Source of the DNA: Octopus sinensis
Taxonomy: Eukaryota
Direction of reading: 5' to 3'
Assembly (NCBI RefSeq): GCF_006345805.1
Contig: NC_042999.1
Location: 75,206,001 to 75,270,000 of the forward strand
DNA: 64,000 nt
Shown: positions 1 through 64,000 of the stretch, piece after piece
Layout of the letters: each line of letters opens with the position of its first letter
Position numbering within the stretch: position 1 is the stretch's first letter
Made by a program: the position numbers and the translations under genes
Notes under the pieces: generated by a model
Told to the model about the DNA's origin: nothing
The model's input: the letters and a program-made list of their open reading frames with translations, nothing else
The model's database searches: none

Positions 1-3000
1 ATAAAAGGGCTTAGTAAAATAAATTACTTTGCCGCATACTGAACTCATTAGAAATAGCAGCTAAAAAACTTTTTTAAGGCTATTTCTAATACTTAAAGAA
101 AATCTCTCTCATATATAGTGTTTGCATAATTTAACTCACAAAAGTTTGGGGGTAATGACATCGAAAAATCAAATGCTAAGGTTATTCGAGAACGTACGTT
201 TCAAGATTAGTCAAAACAACATTTCTATCATCGGCTCGGAAATTCCTTGGTTTGGATTTGGAAACACTGAAAATAAGAACATACCCTCTCGAAGATCTGC
301 TCCCAACTAACAGTGTCAACAAATTCAAAATAAGCAAGCGAAGAATCTCTGTTCTCCCCTTTCCACCAGCGTGGGTTAAAATCATCAAACTCTATGCTTA
401 TTTCGGTAAAGTCCGAAGCATTAATCAGAGGGAGATTAATTATAATTTCAACAATTGAGGGCAAAATTAATTAATTATTAATCAATTTCACCAAGTGTTC
501 AGTATGCAAAGGGACCATTCAAGGCGAATTCAAATTATTACATTATATAAAAGGGCTTAGTAAAATAAATTACTTTGCCGCATACTGAACTCATTAGAAA
601 TAGCAGCTAAAAAACTTTTTTAAGGCTATTTCTAATACTTAAAGAAAATCTCTCTCATATATAGTGTTTGCATAATTTAACTCACAAAAGTTTGGGGGTA
701 ATGACATCGAAAAATCAAATGCTAAGGTTATTCGAGAACGTACGTTTCAAGATTAGTCAAAACAACATTTCTATCATCGGCTCGGAAATTCCTTGGTTTG
801 GATTTGGAAACACTGAAAATAAGAACATACCCTCTCGAAGATCTGCTCCCAACTAACAGTGTCAACAAATTCAAAATAAGCAAGCGAAGAATCTCTGTTC
901 TCCCCTTTCCACCAGCGTGGGTTAAAATCATCAAACTCTATGCTTATTTCGGTAAAGTCCGAAGCATTAATCAGAGGGAGATTAATTATAATTTCAACAA
1001 TTGAGGGCAAAATTAATTAATTATTAATCAATTTCACCAAGTGTTCAGTATGCAAAGGGACCATTCAAGGCGAATTCAAATTATTACATTATATAAAAGG
1101 GCTTAGTAAAATAAATTACTTTGCCGCATACTGAACTCATTAGAAATAGCAGCTAAAAAACTTTTTTAAGGCTATTTCTAATACTTAAAGAAAATCTCTC
1201 TCATATATAGTGTTTGCATAATTTAACTCACAAAAGTTTGGGGGTAATGACATCGAAAAATCAAATGCTAAGGTTATTCGAGAACGTACGTTTCAAGATT
1301 AGTCAAAACAACATTTCTATCATCGGCTCGGAAATTCCTTGGTTTGGATTTGGAAACACTGAAAATAAGAACATACCCTCTCGAAGATCTGCTCCCAACT
1401 AACAGTGTCAACAAATTCAAAATAAGCAAGCGAAGAATCTCTGTTCTCCCCTTTCCACCAGCGTGGGTTAAAATCATCAAACTCTATGCTTATTTCGGTA
1501 AAGTCCGAAGCATTAATCAGAGGGAGATTAATTATAATTTCAACAATTGAGGGCAAAATTAATTAATTATTAATCAATTTCACCAAGTGTTCAGTATGCA
1601 AAGGGACCATTCAAGGCGAATTCAAATTATTACATTATATAAAAGGGCTTAGTAAAATAAATTACTTTGCCGCATACTGAACTCATTAGAAATAGCAGCT
1701 AAAAAACTTTTTTAAGGCTATTTCTAATACTTAAAGAAAATCTCTCTCATATATAGTGTTTGCATAATTTAACTCACAAAAGTTTGGGGGTAATGACATC
1801 GAAAAATCAAATGCTAAGGTTATTCGAGAACGTACGTTTCAAGATTAGTCAAAACAACATTTCTATCATCGGCTCGGAAATTCCTTGGTTTGGATTTGGA
1901 AACACTGAAAATAAGAACATACCCTCTCGAAGATCTGCTCCCAACTAACAGTGTCAACAAATTCAAAATAAGCAAGCGAAGAATCTCTGTTCTCCCCTTC
2001 CCACCAGCGTGGGTTAAAATCATCAAACTCTATGCTTATTTCGGTAAAGTCCGAAGCATTAATCAGAGGGAGATTAATTATAATTTCAACAATTGAGGGC
2101 AAAATTAATTAATTATTAATCAATTTCACCAAGTGTTCAGTATGCAAAGGGACCATTCAAGGCGAATTCAAATTATTACATTATATAAAAGGGCTTAGTA
2201 AAATAAATTACTTTGCCGCATACTGAACTCATTAGAAATAGCAGCTAAAAAACTTTTTTAAGGCTATTTCTAATACTTAAAGAAAATCTCTCTCATATAT
2301 AGTGTTTGCATAATTTAACTCACAAAAGTTTGGGGGTAATGACATCGAAAAATCAAATGCTAAGGTTATTCGAGAACGTACGTTTCAAGATTAGTCAAAA
2401 CAACATTTCTATCATCGGCTCGGAAATTCCTTGGTTTGGATTTGGAAACACTGAAAATAAGAACATACCCTCTCGAAGATCTGCTCCCAACTAACAGTGT
2501 CAACAAATTCAAAATAAGCAAGCGAAGAATCTCTGTTCTCCCCTTTCCACCAGCGTGGGTTAAAATCATCAAACTCTATGCTTATTTCGGTAAAGTCCGA
2601 AGCATTAATCAGAGGGAGATTAATTATAATTTCAACAATTGAGGGCAAAATTAATTAATTATTAATCAATTTCACCAAGTGTTCAGTATGCAAAGGGACC
2701 ATTCAAGGCGAATTCAAATTATTACATTATATAAAAGGGCTTAGTAAAATAAATTACTTTGCCGATCTTCGAGATCTTACTTTGCAGATCTTCGAGAGGG
2801 TATGTTCTTATTTTCAGTGTTTCCAAATCCAAACCAAGGAATTTCCGAGCCGATGATAGAAATGTTGTTTTGACTAATCTTGAAACGTACGTTCTCGAAT
2901 AACCTTAGCATTTGATTTTTCGATGTCATTACCCCCAAACTTTTGTGAGTTAAATTATGCAAACACTATATATGAGAGAGATTTTCTTTAAGTATTAGAA

Positions 3001-3634
3001 ATAGCCTTAAAAAAGTTTTTTAGCTGCTATTTCTAATGAGTTCAGTATGCGGCAAAGTAATTTATTTTACTAAGCCCTTTTATATAATGTAATAATTTGA
3101 ATTCGCCTTGAATGGTCCCTTTGCATACTGAACACTTGGTGAAATTGATTAATAATTAATTAATTTTGCCCTCAATTGTTGAAATTATAATTAATCTCCC
3201 TCTGATTAATGCTTCGGACTTTACCGAAATAAGCATAGAGTTTGATGATTTTAACCCACGCTGGTGGAAAGGGGAGAACAGAGATTCTTCGCTTGCTTAT
3301 TTTGAATTTGTTGACACTGTTAGTTGGGAGCAGATCTTCGAGAGGGTATGTTCTTATTTTCAGTGTTTCCAAATCCAAACCAAGGAATTTCCGAGCCGAT
3401 GATAGAAATGTTGTTTTGACTAATCTTGAAACGTACGTTCTCGAATAACCTTAGCATTTGATTTTTCGATGTCATTACCCCCAAACTTTTGTGAGTTAAA
3501 TTATGCAAACACTATATATGAGAGAGATTTTCTTTAAGTATTAGAAATAGCCTTAAAAAAGTTTTTTAGCTGCTATTTCTAATGAGTTCAGTATGCGGCA
3601 AAGTAATTTATTTTACTAAGCCCTTTTATATAAT
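1..3634. repeat. 546-bp tandem array (family 1) with terminal inverted segment; retrozyme-like, truncated by window start
   Basis: Unit starts recur at 1, 547, 1093, 1639, 2185, 2731, and the ORF track repeats with period 546. Forward copies end at 2764; 2784-3634 is ~1.5 units in reverse orientation; (TA)n follows. Confidence 0.97.
187..238 (-). ncRNA. Type I hammerhead ribozyme-like motif, variant core (one per 546-bp unit; + strand copies 2846-2897 and 3392-3443)
   Basis: Reads CGAG-CCGAUGA-U AGA..UCU U-GAAA-CGUACG-UU-CUCG: stem I 4 bp, U4C core, short stem II, palindromic stem III (AACGTACGTT). Confidence 0.62.
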
Positions 3635-3649
3635 TATATATATATATAT

Positions 3650-3705
<56 letters not shown>

Positions 3706-3728
3706 TACTACTACTACTACTACTTATA

Positions 3729-4650
3729 TAGGATGAAGTTTTTTTACTGAAAAATATTCCATCAAAAAAGGTCAAAATTTTAAGGTTAAAATTATAAATA
3801 AGGACTAAAGAAAATAATTTCTCTGACAACATGCTGATAACAGACTTTTAAATCGCCAGTTTCCACACATTATTTACTCGCTACAGAAAACACGTAGAGC
3901 TCAAAGCTAGGAAAGCCAACCAATAGAATTTTTGAAAAAAGTTCGTTATTTCTATATTGAATCAATTTCGGAATTAATCTCATAATAGATTTTTTTTCCT
4001 CTTCTATAGAAAATACGAAAAGACATAAATAAGATACTTAAATGCGCCCATAGAAAAAAGCCGAAACAAAAATCATGAGTACATATAAGTAGCCCAGATA
4101 TATCTAAAAATAAAATCCTTCGGTCAGCCTCAGCACACGTGTGAACTGTTCTCCACTACAGCTTATAGTGGTTACCAGTCCCTATAGCGAATAGTAATAA
4201 ATTTACTACTAATATAGGATGAATTGTTTTTACAGAAAAAAATTCCATCAAAAAATGTGGCAGCACATTAAAATACATTTAAGGTTAAAATTATAAACAA
4301 CTTATAAATAAGGGCCAAAAAAAATTATTTCTATGCCAATATGCTGATAGCAGACTTTTAAATCGTCAATTTCCACATATTATTTACTCGCTACAAAAAA
4401 CACGTAGAGCTCAAAGCGAGGAAAGCCAGCCAATAGAATTTTTTTTAAAAGTTCGTTATTTCTATATTGAAACTATTTCGGAATTAATCTCAAAATAGAT
4501 TTTTTCCTCTTCAGTAGAAAATACGAAAAGACATAAATAAGATACTTACATCAGCTCTACGTGTTTTCTGTAGCGAGTAAATAATATGTGGAAATTGACG
4601 ATTTAAAAGTCTGTTATCAGCATATTGGCATAGAAATAATTTTCTTTAGC

Positions 4651-4656
<6 letters not shown>
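3729..4656 (-). mobile_element. ~500-bp tandem element (family 3, ~1.7 units plus inverted end) with hammerhead motifs at 3949-4012 and 4459-4520
   Basis: Two diverged direct units followed by an inverted segment ~4552-4656 that abuts (TA)n. Further copies at 12133-13065 (+) and 18817-19750 (-). Confidence 0.8.
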
Positions 4657-4713
<57 letters not shown>

Positions 4714-4714
<1 letters not shown>

Positions 4715-5480
4715 GAGGGGCATTCAATAAGTAATGCCCCTGACCCACTTCCCATAGCAGTAGAGCAACGACACTTGCACAGTTATTAGTCTTCTTTTAC
4801 ATAGGAACCACCCAGAGTTACGCATTTCTCCCATCGTTTGATGCAGCTATAGAGACCGATTTTGTAGAAGACCCCAGGTTGGTCCTCCAACCACGACCTG
4901 AATTCAGAAATCAAGGCTGCATCATCTGGGAAACGCTTTCCATTCAAAAACAACTTCATGGGTGGGAAGAGGTGAAAATCCAAGGGTGCAAGGTCAGGAG
5001 AGAAGGGGGTTCGGGGAGGAGTTCATAGCCGCACGCCTGTGCTTCTGATCTGGCGACCATCGAGTTGTGGACCGGAGCGTTGTCCTGCAGGAGGAGGATG
5101 CCTTTGCTGATCTTGCCCCGCCTCTTGATTTTGATAGCTTCTCTTAATTTCCTCAAAAGTGAAGCATAATAGGCTCCTGTAATTGTGGTACCCTTGCCAA
5201 GAAATCTGTCATCACTACTCCGTCATATGGTGGGGCATCATTACCATAAGTTACTTTCATTTCATCAAAAGTCTCCCGTGGTGTGCGTCCTTTCAAATAT
5301 AAAACCCGGATCACTGCTCGTCACTCAACAGGCTCCATTTCACACTTGACTCAGTTGAAACACCTGTAAATCAGAAACCACAATTAGTTTAGAGCTGTAA
5401 TTTGCCACGTAATCTATAGAGATATAAATAATTGCACATGCAAAATTGGGTCAGGGGCATTACTTACTCAACGTCCCTCG
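4714..5480 (-). mobile_element. Internally deleted mariner element (copy 1)
   Basis: TIRs CGAGGGGCATTCAATAAGTAATGCCCCTGACCC / GGGTCAGGGGCATTACTTACTCAACGTCCCTCG in a TA context; transposase fragments (LLQDNAPVH); ~0.5-kb deletion relative to 23880-25165. Confidence 0.92.
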
Positions 5481-5602
5481 TATATATATATACATATATA
5501 TATATATAATGTGTGTATATATCTATATTTATATATATATATATATATACGGGTGTGTGTGTTTGTATTTATAATCTGTATACATAAGTATATATAATGC
5601 GC

Positions 5603-5690
<88 letters not shown>

Positions 5691-5989
5691 AATGCGTATA
5701 TGTATATATATAAAATACAACCTGGGACAAGAACGCAAAACATTTAGAAGACGATACAAAAAAATACGGTCGGGTCATTCGAATCCTTCAATTTTCAGTC
5801 AAGAACCGGCTCATCCTCGCAATTTCGGCTGATTAATCTTGAGATTGCTCCAATTTGGCCAGCCCCAAGGAAAAACTAAGCTAAGCGCATTAGATTCCTT
5901 GGAAAAATGCTTCGAATGTATACGAAACAAGGACGGAAAAACGATGTTACACGAATATAAATACAAAAATAATACGAAACAACAACAAC

Positions 5990-6021
<32 letters not shown>

Positions 6022-6397
6022 CAAGAGGACCTCACAACAGGCGTCTTTCGACTTAGACGAATTAAACTCAGCTGGCGTGTTAGGAATGTGCCTTGGGGCA
6101 GACAAAAAAAATGTTGATGTTACTACGACCGCTATCAGACGAAAAAGGCCAGTAGTCGGTCAGTCAGTCACGTGTGAAGGGAAGAGAGAGGAAAAGAGGG
6201 ACAGAGGAATTAAGGAGTAGGAGAAGAGAGAGAGAGCGAAAAAAAGACAAGGACAAAGTGAAGTGCAAAGTAAGAAAGGCAAAGGATTTGTTGGAGAGGG
6301 GGGGGAGAGACGCTGTTGTAGAGTCGTACCAAGTTTAGAGAAATGTGTACTTACATATAAGAGAAAGGGTACGTTATTAAGTAGTTGTCCTTAATTG

Positions 6398-6450
<53 letters not shown>

Positions 6451-6992
6451 CATATACATGTATGTATACTAGTATTATAACCCAATTCCATTCGGGTCTA
6501 CTCGGGCCACGTTTTAAAAAATGAGGAATTTAGCCCTAGATGTCACGCCTTTCAATTGAGCAAACTCAAAGTTGCCATGCAAACTCTCCAGCACTTGTAT
6601 GCAAATTTTCAGACCACATTTACTAACACTTTTGCCCGCACAACTGCTGCGCTTTTCACAAATATATAGTAGACTTACAAAGATACCCGGCGTTGTTTGA
6701 GATTAAAATGGCATAGTTCTTTATTGTTTTACTTGTTTTGGTATTATAACCCAATTTCATTCGGGTCTATTCGGGCCACATTTTAAAAGAAGAGGAAATT
6801 TTCCCCAGAGGCCACGCCTTTCAATTGAGCAAACTCAAAGTTGCCATGCAAACTCCCTAGCACTTTTAACATAGGTGTGCAAATCTTCAGCACAATCCGA
6901 CCACATATGCACCTGCCCCAATGCACATTCCTAACACGCCAGCTGAGTTTAATTCGTCTAAGTCGAAAGACGCCTGTTGTGAGGTCCTGTTA

Positions 6993-7039
<47 letters not shown>

Positions 7040-7313
7040 GTTATTATTATTTTTATTTTTATTGTTTTTTCGTATTATTTTTGTATTTATATTCGTGTAA
7101 CATCATTTTCCCGTCCTTTTTCGTATACATTCGAAGCTTTTCCAAGGAATCTAATGCGTTTAGCTTAGTTTTTCCTTGGGGCTGGCCAGATTGGAACAAT
7201 CTCAAGATTAATCAGCCGAAATTGCGAGGATGATCCGGTTCTTGACTGAAGATTGAAGGCTTCGTCCCTGTTTTTGTATCGTCTTCTAAATGTTTTGCGT
7301 TTTTGTCACAGTT

Positions 7314-7379
<66 letters not shown>

Positions 7380-7597
7380 TCAATATAGGGTGGCAAAAAA
7401 TTTTGTAGAATTTTTTTGCCACCAGCGGCCTAGTGGGAAAAAATTAAATAGTCATAGACCATTTTCAAGTTCAACATCACAATCAAGGAACGGCCATAAT
7501 AGGCCATTCACCCACTAGAAATAACAGCCAAAGCTTCAACCGCAAAATAACATCAATTCCGTAAACCAGGAGAAAATTAAAAAACATTTACCCTGTA

Positions 7598-7704
7598 ATT
7601 TCTTATACGATTCACCGTTTCATCTACTGTTTAATGGTAAACTAACCTGATTAAATTAAATCAAGCCAATCTTCCATAGGCCCTTAGAATCATCAGTAAG
7701 AAAT
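7598..7704 (-). ncRNA. Type I hammerhead ribozyme motif with extended stem II (also 8085-8191, 8572-8678, 9059-9165, 9546-9652)
   Basis: Minus strand: AUUUCUUA-CUGAUGA-U UCUA...UAGA U-GAAA-CGGU(GA/GC)AUCG-UA-UAAGAAAU. 8-bp stem I, intact core, GUA cleavage triplet. Confidence 0.8.
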
Positions 7705-10095
7705 AGCCAAGTCGGAACAGATATTTTCACGAGGCATTTTCGTCCCTGCCTCGGCAATATCTGACCTAAAATTTTCAAATCATCGCACTCGCGCCAAATT
7801 TATCGGCAGCAAATAAATATACGCCGCCGATTCCATTACGGAATTAACCAGAAAATTCATAATTAATCAATATAGGGTGGCAAAAAATTTTGTAGAATTT
7901 TTTTGCCACCAGCGGCCTAGTGGGAAAAAATTAAATAGTCATAGACCATTTTCAAGTTCAACATCACAATCAAGGAACGGCCATAATAGGCCATTCACCC
8001 ACTAGAAATAACAGCCAAAGCTTCAACCGCAAAATAACATCAATTCCGTAAACCAGGAGAAAATTAAAAAACATTTACCCTGTAATTTCTTATACGATGC
8101 ACCGTTTCATCTACTGTTTAATGGTAAACTAACCTGATTAAATTAAATCAAGCCAATCTTCCATAGGCCCTTAGAATCATCAGTAAGATATAGCCAAGTC
8201 GGAACAGATATTTTCACGAGGCATTTCCGTCCCTGCCTCGGCAATATCTGACCTAAAATTTTCAAATCATCGCACTCGCGCCAAATTTATCGGCAGCAAA
8301 TAAATATACACCGCCGATTCCATTACGGAATTAACCAGAAAATTCATAATTAATCAATATAGGGTGGCAAAAAATTTTGTAGAATTTTTTTGCCACCAGC
8401 GGCCTAGTGGGAAAAAATTAAATAGTCATAGACCATTTTCAAGTTCAACATCACAATCAAGGAACGGCCATAATAGGCCATTCACCCACTAGAAATAACA
8501 GCCAAAGCTTCAACCGCAAAATAACATCAATTCCGTAAACCAGGAGAAAATTAAAAAACATTTACCCTGTAATTTCTTATACGATTCACCGTTTCATCTA
8601 CTGTTTAATGGTAAACTAACCTGATTAAATTAAATCAAGCCAATCTTCCATAGGCCCTTAGAATCATCAGTAAGAAATAGCCAAGTCGGAACAGATATTT
8701 TCACGAGGCATTTTCGTCCCTGCCTCGGCAATATCTGACCTAAAATTTTCAAATCATCGCACTCGCGCCAAATTTATCGGCAGCAAATAAATATACGCCG
8801 CCGATTCCATTACGGAATTAACCAGAAAATTCATAATTAATCAATATAGGGTGGCAAAAAATTTTGTAGAATTTTTTTGCCACCAGCGGCCTAGTGGGAA
8901 AAAATTAAATAGTCATAGACCATTTTCAAGTTCAACATCACAATCAAGGAACGGCCATAATAGGCCATTCACCCACTAGAAATAACAGCCAAAGCTTCAA
9001 CCGCAAAATAACATCAATTCCGTAAACCAGGAGAAAATTAAAAAACATTTACCCTGTAATTTCTTATACGATGCACCGTTTCATCTACTGTTTAATGGTA
9101 AACTAACCTGATTAAATTAAATCAAGCCAATCTTCCATAGGCCCTTAGAATTATCAGTAAGAAATAGCCAAGTCGGAACAGATATTTTCACGAGGCATTT
9201 TCGTCCCTGCCTCGGCAATATCTGACCTAAAATTTTCAAATCATCGCACTCGCGCCAAATTTATCGGCAGCAAATAAATATACGCCGCCGATTCCATTAC
9301 GGAATTAACCAGAAAATTCATAATTAATCAATATAGGGTGGCAAAAAATTTTGTAGAATTTTTTTGCCACCAGCGGCCTAGTGGGAAAAAATTAAATAGT
9401 CATAGACCATTTTCAAGTTCAACATCACAATCAAGGAACGGCCATAATAGGCCATTCACCCACTAGAAATAACAGCCAAAGCTTCAACCGCAAAATAACA
9501 TCAATTCCGTAAACCAGGAGAAAATTAAAAAACATTTACCCTGTAATTTCTTATACGATGCACCGTTTCATCTACTGTTTAATGGTAAATTAACCTGATT
9601 AAATTAAATCAAGCCAATCTTCCATAGGCCCTTAGAATCATCAGTAAGAAATAGCCAAGTCGGAACAGATATTTTCACGAGGCATTTTCGTCCCTGCCTC
9701 GGCAATATCTGACCTAAAATTTTCAAATCATCGCACTCGCGCCAAATTTATCGGCAGCAAATAAATATACGCCGCCGATTCCATTACGGAATTAACCAGA
9801 AAATTCATAATTAATCAATATAGGGTGGCAAAAAATTTTGTAGAATTTTTTTGCAACCAGCGGACTAGTGGGAAAAAATTAAATAGTCATAGACAATTTT
9901 CAAGTTCAACATCACAATCAAGGAACGGCCATAATAGGCAATTCACCCACTAGAAATAACAGCGAAAGCTTCAACCGCAAAATTTATTTGCTGCCGATAA
10001 ATTTGGCGCGAGTGCGATGATTTGAAAATTTTAGGTCAGATATTGCCGAGGCAGGGACGGAAATGCCTCGTGAAAATATCTGTTCCGACTTGGCT

Positions 10096-10202
10096 ATTTC
10101 TTACTGATGATTCTAAGGGCCTATGGAAGATTGGTTTGATTTAATTTAATCAGGTTAATTTACCATTAAACAGTAGATGAAACGGTGCATCGTATAAGAA
10201 AT
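10096..10202 (+). ncRNA. Type I hammerhead ribozyme motif in the inverted end of the 487-bp array
   Basis: atttctta CTGATGA ttcta...tagat GAAA cggtgcatcg TA taagaaat, read directly on the + strand. Confidence 0.8.
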
Positions 10203-10319
10203 TACAGGGTAAATGTTTTTTAATTTTCTCCTGGTTTACGGAATTGATGTTATTTTGCGGTTGAAGCTTTGGCTGTTATTTCTAGTGGGTGTATGGCCTA
10301 TTATGGCCGTTCCTTGATT

Positions 10320-10428
<109 letters not shown>

Positions 10429-10781
10429 CGGCGTACGTACCCTTTCTCTTATATGTAAGTACACATTTCTCTAAACTTGGTACGACTCTACAACAGTGTC
10501 TCTCCCCCTCTCCAACAAATCCTTTGCCTTTCTTACTTTGCACTTCACTTTGTCCTTGTCTTTTTTTCGCTCTCTCTCTCTTCTCCTACTCCTTAATTCC
10601 TCTGTCCCTCTTTTCCTCTCTCTTCCCTTCACACGTGACTGACTGACCGACTACTGGCCTTTTTCGTCTGATAGCGGTCGTAGTAACATCAACATTTTTT
10701 TTGTCTGCCCCAAGACACATTCCTAACACGCCAGCTGAGTTTAATTCGTCTAAGTCGAAAGACGCCTGTTGTGAGGTCCTC

Positions 10782-10819
<38 letters not shown>

Positions 10820-11117
10820 GTTGTTGTTGTTTCGTATTATTTTTGTATTTATATTCGTGTAACATCGTTTTTCCGTCCTTGTTTCGTATACATGCGAAGC
10901 ATTTTTCCAAGGAATCTAATGCGCTTAGCTTAGTTTTTCCTTGGGGCTGGCCAAATTGGAGCAATCTCAAGATGAATCAGCCGAAATTGCGAGGATGATC
11001 CGGTTCTTGACTGAAAATGGAAGGATTCGAATGACCCGTCCGTATTTTTTGTATCGTCTTCTAAATGTTTTGCGTTCTTGTCCCAGTTTGTATTTTATAT
11101 ATATACATATACGCATT

Positions 11118-11211
<94 letters not shown>

Positions 11212-11329
11212 GCGCATTATATATACTTATGTATACAGATTATAAATACAAACACACACACCCGTATATATATATATATAAATATAGATATATACACACA
11301 TTATATATATATATATGTATATATATATA

Positions 11330-12096
11330 CGAGGGACGTTGAGTAAGTAATGCCCCTGACCCAATTTTGCATGTGCAATTATTTATATCTCTATAGATTA
11401 CGTGGCAAATTACAGCTCTAAACTAATTGTGGTTTCTGATTTACAGGTGTTTCAACTGAGTCAAGTGTGAAATGGAGCCTGTTGAGTGACGAGCAGTGAT
11501 CCGGGTTTTATATTTGAAAGGACGCACACCACGGGAGACTTTTGATGAAATGAAAGTAACTTATGGTAATGATGCCCCACCATATGACGGAGTAGTGATG
11601 ACAGATTTCTTGGCAAAGGGTACCACAATTACAGGAGCCTATTATGCTTCACTTTTGAGGAAATTAAGAGAAGCTATCAAAATCAAGAGGCGGGGCAAGA
11701 TCAGCAAAGGCATCCTCCTCCTGCAGGACAACGCTCCGGTCCACAACTCGATGGTCGCCAGATCAGAAGCACAGGCGTGCGGCTATGAACTCCTCCCCGA
11801 ACCCCCTTCTCTCCTGACCTTGCACCCTTGGATTTTCACCTCTTCCCACCCATGAAGTTGTTTTTGAATGGAAAGCGTTTCCCAGATGATGCAGCCTTGA
11901 TTTCTGAATTCAGGTCGTGGTTGGAGGACCAACCTGGGGTCTTCTACAAAATCGGTCTCTATAGCTGCATCAAACGATGGGAGAAATGCGTAACTCTGGG
12001 TGGTTCCTATGTAAAAGAAGACTAATAACTGTGCAAGTGTCGTTGCTCTACTGCTATGGGAAGTGGGTCAGGGGCATTACTTATTGAATGCCCCTC

Positions 12097-12097
<1 letters not shown>
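11330..12097 (+). mobile_element. Internally deleted mariner element (copy 2)
   Basis: Same TIRs and deletion as 4714-5480; ORFs 11496-11855 and 11828-12025 are transposase fragments. Confidence 0.92.
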
Positions 12098-12138
<41 letters not shown>

Positions 12139-12270
12139 GGGTTAAAGAAAATTATTTCTAGGCCAATATGCTGATAACAGACTTTTAAATCGTCAATTTC
12201 CACATATTATTTACTCGCTACAGAAAACACGTAGAGCTGATGTAAGTATCTTATTTATGTCTTTTCGTAT

Positions 12271-12332
12271 TTTCTACTGAAGAGGAAAAAATCTATTTTG
12301 AGATTACTTCCGAAATAGTTTCAATATAGAAA
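12271..12332 (+). ncRNA. Type I hammerhead ribozyme motif of family 3 (second, core-mutated copy at 12780-12842)
   Basis: tttcta CTGAAGA ggaa..ttcc GAAA tagtttcaa TA tagaaa; the sister copy has stem III ttga-t-tcaa intact but CTGAAGA>TAGAAGA. Confidence 0.78.
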
Positions 12333-13094
12333 TAACGAACTTTTAAAAAAAATTCTATTGGCTGGCTTTCCTCGCTTTGAGCTCTACGTGTTTTTTGTAG
12401 CGAGTAAATAATATGTGGAAATTGACGATTTAAAAGTCTGCTATCAGCATATTGGCATAGAAATAATTTTTTTTTGGCCCTTATTTATAAGTTGTTTATA
12501 ATTTTAACCTTAAATGTATTTTAATGTGCTGCCACATTTTTTGATGGAATTTTTTTCTGTAAAAACAATTCATCCTATATTAGTAGTAAATTTATTACTA
12601 TTCGCTATAGGGACTGGTAACCACTATAAGCTGTAGTGGAGAACAGTTCACACGTGTGCTGAGGCTGACCGAAGGATTTTATTTTTAGATATATCTGGGC
12701 TACTTATATGTACTCATGATTTTTGTTTCGGCTTTTTTCTATGGGCGCATTTAAGTATCTTATTTATGTCTTTTCGTATTTTCTATAGAAGAGGAAAAAA
12801 ATCTATTATGAGATTAATTCCGAAATTGATTCAATATAGAAATAACGAACTTTTTTCAAAAATTCTATTGGTTGGCTTTCCTAGCTTTGAGCTCTACGTG
12901 TTTTCTGTAGCGAGTAAATAATGTGTGGAAATTGGCGATTTAAAAGTCTGTTATCAGCATGTTGTCAGAGAAATTATTTTCTTTAGTCCTTATTTATAAT
13001 TTTAACCTTAACATTTTGACCTTTTTTGATGGAATATTTTTCAGTAAAAAAACTTCATCCTATATAAGTAGTAGTAGTAGTAGTTATATATATA

Positions 13095-13179
<85 letters not shown>

Positions 13180-13265
13180 TGTATGTATATATATGTATTA
13201 CTCTCTTTTTTACTCTTTTTACTTGTTTCAGTCATTTGACTGCGGCCATGCTGGAGCACCGCCTT

Positions 13266-13310
<45 letters not shown>

Positions 13311-13738
13311 CTCAAACACACACGCACACACACATATTTATATGTAAATTAACGCAATAAATATCTGATTGATAATAACTATTATCATGAATGTGCGGTG
13401 GTGGTGGGCGATAATAATTCACCGTTCTGTGATGGGAATATCTAAACTTCATGAGAGTGAAACGTTTTTTCGACACAATATAATTATTTACTATTTTATT
13501 CCTCTCCATTAAACACACTTGCGGCTGTGAACACTTTCTCCCTCTAGATACAGACAGACGTACAGAAAGAGTGAGGCGGTGGGAGAAAGAAAGACAGAGA
13601 GAGAAAGAGAGAGAGAGAGAGAGATTGGGAGCTGTCAAACGTCGTTATAGAGAGAATGTCGATGGAAAGGAGGAAAAAGAGAGATCGGGGAAGAAAGGGT
13701 GATAGTCGAAAGGGAGAATCAACAACATTTGTCAATTT

Positions 13739-13786
13739 AGCCAATCAACAGACAGCGTGGCATTAGCAGCTTGTTACTATGACAAC
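13739..13786 (+). promoter_or_regulatory. Putative NF-Y CCAAT box plus RFX X-box promoter module (mirror copy 18191-18238)
   Basis: AGCCAATCA at 13739-13747; GTTACTATGACAAC at 13773-13786 fits X-box consensus RTHNYYWTRRNRAC; locally CpG-richer, non-microsatellite sequence. Confidence 0.4.
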
Positions 13787-14213
13787 CGCACACTGTGTTG
13801 TGGTTCACTGTTGTCTGTGGCGCTGTTGTCTACGTTGATTTTTCCGATTTGATGCTTCGCACCACGAGATTCTTTTCAACCGCATGTTTTGTTTTAATTT
13901 GTCTGTGTTAGTATATTACATATTTCCTCTGCTTCTATGTGATTCATTGACTCAAATAGCTGGATTTATGATTTCACGAGGTTAATTCTATTTATAAAAA
14001 ATTAAATTAGGAGTAGGGACATTGTGGAACAGAGAAACTATGGATGGTGCAGATAATCTGACATTACTTTTGAATTCTGCTTGCAATAACATGTAAGGTA
14101 CAGGTATTCTTTGGGACAAATTCTTTGTTGACGAGTGTTATTCTTACCATAGTTTACAAATCCAAGCATGAAAACAGTACTCAACTTTGGAGTTTTGGAG
14201 ATGGATGTTCCCT

Positions 14214-14251
<38 letters not shown>

Positions 14252-15240
14252 GTACACACACTTATATATTAATGATGTACACAAACACATGACAGGTATA
14301 CATATTTCTGAAATATGCATAAAGTAAACATATTAAGACAAATATATTGATATAAGATTTTTTTTTAAATCATAAAAAACAATAAAATCAATGACGAGAC
14401 AAAAGAAACAGTAAGATTATATGTGTTAATTTTATTAGCTTTTATGTTTATTTAGAAACCTTCAATGAAATTTGGTATTTCTATTTATTTAAGAAACCTA
14501 CAATGAACATGACAGACGCTAAACTATAGATTTTACTGGGTGCAACCTTAAAGTTGACATCGCTCCGCTAAGTGCAGAAGATTTCTGTCTCTCTATTGAC
14601 TAAAAATACCCAGTTTTTTTTATTTTTAAACCTCTGTAACTTTTTTCTCCAAGTTTTCTTTCCACAACATCATGACTTCAAAGCAATGAGACTGGAGGGC
14701 TATATTATTATAGCCGATTTTCAGATTTTTTTTTACTTCTTTTTAAAAAATGCATATTTTGCTGATGCAGAAACCTAGATCCTGATACACCTGAACAGAC
14801 TTAGATCACTACAGAAACATTATTGCGATAATAGGTATAAAAACACTTAGAGCCATCAGATAATACATATCTATGCGTAAATTTTATTTCCTTTTTAGAG
14901 GGGTATATGATAAAATAATATAATGTTTATGTAGAAAAACAAACATAACTGCTCAAGCAAAATAGGTGTATGCTGCATGTGGGTTTGTAGAGAGTTCATT
15001 TGCAAAATCAGATATTACATTTTACATACAGTATGTTGAGGAAACTTTCATAGGGTTCCAAATAAAAATCGAGATATAATAAATGTGCATTTTGTTTCAC
15101 ACAAATTTATTGAGTCATGATTACAATATCAAAACGTAGATTTAAAAATTATCGTTGAGCCAAGAAAGAAGCATGTACTGACAATATACGTTTTTGCATG
15201 TTTTTAATTGACTTGAAAATTTCTTACGTAATTGAATGAA

Positions 15241-15347
15241 TCAAAAATTAAAAATGATTCCTTGATTGATGAATTCTGATTGGATCCTTGCATCCATTCT
15301 TTCACTTTGTTCCACTGTTAACCATTTTTTCCATGTGTCTACTTTAC
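15241..15347 (-). pseudogene. Orphan duplicate of sulfotransferase terminal exon (acceptor AG intact)
   Basis: Encodes [35 protein letters not shown], identical to exon 33265-33371; no upstream exons in this orientation. Confidence 0.85.
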
Positions 15348-15403
15348 CTATAAATATGACGGAAACAGGTATTATGTGGAAAACGGAAACATGCATTGAT
15401 ATA

Positions 15404-15437
<34 letters not shown>

Positions 15438-15446
15438 CATTCATGA

Positions 15447-15750
15447 AGGTGCATGGCTTTGTGGTTAAGGCATTCGGCTCATGATCTTAAGGTTGTCAGT
15501 TCAAGTCCCTTCGACGAACAAGATGCTTTATTTCATGTTGCTCCAAGCCACTCAGCTAGCAAAATGAGTTGAACCTACATTTCAAGGGTCAGCATTGTCA
15601 AAATCTGTGTCATGCCAGTTCTCCCTGAGAACTACGTTAAGGGTACACGTGTCTGTGGTGTGCTCAGCTATTTGCACGTTAATTTCACGAGCAGGTAATT
15701 CCATTTATTGGATCCACTGGAACCCTCGGTGTCGTAACCGACAGATTGCC
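15447..15750 (+). mobile_element. tRNA-derived SINE (counterpart at ~32870-33175 on - strand)
   Basis: A-box-like TGGCTTTGTGG, B-box-like GTTCAAGTCC; body shared with the SINE at 51993-52370. Confidence 0.65.
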
Positions 15751-15842
15751 AGTTATACATACACACGCACACAAACACACACACACACACACACACACGC
15801 ACGCACACACACACGAACATACACACGCACACACACACACAC

Positions 15843-15883
<41 letters not shown>

Positions 15884-16061
15884 TACATATATGTGTGTGT
15901 GTTTGTGTAGTATTATTAAGTAAGAAAATGGAGAGTTTCGACAGATATAAATTAATTCATTAATATTTTGATATTGAAGAGATAGTTTTCAGCAATATAA
16001 TATAGTAAACCAGTGGTTCTTGGATCAAACGATCACCATAAGAGTGACTATACACACACAC

Positions 16062-16147
<86 letters not shown>

Positions 16148-16570
16148 ACAGTCTTAAATAAATACACATACACGCACCCACACACATATAACCATTTAAA
16201 CGAAAAGAAAATAGAGATGTAGCATTTAATAAAATTTTATTATCTGCAAAAGTCAAACAGTCTCTTAAAGCTCTTTCAACTAAGCCTTAAAAGATTGAAT
16301 AGCAATTATTAAAATCATTATACTAGAAAAAATCTCTTCAGAGGAGTAGAAAAAGATATATTGTTAGGTATTTATGTGTTGTATTTTAGAATCATCACAG
16401 CAGACTGCTGTGATGATTCTAAAATCGATAAACCGATTCCTTATAGGATTTCCCAATGAAATCGCCAGCAAAGCCATGCACCTTCATGAATGTATGTATG
16501 TATGTATGTATGTATATATCAATGCATGTTTCCGTTTTCCACATAATACCTGTTTCCGTCATATTTATGG

Positions 16571-16677
16571 GTAAAGTAGACACATGGAAAAAATGGTTAA
16601 CAGTGGAACAAAGTGAAAGAATGGATGCAAGGATCCAATCAGAATTCATCAATCAAGGAATCATTTTTAATTTTTGA
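16571..16677 (+). pseudogene. Orphan duplicate of sulfotransferase terminal exon (acceptor mutated AG>GG)
   Basis: Same peptide as exon 33265-33371; preceded by ATATTTATGG instead of ATATTTATAG. Confidence 0.85.
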
Positions 16678-17679
16678 TTCATTCAATTACGTAAGAAATT
16701 TTCAAGTCAATTAAAATCATGCAAAAACGTATATTGTCAGTACATGCTTCTTTCTTGGCTCAACGATAATTTTTAAATCTACGTTTTGATATTGTAATCA
16801 TGACTCAATAAATTTGTGTGAAACAAAATGCACATTTATTATATCTCGATTTTTATTTGGAACCCTATGAAAGTTTCCTCAACATACTGTATGTAAAATG
16901 TAATATCTGATTTTGTAAATGAACTCTCTACAAACCCACATGCAGCATACACCTATTTTGCTTGAGCAGTTATGTTTGTTTTTCTACATAAACATTATAT
17001 TATTTTATCATATACCCCTCTAAAAAGGAAATAAAATTTACGCATAGATATGTATTATCTGATGGCTCTAAGTGTTTTTATACCTATTATCGCAATAATG
17101 TTTCTGTAGTGATCTAAGTCTGTTGAGGTGTATCAGGATCTAGGTTTCTGCATCAGCAAAATATGCATTTTTTAAAAAGAAGTAAAAAAAAATCTGAAAA
17201 TCGGCTATAATAATGTAGCCCTCCAGTCTCATTGCTTTGAAGTCATGATGTTGTGGAAAGAAAACTTGGAGAAAAAAGTTACAGAGGTTTAAAAATCGAA
17301 AAAACTGGGTATTTTTAGTCAATAGAGAGACAGAAATCTTCTGCACTTAGCGGAGCGATGTCAACTTTAAGGTTGCACCCAGTAAAATCTATAGTTTAGC
17401 GTCTGTCATGTTCATTGTAGGTTTCTTAAATAAATAGAAATACCAAATTTCATTGAAGGTTTCTAAATAAACATAAAAGCTAATAAAATTAACACATATA
17501 ATCTTACTGTTTCTTTTGTCTCGTCATTGATTTTATTGTTTTTTATGATTTAAAAAAAATCTTATATCAATATATTTGTCTGAATATGTTTACTTTATGC
17601 ATATTTCAGAAATATGTATACCTGTCATGTGTTTGTGTACATCATTAATATATAAGTGTGTGTACGTGCGTGTGTGTGT

Positions 17680-17724
<45 letters not shown>

Positions 17725-17727
17725 GTG

Positions 17728-17761
<34 letters not shown>

Positions 17762-19741
17762 AGGGGACATCCATCTCCAAAACTCCAAAGTTGAGTGTAC
17801 TGCTTTCATGCTTGGATTTGTAAACTATGGTAAGAATAACACTCGTCAACAAAGAATTTGTCCCAAAGAATACCTGTACCTTACATGTTATTGCAAGCAG
17901 AATTCAAAAATAATGTCAGATTATCTGCACCATCCATAGTTTCTCTGTTCCACAATGTCCCTACTCCTAATTTAAATTTTTATAAATAGAATTAACCTCG
18001 TGAAATCATAAATCCAGCTATTTGAGTCAATGAATCACATAGAAGCAGAGGAAATATGTAATATACTAACACAGACAAATTAAAACAAAACATGCGGTTG
18101 AAAAGAATCTCGTGGTGCGACACATCAAATCGGAAAAATCAACGTAGACAACAGCGCCACAGACAACAGTGAACCACAACACAGTGTGCGGTTGTCATAG
18201 TAACAAGCTGCTAATGCCACGCTGTCTGTTGATTGGCTAAATTGACAAATGTTGTTGATTCTCCCTTTCGACTATCACCCTTTCTTCCCCGATCTCTCTT
18301 TTTCCTCCTTTCCATCGACATTCTCTCTATAACGACGTTTGACAGCTCCCAATCTCTCTCTCTCTTTCTCTTTCTCTCTCTGTCTTTCTTTCTCCCACCG
18401 CCTCACTCTTTCTGTACGTCTGTCTGTATCTAGAGGGAGAAAGTGTTCACAGCCGCAAGTGTGTTTAATGGAGAGGAATAAAATAGTAAATAATTATATT
18501 GTGTCGAAAAAACGTTTCACTCTCATGAAGTTTAGATATTCCCATCACAGAACGGTGAATTATTATCGCCCACCACCACCGCACATTCATGATAATAGTT
18601 ATTATCAATCAGATATTTATTGCGTTAATTTATATATAAATATGTGTGTGTGCGTGTGTGTTTGAGTGAATATATATATATATATATCAAAGGCGGTGCT
18701 CCAGCATGGCCGCAGTCAAATGACTGAAACAAGTAAAAAGAGTAAAAAAGAGAGTAATACATATATATACATACATGCATATATATATATATACTACTAC
18801 TACTACTACTACTTATATAGGATGAAGTTTTTTTACTGAAAAATATTCCATCAAAAAAGGTCAAAATTTTAAGGTTAAAATTATAAATAAGGGCTAAAGA
18901 AAATAATTTCTCTGACAACATGCTGATAACAGACTTTTAAATCGCCAATTTCCACACATTATTTACTCGCTACAGAAAACACGTAGAGCTCAAAGCTAGG
19001 AAAGCCAACCAATAGAATTTTTGAAAAAAGTTCGTTATTTCTATATTGAATCAATTTCGGAATTAATCTCATAATAGATTTTTTTCCTCTTCTATAGAAA
19101 ATACGACAAGACATAAATAAGATACTTAAATGCGCCCATAGAAAAAAGCCAAAACAAAAATCATGAGTACATATAAGTAGCCCAGATATATCTAAAAATA
19201 AAATCCTTCGGTCAGCCTCAGCACACGTGTGAACTGTTCTCCACTACAGCTTATAGTGGTTACCAGTCCCTATAGCGAATAGTAATAAATTTACTACTAA
19301 TATAGGATGAATTGTTTTTACAGAAAAAAATTCCATCAAAAAATGTGGCAGCACATTAAAATACATTTAAGGTTAAAATTATAAACAACTTATAAATAAG
19401 GGCCAAAAAAAAATTATTTCTATGCCAATATGCTGATAGCAGACTTTTAAATCGTCAATTTCCACATATTATTTACTCGCTACAAAAAACACATAGAGCT
19501 CAAAGCGAGGAAAGCCAGCCAATAGAATTTTTTTAAAAAGTTCGTTATTTCTATATTGAAACTATTTCGGAATTAATCTCAAAATAGATTTTTTCCTCTT
19601 CAGTAGAAAATACGAAAAGACATAAATAAGATACTTACATCAGCTCTACGTGTTTTCTGTAGCGAGTAAATAATATGTGGAAATTGACGATTTAAAAGTC
19701 TGTTATCAGCATATTGGCATAGAAATAATTTTCTTTAGCCC

Positions 19742-19824
<83 letters not shown>

Positions 19825-19825
<1 letters not shown>

Positions 19826-20592
19826 GAGGGGCATTCAATAAGTAATGCCCCTGACCCACTTCCCATAGCAGTAGAGCAACGACACTTGCACAGTTATTAG
19901 TCTTCTTTTACATAGGAACCACCCAGAGTTACGTATTTCTCCCATCGTTTGATGCAGCTATAGAGACCGATTTTGTAGAAGACCCCAGGTTGGTCCTCCA
20001 ACCACGACCTGAATTCAGAAATCAAGGCTGCATCATCTGGGAAACGCTTTCCTTTCAAAAACAACTTCATGGGTGGGAAGAGGTGAAAATCCAAGGGTGC
20101 AAGGTCAGGAGAGAAGGGGGTTCGGGGAGGAGTTCATAGCCGCACGCCTGTGCTTCTGATCTGGCGACCATCGAGTTGTGGACCGGAGCGTTGTCCTGCA
20201 GGAGGAGGATGCCTTTGCTGATCTTGCCCCGCCTCTTGATTTTGATAGCTTCTCTTAATTTCCTCAAAAGTGAAGCATAATAGGCTCCTGTAATTGTGGT
20301 ACCCTTTGCCAAGAAATCTGTCATCACTACTCCGTCATATGGTGGGGCATCATTACCATAAGTTACTTTCATTTCATCAAAAGTCTCCCGTGGTGTGCGT
20401 CCTTTCAAATATAAAACCCGGATCACTGCTCGTCACTCAACAGGCTCCATTTCACACTTGACTCAGTTGAAACACCTGTAAATCAGAAACCACAATTAGT
20501 TTAGAGCTGTAATTTGCCACGTAATCTATAGAGATATAAATAATTGCACATGCAAAATTGGTTCAGGGGCATTACTTACTCAACGTCCCTCG
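19825..20592 (-). mobile_element. Internally deleted mariner element (copy 3)
   Basis: Same TIRs and deletion as copies 1 and 2. Confidence 0.92.
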
Positions 20593-20718
20593 TATATATA
20601 TATACATATATATATATATATAATGTGTGTATATATCTATATTTATATATATATATATATATATACGGGTGTGTGTGTTTGTATTTATAATCTGTATACA
20701 TAAGTATATATAATGCGC

Positions 20719-20800
<82 letters not shown>

Positions 20801-21099
20801 TTATATATATATCTAATGCGTATATGTATATATATAAAATACAAACTGGGACAAGAACGCAAAACATTTAGAAGACGATACAAAAAATACGGACGGGTCA
20901 TTCGAATCCTTCAATTTTCAGTCAAGAACCGGATCATCCTCGCAATTTCGGCTGATTAATCTTGAGATTGCTCCAATTTGGCCAGCCCCAAGGAAAAACT
21001 AAGCTAAGCGCATTAGATTCCTTGGAAAAATGCTTCGAATGTATACGAAACAAGGACGGAAAAACGATGTTACACGAATATAAATATAAAAATAATACG

Positions 21100-21169
<70 letters not shown>

Positions 21170-21550
21170 TAATAATAATAATAATAACAACAAGAGGACC
21201 TCACAACAGGCGTCTTTCGACTTAGACGAATTAAACTCAGCTGGCGTGTTAGGAATGTGCCTTGGGGCAGAGAAAAAAAATGTTGATGTTACTACGACCG
21301 CTATCAGACGAAAAAGGCCAGTAGTCGGTCAGTCAGTCACGTGTGAAGGGAAGAGAGAGGAAAAGAGGGACAGAGGAATTAAGGAGTAGGAGAAGAGAGA
21401 GAGAGCGAAAAAAAAGACAAGGACAAAGTGAAGTGCAAAGTAAGAAAGGCAAAGGATTTGTTGGAGAGGGGGGGGAGAGACACTGTTGTAGAGTCGTACC
21501 AAGTTTAGAGAAATGTGTACTTACATATAAGAGAAAGGGTACGTACGCCG

Positions 21551-21603
<53 letters not shown>

Positions 21604-21870
21604 CAAACTGTGACAAAAACGCAAAACATTTAGAAGACGATACAAAAAACAGGGACGAAGCCTTCAATCTTCAGTCAAGAACCGGATCATCCTCGCAATT
21701 TCGGCTGATTAATCTTGAGATTGTTCCAATCTGGCCAGCCCCAAGGAAAAACTAAGCTAAGCGCATTAGATTCCTTGGAAAAAGCTTCGAATGTATACGA
21801 AACAAGGACGGGAAAATGATGTTACACGAATATAAATACAAAAATAATACGAAAAAACAATAAAAATAAA

Positions 21871-21938
<68 letters not shown>

Positions 21939-22474
21939 TAACAGGACTTCACAACAGGCGTCTTTCGACTTAGACGAATTAAACTCAGCTGGCGTGTTAG
22001 GAATGTGCATTGGGGCAGGTGCATATGTGGTCGGATTGTGCTGAAGATTTGCACACCTATGTTAAAAGTGCTAGGGAGTTTGCATGGCAACTTTGAGTTT
22101 GCTCAATTGAAAGGCGTGGCCTCTAGGGAAAATTTCCTCTTCTTTTAAAATGTGGCCCGAATAGACCCGAATGAAATTGGGTTATAATACCAAAACAAGT
22201 AAAACAATAAAGAACTATGCCATTTTAATCTCAAACAACGCCGGGTATCTTTGTAAGTCTACTATATATTTGTGAAAAGCGCAGCAGTTGTGCGGGCAAA
22301 AGTTTTAGTAAATGTGGTCTGAAAATTTGCATACAAGTGCTGGAGAGTTTGCATGGCAACTTTGAGTTTGCTCAATTGAAAGGCGTGACCTCTAGGGCTA
22401 AATTCCTCATTTTTGAAAACGTGGCCCGAGTAGACCCGAATGGAATTGGGTTATAGTACTAGTATACATACATG

Positions 22475-22560
<86 letters not shown>

Positions 22561-23617
22561 TATATAGAATATCACAAAAACTCAAGCAAATCTTGAAAAT
22601 GATACACTCAAGAGATTCCCAGGAATTCATTAAAAAACAGTTCCAATAACTGCTGTAATCCATAACCTGCCAATTTTAAGTCATTTAAACATTTAACAAC
22701 CTTACTACTTTCACACTACCTACATTCTTTCTTATTCTCCCTTCTTCTTCTTTTTTTCTTCTTCTTCTTCTTCTTCGTCTTCTTCTTCTTCTTCTTCTTC
22801 TTCTTCTTCGTCTCCTTCCTATCTTTATCACTAATGCTGTTTAGAATAATACCTACGCAAATTCTATAAACAAAACATTCAAAAGAAATATTCTCATGAA
22901 TTGGACAGCGACTGCAACCTTTCACTGTGGGTCATTAGCTGACCATTTAACGTACTACTGTCATGGCACTCCCACATTCTTTTTCTTCTTCTCCTTCTAC
23001 TTCTCCGACTCTCCCTCCTCCTCCTCCTCCTCCTCCTTCTTCTTTTTCTTCTTCTTCTTCTTCTTCTTCTTCTTCTTCCCTACCAAGAATTCACAACGAC
23101 CCCGAACCCACAAGAGTAAACAAGAGAGACAGAGACAGGAAGAAAAAAGGAAAATGTTACTTGTATTTGAACACTATACAACCATTCTTTTAAATAAATT
23201 TTTCTTTTAATTTTTCTAAATTTAATTGTTTAATTGTTGCAGTTGAAAGTCTCATTGACTGAAACCAGTACTGAAATGTTTTTTATAAAACTAGTTTAGC
23301 ATTTTCTATCTTGACTTTTTATTCCATATATATCAACACGTGTGTTCCTTTTCATCTTTCTACATAAATGGCGGCACCCCAGCATGGCCACAGCTCGTGA
23401 GCTGAAACTAGATAACATAAAAATAAAATAAAATAAATATAGATCGTTAGTCACTACACACATTTTTTTCTCTCCTTGTTTTTTCTGTGTCCCTTTGTGT
23501 GGAAGAGCGTAGGCTCGAAACGTAAAAGACTTTTTCTATGCCTGAGCGTTATACTAATACATCTGTTTGTTTTGTACACCACCGGTCTTCGTCTTTTGTC
23601 TTTTTTTCGTAAACTCT

Positions 23618-23713
<96 letters not shown>

Positions 23714-23879
23714 TGAGAGAGAGAGAGAAGAGATAGAAAGAGAGAGAGGAAGTTCATAATTCATTTCATTATATGCTATATACTAATTGTTACAGTAAAT
23801 GCTTGTATGATTTAACCTTTCATTATGTAGTTCACATTGGTTGCTAATTTTGATATTCATATGAATGCTCTTTGAAATA

Positions 23880-25165
23880 CGAGGGGCGTTAAATAAGTAA
23901 TGCCCCTGATCCACTTCCTATACCAGTAGAGCAACGAAACTTGGCACAGTTATTAGTCTTTTTCTACATAGGAACCACCCAGAGTTACGTATTTCTCCCA
24001 TCATTTGATGCAGCTCTGGGGACTGTCTTTGTAGAAGACTCCAGCTTGGTCCTCCAACCACGACCTGACTTCAGAAATCAAGGCTGCATCATCTGGGAAA
24101 CGCTTTCCTTTCAAAAATAACTTTATGGCTTGGAAGAGGTGAAAATCAGAGGGTTCAAGGTCAGGAGAGTAGGGGGGATGGGGGAGGAGTTCATAGCCGC
24201 ACGCCTGTGCTTTTGATCTGGCGACACGCGAGTTGTGGACCGGAGCGTTGTCCTGCAGGAGGAGGATGCCTTTACTGATCTTGCCCCGCCTCTTGATTTT
24301 GATAGCTTCTCTTAATTTCCTCAAAAGTGAAGCATAATAGGCTCCTGTAATTGTGGTATCCTTTGCCAGGAAATCTGTCATCACTACTCCGTTCTGGTCC
24401 CAGAAGACTGTGAGCATGACCTTGCCAGCGGAGGGCTGCAATCTTGCCTACTTTACAGGAGGTGAGTCACAGTGCTTCCACTACATTGACTGGGCTTTGG
24501 TCTCTGGATCATAGTGTTGGACCCAGGTTTTATCCTGTGTGATCAGTCTTTTGAAAAATTTTGACTCATCTTCTTGGCACATCTCCAAATTCATCCTCGA
24601 GCACTCGACGCGTTCTTGCTTCTGGAAAGGTGTGAGCAACCTGGGAATCCATCTGGCAGACACCTTTTGCATATGCAAATGGTCATGAATGATAGTTTCC
24701 ACAGACCCGGTACTAATCTTGACCCCATGGGCTATTTGGCGAATAGTTATGCGTCGATCTTCCAAATGGCAGCCTCAACTTAACGGACAGATGCCTCATC
24801 AATGGCAGAAGGGGGGCGACCAGATCTGGGAGCTGTTTCCACAGAGTTCCGACCATGTTTGAATTCACGATGCCAGCGTTTTACAAGGTCATATGATGGG
24901 GCATCATCACCATAAGTTACTCTCATTTCATCAAAAGTCTCCCATGGTGTGCGTCCTTTCAAATACAAAAACCGGATCACTGCTCGACACTCAACAGGTT
25001 CCATTTCACACTTGACTCAGTACAAACACCTGTAAATCAGAAACCACAATTAATTCAGAGCTGTAAGTTGCCACTTAATCTATAGAGATAATTGCACATG
25101 CAAAATCTCAGCTAGATCAAACAACTGCAAGTGGGTGAGGAGCATTACTTATGGAACGTCTCTCG
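23880..25165 (-). mobile_element. Full-length (1286 bp) mariner DD34D transposon, transposase disrupted
   Basis: TA-flanked TIRs starting CGAG; transposase split over ORFs 24780-25004, 24481-24765, 24001-24441 with WIPRLL, QDNAPVH and HPPYSPDLEPSDF motifs. Confidence 0.95.
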
Positions 25166-25455
25166 TATGTACTATTTATAAATATTTACTTTGTTATCTA
25201 TAGAAATTAGATATGCTAAAACCAAGATTTACTGATAAAATTTAGTTACATAGATCAACATGTTTACTATAATAGGAGAATGGGATTATTAAAGTTCATA
25301 TGTATAATCGACAGGCCTAAAAACTATGCATTATAAATACTTACAGAGCAGCAAATTTGCCATATGATCAAGGAAAGCTAAAGAAACCGATTACGATTTT
25401 GTTTTCACGAGTTTCCTAAGTGGTTACAATAACTAGAACGATATTAACAACTACA

Positions 25456-28400
25456 ATGAGTAAAGAAGTCAACTCTGAAGAAATAAAAAAGGAAATTATT
25501 TTTAAAGAATACTTCGGCAAAGATGGAGAACCTATGCCTGTCTATCAATATAAAGGACACAATATTGTGTATTTAGAAATAGCAGCGTCAGCTTTATCGC
25601 AACAACATATGGTGAAAATTCGACCTGATGATATGTTGATGCTTTCCTATCCTGCAGCCGGTAAGATTTTACTATATCGCTATTGTTAGGCAAAATATTT
25701 TACATTGTAGACAGGGTGTGTTTGCATGTCTCTGTATGATGCTCATACGTGCATTATTTGTTTGTGGTTGTGTAATTTATTTACATATTTCCATTCAACA
25801 TACTCTATGTACCCTTCATTCACTTTGTTATCCTATATTTACTTGGTTCGCAAAGATGAATATATTTCCCTATTTTTATTTATTTCCTTTGTGTCAATTT
25901 CTTCCCTTGCGTGTGTGAGGATTTTTTACGCGTCTGTGTGCACTTGCGTATGCATATATATATGGGTATAAACGATATTTGTACATATGTCGATGCTTTT
26001 GACTTGGGGCTGTCTTGTGTAGCTGCCGGGATACCCCTGAGTGTATGCGTGTATTATTCGAGTTCATATGACTTATCGTTTTTCGGCTTTATACCTCTCT
26101 CGACTAGTTCCACTTTTTCAGATTAACCATAATAATTATCGGCTTCAATACCAACACCATCGTTGACAACACCAACACATACACCAACTGTGGCACTCAC
26201 TTCTATTCATTTGTTTGTTATTACCATCACCAACGACACGCATACATCTATCATCATACTTCAACGTCAACACTGTCGTCTTCTGACTCGACCAACACCC
26301 AATCTAAAGGCAGCAACTGTATCATTATCGCCAACAGCATTTTTCTCCCCACCTTCACCATGTTCCAAATTCCGAACATATGCAAGTTCAATTCTGCATG
26401 ACAAGCTGTGTTGCTTTGTTTATGTTCCTGTAACATTAGCAGCTAGGGGGAAATAACTGGTAGAATAAGTACCAGGCTTCAAACAAATAAGTACTGGGAT
26501 CGATTCGTTTGATTAAAATTCTTCAAGATGGTGTCCCAGCATGGCCGCAGTCTAATGACTGAAACAACTAATTGTTAGACATAATTCTAGAGCAGTCTAT
26601 GGTTGGTTCATACTTTATACAGTGTCAATGTAGGAGTGTTTAGATATTTGCAGAGTCTGTGTTATGTTGCTGTTAGCAGAGGTGGTGTGTAAAATGTCGT
26701 GGGTTGTTAAAGAAGACTGTAGAATGTAGAGGGGATGTATGGAAGATACAATATTGATAATACGGTATTAGCAGGATTCCTGGTAGAATAAGATAAATTT
26801 ATCTACTTGGGAACAAGTGATGAATATCGCCGCTAAAATTTCCATTTCATTCTGTTGTTGATGCTCTGTCTTTCATCTTCCACAGATAGTTGACAAGGGT
26901 TGTGTAAATAATGTTATCATGACTCGTATTTGTAATATCTTTCCTTAAACGCTCCCACGCACATGCCTCTATATCTATTCAGAGAGCTCCTACCTCTGCT
27001 GGTAACAGAGGGCCTCTCACTCAGAGTAAAATATAGACTGTATGATACATGTGCGCGAACAGCCATGCTACTCGGCGGTGAAACATGGGCTGTGACAGCT
27101 GAGGATATGCCGTTGGCAGATTAAAATCACCATTCGAACGTGGCCGATGCCAGTGCCACTTCACTGGCTCCCATGCCGGTGACATGTAAAAAGCACCATT
27201 AAATAGTGGCCGATGCCAGTGCCGCCTGACTAGCTCCCGTGCCGGTGGAACGTAAAAAGTACCATTCGAGCGCGGTCGTTGCCAGTGCCGCCTGACTGCC
27301 GCCTGTGCCGGTGACATCTAACAAGCACCATTCAAGCGTGGCCGATGCCTTTACCGCCTGACTGGCTCTCGTGCTGGTGGCATGTAAAAAGAACCCACTA
27401 CACTCTCATAATGGTTGGTGTTAGGAAGGGCATCCAGCTACAGAGACATTGCCAGATTGGATTGGACCTGGTGCAGCCTTCTGGCTCACTAGCCCTCAGT
27501 CAAATCGTACAACCAATACCATCTTGGAAAGCTGGCGTTAAACGACAACGATGCCGCTGCCTCTATTCATTTTGATCGTTTCTCATAGATTGGTTGAGTT
27601 TACACTATCGACTTCTGATACAGAAGTCGATAGTGTGTGTGTGCTCTAGGACTCTTTTCTGTGCTCGTGTTGCACACGGAAGAATATGGACAAGTAAATC
27701 AATTCTATGATTTTATTTCTGACAAAAGTATATTAGACACTGAACATTAAATCACGTATTGCAATAACATAGGAGTTCTTTTTCAGCATTCACGGCCTTA
27801 TTACTCACTTAATTTTGCAAACCTTTTAATTTTACAAATTCATTTAATTTTATAATTGGAGAAATTTTGAACGCTCAACAATTATTCTTCGACTATTGAA
27901 ATATTAGATTTAATTTCCGTAAATGAATATATATGATCACCAAATAGAAGCAACTATTCATTACTACTGTCTTAGGTCGTCAGAAAGATTCATATTTATA
28001 CATTTGTTTTAATAGCTAAGATTGTATATCACATTTCAGGGTCCCATTGGATGTTTGAAATCGTTAATATGATATCGACAGGAAACACTGAAAACGTTTC
28101 TTTGCTAAAAGAAGACTTACTGCTAGATTGGTCACCATTTGAAAAGCTGGATTCCTTTGAATCCCCTCGACTCTTGAACTCTCACTACACTCCTGAACTT
28201 CTGCCTGCAGAATTGCTAAAGGATCATAAAATTATCTTCCTCAACCGCAATCCGAAAGCTATGCTGGTGTCGTTCTACAGACATATTTTAGACGTTAATT
28301 TGTTGGACTACAAAGGAGATTTACCAAGCTATTTTGACCTTTGGATGCAAGGAGATGGTAAGCCTATAAAGTTATTGTTACTACTACTACTACTGCTACT

Positions 28401-31400
28401 ACTAATGCTGTTTTTCATCCTCTTACATTTCCATAATTTTGGTTTAGGATATTACTGTCATGTTGGTTCAATTTCAAGCTTCACAGTTGGTCTACTCGAC
28501 CTTTGTATTCATGGAGTACCTTATTTTATCTTCTCATCAGACCACTTCCCCATTATTATATTCTTTTCCTTGTGGATTCTCATATTCTCTCAACACTTTG
28601 TATTTTATGTTCTCTTACCGATATTTTCTATCTGGTCATAAAATACATATCAAGTCGTGCCATTTCATTTTAGATTATATCAGTGCAAGTATGTGATTAG
28701 AGCACATTTTATCGATTTCGATGGTGAAAACCAAAGTATATTCTGATATCAGTTTAACTAAGTACAGATTAAATACAATGTTCAGAGATTTCAAAAGCAT
28801 TATATCAGAAAGTTCATATTTTATTAAACTTTGTTACCTACTATCAATCACCTCTGTTGTATGCACAGACATGCCATCAATATGACTTTGCAAATATCTA
28901 TCCTAGATACACTAATGAAAATATATAAATTTAATAAATTCGCTCTATAATCGTCTGTAAAACATATAACTTTGTGCACCTTTCTTCAGCAACATAAATA
29001 CCAGAAAAAAAACCCCCAGTAAAAAGATGCCAAATATATTTTCGTTTTAAACATTGCATTGCATTTATAGTTTAATTTAACAAAGGGGTTGACTATTCTT
29101 TTGGAAGTTATTACACGAACATAACTTCAATTTATTCTTTTAATTTTTCAGTTCCTTATGGTGATTACTTTAAATATGTTCAGGAAATTTATGCTCTATG
29201 TAAAGATAACCCAAATGCACTTATCGTAACTTATGAAGAAATGAAAGCGGTAATTACATATTAATATTTGCTTTAATTATGTTAATTATTATAATTTATT
29301 TCATGTGTTAGTTTCTCCAGTATACACACACACACAAACACAAAATGAACAATGACATCATAATTATGAAGTTTTGCTTCTAAATAATTCCGATTGGTAA
29401 AGTATGATTATTGTATAATTATAATAATTGTTGTACGTGTGTATAACAAAATATTTTAAAGTTAAATAATGAAAATTTCGCAATTTGACTTTATTATTTC
29501 TTTTCAACAGGATATATCCAAGGCAGTGTCCCGTGTTGCTAAGTTCTTGGGGAAAACAATTCCTGAACAACTTACGAAGAATATTGTTGATAAATGCTCG
29601 TTTGATAAAATGAAATCCGAGAAAAATCTTGTTAGTTCGTATTTACCCCAAGATACATTTGTCGGTGGCGGTTCTATCTACCATACTGGTAATTATGTTC
29701 ATATTTTATTTGATCAAACTTTCTAGCAGTTTAATTTCTATAAAGTCTAAGACACATATGTAGTCCTGGTAGAAGCTTATTTTCGCTGTTATTCTATGCT
29801 GTAGCGATCCGAGCACTACTCATATCAAGGAAAGAGGACCGCATGACACACCAATTAAACTAGAGTAGCACTCAGCTAGAACCCTCACTGTCGCTCCAAA
29901 TTCTAGGACTCGCAATTGCAAAGGAGTGAGTCCTACAATAGAAAATGACCCTACATCTGGGATTGTGCGGTTGCTATGCACATATGTATCCTTGAAGACA
30001 TTAACGAAAAGTCACTCGACTAAATGGAATTGAAGCCACAACAAAATGCTCCAATCATTAGTCTTCATTCTGTCTTTTCTTTCGCTTTTATAATGGCTTC
30101 TGATTCTTGGTGCTGATTGCTTTGCATCTGTACAATTCAGGCACGTATATTTTCACCTCTAGTAAACTTACACTTTGTCCTCGCCATTATGTTCTGGTCA
30201 TTTTCTCCAGAATATCCCCATTCTGGAATTTCACAGCCTGTGTTTTTCCTGGAGATATTGAACTGCAAAAGAGATAAAAATAATTCTTTCTATTGTAGGT
30301 ACAAGGCCTGGAATTTGAGGGGAGGGGTATAGTCGATTACATCAAGACCAGTACTTGACTGGTATTTAATTTATCGACCTCGAAAGAACGAAAGGCAAAG
30401 TCGACCTCTGCGGAATTTGCACTCAGAACGCAGTAGTAGACGAAATGCCACTAGGCATTTTGCTCGGTGTACTAACGATTCTGCCAGTTCGGCGCCTGAG
30501 ATAAAAAGAGATAAAAATAATACCATAACATCCAATTACTGGTTAACTGTATCCATAATCTGTTTAATATACTTGATCAGTATTTTCAACTCCTGTAGGA
30601 ACATTTTTCTTCTAAACGATGACCCATCTCTGTACATATAATTGAATGCTGAGTGTTGCAGAATTGCTTCCTGGGGTTACAGCTCGGATTCAATTCCATT
30701 TTATACTTTATGGATATACTAGCAGTATAGCCCGGCATTGCCCGGGATTAAGTTAGGATTATTAAGTGATCTAACGCTTTATTTCAAACCAAAATAAGTG
30801 ACACCGACATCAAATTTGAGCGAAATCCGTTGAAATTGGTAAACGTTTGGCTGAAAATCGGTTGCTGGCGATTTCATTGGGAAATCCTATAAGGAATCGG
30901 TTTATCGATTATTTCCACTCATCGATTGTTTTTTTTTTCCGGAGAACTTAAAGCATTCAAAGATCCCATGAGTCCTAAGTAATGCTGGCAACAAGTTTGG
31001 GCAAAATATGTCAAAATTGGTAAAAGTTAGAGTTTAAAATGGTGTGTAGCCAATTTTAGTGGGAAATACTATAAGGAATCGGTTTATCGATTTCTAATCC
31101 TGATTGAATGGAAGACTCCAAATGGATACCTGCCACCGATAGAGTTTGGACTTGGGATTTGTTGGTGGACATGGCGAAGTATGGTCTCACCGGGAACTGC
31201 GATCTGCGGAAGTTAAACGGTATGTCTGACCCCGAAGGATACAGCTGCATCCTTGAAATGAAAACATTTTCACCCCTCCCGCACCCTGTATCAATGGTGG
31301 CCTCAATCAAGTGAGGTGTCAGGGACTTGATTACTAAGCGCGTCCCGTTGCACTGTTTACGCGGAAGTAAGTTTCTGATTAGCATAATTGGGCATCCAAC

Positions 31401-32507
31401 CCTTAGCCTAAGAATGCGAGGTGGAAGCCCTGCTGGCTCCAATGAGTTGAGAAACTCGATAGGGTAATTGGCAATATCTTGGGGGTCAGAGGTCCAGTCA
31501 ATCGATTTGTAAATGCGCTCCTCACTCGGAATTCGGCTTATGAGCTGGTCGTTGATAGCACTGACAATTACGTTTTTTGGGGCCAGGATAGTTCTTCCAC
31601 TGAGCCAATTGAAGTCTGTTCCAGATTGGAGAACACTGTTTCTAAAAGATCGGAAGGGTTGTCCAAGGTGTTGCACAGTTCAGAGACGGATATGTCGCCC
31701 CTATCATTCCTAGGGACCTTGCCTTCTCCAAGGGCTAATATGTCTTCAGCAAATGCTGCAGACATGCTATCACCAAGCAAGTGCGCACGCATGTTTGTGC
31801 TTAGGCTTAAGGTCTTAACCTGGAGCCACAACGTGGATGACTAAAGGCATGCACGCACTTCATCAGCCCGACTCTTTTTTAGGGATGACAGGAAGGGTTT
31901 GCCGGAAATCTCCTGAAAACAATAGTCACACCACCCATAGAAGCTGTATAATCCTTGAAACCTTTCAGTGACCGGTCCAATGCCTCAAGGGCAGCTTCTT
32001 GGTCATTGAACATTCGTCCCATAGAATGAGACGGCACTGTCTAAGAATTTCACCTTCCTCTGCATTTTTGCCAATGATGCAAGTAGGAACCTCGGACCTC
32101 ATCAAATGTAAAAGAAGTTTGAATGCCGAGTGCGCCGTCCTACCTCCCGGCAATAATGTAGCAGCGATTCCCGAGGAAGCAACGGCTAGCGCAATTTGTT
32201 TCTCGCGATGAATCTTAGCAAGTATCAATTGCATTTTAGAATCATCACAGCAGTCTGCTGTGATGATTCTAAAATGCAACACATAAATACGTAACAATAT
32301 ATCTTTTTCTACTCCTCTGAAGAGATTTTGTCTAGTATAATGATTTTAATAATTCCTATTCAATCTTTTAAGGCTTAGTTGAAACAGCCGTAAGAGACTG
32401 TTTGACTTTTGCAGATAAAATTTTATTAAATGCTACATCTCTATTTTCTTTTCGTTTAAATGGTTATATATGTGTGGGTGCGTGTATGTGTATTTATTTA
32501 AGACTGT

Positions 32508-32585
<78 letters not shown>

Positions 32586-32780
32586 ATATATATATTTATA
32601 TGTGTGTGTGTATAGTCACTCTTATGGTGATCGTTTCATCCAAGAACCACTGGTTTACTATATTATATTGCTGAAAATTATCTCTTCAATATCAAAATAT
32701 TAATGAATTAATCTATATTTGTCGAAACTCTCCATTTTCTTACTTAACAATACTACACAGACACACACACACATATGTAC

Positions 32781-32839
<59 letters not shown>

Positions 32840-33371
32840 TGTGTTTGTGTGCGTGTGTATGTATAACTGGCAATCTGTCGGTTACGACACCGAGGGTTCC
32901 AGTGGATCCAATAAATGGAATTACCTGCTCGTGAAATTAACGTGCAAATAGCTAAGCACACCACAGACATGTGTACCCTTAACGTAGTTCTCAGGGAGAA
33001 CCGGCATGACACAGATTTTGACAATGCTGGCCCTTTGAAATGTAGGTTCAACTCATTTTGCTAGCTGAGTGGCTTGGAGCAACATGAAATAAAGTGTCTT
33101 GTTCGTCGAAGAGACTTGAACTGACAACCTTAAGATCATGAGCCGAATGCCTTAACCACAGAGCCATGCACCTTCATTAATGTATATATGTATGTATGTA
33201 TGTATGTATATATCAATGCATGTTTCCGTTTTCCACATAATACCTGTTTCCGTCATATTTATAGGTAAAGTAGACACATGGAAAAAATGGTTAACAGTGG
33301 AACAAAGTGAAAGAATGGATGCAAGGATCCAATCAGAATTCATCAATCAAGGAATCATTTTTAATTTTTGA
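25456..33371 (+). CDS. Cytosolic sulfotransferase family protein, paralogue A (5 exons, 301 aa)
   Basis: join(25456-25660, 28040-28357, 29152-29249, 29511-29688, 33265-33371), all GT-AG, phases 1/1/0/1, 906 nt in frame; motifs [40 protein letters not shown]. Confidence 0.92.
27000..27560 (+). mobile_element. Degenerate RTE LINE 3' fragment with tandem-repeat 3' UTR
   Basis: Begins with sequence similar to LSLRVKGRLYDACVRTAML of the RTE at 54152-55415, then the GC-rich GTGCCGGTGGCACGTAAAA repeats found in other copies. Confidence 0.7.
28040..28357 (+). CDS. Sulfotransferase A exon 2
   Basis: ttcag acceptor, gtaag donor; 318 bp, same length as paralogue B exon 2. Confidence 0.92.
30719..32230 (-). 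mobile_element. Helitron remnant (Pif1-type helicase fragments plus canonical 3' end) in SULT A intron 4
   Basis: [55 protein letters not shown] motifs; 3' end on - strand CCCGGGCAATGCCGGG-CTATACTG-CTAG|T. Confidence 0.9.
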
Positions 33372-34545
33372 TTCATTCAATTACGTAAGAAATTTTCAAG
33401 TCAATTAAAAACATGCAAAAACGTATATTGTCAGTACATGCTTCTTTCTTGGCTCAACGATAATTTTTAAATCTACGTTTTGATATTGTAATCATGACTC
33501 AATAAATTTGTGTGAAACAAAATGCACATTTATTATATCTCGATTTTTATTTGGAACCCTATGAAAGTTTCCTCAACATACTGTATGTAAAATGTAATAT
33601 CTGATTTTGTAAATGAACTCTCTACAAACCCACATGCAGCATACACCTATTTTGCTTGAGCAGTTATGTTTGTTTTTCTACATAAACATTATACTATTTT
33701 ATCATATACCCCTCTAAAAAGGAAATAAAATTTATGCATAGATATGTATTATCTGATGGCTCTAAGTGTATTCATACCTATTATCGCAATGTTGTTTCTG
33801 TAGTGATCTAAGTCTGTTGAGGTGTATCAGGATCTAGGTTTCTGCATCAGCAAAATATGCATTTTTTAAAAATAAGTAAAAAAAAATCTGAAAATCGGCT
33901 ATAATAATGTAGCCCTCCAGTCTCATTGCTTTGAAGTCATGATGTTGTGGAAAGAAAACTTGGGGAAAAAAGTTACAGAGGTTTAAAAATCGAAAAAACT
34001 GGGTATTTTTAGTCAATAGCGAGACAGAAATCTTCTGCACTTAGCGGAGCGATGTCAACTTTAAGGTTGCACCCAGTAAAATCTATAGTTTAGCGTCTGA
34101 CCTGTTCATTGTAGGCTTCTTAAATAAATAGAAATACCAAATTTGAGTAATGTTTTCATGCTTGGATTTGTAAACTATGGTAAGAATAACACTCGCCAAC
34201 AAAGTATTTGTCCCAAAGAATACCTGTATTTTATATGTTATTGCAAGCAGAATTCAAAAATGATATCAGATTTTCTGTATCATCCATATCACTACTGGTA
34301 CTTTAAACTCTTCGGCCTTGTCATTACTGGTACTCTAAACTCTTCGGTTGCATATTTGTGTGAGTAAAATCGTTTTTATTTTTTCGAATAAAAAAGTCTA
34401 ACTTTATTTCTTGTTTTGCCGGTGTCTCAAATATAGATTAAATCAGTGTTTCTCAAAGGGTCGGACAAGTTGTTTTGAGAAAATTTGGTTTAAATGTTTG
34501 ACAACTCAGCACCGTCCTTTGGACGGGCGGTGTTTTTCTCGTATG

Positions 34546-34581
<36 letters not shown>

Positions 34582-34603
34582 TGTATGTATGTATACTTGC
34601 ATG

Positions 34604-34645
<42 letters not shown>

Positions 34646-34649
<4 letters not shown>

Positions 34650-36299
34650 CCCCCGATCCCTTATCTGGTGGGCGATGCGGAAACTGGAGATTGACGAATG
34701 GTTAATAAGGGCTGTACAGGCCCTATACAGAGAGGCCGTTAGTAAGGTTAGGATTGGCAACGAATATAGTGAAGAATTCCGGGTAGAAGTAGGGGTCCGC
34801 CAAGGTTCAGCCCTCAGTCCCCTTTTATTCATCATAGTCCTCCAGGCAATAACAGAGGAATTCAAGACGGGTTACCCCTGGGAGCTCTATGCCGATGACC
34901 TGGCCCTCATAGCAGAATCACTACCGGAACTAGAAAAGAAAATTCGGGTGTTGAAGCTAGGTTTAGAATGAAAAGACCATAGAGTCAATGTAGCAAAGAC
35001 CAAAGTTATAGTAAGTGGGAAGGCGAACTCATCACACACCCTCAGGTCGGTGGCCCTGCTCGATCTGTAGAAAAGGTGTAGGTAGAAACTCCATAAGATG
35101 TACCCAGTGTAAGCTATGGACGCACAAGAGGTGCAGCAACATCAAAGGAAAATTAACCGAGAAGATAGCTTTCGTGTGCAGCAGATGCACAGGTGCAATA
35201 GACACCACAGATACGCAGAAAACAGATTCCATCACACTCCAGGGGAAGAAACAAGAAGTAGTTGATAGTTTCCGCTACCTAGGCGACCAAGTTAGTAATG
35301 GATGTGGATGCTCAGAGAGTGTCACCACTAGAATAAGAATAGTCTGGGCAAAGTTTAGAAAGCTTCTTCCCCTACTGGCGACAAAGGGCCACTCGCTCAG
35401 AGTGAAAGGTAGATTGTACGATGCATGTGTGCGAACTGCCATGCTTCACGACAGTGAAACATGGGCTGTGACTGTAGAGGTCATGCGTAGGCTTGAAAGA
35501 AATGAAGCTAGTATGATCCGCTGGATGTGTAATGTCAGTGTGCACACACGACATAGTGTAAGTGCCCTGAGAGAAATGCTGGACATAAGAAGCATCGGAT
35601 TTGGCGTGCAAGAGAGACGTTTGCGCTGGTATGGTCATGTACTACGGATGGATGAGGAGAGATGTATGAAGAAGTGACACTCCCAAACAGTTGAAGGAAT
35701 CCAGGGTAGAGGTAGACCCAGTAAGACATGGGATGAGGTGGTTAAGCATGATCTTCGAACATTGGGCCTCACAGAGGCAATGACGAAAGACCGAGATCTC
35801 TGGAGATATGCTGTGACTGCGAATACCCGTCAAATAACGTGAGTTCATGGTTGTTTCCTGCACCAGAAAATAACGTGAGTTGATGGCTGTTTCCTGCACC
35901 AGCTTCACATAGCAGCCCCAGCCCATCCAAAGTACCTTAGACTGCAGGACAGCCTACTGTGCTTACTTTGGATCGTAGGGCGACCTGCTGTGCTTGAGGA
36001 GACCTATTGAGTCAAGTACATCAACATCAAAATAAAAGTCAAATGAAATTGTAGTTATGATAACCGTGCTGGTGGCACGTAAAAAGCACCAACCGATCGT
36101 GGCCGTTGCCAGCCTTCCCTGTCACCTATGCCGGTGGCACGTAAAATTACCCACTACACTCACGGAGTGGTTGGCGTTCGGAAGGGCATCAAGCTGTAGA
36201 AACACTGCCAGATCAGACTGGAGCCTGGTGCAGCCTCCTGGTTTCCCAGACCCCGTCGAACTGTCCAACCCATGCTAGCATGGAAAACGGACGTTAAAC

Positions 36300-36350
<51 letters not shown>
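34646..36350 (+). mobile_element. 5'-truncated RTE-clade LINE with 3' UTR and (GAT)n tail
   Basis: RT motifs GVRQGSALSPLLF, YADDL, FRYLG, RRLRWYGHV with stops and frameshift; starts at (TA)n, ends in (GAT)n. Confidence 0.9.
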
Positions 36351-36351
<1 letters not shown>

Positions 36352-36587
36352 ATTTTCTTATTTTTTCAACCGTTCTGATCATTTTGGCCGCCATGGATTT
36401 TGCAGTAAATCACTAAATCATCAATAACTTTTGTATTATCCTCTCAAATTACACCAAAATCTCAGACAATAACAAATAATATCGTATTTATTGTCTGTGA
36501 AAATTATAGAATATAAAACAAATTTGATAAAAAATTGTACCTACTTTTCTGACGAAAACAATGGCGTTCTGAACATTTTGGCCGCAA

Positions 36588-36647
<60 letters not shown>

Positions 36648-37200
36648 CTGCGTGACAGTTGGTGACCCTGGTGTCTAACTACATTACACTTGGCTTCCCG
36701 ACGAAAAGATAAATTAATTGTTACAATTGATAAATTCCCATAGTTGTCCCTCTGTGATGTTACTTCAGTTGAGACGGCGTTTCATTCAGCCGGTCAGCCT
36801 CCCCCCTATGATCGCTTTTCACTAACTGATTTTATCCTGTAAACTGCTAGTATTTGTAAGTATGCAGACCAGCTAGAAAAAGATGTATACCACCCTAACA
36901 ATGAACAAATTAATGTACGTCACTCATTGTCTATTTCAACATTTCGTGGCATAGGAAAGGCTAAGAGTTAAGTGGAAAACATAGAATTGCGTTGTTCCTT
37001 GACATAACAATAGGCCATATGGTTTGGGAGAATTTCTAGGTACGGTTTCGAATCTAAGGTAGGACCAAGCGAGGACTCTACATATATATATATATATATA
37101 TAACGGGAAGCTTTATGAAAATAAACAAAAGACGAAGGCAGGTGGAAGACAAACGAACAATTGTATTAGTATGGTGCTCAGGAAATATAAATAAAACAAG

Positions 37201-37238
37201 TCTTTAACGTTTCGAGCCTACGCTCTTCAACAGAAAGA
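37201..37238 (-). ncRNA. Minimal hammerhead-like motif in a (TA)n-flanked repeat (related copy 23493-23528 on +)
   Basis: UCUUU-CUGUUGA-A-GAGC GUAG GCUC-GAAA-CG-UU-AAAGA; stems I and II pair, core deviates (A6U, extra A). Confidence 0.4.
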
Positions 37239-37313
37239 TACACAGAGAGAGAAAAACACAGAAAGAAGGAGAGAAAAAAAATGCGTGCAGTAGCTAACGA
37301 ATCAACATGGCGA

Positions 37314-37357
<44 letters not shown>

Positions 37358-38588
37358 TATATGTGTGTGTGCAGTATGTAGAGGCTCGTGACTTAGTGGT
37401 GAGGGTGTTACCCTAATGATCGTAAGACAGGTTTTGATTTCTGGATCGTGCGATGAATTGTGTTCTTGAACAAAACACCTCATTTCATGTTGTTCCAGCT
37501 CACTCAGCATGCAAAAGTGAGTACTCCTGTGGTGGACTGGCGTCCTGTCCTGAAGGATAATATATACACCACAGAATCCAGGAAACCGGCCTTATGAATC
37601 CATGTTTCAAGAAGGACCTTTGACGCGCGCGCGCGCGCGTGTGTGTCAGTGCTCGCGCGCGTGTATGTGTGCACGCACATACACACGGAGACACAAAAAA
37701 CGTGTATAGATATAATTAGAAGGAATATATACGAATTTTGTGGAGGTTGTTGCCTCGAAAATGGTGAAAGACTTAAACATACGAAGAGAGAAATAAAACT
37801 AGCAGAAGAAAATACAATTGTACAAGTGATTTTGCGTCTGCTGTTAAGTGTGGAAATTAATTCCACAAGCCACTGTTTCTTATGATGTTGCATCATATTC
37901 TTGTGAAATGATATTGCCAGAACAACATATAACTAAGTCTGAATGACCTGAAATGTGAATTGATATGTGGGAAGATATGGAAAATGTTTACTCGTGACTT
38001 GTGATTGACTCTGAAAAAATAGGATGTGCAGCATATTCTGGTGTAGCCATTCTAGTATAATTAAAATCACATGTTTCTCATGTTTCCAAAGAATGGAGAT
38101 CAATCTCAGTTTCTTTCAATGACAGCACAAGGTCGATCCGACTGTCATCCATGACAAAAATATATTTGTTTCATTCAAGAACACAGTCATATGACACTGC
38201 TTCCAAAGTTCTCCAGAATGCAAGAGGATAACAGCTTGAAACTACCGTGGTAGTGAAATAAATCTGAAGTTGTGGCTACCTGCAAAATATCAAAATGTTG
38301 AGTAATCATCCTAAGGACTGTTAGAAAAGGTGCGCATTACGTTCCATGTCTTTTGTTTAACATTTCCGATTTGCTTTTAAATGCTTCCATAATCTCTCGG
38401 ACTGAGAAAGAATAATTACCTCAACAAATAAGCCCCTTCAACCGTATTGTTTTTTCTAACTCGTCTATTTTTTAGCCTGCCATAATCTTATTACCTATTA
38501 ATCAAAGGAATCGATATTTTGATATGAGAAAATATTTCTATGTTAAATACTGAAATTTTCATAATTTCACTAGATTCCTCTTCTACAG

Positions 38589-38766
38589 GATCCATCCAAA
38601 TTAGTGTCACTTGTTCTTAAGCTCTTGGGGAAAACATTTCTAATCAACTTGCTAATAAAACTGTTGATAAATGTTCGTTCAATAAAATGAAGTCTAGGAA
38701 AGAATTTACGAGTTCATATCTTACTCAAAGACGCTGTCAAAGAAGGCAGTACTGTCGACCATTCCG
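38589..38766 (+). pseudogene. Orphan degenerate sulfotransferase exon 4
   Basis: 178 bp between cag and gtag; aligns to 29511-29688 (..LGKT..VDKCSFNKMK..) with -1/+1 frameshifts and a stop in the shifted frame; downstream intron also similar. Confidence 0.8.
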
Positions 38767-41700
38767 GTAGTTATGTTAATACTTTATTTGATTAAACTAT
38801 CTTGTAATTTAATTTCAATAGATTTTAATACACATATTTAGTCCCCATAACTAAACTTTGATAACTTTGATAGGTTTCAGAGGCCCGCAAGTGTCATGGG
38901 CAATGTCACTTCCTCCTGCCTCATCAAGCAAAAACTGAAAATTTTCTGACGATAAATATTCAAGTATAAGTATATTATTATTTATATACCACCAAGTAAG
39001 TTAGGGGTTGTGGATCCAACCCACTAAGGGATAATACTTATCCAATATACTGTTGGTATAATGTCCAAATTATTAATACACAAGTGTTTTTAATTGCAAT
39101 GCGATTAACTTACTTATTGTATCAAATGGGTGAAGATAAAGAAATATTTTACCATTAATTTATATTACAAATAAGAAAATGGAGAAACAATTTAGTTGGT
39201 TTATCAGCTTTAGGATATTCGAATGTTGACTTATTTATTTAACAAAACGAGAACTATAATAACATACATATATACATTAAAATTCAATACATATAAGATA
39301 AGAATATAATTTTAAAAAACCCTTAATATAAATTATTGAAATCATTATATTAACAGAGCAGAATACAAAAGATCAGCTCTTTTATATAGATATAAATAAA
39401 GATACTAGACTATTCGTGACCCGTTGGAGCACCAGGAAAGTCTGAGTTTCCCAGCAAGCGAGTTTTGTTTCGTGGTTTTTTTTTTTACCTTTTCCAGGTT
39501 ATTTCGCATGCTTTCGACGAATGTGACATCGAAATCAAACATAAACAGTTCCTTTCCCCAAGAAAATGAAAAATTTGACAGCTATTTCTTGCATGCCCTG
39601 CTACCACATAGCAGGTATTTCGAATCCTTTATCGCAAGTAGCTGTAATGTGGTAGCAGAGTGTGCATGAAATAGCAGTCAAATCTTTGGTGGTTTGAGTT
39701 ACGTTGAGTGCACTCGAAAAAAAAACCTATGGAAAAAGTTATTTCACACCGATGTTACGGAGTCTTTTACGAAATATTCACCGTATTTTTAAAGTCATTT
39801 TCACTTTAAAGTATTTTTTGAATATACCAAAAACATTTTTGTAATGATATTGACTTGAGAATAATTTTAAAAATAATTAAAATATTGTCTGTTTAAAGAA
39901 AGCTAAAATATAAATATTTATTGTACAAATAACTTACATTTTTGAAATCACATTCACTTAAAAATATTTCTAAATGATTATAATATTGTATTTAACAAAA
40001 ACGAGAATAGAAACATTTATTGTAAAAAACAAATCGTATGTTTTCCTTGTCATGTCACTGAGTCTAATCGAAAGGTAAGAGTTTTTTTCAGGGTTAAGTT
40101 ATTTTCGGAGAATTTTCCCATTATGCTTCGTTTTGGGTATTTATACCCCGAAAACCCCTAACATCTCAATAACAAAATGTCCAATTTACGCGAAACTTGT
40201 TTTATTCCGTTCATATTCCCATTTCAGAGACAACTTAATTCATAGTATTTCCTCATTATGCGCCAGTTTGGCTGGGTAACATTGCAAGCAAGAAATCAAA
40301 ATTCAAGCTCACTTTTAGTGTATTATAGAGATTTAATCCTTCCTCTGACGTTACTGAACTTGTATCAAAATTTGAAAGCAATAATTACATAAGCATATTG
40401 CTCCGATACTTCCCTCGGATAATTTCATTTACGTGAATCTAGAAATGCAAAGCCTTCAGCGACAAGAAGATTTATCTCTAAAAAGACTTGAATTCTGGAG
40501 TTTTATAAGCTAGCTGGAAAAGTTCTCGAAATTCTGTAAGACCTTTAGATGCGAAACTAAATACAATAAGATATTTAGTTTAACCTGAGGACCTGCCATT
40601 TCTACAACGTTTCTGCTCTAATATAAAAACAAAATCATTTCTAATTTAGGGACAAGGCTGCAATTTTTGGAATAATTTACTGTTTTAGCGGGTCTATACT
40701 ACGTAAGGATAAATGGTAAGTTTTACATAGTCGGGATTTGAACACAGAACATTAAGGGATATAACCTTATTGTTATCGTCTTTCATAGGTTTAAAAATTG
40801 ATTCTAACATAAGATTAAAACCAGAATTTTAGAGGAGAGATCAGTTAATCTTAATATGTAACTGATACTTTATTTTTGTCGATCTCAGAAGGAAGAAAGA
40901 CAAAGTTGACCTCGGAAGGATGTAAGACAAAGTTGGCCTTGTCAGAATGTGACTTAAGTGTTGTAAAGAGCCCGAACAAATATTGCAGTCCAATGGGGGA
41001 ATTTTAAGAAGGTAAATAATCATTTTTAGAATAGGCACTAGGCCAGCACTTTGGGGGAAGTGGGTTAATTGATTATATTTGCACCACATGTTGACTACTA
41101 CTTTCATTTATTGGCTCCTGAGAGATGACAGGAAAGTTGACCTGAGCGGTTTTATGTCTAACTCTCTGATGACTGCCAATCATCGAACTATTTTGAAAGA
41201 GCTAATAATGGTTTCAGATTTATGTAGAAGGCCAGCAACTTTGAGGAGATGGGTTGATCGATATCATGGATCCCAATACTTCACTGGTAGTTATTTTATC
41301 GACCCCGTAAGGGTGAAAGACAATGTCTGTTAAAAATTCAGACACATGCCGCAAACTTAAGGAAAGAGAATATAGCTGGCTTTTAGTATCATATTTTCAA
41401 ACTGAATTATTGAGCTAAATTTAATAACAAAGAAAACAGCAACTTGTAATAGTTTTTGCTGTGGATCAGACATAACTAGTTTTCTACGAGTAAGTCTGTG
41501 ACTTTCATATAGCTGACAGTATATAGTATATATACTATATACTGACATCATTATGACCTGCTCCGTTTGAAAAGAATTTTTTAGATTTGAAAACTTGTCT
41601 TCCCCACCCCCATTTTTATAAAGAGAAGACACTTATCAGGAAAGACTCGACTATTGATATAACATAATGTAAATATCAAAGTCACTAAGACGCATATGCA

Positions 41701-42115
41701 GTGGAAGCTAAAGTAATACAATTGTAGAAAACTTGTTTTAAGTAATATAATACTGGGTTTATAAAATTTACTTGTCTAGATTTCAATTTTCAACTATTAT
41801 AACCAGTTGTATTTTAGACTGTCCTGGTTTTAGCTAACACATTGAAATGTTGTTTGGAAATTAATATGCGAGTTATTTATTTTATCAGGACTGCACCAAA
41901 TAAGGGTGACGTGACAAAGCACATCAACTGATAAGCAATGATTTATCAAATTTGCTTACATGTCACATGTCTATTTTTTTTTTTCAAGTTGACATGTGAT
42001 CTATATTTCGTGGAGGAAATCTACTTGATTTAAATTATAAGATACATTCTACATTATTTTTTTATATCTTTTACCCAAATTGTTTGCAATAATTAAAATA
42101 TCGGAGTAAGTTATA

Positions 42116-45100
42116 ATGAGCCCTGAAGAGATAAAAGCGGAAATAGAGAATAGTCGCTCTTTGGTGTATGACAGAGATGGCAACTTTACGGAATTTTATT
42201 ATTATAAAGGAATTCCCCTGCCAGGTGTTCCGACCATACCATCAGTGATATCAACCATTCAGAATTTTCCTCTAAGAGATGATGACATTTTCATCTGTGC
42301 TTATCCTACTGCTGGTAAGTTATGTATCTTACATTTTGCTGTAAAGTATCATACCAAACGAAACACCGCCTACTGGACAATTATCTTGTTTATGTAATAT
42401 CAATTTTATAATGAAGCTAATGTCAGTATGATTATATATATAATCAAAGTATTAGCAGTCTCTTACCTCATACTACACCCTTCTTACGTATTTCATATCT
42501 CATACTGCTTCTTACACCAGCCATCCCTCTGAAGTAATGAACAGACATAGCTCACACCTCTCAACGTTTCTTACATCACTGATCTTGAAGAAATGAGATC
42601 GAAAGTGTAAGAAAGAGGGAGTGAGATAGTTAGATGGGATGGGAAAGGAGGGTAAAATAGATTTTGGGTAAATTTTTAGATTAACATATGCACGATTTTC
42701 ATTAAGTAGCCTGACCGGATCTTTTTGGTTTGAACGGCAGTTTTTAACATAATTTCTAGGTAACTAAAACAATTTAAACTTCGTATACTGGTAGAATGTG
42801 TTTATAAAACATCATGGATCTTTTCCTTTTGAACGGCAGACAATTTCTAGTGAACTAAACACTTTAAAACTTCGTATACTGGTAGAATGTGTCAAAATAA
42901 AACATCATTTGGCAATGTTTCACTACAAACGAAACATTGCCCATTTTTTTCTCTTGGCTTTCTTGAGAAAATTGTAATTTGTTTGTTTAACGTAGTTTAA
43001 TTTTTCGAATTTTAACCAATCCTATGCTCTCTTTTGAGCTAAAATCATTTGCTGCGTTTAAAACTGAGACAACATCCTGTAACTAACCCTAAACCTCCCC
43101 CCTAACCCTAACCCTAAATTTTTTTTTCTCAATTGTTAAATTAATTTAATTGTTGCGCGTCTAAAAAAATCTAAAGCAATGGAATTAAATTAATTTAACA
43201 ATTAAGAAAAAAAATTTAGGGGGGAGGTTTAGGGTTAGTTACAGGATGTTGTCTCAGTTTTAGACACAACAAATGATTTTGGTTAAATGGTGGTAATCGA
43301 TTGGTTAAAATTGCCGAAATGCTCAGATTTTCAGACGAAATATCTTACAAACTATAGAATTTTCTCAATAAAACCAAGAGAAAATGATGTTTTATAAACA
43401 CATTCTACCAGTATACAAAGTTTAAAAGTGTTTAGTTAACTAGAAATTGTGTTGACATCTGCCGTTCAAAAGGAAAAGATCCAAACATCATTTTCTCTTG
43501 GCTTTCTTGAAGTTTAAAATTTTTTAGTTACCTAGAAATTATGTTAAAAACTGCCGTTCAAACCGAAGAGATCCCCCTAACCTCCTAATATGCTGAAAAT
43601 CCCACATTTTGGTTTGAAAAAAAAGGGGGTGGGCGAGGAGGAACCCCTGCTCCATCCTGGAATCATTTGCAGCATGTACTGCTGCAAAGAGTACTTGATT
43701 CCACATAAAAAATATGAGGGTTTTTTTTTTTTTTTTCTGAGTGAAAATCGTGTGGGAGTTAATCTAAAAATTTACTGATTTTTATTTTGTTTATTTTTAG
43801 CCAGGGTTGCCAATTTAGTGCTTTTTGAACTAGATTTAGAGATTCTTCTTTACTATCTTCAGTACGAAAATCTATTGAGTTACACATCTGCGTAAAGTTA
43901 GAGCTGTTTTATGATTTAGTGCTAAGTTAATGTCTTTTTATTACATGGAAAAATTCGAGCATGAAAAGTAATATTCTTAAGATTATAAACCTGGAAAAAT
44001 ACAGGACAAGTTATTACACCTGTAAAAGTATAGGACAAGCAATTAGTTCTAGTAAAGTAAAGAATAAGAAACTTTTTACTTAAAATATTGCAGCAAAGAA
44101 TGCCAGTTCTTCTAATTTATCCCTCTTTACAGTTCTCCTTTTAAAAATTTATTGTATATAACAGTTCAGCTAATTTGTAAGTTTGTCTAATTAGTCACTT
44201 TTTTGTGTATTTATGGTAGTAAATTAGCCAAATTCTACTTACATAAGTATAGTGTTATTTGTAAACTATAATAAAATAATTTTTAATATTCAAATTTTCC
44301 AGGTGTAATAACTTGTCCTGTACTTTTCTAGGTTGATAATCTTAAGAATATTATATTTCATGCTTGCATTTTTCTATGTAATCCATGATTTTTCCAGGCA
44401 TTGCTATTATAAGATAATTAATAATGTGTCAATAATTCAAGATTTTACCTTATAAAATACTAAAAGATAATATTTTAATTTTCCATGTAAGTGATGATAA
44501 TATTTAAATTTTTTCATACTTTTTACTCTTTTACTCTTTTGCTAGTTTCAGTCATTTGACTGCAGTCATGCTGGGCACCGCCTCTGGTTGAGCAAATCGA
44601 CCCCAGGACTTAATCTTTGTAAGCCTAGTACTTATTCTATTGGTCTCTTTTGCCGAACCGCTAAATTACGGGGATGTAAACACACCAACATCGGTTGTCA
44701 AGCGATGTTGGGAGGACAAACACAGACACCAAAACATATACACACACACATGCACACACATATATATATATGACGGGCTTCTTTCAGTTTCCGTCTACCA
44801 AATCCACGAGGCATTGGTTGGCCAGAGGCTATAATACTTTTTCTTTCTTTCTTTCCTTGCTACAGGTACACATTGGATATGGGAAGTAACTAGTATGATT
44901 GTCAGAGGGAAAGCCGAGAGGATTCCAAATGTTAAAGAAGAGTACATGCTGGATTTTATAGAATTTGAAAAATTTGAATCATTAGAATCTCCACGAGTGT
45001 TGAATTCCCATTTTCATCCAAGTTTTCTTCCTGAAAAGTTATTGAAGGACAATAAAATCATCTTTGTTGCACGTAATCCTAAGGCAGTAGCTGTCTCCTA

Positions 45101-47666
45101 CTACAGACACACTCTCGGCATAACAGAAACTCACTACAATGGAAATTTCCCTAGCTTTTTTGAGATGTTTATGAAAGGCGATGGTAAATACAAGTTCTCT
45201 TTTTTACTAAGTAGAAATTTAGCTTTCCAAACCCTACCTTTCCAAACCAGAAAGTTTCAATATAGCATTGTTGCTGTTTGACCCTCAACCAACTATGATC
45301 ATAGCTTTAACTTTGTGACATCCTGGCTTTTTCAACAGTAAAGTGTTAATTGACGGTGACTTGGCTGCTATTTGAAAAGGGCAGTGAAATGTATCATGGG
45401 AGAAAATAGTGTTGTTGCTGTTTTAATTATCAAACATAAAGTTCAAAGAATCATTTTAATGATATTGTTGTCCTACCTTAATTGTGACATTTATCTGGCA
45501 ATGAAACATAATTTGTAAGGAGAGTGAAGCATGCCTTGAAATATTTAATTTCTAATCATTTAGTTAATGAAAAGAAGCAGTACGGGATCCCATAGACAGG
45601 TAATATTAATGCAGTTGATATCCATAGAGAATACCTGCAGGGAAAACATGCAGTGAAAGGGATCCAGATGTCTGGTCTGAATGCTTGCAGAAATATGAAC
45701 TCCATTGAAGACACTCAAAGTTCACATAGTTGGATAAAGCCAGGTGGAATTTAAAGACAACCGCAAGGAAAATTTCAATATACATTAGCTAATGAAAGAA
45801 GTTAATACAATACTTCAAATGATCATTTCTTCAAAATGCGTCATATCCGTACCAGTTTCTAATAAGCACCAATTACTCAGTTTTGAGTTCAAATTCGGCC
45901 ATGACTGATTTGTCTTACATCTCTCTAAGCTCGGTATAATGAGCATGTTTCGTAGTATTTTATCTAATGACATTATATAGTAAGATGGTGTAACATTTAC
46001 ATTAAATCAAATTCTATACTTTCATCTGACAGATGAAAGTAGCCAGCAATGATTAGAGAGACGTCAAACATGATATTTACAGGAGCGCCCATCTCTGTTA
46101 AAAAGAAAAAATATCAAATTGTCACAAATACAATATTCTGTACTAGTAACTGTTATAGTTGTGTATACTTATAGTATGTGTGCAAAAAAGTAAGCTTTGT
46201 GATACACATGTCAATGGAAGAGGCCTTCTGCATTGATTGAGTTTGTAATAGCCAATGGCACATTTATATTTTTTTTGTATGTTACTAGGGACGAGGACTG
46301 ACTTGGTTATCCCTGCCAGTAAATGTAAAACGTACTTTCTATTTCATTTTGCAGTTCCTACAGGTGATTATTTTAAATACACAAAACAGTGGTGGCCAGT
46401 AATAAAAGACAAGCCGAATGCTCTGATAGTAACATATGAAGACGCTTCAGAGGTAAATATGTTATACACATGCGCACATATATCCATAGGTACATACATA
46501 CATGTATATATACATACATACATGTATACATACATACATGTATACATACATGTATACATACATGCATGCATACATACATACATACACACACACATATATA
46601 TCTATATATATAAAACTCAACTTGTGTGTCTGTGTGTTTAACTTCCCGGCACATCTCCTCCTAGCCAACAAATCATAGAATCACCAAAAATGGGTCACTT
46701 AAAGTTTAGGCGAATGAAAATTGAACTGCGCTATTTCTGTTCCGAAATTCATGTCGCAAGTGCAAAAATCGATAATGTGTTTGTTTAAGCCTTATCCCAT
46801 GCATTGAATAGTGAACTTTACTCAGTCAGCTGTTTGACGTGAACTGTGTTCATCACGCGTGCAAGCATGCGTAAATTGCATGAAAAATAAAAAATCAAGA
46901 TATAAAAACAAATCGCTGTAAACATTGTAGAAATTTGGCAAAGAAATGAATTTTCAGGATGATATAGCCTGGAGGGTTTTTTCGTATTAATCGTTTGGAC
47001 TTTGTGAACACATACCAATTGTTTTCATAAGATTTTTAACGCTTTGAATTAAATGTGACCATTTTGCGTTGAGTCTGCAGTTTGAATTACTTTAACCAAA
47101 TTTTAGCAGGCTGGATTTTTGATCATCACGATACATCGCCAGCGACTCCCTCAAACTCTCCCCTGAAATCCCTGTTGAGAAATCTATATATATAAAACTC
47201 AACTTGTGTGTCTGTGTGTTTAACTTTTGGATCTACCAAGTTTCATTATTAAGGATGGGAAATAGTGTGTAGCAAATCTATATATATAAAGCTGAAGTTG
47301 TCTGTGTGTGGCAGGTTTGGTAGCCTTCAACTAACACTATCTCCTTCGAGACCCTGCAGCGCAAGTTGACCAAAATTGAGAGTAGGATAGAAGAAGGCTT
47401 GCTCTTCATTCTGTAGAAGATAAAATTCAAAATCGGACCATGTTAACACCAAAAATTATTTACATCAAAAAGGTGCTTTTTTTTCTATGAAAATCCCTAT
47501 TTTTTACGATTTTTGACTGCTGTGTCACCATTTTTCGGTGTATTTCAACTGGAAAAATGTTCACTTGAAGAGAATAACAAGTTGCGTAATGCCAAATTTT
47601 TACTTTTCAAAAATTCCAATTCTAAAGAGTCGAAACAAACCCAAGCAACACCAGATGATACTGCTA

Positions 47667-47711
<45 letters not shown>

Positions 47712-49709
47712 CATCATCGTTTAACGTCCGCTTTCCATGCTAGCATGGGTTGGACGATTTTGACTGAGGGCTGGCGAGCCAGATAGCTGCAACAGGCTCC
47801 AATCTTGATTTGGCAGAGTTTCTACAGCTGGATGCTCTTCCTAACGCCAACCACTCCGAGGGTGTAGTGGGTGCTTTTACGTACCACCGGCACAAGGGCC
47901 AGTCAGGTGGTACTGGCAATGACCTCACTTGAATCTTTTTACACATGCCAGTGAAGTGACGTTGGTAACGATCACGCTCGAATGGTGCCCTTGTACGTGC
48001 CATGGGTACGGAAGCCAATACATAAAAAAATTTGTTGAGAGGTGGGACAAATACAGGTATGGCTAAATTTTAAAAATCAAGAAAATTAACTGTAAGGGCA
48101 GAGAAATAGTAAGTGGTACATAGATACACACACACACACACATCTATAAATATATATTTCTTTCTTATCCTTATAATTTTTATACTTTTCTTATATTGTC
48201 GTATTAACCACCTATTAGTATCTTAATTTTACTGCTTTAACTATTTTCTGTAAATTATCTCCTATATATCTGACATATTATTTACATAAACATTCTGTTA
48301 TAAAGTTTATATACCACTAACCATTTATGAGGGCTCTTAAACATTTTTCTAATTTATAAAGAGGCTGAAATGATTATTAAAAGTCAAATATAAATTTCAG
48401 TTTCCTGTATTTAAAAATTCCGCCCTCCCTTATTTGTTTTTTTCAACCCCATTTGCTTCTTACTTCTTATATGAAGTTTTAAACTAGCTCATTTACACTA
48501 ATCTGTAGAGAAAAAGTTACCTGTATTTCTATGTTATATATATATATATATCATCACCATATATATATATCGAACAATTGCACATTAAAAAGTAGTTAGA
48601 ACCCAATACCCATGTAATTCTGAAGTCCACATTTTTCTTTATTAAGTTCTTATTTTTCTTATTGTGTTACTGATGAGTGCTCTTTGACAACTCAAATTCT
48701 TAAAATGAATTTATTGTCTCTGTATGAGATGATCATCAGGCAAATTGAATGGATATTTTATCCGAAATTTACATCTAATGTCCTCCATTTATGAAAAATA
48801 TGATTGAATTTGTCTAAGTTCATTCTATAACTTAAATCATATACTTAGTATATATATACCGTAAATCCTCGAGTATAGTCCGCCCTTGAGTATAATACAC
48901 AGGGGAATTTTAGGGGGTTGTACCTCTGAAAAACCTAAACCTTGTGTATAATACGCACCCCTTCTCCAACTTGAGTCCTTGGTTTGTAAAAATGTATACG
49001 GTAACGTCCTTTATTATTATTGTATATATAACATAATGCAAACGTGTAGCTCTTTTGTGCATTTTGTTTGCATAAAATAAAGAAATAACAGTAATAACTG
49101 TAATAACGTTTAATAAATGTTGTTTACTGCAAGTTATAGATGATCCTTTTATGACTTCTTTGCTTTCAGGCTTAGCTTAAGGTATTTTCCCGCCTGACTT
49201 CATAAAATGTATCTGAATAAGCATAGCCAGACAGCAAATGGAGACTCGGACATTGCTTAGAAAATAATTTTCATTTTTAACCTCATATATAGTACGCATT
49301 AAGGATTTTGACCTTTAAATTTTGGGAAAAAATTGCGGATTATACTTGAGGATTTACAGTATATACACACACACACATATATATACACAGACACACAATT
49401 GAAAAATGGGATAAAATCTATATAAGAATTTATCAAGTAGTTAGCATGAAAACTCTCATAAGGGAAAAATCCATCAATTTTTCCTCTTTAATATATTTAT
49501 TTATATTGAGGGCATTACTATACATAAATGCCACATGCTATTTGTGCACTAATTATGAAATGATATGATATGCAACTGAATTCTGTTTTTAAAATGCTTG
49601 CTTCAAGAGTTGCATTCCCTCGTATTCAGTACAATGTGTTTATATATTTTGGTAGTTTTGACTTTAAGAGTCCCTCCTAGAGTGTGGCATTTATGTATAG
49701 TAATGCCCT

Positions 49710-49747
<38 letters not shown>

Positions 49748-51820
49748 ATTCATAACACACACACTCACAGTTAAATACATGCACATCATCATCATCATCA
49801 TTGTTTAACGTTCGCCTTCCATACAGGCATGGGTTGGATAGTTTGACTGGGTACTGGTGAGCCAGATGGCTGCACCAGGCTCCAATCTGATCTAGCAGAG
49901 TTTCTACAGCTGGATGCACTTCCTAATGCCAACCACTCTGATAATGTAGTTGGTACTTTTACGTGCCACCAGCACGAGGGCCAGTCAGGCAGTACTGGCA
50001 ACGGTCATGCTCATATGGTGTATTTACATGTCACTTTCACAGGAGCCAGTCCAGCGGCACTGGCAACACCCTCGCTCGAATGTTGTTTTTTATGTACCAC
50101 CGGCACAAGTGCCAGTAACGATCACGCTTGAATGGTGCTTTTTATGTGCCACCGGCATGGTGGCCAGTCAGCTCTTAGCGTTCCACTATCATGGATGCCA
50201 GTGATGTGGTGCTGTCATCGAATTTGATTTCGATTTCACTTGCCCCAACAGGTCTCGCACAAACACACACTCACTCACACATATATAGGTATGTATGTGT
50301 ATCATCATCATCATCATTTAGCGTCCGCTTTCCATGCTGGCATGGGTTGGACGGTTCGACTGGGGTCTGGGAAGCCAGAAGGCTGCACCAGGCCCAGTCT
50401 GATCTGGCAATGTTTCTATGGCTGGATGCCCTTCCTAACGCCAACCACTCCATGAGTGTAGTGGGTGATCATTTCCAGAGCAACAAGCTGGCCTCTGTGC
50501 CGATGGCACATAAAAAACACCATTCGAGTGTGATCGTTACCTGCATGACCTTACTGGCACTTGTGCTGGTGGCATGTGAAAAAACATTCGAGCGAGGTCA
50601 TTGCCAGTGCCGCTGGACTTGGATCCTGTGCAGGAGGCACATAAAATGCACCATTTGAATGTGGCACGTAAAAGCACCCACTATACTCTCGGAGCGGTTG
50701 GCATTAGGAAGAGCATCCAGCTGTAGAAACTCTGCCAGGTCAGATTGGAGTCTGGTGCAGCCACCTGGTTTGCCAGACCTCATTCAAATCATCCAACCCA
50801 TGCTAGCATGGAAAGCGGACATTAAACGATAATGATGATGATGCATTGTATAAGTATACAAATGCACAAAAACAATAGACACATTTATATAACCCAAGGT
50901 AAATACACACCATATAATAACAAAGACATTTTTAGCATGGTGGAGAGGATTGAAGATGGGAGACCAAATTAGATGTCTTTAAGGCGTTTATCAAGGTAAT
51001 TTTTCCCACCTCGACCAGCAGCTAGTCTCTTCGCGATAATTAAATGTCTTCAGAGAGAACAGATGGGCAAACTTATAGCCAATAGAGTTTTCTTAATGTA
51101 TGAAAATTATAGGTATATTTCTAATTTATATTTCAATTTTGTAATCTTCATGTAAACATTTAATCTCTTATATCAATGTTAGGATCTTCGAAAAGTTGTT
51201 TTAACCATAGCAGAATTTCTTGGCAAGAAGATTTCAGACCAACTTGCTCTGGAAATTGCAGATATGTGTTCGTTTGACAAAATGAAAAAAGAAAAGAAAG
51301 TAGTTAAAGAAGATCTACTGAAAGTTACGTTCAAGGAAAATTGTAGCTTTTATCGGTCTGGTAAGTTAAATATTTCAGTTTTCTAATACCCTTCAATTAT
51401 TTTAAAGTCATGTTTCTTTGTATAGGCACATATATGTTATCAGCACTGTAATATTGGAATATAAATAATAAATAATATTTCCAGTCAAACCAGGAAAAAA
51501 GCCAATAGTAGCAACATAAAGAAGAGGAAACTGTTCATCGGAACACAGTGATCCTGATGAGATAGATATTTTAATTAATATACAACAAGAAGTAATTTGC
51601 AGCTAGATGTTTGTGAGCCATTTCCAATTCCTGTAGAATTTTAATTTTCATTGAATTTACATCATACAATAGTTAATAAATTCTTTTATCTTCCGTTTAC
51701 TTATTGTTCACAGGAAAAGTTTCCACTTGGAAGGAATGGTTAACTGTGGACCAAAGTGAACAACTGGATTCACGGATACAGTCTGAACTCATTGATCAAG
51801 AAATTATTTTGAATATTTAA
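42116..51820 (+). CDS. Cytosolic sulfotransferase family protein, paralogue B (5 exons, 299 aa)
   Basis: join(42116-42314, 44866-45183, 46355-46452, 51183-51360, 51714-51820), GT-AG, exons 2-5 the same lengths as paralogue A (318/98/178/107); motifs AYPTAGTHW, SPRVLNSH, RNPKAVAVSYY, CSFDKMK. Confidence 0.93.
42717..43574. mobile_element. Nested foldback MITEs (inner 42816-43482, 9-bp TSD; Mutator-like)
   Basis: Both have GGATCT..TTTGAACGGCAG TIRs; inner element flanked by duplicated AAACATCAT (42807-42815 and 43483-43491). Confidence 0.8.
43941..44381. repeat. Degenerate MITE-like inverted repeat
   Basis: ~80-bp arms including ACAGGACAAGTTATTACACCTG / CAGGTGTAATAACTTGTCCTGT. Confidence 0.6.
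44866..45183 (+). CDS. Sulfotransferase B exon 2
   Basis: tacag acceptor, gtaaa donor; overlaps ORF 44895-45281. Confidence 0.92.
46601..47667 (+). mobile_element. Non-autonomous Helitron-like composite
   Basis: A|TCTATATATATAAA 5' ends at 46601, 47183, 47277; degenerate hairpin then CTGCTAG|T at 47661-47668. Confidence 0.65.
48859..49359. mobile_element. Tc1/pogo-like MITE
   Basis: TA-flanked TIRs CCGTAAATCCTCGAGTATAGTCCGC / GCGGATTATACTTGAGGATTTACAG. Confidence 0.7.
49785..50845. mobile_element. Cluster of three RTE 3'-end/SINE-like copies with (GAT)n tails (others at 47707-48015 and 60402-60630)
   Basis: Repeated (CAT)n-TTTA(A/G)CGT..CATG..GGCATGGGTTGGA..GGATGC..TTCCTAA(C/T)GCCAACCACTC module, also forming the 3' end of the RTE copies. 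Confidence 0.75.
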
Positions 51821-51992
51821 GAATCCTTCCTCTCTCAAAGACAACAATACTACTACTACTACTACTACTACTAACAACAACAATAATAAAGCATCAAAGC
51901 AAATAAACCAGATATTGTTGTGAAAGATCAAAACAATTAAGTATGTTTATTGATTGACATGAGCATACCCTGTGACCATAATATCTCGGCAA

Positions 51993-52370
51993 GGGGATGT
52001 GCAATGGTCCAGTGGTTAGGGCAGTGGACTCATGATTATAGGATTGCAGTTTCGATTCCCAGACTGGGTGTTGTGAGTGTTTATTGAACAAAAACACCCA
52101 AATCTCCATGAGGCTTCAGCAGGGGATGGTGGCAAACCCTGATGTATTCTTTCACCACAACTTTCTCTCACTCTTCCTTCCTGTTTCTGCTGTACCTGTA
52201 TTTCAAAGGGTCAGCCTTGTCACACTCTGTGTCATGCTGAATCTCCCCCAGAACTATGTTAAGGGTACACGTGTCTGTGGAGTGCTCAGCCACTTGCACA
52301 TTAATTTCACGAACAGGCTGTTCCGTTGATTGGATCAACTAGAACCCTTATTGTTCTAACCGACAGAGTA
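51993..52370 (+). mobile_element. tRNA-derived SINE
   Basis: TGGTCCAGTGGTTAGGGC A box, TTCGATTCCC B box; body shared with 15447-15750. Confidence 0.7.
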
Positions 52371-52372
52371 CC

Positions 52373-53170
52373 ATGAATATCTCGGCAAAAGAATTTAATA
52401 AGCTCAGAAAATATAAAGATTTGCTAATCGAAATTGAAAAGATGTGGCATTTCAAGACGGTTACAATACCAGTGATTGTAGGAACAATTAGAATGCTCAA
52501 AAAAGGAACTGAAAATTATTTAAGAATGGTCCCTGGGTTACCATCCATGCAGGAAATGCAAAAGATTGTCTTAACTGGTACATCACACGTACTGTGAAGA
52601 GTATTATTGCTGTGAATTTTCTTTCCTTCTTCCCCATTTATTTTATTTGTTTACTATTTTCTTTTTTCTTTGTTTTCTCCTTTTTCTCTATCACATGACT
52701 TTGTGACAGTCTGGTGTGCTTCTTTTAATGGAATACCAATGTATACAGTACGTTTCTCTGCCTTAGGCGTCAGTAAGACACTCAGCAAGGAATGGAAATA
52801 GAATTGAAAGAAGATGCTAATGAAAATAGTGATGATAATAATAATAAATAATAATAATAATAATACAAAGACCTGGAAATAGAGGTAACCAGAATGTGGA
52901 ATCTAAAAACAGAAACAATTCCTATCATAATAGGTGCATTAGACATGATAAAAAAATATTCAGACAAATACATAACAAAAACACCAAGACTTACAAACAC
53001 ATATAACATACAGAAAATTGCACTACTAGGCACTGCACACATCCTACGCAGAACACTTTCCATACAATAACCATCAGAGCATCACAACAAATCACAGCAC
53101 ATACCCAAGGCACACAGAGCTGTGCTCGGTAGTGAAGTGAAAGCACGCTATAAAAAATATACTACTGAAT
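52373..53170 (+). mobile_element. Two 3' fragments of restriction-like-endonuclease non-LTR elements (R4/Dong-like)
   Basis: KYKDLLIEIEKMW..TIPVIVG (52373-52597) and YKDLEIEVTRMW..TIPIIIGAL (~52863-53070); the second is flanked by (TAA)n on both sides. Confidence 0.75.
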
Positions 53171-53384
53171 AATAATAATAATAATAATAATAATTTATTC
53201 ATGGTTATCTATCCACAAAAAATGAGCGATGGACAGATAACAATAAAATGAACAAAACCCACAATATGTGCTATAGAAGACTGATTTCTAACAGAAGAAC
53301 ACAACCTGCACTGCACAAACAACACAATACAAAAACTAATACAACAGAAGACTCAACCCAAACCCCATAACAAAACACACGTCA

Positions 53385-55415
53385 TTATCATCATCATCAT
53401 CATTTAGCGTCCGCTTTCCATGCTAGCATGGGTTGGACGGTTCAACTGGGGTCTGTGAAGCCAGAAGGATGCATCAGGCCCAGTCTGATCTGGCAGTGTT
53501 TCTACGGCTGGATGCCCTTCCTAATGCCAACCACTCCGTGAGTGTAGTGGGTGCTTTTTACGTGCCACCCGCACAGGTGCCAGACGGAGCTGGCAAATGG
53601 CCACAAACGGATGGTGCTTTTTACGTGTCACTAGCACGGGGGCCAGGCGTGGCTGGCAACGGCCATGAATGGATGGTGCTTTTTACGTGCCACCGGAACG
53701 AGGCCAGTCGATGTGGCGCTGACAACGGCCACGAATGGATGGTGGTGCCAGACGAGTCTGGCAAACGGCCACGAACAGATGGTGCTTTTTACGTGCCACC
53801 GGCATGAGGCCAGTCGGTGCGGCGCTGGCAACGGCCACGAACGGATGGTGCTTTTCACGTGCCACCGGCACGAGGGCCAGGCATGGCTGGCAACGGCCAC
53901 GAATGGATGGTGCTTTTTACATGCCACCGGCACGAGGCCAGTCGGGGCGGCGCTGGCAACGGCCACATTCGGATGGATCTCTTACGTGCCACCAGCACTG
54001 GTAACTCAGCTGCAATTTCCATTGATCGATTTCAATTCTGATTCACACTTGCCTCAACAGGTCTTCACAAGTAGAGTTTTGTGTCCCAAGAAGGGAAGGT
54101 ATGCATAAGTGGGCTGACTACATCCCATGTAGAAGGCCACGGGTTATGGTCTCACTTGTCCTGCCAGGTCTTCTCGCGCACAGCATACTTCCAGAGGTCT
54201 CGGTCTCTAGTCATTTCCTCAGTGAGACCTAAAGTTCGAAGGTCGTGCTTCACCACCTCATCCCAGGTTTTCCTGGGTCTGCCTCTTCCACAGGTTCCCT
54301 CAACCGCTAGGGTGTGGCACTTTTTCACACAACTATCTTCATCATTTCTCGCCACATGTCCATACCAGCGCAAACGTCTCTCTTGCACACCACATCTGAT
54401 GCTTCTTAGGTCCAGCTTTTCTCTCAAGGTACTTACACTCTGTCGAGTATGAGTACTGACATTACACATCCATCGGAGCATACTGGCTTCATTTCTTGCG
54501 AGCTTACGCATATCCTCAGCAGTCATGGCCCATTTTTCACTGCCATGTAGCATGGCTGTTCGTACACACGCGTCATACAGTCTGCCTTTTACTCTGAGCG
54601 AGAGGCCTTTTGTCACCAGCAGAGGTAAGAGCTCTCTGAACTTTGCCCAAGCTATTCTTATTCTAGCAGTTACACTTTCAGCACACCCGCCCCCGCTGCT
54701 GACTTGGTCACCTAGATAACGGATGCTATCAACTATTTCTAGTTTTTCTCCCTGGAAAGTGACAGAAGTTGGTCTCAGAGCATTTTCAGTGTTTATTGTT
54801 CCTGAGCATCTGCCACATACAAAAACCATCTTCCTAGTTAGCCTTCCTTTGACATTGCTGCACCTCTTATGTGTCCATAGCTTACACTTGGTGCATCTTA
54901 TAGAGTTTCTACCTACACCTTTTCTACAGATCGAGCAGGGCCATCTACCTGAAGGCGTTTGTGATTTGTCTACCCTCCTACTTATTACGACTTTGGTTTT
55001 AGCTAGATTGACTCTAAGGCCCTTCAATTCTAATCCTTGCTTCCACACCTGAAACTTCTCCAGTTCTGATAGTATCTCAGCAATTAGAGCAAGGTCATCA
55101 GCATAGAGGAGCTCCCAAGGGCATCCTGTCTTGAATTCCTCCGTTATTGCCTGGAGGACTATGATAAATAGGAGGGGGCTGAGGACTGAGCCTTGGTGGA
55201 CCCCTACCTCTACCCAGAATTCTTCACTGTACTCATTGCCAACCCTCACCTTACTATCAGCGTCCCTGTACATGGCTCGCACAGCTCTCACTAACCATTC
55301 ATCTATCCCTAGTTTCCTCATTGACCACCAGATAAGGGATCGGGGGACCCTGTCGAAGGCTTTCTCCATGTCAACAAAAGCCAGGTACAGGGGCTTATCT
55401 TTGGCTAGGTATTTG
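53385..55415 (-). mobile_element. 5'-truncated RTE-clade LINE, open RT C-terminal half (ORF 54152-55489) plus repeat-rich 3' UTR
   Basis: AFVDMEKAFDRV, GVHQGSVLSPLLF, YADDL, RYLG, RRLRWYGHVAR, RGRPRKTW; (GAT)n tail at ~53385-53403. Confidence 0.93.
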
Positions 55416-55699
55416 TCCCTTTCCTTATTGGTAATGTATAATACAATATTCCCCTGAAGGACAAAAAATAAAAACAGAATGCAGTACACACTTCACCAGC
55501 TCAGAAGTGAAGCCAGTGATGCAGTAGAAAGTTACTTGAAACTATCAGATGTCAAATCATAATCGTAGTGGTAATGATGATGGTGATGAATGTTACCTTA
55601 CCTCAGTTTATGAGAGATGAGTTTGTGTAGAAACTCTGATTGTAATAGCAAAAATGAGGTTAGACCTTTAAGAAAGACATCTCGCCCAGTAATGGTTCA

Positions 55700-58260
55700 G
55701 TGAAGATGCAGACTGACCACAACTGTTACTTTGAGAGAGCATCAGCAGATAATAGAGTAAGGGGGAGGAATTGGACCAGCAAGGAAAACAAGATAGTGAT
55801 GCAGTGCTACTTAGAAAGTGAACTTAAAAGAAGGGGTTATAGAAAACAGATGTCAACACTTTGGGTGGAGAAGGGTATGTTTAAAGTGACAAGTAGATGA
55901 AGCTAATGCTATTTAGAATGGATGATAGAATTGGAGGTTAAAGAGATCACAAGAGGACTGGAAAAGAAAGACCAGGCAGTAGGAAACACAAACAACAACA
56001 TAAGAGATACAGTTCAAATCAAAGAAGAATCTAAAGGAAAAAATAATAACATTACCAATAAGGAAAGGGACAAATGGTACCAGCAATTTAAGTGAGGAAG
56101 ATCAGAAAATTTTAGATGAGTTGTAAGTAATGAGAAAAGAAGTAAGGAAAAGATTGCCAGCATTGTGGTGCATATGAGCACTGTATACAATAATTTCAAT
56201 ATTATTATTATTTAAAATGTACCAACAGAATTAAGCTGCTAGATATGACTAGGAAAGTAGATTATGTTAGTAGGGTAGATACTAAAAATATGGGTGACAC
56301 TAGCTTATGCAGGTGGAGTAGTACTTACTAGAAGATTAGACATTTCACTAGAGAAGATTAGAAAAGAGCAAATGTGGAAAAGGATATTACAAAATAAACT
56401 GAAGACAAGATCTGAGTAGAACAGAAGCCTGGAAACTGAAGCAGTTAGGAAACATAAGATGTAAATCTTCTCTTGAGAGAAGATACTTAGTCACAGTAAA
56501 AGGATTTGGGACAGTCATAGAAGAGTTGAAATAGCATATCATAGCAATAGCAGGTGAGCTTTCCAGATATCAAGAAACAATAGGGCAGTATCAACAGAAC
56601 AGATTATTTGAGACAGACCAGAGGAGCTTTTATAACCAACTATATAGTGGAGATAAGAAACAAAGCAGAAGAAACTAGAAAGTTTTGGAGTAATATTTAG
56701 GATAAGCCAGTCAATCATAATGGAGATCCAGTATGGTTAAAGAAAGTGAGTGAGAAGCATCAAGATCTAAGATTAACTAGAGCATTGATGAGTAAAGTAT
56801 TAAGAAAAACGCTGAACTGGAAGGGCCTAGGACCAGATTTAGTTCAAGGGTACTTGTTAAAGAAATTTAGTAGTTTACATGGGAGACTGAGGGAACAACT
56901 CCAGGATTGCTTTAATGGGGAAAAATACCAGATTGGATAACTAGAGGGAGAACAATACTCCTTATGAAAGACAAAAGCAAGGGTAATGCAGCTAGCAGTT
57001 ATAAACTAATCACTTGCTTATCATTAGTGTGGAAGCTGTTAACAGGAATGCTTTCAGAAAGCATTTACAAACACCTTGACAACCAGAATTTACTGCAAGA
57101 AGAACAGAAAGATTTGCCGGAAGAAGGCTAGAGGAAGTCATGATCTATTATACATAAACAAAGCATTTCTAAATGAAGTAAAAGATAGAAAGAAAAATCT
57201 AGCAATAACCATGGATTGATTATAGGAAAGCCTATGACATGATCCCACACTCATGGATAAGTGAATGTTTGAGTATATTCAGTATAACAGACAACATAAG
57301 AGAAGTTTAGCATGAAGAAATGGAAAGTAGATCTCTACTAAGGTGACGCAGTTTTAGGGAAAGTTAATATCAAGGGAGGAATTATCCCCTTTGATATTTA
57401 TTTTATGCTTGATCACCCTCAGTTTAGTATTAAGGACGGTCAAGGTAGGGTTCAGAAATAGTAAGGGAGAAATTAACCGTTTGCTCTAAATAGATGATCT
57501 GAAGCTTTTTAGTAAGAATGAAAAAGAGATAGATTCCTTAATACAGACTGTGAGACTCTTCAGCAAAGATATAGGCATGAAATTTGGCATAAATAAATGT
57601 GCAATATTAGTTATGAAAGAGGTACTGTAGTCAACAGTGAAGGCCTCCAGTTAACAGATAGCCAGGCATTAAAGTCATTGAAAGAAGGAGAGAGTTATAA
57701 GTATCTAGGAGTATTAGAATCTGACAGAATACTAACAATAGAAATGAAAATTGAGGAGTACACGGAAGGTAATGAAGTCAAAGCTAAATGGTCCGAATCT
57801 AGTGAAGGCTGTAACTACTTGTGTAGTATCATTACTTCGATACTCAGCAGCTTTTGTAGATTGGACAAAAAACTGAATTAGCAAAGCTACACAGAAGAAT
57901 TAGGAAGGAATTCAATATGAATGGAGGACTCCACCCAAGGGCAGGTGTAGCAAGATTATACTTACCTAGAAAAGGTGGAAGAATGCTAATATCAGTAGAA
58001 GACTGCATGAAGTTAGCTTGAGTAGATATAGATTCTTATGTAGGTAATAGTGAAGAAAGTTTATTAAGAGCTGCTAGAGTCACAGCAAAACAGGGTAACC
58101 AAAGACCCAAATGAAGTTAAAAACCAGATAAAAAGAACATAAATTATCTGACTAGCAGGAGAAGGCATTGCATGGTAGATTCTCAAAGATAGTTGCAGCA
58201 AATAGTAGTAGTGAGACATGGTTATGGTAGCAGAAAGGAAAGATGAAAATGGAGACAGTT
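55700..58260 (+). mobile_element. Degenerate R4/NeSL-type non-LTR retrotransposon
   Basis: Broken frames with NWKGLGPDLVQGY, ITCL..VWKLLT, KAYDMIPHSWI, DDLKLF, YKYLGVLE, LHPRAGVARLYLPR motifs. Confidence 0.8.
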
Positions 58261-58957
58261 TGTTAGTAGTAACATTGGATAAAAGCCAAGATAGACAAGT
58301 TTGATTATTTTTTTACCTAATCAGAAAACAGGATTTGGTTGCTGGGATTTCCTGCGGAGTTGCTGTCTACTCCAACATGAGACAAACCATTATTAGTTTG
58401 TGTAAACAATATTTTGTAGCAAAAAATTAAAAATGAAAGACACACTCTTGGAGTTTGTCAAGCAAATAGCAATTTGTGTATCTCCTATCACAAACCCAGT
58501 GTTCAGGTGGTGCTCTTCCTTGGTTGTATTTACGTCTTGAGAAGACTGTTTTGTCTATCTCAGCAATGTTTCCATAGCAGACAATGCCTTAGCTTGTTAC
58601 ATTAAATTGGGCACAAATATGTTTGTGCCTTTCGATTGGCTAAATTTACCCAAAATTTGCGAACTGTAAATGTTAGTAACTTATTTGATTTATTACAAAA
58701 ATGAACTTCCTTTTCATAATTAGCATACAAAACTACATCAATATACCAAATTTGAAATTAATTGGAACAAAATTAAAGGAATTGAAAAGTAAGGACCAAA
58801 TAGAAAAGATCCAAAATATGTATTAGGGTTGATTCGTTTGATTAATACTTCTTCAAGGTGGTACCCCAGTATGGCCACAGTCTAATGACTAAAACAAATA
58901 AAAGATAAAAGAAAGTTTTATATATATATATATTGACACAAACATATATATATATAT

Positions 58958-59175
58958 ATTTCGGTCATATTATGCGGAGAAAATCCCTGGAGAAGGACAT
59001 CATGCTCAGAATGATCAGTGGCAAGAGAGGAAGAGGCTGACCAAGAACCCGCTGGCTTGACACCATCAAGAGTGATACCGGAATGGACATAGCCAATCTG
59101 AAAGAAGCGGCCCAGGATAGAACTGACTGGAGGACACTGATCCAATGAGTAACCGAGAGTCGACTTCGACTGAGC
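58958..59175 (+). mobile_element. RTE/BovB-like LINE 3' fragment
   Basis: Translates FGHIMRRKSLEKDIML..GKRGRG*PRTRWLDTIK; flanked by (TA)n. Confidence 0.7.
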
Positions 59176-59939
59176 GAATAGATAGATATATATATATATG
59201 CATGCCTGTATATATGGGTGTATCTATGTACATATGTGTATGCAAGGAGGTTATAAATTGGCAGAGACATGAAAGCGTCGGTTAAATGTTTTGAGGTATT
59301 CCTTCTGATTCTATTTTCTGAGTTTAAAATCTTGCAGTGGTTAAATTAGCATTTCATCATTTCAAGGTCAGTGAATTGCATGAAGTGTAAGAGCAATGGA
59401 TGATATGCTTTAGTCTATCTCTTCCAGCCTTCTGCGTTCTGAATTCCAGGACCCACTCCATGTGTAGCTTCTCAAATAAAAAAAAAACACTACCAGAACT
59501 CGGACATATTTAAATCCACGGACGCATACATGTAAATAAACACACAGACACACTAGTGCATGCACACAGAGGCAAACAAACAAACACTCTGACATATATG
59601 AACAGATGATTTGTTCCTCATCGTTCAATGATTGAGGATTCTGTTGTTCAATCACTTGAATTATCTGTTTCTGGATTAACATAGCAACAGCTGAACAGTC
59701 TACAGATACTCAAGCAGTGTGACACAGTGTATAACAAGATCGCATCTGTTTGAATTTCAAGTAAAATCCATCCAATCTACAGGCTTCTGTAGAGTTTCTA
59801 TGCATCTAATTTCATCCACAAAGAATGGATTACATTGTGTGTGTGGAAAAATGACATTTGACGAAGATTTTATGCAGTGTGATTAAAACGGGATCTTATA
59901 GTTTTGTAGTGACTCTCAACAATTTGGCCATAATGTAAT

Positions 59940-59992
<53 letters not shown>

Positions 59993-62900
59993 GGTGTTTG
60001 AAAAGGATTAATGAAAGAGCTCACACACTAGAAAAAAACTTCCCCAAAAAAGGTTAGTAACATTCGCATTTTCATAACATTTGTTTTTAAAAATAGACAG
60101 CTGATGTCACAGACCACCTCGGACTTTTGCACAGAAAATTCCAGGTACTTGGACACACTACATGATGTCTCATGGATAAACTTTATACATTCACAGAGCA
60201 GTTTTTCTCTCCTTCTGGAGCTGGGGTGTTTATGTTCCCATAACTTAGTGGTTCAGCAAAAGAGGCGGATAAAGTAAGCATTGGGCTTTAATAAAATAAG
60301 TACAGAGGATGATACATTTGACTAAAATTTTAAGGCGGTGCCCCAGCATGGCTGCAATCAAATGACAGAAACAAGTAAAGGAATAAAAGTATATATATAT
60401 ATCATCATCATCATCATCGTTTAACGTCCGTTTTCCATGCTAGCATGGGTTGGACAGTTCAGCTGGGGTCTGGGAAGCCCGAAGGCTGCACCAGGCCGTC
60501 TGATCTGGCAGTATTTCTACAGCTGGATGCCCTTCCTAATGCCAACCACTCCGTGAGTGTAGTAGGTGCATTTTACGTACCACCTGCACAGGTGCCAGAC
60601 GAGGCTGGCAAACGGCCACGATCGGATGCCAACCTTGTCTATATATATATCATCATTATCCAACCCATACCATGCTGGTATGGGTTGGATAATTTGACAG
60701 GATCTGACTGCGTTGTGTTTAATGTCTGCTTTGGCATGGTTTGTATTGCTGGATGCCCTTACTAATGCCAACCACTTTAAAGAGTGGATTGTATTTTTTT
60801 TCCTGACATCAGTACTAGTGAGATTGCCATGTAGCTCATAAGACTAAGATCTCCTTCAACTTAGTGAGATTGCAATAGAGAGGAAGGTAGTTTTATGTAT
60901 GAGAAGGGGCCAAATCAGAATAGGTTTCTTTATGTAGAAGAGCTATATGTCCACTTACAATATAGAAGAGAGGGTAGGAAAAACCAGGGTGGATTTCGAG
61001 AGAGACATAAATAGTTGTGTGATGTGTTGGGGTGGATCATTAAGGTATGAAGTAAGTGGAAATTGTAGGTAGGTAGAGGTTACAGGAGTGTATGGGCAGA
61101 GACAGTGGATAGGAGAAGAGGAAAGTAGAAGGTAAGTGACAGTACAGAAAGGGGTGAAGAGTAGCAACAGATTAGTAATAATATAGCAAATGGGGAAAAG
61201 ATGGGAGAAAGAGAAAGAGTGAGAGAGATAGTTCAGTTGGTTGCAAGAATGTGAAGCAGGGAGACAGGCATGATGTTTGGTGCAACTGAGAGTATAGAAA
61301 AAAGTGAGAGGATTTCATCCAACACCTTTCATTGTCAAGATTAAAGAAAACAGTTTCAAGAGAAATCCCCTTTCTCTTATGTGCAGCTATGTGACAGCAT
61401 GCATCATTGAAATTGTCAAGTCTGCATAATTCACCTCATCCACTGCTGAAGGACTTTGAAAAACCAATACAGAAAAAAAACTGGTTGTTTGATTCTTTTC
61501 CTTAAATACTACATTGTTAAAGAGTATTAGTTATGAGGCATAATGTACTTGGGCATCATTATAATCTCTATGGTGTACAGGTACATTATGTATCTGTACA
61601 CCAGAGATTACAATGACAAACACTTATATATCACAAATACCTATTTTTTTACTACCCACAAGGGGCTAAACACAGGATAAAGAAACGGATTAAGTCGATT
61701 ATATCGACTCCAGTGCGTAACTGGTATTTATTTAATCGACCCAGAAAGGATGAAAGGCAAAGTCGACCTTGGCGTAATTTGAACTCAGAACGTAACGGCA
61801 GACGAAATACTGCTAAGCATTTTGCTCAGCAAGCTAACGTTTCTGCCAGCTTGCAGCCATATATAGTGATATATCACAAATACCACTAAGTATTAGCTAT
61901 CTCAGTAACAAAGAAAAAAAAAAAACTGACTGGTGCAGGTATTTCTGTATGACTAGAAACTTAGCAATCATGTTGCTCCACATTTGATACTGTTGGATGG
62001 TACATTAAATATTTTACACTTATAGCTTTTAGTTACCCTAAGTCTTGTGTGTGGATCTATGGAAAACAGTTAGATACACTGTACCTGTTCTTGGTTTGTA
62101 GCCTTTACCTGTCACCTAGTTCACTAGTAACACCATTATGTGGATCTTGGGTGCTTTTGTCAGAGGTCATTTGGTTGCAAACATTTAAACAGTCAGACCA
62201 ATTGTGATGATAACAGGATTTGAGTTGTGTAATTTTCTGCAGATGCTACCATTGAATTGTACATTATTCCTCTCTTAACCTCACCAGTATCAGTTGTCTA
62301 ACAGAATGTTATGGACACTGTACTTCTTCCTCTGCAGTGCCTACTTATTGAAGAAGCCGGCTCAACCCGCCCTGGGTGAATGCTGTCACAAAACAAAAAC
62401 TACTTACTGTTAAAAAAACTGGTTATTGAGAGTAAAATGTTTTGGTTGTGGATGCAGCTTATAATACAAGTCCCTTTACTCATTTAAATACCCAAAAGGT
62501 ACTACTGAAGACTTCATGTAGAGTATCTCAAATAAATCAGTTTGGCAGAGAGTATTCCTCTCTAAGCTATAACAGGAGGGATTAAGTGTCTATGATATTG
62601 GCACAACATAACACCCATGTTTGATATGATCCATAGAGTGACTCACAGGTTGTTCAGTATCCCATCATCTTGCCTATCTGGACTTCCCACTTGCAATGTA
62701 AGTGAAATTAGGTGGTTACAGTTATAATCTGAAATTACAACAGCTATTTCCAATACTTTAAAATTTTTAATGTAAGAATTAATACTAAGTTGAATAGTAA
62801 ACCACTGGTAAGCCCAATTCGCAATTCTATTTTGATTTCTGGCTGACCTCAACAGACTACAGTTATATGATGTAATAACTATAAACAACAGCTTGGAAGC

Positions 62901-63160
62901 AAACAGACACATCTTATAACAGTAAGCTACAAGGTTACAGAGCATTGTCAGTTTCAATTAATTGAAAACTTAGCAAAATTTAATGTTAGGAAGATGTGAT
63001 TGCATTGTTTCACAATAGGAATCACCCCACTATGAATATTGAGAAAATATTGAATAACTCATTCAAAATGTTTGCAGCTTTTGTCAAAGTAAGAAAGTAA
63101 TTATTTAAGAATAGTAACAGTAAAAACAAAAACAAACCATCAAATAAGTATGAAACAAAT

Positions 63161-64000
63161 TTATTTATTTTTTACAATTTTCTTTTTACTGAATACATAC
63201 TTGTTGATAAGAATATAAAGAATAAAGGTTTGAATAAAGAAAAAGACGACACTAGCAAGACAAATATATATAAAAGTGTTGCTACCTTCAAATTCCAAGA
63301 AATAAGCAGGTAGAAGCCATATGCCTTGCCCAAGAAACCAAAGTAGAATTAAAATTAATCCATGAAATACAGTCAGTTGCAGAGAAGGCAGAAGTAAGGG
63401 GAGGAGACAGAGATACCAGAGAAAATATTGGGATGTGCATACTTTGTTAAACATCACAAAAATTACAGTTAAAAGGAACCAGCAGAAGGGTAAGTCAGCA
63501 AAGTATACAAGTGTTATGGCTAAAATTAGAATGATCTGTGGTAGAAAAGTAATGAGGCCAATCAGTGTTGAGTGACTCAAATCTGCTGTAAGATACAGAA
63601 GGTAGAAAAACAGAGAAAAGTTATGCCGAGTATCTTTACGGCTTATGTGGTAGAGATATGCTTCCTGAATAAATGGCCAGTCATAAGCGAAGTAAAAGAT
63701 ACTGGTCAGTGAAGCTAAAGTTAAGATAGAAACTAAGGCAAATAAAATCTGATCAGAGTTGGGTAAAAGAAGATTTTTTATCTTTTGTAGCTTTTTGTTA
63801 GGTTTTGTAAATGATTCAGATGCAAGGTTTAAGTAAATAGATGGAGCATAAATGATTGGATATATTTTGGTGTGTATAGCAATTCCATACAACATAGCTG
63901 CAAAAAATAAATGTCTTTTAAGGCATGTTAGTAAGCTAAAGAGAACTAGGAAAGTTATGATAGATTCAGCATTACCCCGGGTACATATAGTTATAGAAAG
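63161..64000 (-). CDS. PIGM: GPI alpha-1,4-mannosyltransferase I (PIG-M), 5' part outside window
   Basis: Frame open to window end: TRGNAES, H-x-KIYPIIY, YLYHISRKDTRHNFS, FNKVCTSQYFLWY, WLLPAYFLEFEG; hydrophobic multi-pass protein; no intron in the visible 840 bp. Confidence 0.95.
   Translation of the reverse strand, partial: LSITICTRGNAESIITFLVLFSLLTCLKRHLFFAAMLYGIAIHTKIYPIIYAPSIYLNLASESFTKPNKKLQKIKNLLLPNSDQILFALVSILTLASLTSIFYFAYDWPFIQEAYLYHISRKDTRHNFSLFFYLLYLTADLSHSTLIGLITFLPQIILILAITLVYFADLPFCWFLLTVIFVMFNKVCTSQYFLWYLCLLPLLLPSLQLTVFHGLILILLWFLGQGIWLLPAYFLEFEGSNTFIYICLASVVFFFIQTFILYILINKYVFSKKKIVKNK

What the first reader, a model, noticed from the sequence alone, without database searches (positions are those of the whole stretch)
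187..238. Variant hammerhead in the 546-bp unit: CCGAUGA core, U-U at 10.1-11.1, GUU site, palindromic stem III
Seen on the - strand of every unit: CGAG CCGAUGA UAGA..UCUU GAAA CGUACG UU CUCG. Three departures from consensus co-occur in near-identical, apparently young copies. The self-complementary AACGUACGUU would let two adjacent units form a dimeric hammerhead, as is established for minimal tandem hammerheads. The same U-U apposition at the base of stem II appears in the 487-bp family, hinting at a lineage-specific ribozyme subtype (inference).
Basis: partly seen in the sequence, partly recalled or inferred. Interest (0 to 1): 0.72.

Follow-up and report, generated by a model that had tools for sequence, protein, structure and literature searches.

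The report
Core-mutant hammerhead in a spreading retrozyme
This is a hammerhead-shaped motif, predicted to be a self-cutting RNA, in a young protein-free jumping repeat; about a thousand copies carry a changed core letter reported to slow such ribozymes, yet the repeat kept spreading, likely pasted in by a Penelope-type enzyme, which makes it a natural test of how much self-cutting these elements need.

Summary
The motif is there as described: a type I hammerhead in each 546-bp unit (five on −, two on +). It is not a lineage-specific subtype. GUU is within consensus; U·U at 10.1–11.1 and palindromic stem III have published precedents, and 10.1–11.1 drifts freely among relatives. Only U4C is a true core change. 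It is derived: 2,686 U4 versus 1,004 C4 matches genome-wide. Intermediates give the order: stem I U-A→U·G, then U4C, then U·G→C-G, so the stem was repaired after the core changed. Two unrelated hammerhead families in this genome are also mostly C4 (69 and 89 of the first 100 matches). The unit is a non-LTR retrozyme. It inserts into (TA)n as two tail-out arms, one ending at each of two fixed sites about 100 nt apart (71 of 71 scorable insertions across both families), the Penelope 'tail' signature; the scan found this layout before on other families. Substitutions shared by all units and seamless junctions point to repeated copying of one monomer, likely a circle. Best reading: an attenuated, dimer- or protein-assisted ribozyme. 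Cleavage is untested and no partner element was found.

The parts
187..238 (-). Type I hammerhead motif, first copy (further − copies every 546 bp: 733-784, 1279-1330, 1825-1876, 2371-2422)
228..234 (-). Core CCGAUGA; C4 at 233 is derived from U4
235..238 (-). Stem I 5' strand CGAG; C238 repaired a U·G pair to C-G after U4C
187..190 (-). Stem I 3' strand CUCG; predicted cut between 191 and 190
   Evidence: cleavage itself untested
203..227 (-). Stem II: U·U base, 3 bp, 3x3 internal loop, upper helix 220-218/212-210
192..199 (-). Palindromic stem III ACGUACGU (2 bp + tetraloop as monomer, 8 bp as dimer)
191..736 (-). One 546-nt cut-to-cut monomer, predicted to fold as a strongly paired circle (z about −6, 25 shuffles)
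539..544 (-). Priming site A (unit position about 193-198): one of two fixed 3' ends of insertions
441..446 (-). Priming site B (unit position about 296); the stretch between A and B is the roughly 100-nt tail
1..2764 (-). Left arm, 5.3 units; begins 106 bases before the window at site B joined to (TA)n
2765..2783 (.). 19-bp linker at the inversion junction, made of short copies of the two arm ends
2784..3634 (+). Inverted right arm, 1.6 units, two hammerhead copies (2846-2897, 3392-3443), ends at site A in (TA)n
7372..10324 (.). Separate 487-bp hammerhead family insertion with the same two-arm, two-site layout (canonical CUGAUGA core, GUA site)

Best explanation
The motif is a type I hammerhead with a recently changed core letter (U4C), predicted to cut slowly and mainly as a dimer or with protein help, inside a 546-nt non-coding retrozyme that is likely copied into (TA)n by a Penelope-like reverse transcriptase/endonuclease. 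Steps: (1) tandem copies are transcribed (inferred); (2) adjacent palindromic stems III pair and the ribozyme cuts after GUU, releasing unit-length RNA that is ligated into a circle (inferred by analogy with axolotl and mussel retrozymes); (3) in the monomer a competing hairpin is predicted to bury GAAA and stem III, which would keep the circle closed; (4) a Penelope-type enzyme nicks both strands of (TA)n and starts one cDNA at site A and one at site B, each running round the template for up to 14 units (the end pattern is shown, the enzyme is inferred); (5) the two 5' ends join through 0-5 nt microhomology, giving tail-out inverted arms (shown).
For: Fold kept across subfamilies 76-97% identical: 89.5% of cells paired, 4 pairs changed on both sides (7 of 500 shuffles as high; slid controls 0-1). 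Ladder of exact patterns: U4+U·G 39, C4+U·G 462, C4+U-A 4, U4+C-G 0; the tree nests C4/C-G (100/99) inside C4 (93/91) inside U4, so stem I was repaired after U4C. C4 is also the majority in two unrelated hammerhead families, and U4C is reported to keep enough activity in vivo for viroid infectivity (Perreault 2011). Two-arm insertions with both ends at a fixed site are A+B in 29 of 29 (C4), 14 of 14 (U4 relatives) and 28 of 28 (487 family), never A+A or B+B. Penelope enzymes start at two internal sites that define the tail, cut both strands, and assist their hammerhead (Frangieh 2024). Intact young RT+GIY-YIG elements ending in (TA)n exist in G000. Monomer bottleneck: 14 of 30 multi-unit insertions carry a substitution in every full unit, 7 of them private to that insertion (one in 13 of 13 units); 4 of 30 show partial patterns; the cut-site junction has 0 substitutions and 3 indels within 5 nt over about 241 units.
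Against: No cleavage assay and no mapped RNA end. Predicted cost of reaching the active monomer fold is high in this lineage (8.7 kcal/mol; U4 sister 11.7; older subfamilies 2.0-5.4), stem II has pairing probability 0.03 in the isolated motif, and the local fold is no better than shuffles (z 0.26). Stem I also forms in the inactive fold, and three other changes on the C4 branch (unit positions 59, 65, 421) improve pairing elsewhere, so the repair may serve the whole fold and not catalysis. Three of the five covariation measures were unremarkable (43-134 of 500 shuffles) and percent paired was at the shuffle mean; most aligned rows were selected for an intact core. Eight of nine Xenopus retrozyme dimers showed no cleavage in vitro (Li 2026), and hammerhead mutants did not affect Penelope insertion in vitro. 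No autonomous element homologous to the unit was found among the loci fetched. Inner arm ends are not enriched at the cut site (4 of 62, expected 2.3), which fits a circle or an uncut multimer equally.
Confidence: 0.62

Rival explanations
1. The C4 hammerhead is effectively dead. The element still spreads through Penelope machinery, unit-length templates arise another way (for example protein cleavage or back-splicing), and stem I is kept only as part of the overall RNA fold.
For: High predicted cost of the active fold and a competing hairpin; structure-improving changes elsewhere on the same branch; hammerhead mutants do not block Penelope insertion in vitro and no reads end at the site in that study; Naiads thrive without canonical hammerheads; C4 arrays are no shorter than U4 arrays (100 matches in 36 versus 48 clusters, hand count).
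Against: All other core letters are unchanged in the C4 lineage and its U4 relatives; position 4 is a pyrimidine in 197 of 200 listed matches of two other families, which fits tolerance of C and not loss of constraint; the monomer bottleneck persists in the C4 subfamily.
Confidence: 0.25
2. C4 units are cut in trans by U4 relatives: the shared palindrome and compatible stem I let a U4 catalytic strand pair with a C4 substrate strand, so the C4 subfamily is a cheater on its own family.
For: U4 relatives share ACGUACGU and outnumber C4 copies; UGAG can pair with CUCG, a pairing seen in cis in 501 matches.
Against: It needs two different RNAs to meet, while tandem neighbours are far closer; repair of the C4 unit's own stem I 5' strand would bring no gain under this model; the 452-match family has few U4 copies to rely on.
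Confidence: 0.07
3. The arrays are ordinary satellite DNA grown in place by unequal crossover from single insertions, as proposed for vertebrate retrozymes, and the hammerhead plays no part in array formation.
For: Model stated in Li et al. 2026; tandem organisation.
Against: Arrays are dispersed over many contigs, about 0.25% diverged, bounded by the same two ends, and both inverted arms share substitutions (for example L041, L043, L058).
Confidence: 0.04

Closest known systems
Metazoan non-LTR retrozymes (Cervera and de la Pena 2020, PMC7229834; Li, Clavereau and Pollet 2026, bioRxiv 10.64898/2026.07.22.740005)
   Same: Non-coding tandem units, one type I hammerhead per unit, low GC, strongly paired predicted circle, dispersed arrays, co-occurring Penelope-like elements.
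   Different: Unit of 546 nt is longer than the 150-450 bp described in 2020 (within the 51-972 bp of 2026); core is CCGAUGA; insertions show two arms with two fixed ends, not described in the parts of those papers that I read; circular RNA not shown here.
Axolotl HHR_Amex2 (PMC7229834)
   Same: U·U at the base of helix II, two-pair helix III with a tetraloop; cleaves weakly as monomer (22% in 1 h) and better as dimer.
   Different: No U4C mentioned for it in the text read; it keeps loop 1-loop 2 contacts, which were not identified here.
[quoted passage not shown]
   Same: Short stem I, small palindromic helix III, predicted dimer, hammerhead upstream of two 3' ends, inverted 5'-truncated arm, AT-rich target.
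   Different: No ORF; tail about 100 nt instead of 30-40; lacks the G10.1-C11.1 pair typical of those motifs; the core variant reported there is U3-A8, not C4.
Viroid U4C hammerhead variant (Ambros and Flores 1998, seen only as cited in Perreault 2011, PMC3088659)
   Same: Same core change, said to lower activity in vitro but to allow infectivity.
   Different: There a viroid variant; here fixed in a genomic subfamily of about 1,000 copies and the majority state in two more families.

Membership tests
Type I hammerhead ribozyme | Three helices round the core with ends in stem I | tested here: met
Type I hammerhead ribozyme | Strict core C3 U4 G5 A6 N7 G8 A9 / G12 A13 A14 / A15.1-U16.1 H17 | tested here: not met
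   U4 is C at window 233; all other positions match, and U4 relatives meet it in full
Type I hammerhead ribozyme | Standard pair at 10.1-11.1 | tested here: not met
   U·U; standard pair in only 4 of 18 related rows; published exceptions exist
Type I hammerhead ribozyme | Match to an Rfam hammerhead model | tested here: not met
Type I hammerhead ribozyme | Covariation in stems | tested here: met
   4 pairs with two-sided change, 7 of 500 shuffles as high; other measures not exceptional; ordered U-A to U·G to C-G in stem I
Type I hammerhead ribozyme | Site-specific self-cleavage | not testable with these tools
   needs a bench assay
Non-LTR retrozyme | Non-coding tandem units each with a type I hammerhead, dispersed in the genome | tested here: met
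   no frame of 100 aa or more in 1-3634
Non-LTR retrozyme | Strongly self-paired predicted circle | tested here: met
   z −6.1, −5.6, −3.5 for three subfamilies, 25 shuffles each; 16 pairs with two-sided change in a 10-row circular consensus fold, no control run
Non-LTR retrozyme | Accumulation of monomeric circular RNA | not testable with these tools
   only assembled contigs were offered
Penelope-mobilised element | Two fixed 3' ends (tail), inverted 5'-truncated arm, (TA)n target | tested here: met
   compared
Penelope-mobilised element | Homology to the pLTR of an autonomous partner | tested here: inconclusive
   none among about 70 GIY-YIG loci fetched out of 5,029 candidates
Autonomous Penelope-like element | RT plus GIY-YIG ORF | tested here: not met

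The most novel reading that the evidence does not exclude
U4C is a functional, repeatedly adopted 'slow' hammerhead class in Penelope-linked elements: weakening the ribozyme (C4, U·U base, competing hairpin) is favoured because it keeps the RNA circle closed while a dimeric Penelope enzyme primes it at two sites at once, and thousands of such C4 hammerheads are invisible to the CUGANGA descriptors used in all the surveys read here.
Probability: 0.3. Interest if true: 0.75.

Novelty: new variant of a known kind. Interest (0 to 1): 0.52.

Why it matters
The role of the hammerhead in Penelope-like elements and animal retrozymes is stated to be open. This family supplies an ordered natural series of four near-identical alleles (U4/U-A, U4/U·G, C4/U·G, C4/C-G), each of which has transposed, so cleavage rate can be set against transposition success directly. 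If C4 cores work, hammerhead censuses that reject any core change undercount: the three C4 families here amount to roughly 5,000 motifs by extrapolation. The strict A+B pairing of arm ends supports two-site, two-strand priming by one Penelope complex on a retrozyme template, where published support is co-occurrence and pLTR homology.

Tried and rejected
Rfam: no hammerhead match. Chimera of an autonomous element with a 546 array at L052 or L067: rejected, microsatellite and other DNA lie between. Partner search: the young 781-aa family has a tail of about 35 nt and no similarity to the unit; other families fetched showed none either; only 150 of 5,029 GIY-YIG candidates were scored. Linear cut monomers as main template: inner ends not enriched at the cut (4 of 62; 2 of 64 in the 487 family). 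Template jumping with untemplated bases at the cut: junctions seamless, though clean jumping is not excluded. Shared U·U subtype: rejected. CpG decay as the source of U4 copies: 0 matches of U4 with the C-G stem. Expression: no RNA holder listed; contigs of runs only guessed to be RNA cover the unit but cannot show ends, strand or level. The 'no stem III' energy variant failed for three of five rows through a constraint clash and is not used. Not held: Lünse 2017 (PMC5785218), Ambros and Flores 1998, Nelson and Uhlenbeck 2008, Arkhipova 2017. Supplements were not opened; the hammerhead alignments of Cervera 2014/2020 and Lünse 2017 could already list C4 cores.

Full report
OBSERVATION. The − strand of 187-238 reads as a type I hammerhead: stem I CGAG/CUCG, core CCGAUGA, stem II with U·U then three pairs, GAA, stem III A-C-GUAC-G-U, U17, predicted cut between 191 and 190. 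The window holds five − copies in a 546-bp array and two + copies in an inverted arm. No Rfam hammerhead model matches. The window is G000:C3:75206001-75270000 of a 2.7-Gb genome; that it is an octopus is my guess from recalled repeat types and comes from no call.

WHICH DEPARTURES ARE REAL. H17 may be A, C or U, so GUU is consensus (Perreault 2011, PMC3088659, passages and section 8). The same paper reports natural U10.1-U11.1 and says this mismatch supports more activity than other mispairs; axolotl HHR_Amex2 has it together with a two-pair helix III and cleaves better as a dimer (PMC7229834, parts 2-4 of 6). Small palindromic helices III are typical of Penelope-linked hammerheads (PMC4209133, parts 1-2 of 4). 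Among 18 distinct relatives the 10.1-11.1 position is a standard pair in 4 and not in 14; the 487 family has A-U and U·U forms. A shared subtype is therefore not supported. U4C is the one real core change; Perreault cites a viroid U4C variant with much lower activity in vitro but enough in vivo (primary paper not held).

HISTORY OF U4C. Exact patterns give 2,686 U4 and 1,004 C4 matches, controls 0. The window's unit nests in a U4 clade (100/100) on a branch of 0.027 with 11 polarised substitutions. Intermediates: U4 with U·G in stem I, 39 matches; C4 with U·G, 462; C4 with U-A, 4; U4 with C-G, 0; about 540 C4/C-G copies remain by subtraction. A tree of 31 units nests C4/C-G (100/99) within C4 (93/91) within U4 (bootstrap not fully settled). 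So stem I went U-A to U·G, then U4C arose, then U·G became C-G, one of about six changes on that last branch. My rough post hoc chance for that is 1-3%. The caveat is that stem I also forms in the inactive fold and other changes on the branch improve pairing elsewhere. Two tandem units at L276/L277 carry a separate U4C in another subfamily.

C4 ELSEWHERE. A scanner with position 4 free found 58 distinct T, 19 C, 2 G and 0 A motifs in 1.36 Mb of fetched loci, against 1 in reversed sequence; 9 of the 19 C motifs are variants of this family. Two unrelated families were then counted genome-wide: 5,413 matches (first 100: 69 C, 31 T) and 452 matches (first 100: 89 C, 8 T, 3 A) (hand counts). Both lie 70-180 nt upstream of (TA)n. 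The patterns were written from C4 copies, so these families were chosen for C4, and I did not build their trees.

FOLD. On the 18-row alignment 89.5% of cells pair and 4 pairs change on both sides (7 of 500 shuffles as high; slid controls 0-1); the other measures were not exceptional, and most rows were selected on an intact core. Stem II has an upper helix beyond a conserved 3x3 loop. The cut-to-cut monomer folds as a circle at z −6.1; two older subfamilies give −5.6 and −3.5. In the C4 unit the best fold keeps stem I but replaces stems II and III by a hairpin that buries GAAA. Cost of the active monomer fold: 2.0, 3.3, 5.4 kcal/mol in older subfamilies, 11.7 in the U4 sister, 8.7 in C4. A dimer fold is cheaper than two monomers in all four cases tested (17.1 versus 23.1 for C4). 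These are nearest-neighbour figures without tertiary contacts.

INSERTION ANATOMY. I mapped 39 fetched regions, chosen from the best of 301 hits and so biased to young, full-length copies, plus the window's own insertion. Of 31 two-arm insertions, 29 end at site A (unit position about 198) on one arm and site B (about 296) on the other, none A+A or B+B; one was open and one ended elsewhere. All 11 single arms but one open case end at A or B. U4 relatives: 14 of 15, one other. The 487 family, sites 130 and 234: 28 of 32, four with one end elsewhere. Outer ends join (TA)n; inner ends join mostly through 0-5 nt overlaps and fall at random with respect to the cut site. Penelope-like elements show inverted arms, a 30-40 bp tail at one end and (TA)n targets (Craig 2021, PMC8557442, passages), and the purified anole enzyme cuts both strands, starts at two internal sites that define the tail, is predicted to be a dimer, and is needed for its hammerhead to cut (Frangieh 2024, PMC11167929, parts 1-2 of 4). 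G000 has intact RT+GIY-YIG elements about 99% identical to each other, with their own tail of about 35 nt, but none fetched resembles the unit. The scan had already reported this two-site layout for other families of this genome; I tested it afresh on these two.

TEMPLATE. Of 30 insertions with two or more full units, 14 carry a substitution in every unit, 7 private to the insertion (L052: 13 of 13 units; L058: 8 of 8, both arms); 4 show partial patterns. Arms reach 14 units. The cut-site junction is clean over about 241 units. This points to repeated copying of one monomer and implies that unit-length template is still made in the C4 subfamily. A circle is the simplest source; clean template jumping is not excluded. 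It does not fit growth in place by unequal crossover, the model given in Li 2026 (bioRxiv 10.64898/2026.07.22.740005, parts 1-3 of 5).

MECHANISM. Shown: motif, allele order, end pattern, array homogeneity. Inferred: transcription, dimer cleavage, circularisation, Penelope enzyme. I put the retrozyme and Penelope-mobilisation reading at about 0.9, and residual self-cleavage of the C4 form at about 0.65.

NOVELTY. Searches: hammerhead+U4C+natural gave one paper, Perreault 2011; CCGANGA none; CCGAUGA one listing, on opsin therapeutics; Penelope+twin priming+tail+inverted one listing, a review of human elements; retrozyme+hammerhead+cephalopod only Craig 2021. An Octopus vulgaris repeat annotation has no occurrence of hammerhead or ribozyme in its main text (PMC13282606, passages). 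Reviews PMC6765202, PMC6155905 and PMC7761336 were seen as passages. Lünse 2017, the paper most likely to list such variants, was not available, and supplements were not opened, so C4 in Penelope hammerheads may be in print. Verdict: a new variant of a known kind. Each oddity has precedent; what is new is a successful genomic lineage with fixed U4C, an ordered allelic series, and recurrence in other families. Interest 0.52.

Noticed in passing
window 3718-4661 and its copies at 12130-13073 and 18807-19750: A further AT-rich element with a roughly 490-bp internal repeat, an inverted arm and a weak hammerhead-like motif, inside a 2.8-kb block that is present three times in the window, once inverted.
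   Followed up: no
window 3627-22532: Nested large duplications and inversions (2.8 kb, 2.4 kb, 1 kb; 95-98% identical) with breakpoints in (TA)n, flanking the 487-family insertion; cause unexplained.
   Followed up: no
L161:3532-5874 and L162-L165: Young Penelope-like family: 781-aa RT+GIY-YIG frame, an upstream 479-aa frame in some copies, a tail of about 35 nt, and by eye a U3-A8-type hammerhead near its 3' end.
   Followed up: partly
L265-L274: Two minimal-hammerhead families with mostly C4 cores; L271 is a two-arm insertion whose arms end about 70 and 142 nt past the motif start.
   Followed up: partly
window 100-350, runs X17 and X6: Contigs show only or mostly A>G and T>C differences and a loose end that reads like A-to-G hyper-editing; would fit double-stranded RNA from the inverted arms, but run type is not on record and no matched DNA run exists.
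   Followed up: partly
546 unit positions 246-296 and 487 unit positions 181-234: Both families have a GGUG-opening hairpin about 19 nt before site B and a similar AT-rich run up to it; a candidate shared recognition signal, seen by eye.
   Followed up: no
unit positions 146-239 (window 591-498, − strand): An 11-bp stem that encloses priming site A in a single-stranded loop, with a C-G to U-A change in the older subfamily.
   Followed up: partly
window 27976-28641, 44835-45281, 63161-64000: Two sulfotransferase-domain exons and an intronless PIG-M mannosyltransferase frame.
   Followed up: partly
window 24001-24447, 31056-31679, 54152-55492: Fragments of a mariner-type transposase, a Pif1 helicase and a reverse transcriptase.
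   Followed up: partly

What the first reader, a model, noticed from the sequence alone, without database searches (positions are those of the whole stretch)
7598..7704. Hammerhead with a ~65-nt, G-U-rich stem II extension
Seen: between CUGAUGA and GAAA lies UCUA/UAGA, then AUGG/CCAU, then a 13-bp helix GAUUGGCUUGAUU / AAUCAGGUUAGUU with five G-U pairs. These pairs work only on the ribozyme-sense strand, which independently fixes RNA polarity. One recurrent variant (GA vs GC) falls in the stem III loop. Standard descriptor searches with short stem II limits would probably miss this motif (inference).
Basis: partly seen in the sequence, partly recalled or inferred. Interest (0 to 1): 0.75.

Follow-up and report, generated by a model that had tools for sequence, protein, structure and literature searches.

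The report
Pseudoknotted long-arm hammerhead retrozyme
This is a hammerhead-type RNA motif, predicted to cut itself, with an unusually long side arm and a base-paired knot that evolution has preserved; it sits in a 487-base non-coding repeat present thousands of times in this animal genome and likely copied by a Penelope-type jumping gene's enzyme.

Summary
The motif is real: an intact type I hammerhead core on the minus strand with 68 nt in stem II, inside a 487-bp unit (5.4 tandem copies plus an inverted arm, both ends in (TA)n). Relatives at 70-99% identity keep every helix by compensatory or wobble changes. Long stem II is the majority form in this genome (about 8:1 in a matched search) and also occurs in an active-looking Hydra-clade Penelope-like element with the same two-ended insertion footprint. 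Verdict: a new structural variant of a known class (non-LTR retrozyme); cleavage and expression untested. The scan noted similar elements earlier on other DNA.

The parts
7372..10324 (.). Whole insertion: 5.36 tandem 487-bp units (RNA sense on minus, 7372-9983) joined head-to-head to a 343-bp inverted arm (plus, 9982-10324)
7319..7374 (.). (TA)n target, left flank
10323..10427 (.). (AT)n target, right flank
7598..7709 (-). Type I hammerhead, the finding's copy, including the pseudoknot strand
7705..7708 (-).
7697..7704 (-). Stem I, 5' strand (8 bp with 7605-7598)
   Evidence: 5 of 8 pairs with double changes
7690..7696 (-). Core CUGAUGA
7685..7689 (-). U10.1 (mismatched with U11.1 at 7622) and basal stem II strand (pairs 7626-7623)
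7679..7682 (-). Stem II internal-loop pseudoknot strand (GGCC)
7634..7677 (-). 19-bp capping hairpin (one A.A mismatch, five G-U) with 6-nt apex 7658-7653
7606..7621 (-). GAAA, palindromic stem III and GUA; predicted cut between 7606 and 7605
7606..8092 (-). Predicted 487-nt monomer released by cuts in two adjacent units
   Evidence: inferred from unit spacing
8085..8196 (-). Hammerhead copy 2 (one stem I mismatch)
8572..8683 (-). Hammerhead copy 3 (GA loop variant, as copy 1)
9059..9170 (-). Hammerhead copy 4 (G8 to A, predicted inactive)
   Evidence: inference from core chemistry (recalled)
9546..9657 (-). Hammerhead copy 5
10091..10202 (+). Hammerhead copy 6 in the inverted arm; GUA 10192-10194
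7372..7475 (-). 104-nt 'tail' between the family's two fixed 3' ends (site A at unit position 383, site B at 487); the minus arm ends at B (7372), the plus arm at A (10324)

Best explanation
The sequence is a conserved type I hammerhead fold in a non-coding 487-bp repeat, predicted to self-cleave after GUA, likely as a dimer, and likely copied in trans by a Hydra-clade Penelope-like reverse transcriptase-endonuclease. How it would work: stem II is not one long helix but a 4-bp base, an internal loop and a 19-bp capping hairpin. The internal loop base-pairs with loop I (shown by covariation), which would hold stems I and II parallel as the loop-loop contact does in other hammerheads (inferred), compensating for a mismatched 10.1-11.1 pair. 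The hairpin closes and presents that loop; its G-U content is incidental. Stem III is a weak hairpin but a strong self-complementary 12-mer, so two adjacent units of a tandem transcript would form a double hammerhead, releasing 487-nt monomers that a ligase would circularise, while a lone circle would be slow to cut (inferred). The Penelope-like enzyme would nick (TA)n and prime on both strands at two fixed sites 104 nt apart on one template, giving two head-to-head arms (footprint shown, mechanism inferred).
For: Fold and covariation: 97.6% of 835 cells paired, 0 of 500 shuffles as high, slid controls 17-48%; 96.9% of 684 cells, 8 pairs with double changes. Basal helix seen as UCUA/UAGA, GUGU/ACAC, GCGU/ACGC, UCUG/CAGA, UCCG/CGGA. 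Pseudoknot: C-G to U-A, U.G to U-A or C-G, an extra G-C in L079/L082; a subfamily with GGCUU in stem II was predicted to carry AGCU in loop I and does; the distances of both strands from the core change together (12/7 vs 9-11/5). Stem III stays self-complementary in four variants, duplex -17.5 to -18.8 kcal/mol vs -0.4 to -5.8 for two hairpins. Mobility: dispersed young copies; 35 of 39 two-armed insertions end A+B, none A+A or B+B; 11 substitutions private to one of 17 loci are in every covering copy of both arms. Partner: an 899-aa Hydra-type ORF family (5,356 candidates; motifs match Hydra-1_Obim by eye) has a 55-nt stem II hammerhead and 8 of 8 two-armed insertions end A+B in (TA)n. 14 of 25 published Hydra hammerheads have the same U.U at 10.1-11.1 (PMC8557442 File S2).
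Against: No cleavage, RNA or circle was observed. 10.1-11.1 is a mismatch in most variants (A.A 13, U.U 12, A.C 10, A-U 10, G.U 1 of 46 types), which lowers activity in the axolotl case (PMC7229834); 8 of 9 Xenopus retrozyme dimers did not cleave in vitro (10.64898/2026.07.22.740005). The pseudoknot rests on few independent events, the MAFFT alignment treats the compensating A as an insertion, and one subfamily breaks its fourth pair (12 copies). Only 2 of 19 hairpin pairs show double changes, none within the closest clade. The unit has no alignable similarity to the Hydra or Neptune terminal repeats, so the partner is assigned by footprint. The window array itself is a mosaic of variants, not a clean copy of one template. 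5' ends near the cut are only weakly enriched (7 of 116, p=0.04, list includes alignment artefacts).
Confidence: 0.75

Rival explanations
1. The ribozyme cleaves efficiently as a monomer thanks to the pseudoknot; the palindrome in stem III is an inherited trait and the capping hairpin an inert insertion.
For: Stem III can form 3-4 bp plus a tetraloop in most subfamilies; invertebrate retrozymes cleave as monomers (PMC7229834); pseudoknots give high-speed cleavage (PMC3088659). Single copies tolerate insertions at the apex (rows at C1:93937685 and C1:125357100).
Against: The tetraloop changes UGCA to UAUA, two changes that keep self-complementarity a hairpin would not need; the apex is identical (6 of 6) in all five ~70%-identical relatives scored while the basal helix and loop match at 3-4 of 12.
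Confidence: 0.3
2. The repeat is the terminal repeat of an autonomous Penelope-like element I did not find, or is moved by a Neptune, Naiad or other family rather than Hydra.
For: Intact Neptune-type ORFs also insert in (TA)n; in Xenopus 24 of 57 retrozyme families match known transposons, 21 of the 22 being Penelope-like (10.64898/2026.07.22.740005); only top candidates were scored in my searches.
Against: No fetched clade locus showed the unit continuing into an ORF; the Neptune family tested has an 18-20 nt stem II and ended at one site with no inverted terminal arm in 10 loci with hits.
Confidence: 0.25
3. It is a satellite spread at the DNA level, and the hammerhead is a decayed relic no longer under selection.
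For: The 10.1-11.1 pair drifts freely; one window copy has a broken core; the whole unit folds well on both strands (z -6.0 and -7.4).
Against: Core invariant and helices compensated across young subfamilies; wobble changes fit one strand only; dispersed 5'-truncated insertions with fixed 3' ends in (TA)n.
Confidence: 0.07

Closest known systems
Metazoan non-LTR retrozymes (PMC7229834, parts 1-4 of 6 read, supplement unreadable; bioRxiv 10.64898/2026.07.22.740005, parts 1-3 of 5 read)
   Same: Non-coding, low-GC tandem units each with a type I hammerhead; U.U at the base of helix II as in axolotl HHR_Amex2; palindromic helix III; co-occurrence with Penelope-like elements.
   Different: 487 nt (170-400 in the first paper, 51-972 in the second); 68-nt stem II with a Watson-Crick pseudoknot instead of a 4-bp helix with canonical loop contacts; two-armed insertions with two fixed ends are not described in the parts read.
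Pseudoknotted type III hammerheads of toad and termite HDV-like RNAs and dipteran genomes (PMC7936874, section 3 part 1 read)
   Same: Short stem, internal loop with a GCC-type strand, capped by an extra hairpin, pairing with a GGC-type strand on the other arm.
   Different: There the extra hairpin (about 20 nt) is on helix I of a type III; here it is 44 nt on helix II of a type I: the mirror arrangement.
Hydra-clade Penelope-like elements and their hammerheads (PMC8557442: passages, section 11, supplement parts 1-2 of 59 and search hits)
   Same: (TA)n targeting, inverted 5'-truncated copy, tail at one end only, U.U at 10.1-11.1 in 14 of 25 listed Hydra hammerheads.
   Different: All listed Hydra hammerheads have short stem II (loops 3-10 nt); tail given as 30-40 bp vs 104 here; no ORF. 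Two Selaginella PLE-X hammerheads in the same table have 29-35 nt in loop 2, a precedent for length.
Poseidon element of Anolis, two internal priming sites (PMC11167929, parts 1-2 of 4 read)
   Same: Two fixed start sites for reverse transcription, AT-rich targets, both strands extended, protein predicted dimeric.
   Different: Autonomous element; its hammerhead needed the protein to cleave and was dispensable for insertion in vitro.
Hammerheads with stem I-II pseudoknots and U10.1-U11.1 (PMC3088659, passages)
   Same: Pseudoknot as the tertiary contact, in all three types; U.U is the best-tolerated mismatch.
   Different: Examples discussed there have short stem II; their descriptors (Text S1) were not read.

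Membership tests
Type I hammerhead ribozyme | Core CUGANGA, GAAA, NUH | tested here: met
   5 of 6 window copies intact
Type I hammerhead ribozyme | Three stems, stem I open | tested here: met
Type I hammerhead ribozyme | Purine-pyrimidine pair at 10.1-11.1 | tested here: not met
   U.U here; mostly mismatched in the clade; natural precedents exist (PMC3088659, PMC7229834, PMC8557442 File S2)
Type I hammerhead ribozyme | Tertiary contact between stems I and II | tested here: met
   as a covarying pseudoknot; not shown physically
Type I hammerhead ribozyme | Self-cleavage | not testable with these tools
   needs an in vitro assay
Rfam hammerhead families | Score above a family threshold | tested here: not met
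Non-LTR retrozyme | Tandem units each with a type I hammerhead | tested here: met
Non-LTR retrozyme | Non-coding, GC below 45-50% | tested here: met
   no frame of 120 aa inside the tandem arm; GC 0.36-0.37
Non-LTR retrozyme | Monomer 170-400 nt | tested here: not met
   487 nt; within the wider range of the 2026 preprint
Non-LTR retrozyme | Dispersed copies across the genome | tested here: met
Non-LTR retrozyme | Unit-length linear and circular RNA in tissue | not testable with these tools
   only contigs of runs with unrecorded library type were available
Non-autonomous Penelope-like element | Partial tandem plus inverted 5'-truncated copy, tail at one end, microsatellite target | tested here: met
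Non-autonomous Penelope-like element | Sequence homology to the terminal repeat of an autonomous partner | tested here: not met
   only one Hydra and two Neptune families compared
Pseudoknotted type III hammerheads of HDV-like RNAs | Type III topology with the extended arm on helix I | tested here: not met
   type I, extension on helix II; works alike, not a member

The most novel reading that the evidence does not exclude
A lineage-wide, unannotated hammerhead architecture: type I with a long stem II is the majority form in this genome, shared by Hydra-clade elements and their retrozyme parasites; in this clade the arm is a two-function module, a pseudoknot that gates catalysis plus a conserved hairpin that docks the Penelope-like protein, so that dimer-dependent cleavage, circle stability and two-site priming are coupled on one RNA.
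Probability: 0.25. Interest if true: 0.72.

Novelty: new variant of a known kind. Interest (0 to 1): 0.5.

Why it matters
Thousands of hammerheads in one genome escape Rfam and short-stem descriptors, so published counts for such lineages are likely too low. The clade supplies natural compensatory series for a pseudoknot in a mirror-image architecture, which can be tested in one afternoon. The young Hydra-type element and the retrozyme share a two-ended footprint in one genome, giving a defined enzyme-template pair for the open question of who mobilises animal retrozymes and whether the template is a circle.

Tried and rejected
G-U richness as a functional trait: rejected, 0-5 of 13 across subfamilies. 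A-to-I editing as source of the G-U pairs: no support, wobble positions alternate with G-C as often as with A-U. GA loop variant as recurrent: 3 matches genome-wide. Whole-unit folding as a polarity test: uninformative. Pairing of the internal-loop CC with the conserved downstream AGGG: considered, but only the loop I partner covaries. L1-style twin priming on a linear monomer: inner ends do not meet at site A and both arms can exceed one unit. Neptune elements as sequence parent: no similarity. A shared pseudoknot in the other long-stem families: not evident by eye, not claimed. Sequencing runs: no RNA holder listed; four runs laid were contigs, so no ends, strand or level. Literature: eight full-text searches gave no paper describing a long-stem-II pseudoknotted type I retrozyme; Lunse et al. 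2017 is not held (seen only as a citation and through the review PMC6765202), and the supplement of PMC7229834 (mussel hammerheads) could not be read; either may hold a precedent. The terms octopus and cephalopod were my guess; no call of mine names the organism. One search used a faulty pattern and was redone.

Full report
Observation. The segment folds better than all 200 shuffles (z -3.6), the other strand less so (z -2.2). Between CUGAUGA and GAAA lie 68 nt: a U.U mismatch, a 4-bp helix, a 7x7 internal loop and a 19-bp hairpin with one A.A mismatch, five G-U pairs and a 6-nt apex. Stem I has 8 bp, stem III 3-4 bp, and the cut is predicted between 7606 and 7605. Rfam finds nothing at gathering thresholds and no hammerhead among 10 weak hits.

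Context. The motif is in a 487-bp unit repeated 5.36 times (7372-9983), joined head-to-head to a 343-bp inverted arm, with (TA)n on both sides. Six hammerhead copies are present; one has G8 changed to A. The genome (G000, 2.72 Gb) holds 1,257 exact matches to this family's pattern against 0 for the control, 1,920 to a pattern for related subfamilies (control 0; not de-duplicated against the first), and about 70%-identical sister families make up most of the first 100 of 1,629 further matches (control 47).

Is the long arm real? On 30 aligned copies, 97.6% of 835 cells pair, above all 500 shuffles, with slid controls at 17-48% (related sequences can beat this shuffle, so the pair types matter more). 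The basal helix appears in five fully compensated forms. In the 19-bp hairpin 2 pairs change on both sides and 9 on one side. But the number of G-U pairs in the 13-bp stretch runs from 0 to 5: G-U richness is a state of this subfamily, not a feature. The apex is identical in all five distant relatives scored, while the basal helix and loop match at only 3-4 of 12 positions, a hint that the apex is read as sequence.

The pseudoknot. A GG upstream of stem I and a CC in the internal loop are near-invariant, and their neighbours covary: C-G to U-A, U.G to U-A or C-G, and a fifth G-C pair gained in one subfamily. When one search showed a subfamily with the loop strand changed C to U, I predicted an A in loop I; one search found it. 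Both strands sit closer to the core in the sister families. In an 18-sequence alignment the four pairs are 100% paired. Limits: few independent events, the aligner reads the compensating A as an insertion, and 12 copies of one subfamily break the fourth pair. An earlier scan note on another genome had mentioned a pseudoknot before I looked. The published analogue is the type III motif of toad and termite HDV-like RNAs, where an internal loop under an extra hairpin on helix I pairs with loop II (PMC7936874); this is the mirror image.

Stem III. The GA variant occurs 3 times in the genome, twice in this array. Otherwise the 12-mer stays self-complementary in four variants, including a two-base loop change; duplexes are predicted at -17.5 to -18.8 kcal/mol against -0.4 to -5.8 for two hairpins, and GA weakens the duplex to -9.2. 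This points to a double hammerhead, as described for tandem type I motifs (PMC4209133, PMC7229834).

How common is a long stem II? With identical flanks, 35-100 nt gives 7,581 matches (control 224) and 6-34 nt gives 959 (control 64), about 8:1; this covers one core and stem III pattern only. The hits fall into many unrelated stem II sequences of 44-77 nt that fold as interrupted hairpins.

Mobility. After dropping loci with an end under 80 bases from the edge and repeats of one site, 53 insertions were scored: 39 two-armed, of which 35 end once at site A and once at site B, none twice at the same site, 4 otherwise (two look like alignment drop-offs); 14 one-armed. In 17 loci, 11 locus-private substitutions are in every covering copy of both arms, against 102 single-copy and 5 partial ones, which suggests one template and, with both arms often longer than a unit, a circle or a homogeneous multimer. 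The window array is an exception: its variants are shared in a mosaic way. 5' ends near the cut are weakly enriched (7 of 116, p=0.04, with artefacts in the list).

Partner. Neptune-type ORFs are intact and insert in (TA)n but carry 18-20 nt stem II motifs, and the family tested ended at one site without inverted terminal arms. Its terminal repeat has a 55-nt stem II hammerhead, and 8 of 8 two-armed insertions end A+B in (TA)n. Published Hydra hammerheads share the U.U (14 of 25) but have short stem II. The unit does not align to either element's repeat above shuffles, so the assignment is by footprint. Two priming sites and extension of both strands were shown in vitro for another Penelope-like element (PMC11167929).

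Verdict. Shown: sequence, covariation, copy number, insertion footprint. Inferred: cleavage, dimer use, circles, the enzyme. It files as a non-LTR retrozyme with a hammerhead variant I did not find in print (eight searches; one key paper and one supplement unavailable). Interest 0.5.

Noticed in passing
window 7372-10324: Variants are shared in a non-nested way (one by unit 2 and the plus arm, one by unit 5 and the plus arm, GA by units 1 and 3): gene conversion, a mixed template or assembly mixing; unexplained.
   Followed up: partly
window 10002-10010 (+) and each unit: TTTGGCGCG upstream of the hammerhead is kept in the 70% sister and in a distant family in L067; it resembles an E2F site (recalled), a possible internal promoter.
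   Followed up: no
L220:3238-5934: Young, abundant Hydra-clade Penelope-like family with intact ~900-aa ORFs that Pfam does not recognise and a long-stem-II hammerhead.
   Followed up: partly
L062, L065, L063, L075: Two intact Neptune-type families; one has a U3-A8 hammerhead core, the other U.U at the base of a short stem II.
   Followed up: partly
L067:6760-7850: A distant ~490-bp two-armed family with a 51-nt stem II of unrelated sequence but shared terminal motifs.
   Followed up: partly
window 27976-28641 and 44835-45281 (+): Sulfotransferase-domain coding segments.
   Followed up: no
window 54152-55492 (-), 34402-35677 (+): Reverse transcriptase fragments followed by a PHD-like finger.
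   Followed up: no
window 31056-31679 (-), 24001-24447 (-): Pif1 helicase fragment and DDE transposase fragment.
   Followed up: no
window 27123-27395 and 53550-53998: GC-rich 63-66 bp tandem repeats that look related and oppositely oriented.
   Followed up: no
runs X1-X19: The unit is held by runs of four coded organisms from six studies, so the family is not confined to this assembly.
   Followed up: partly
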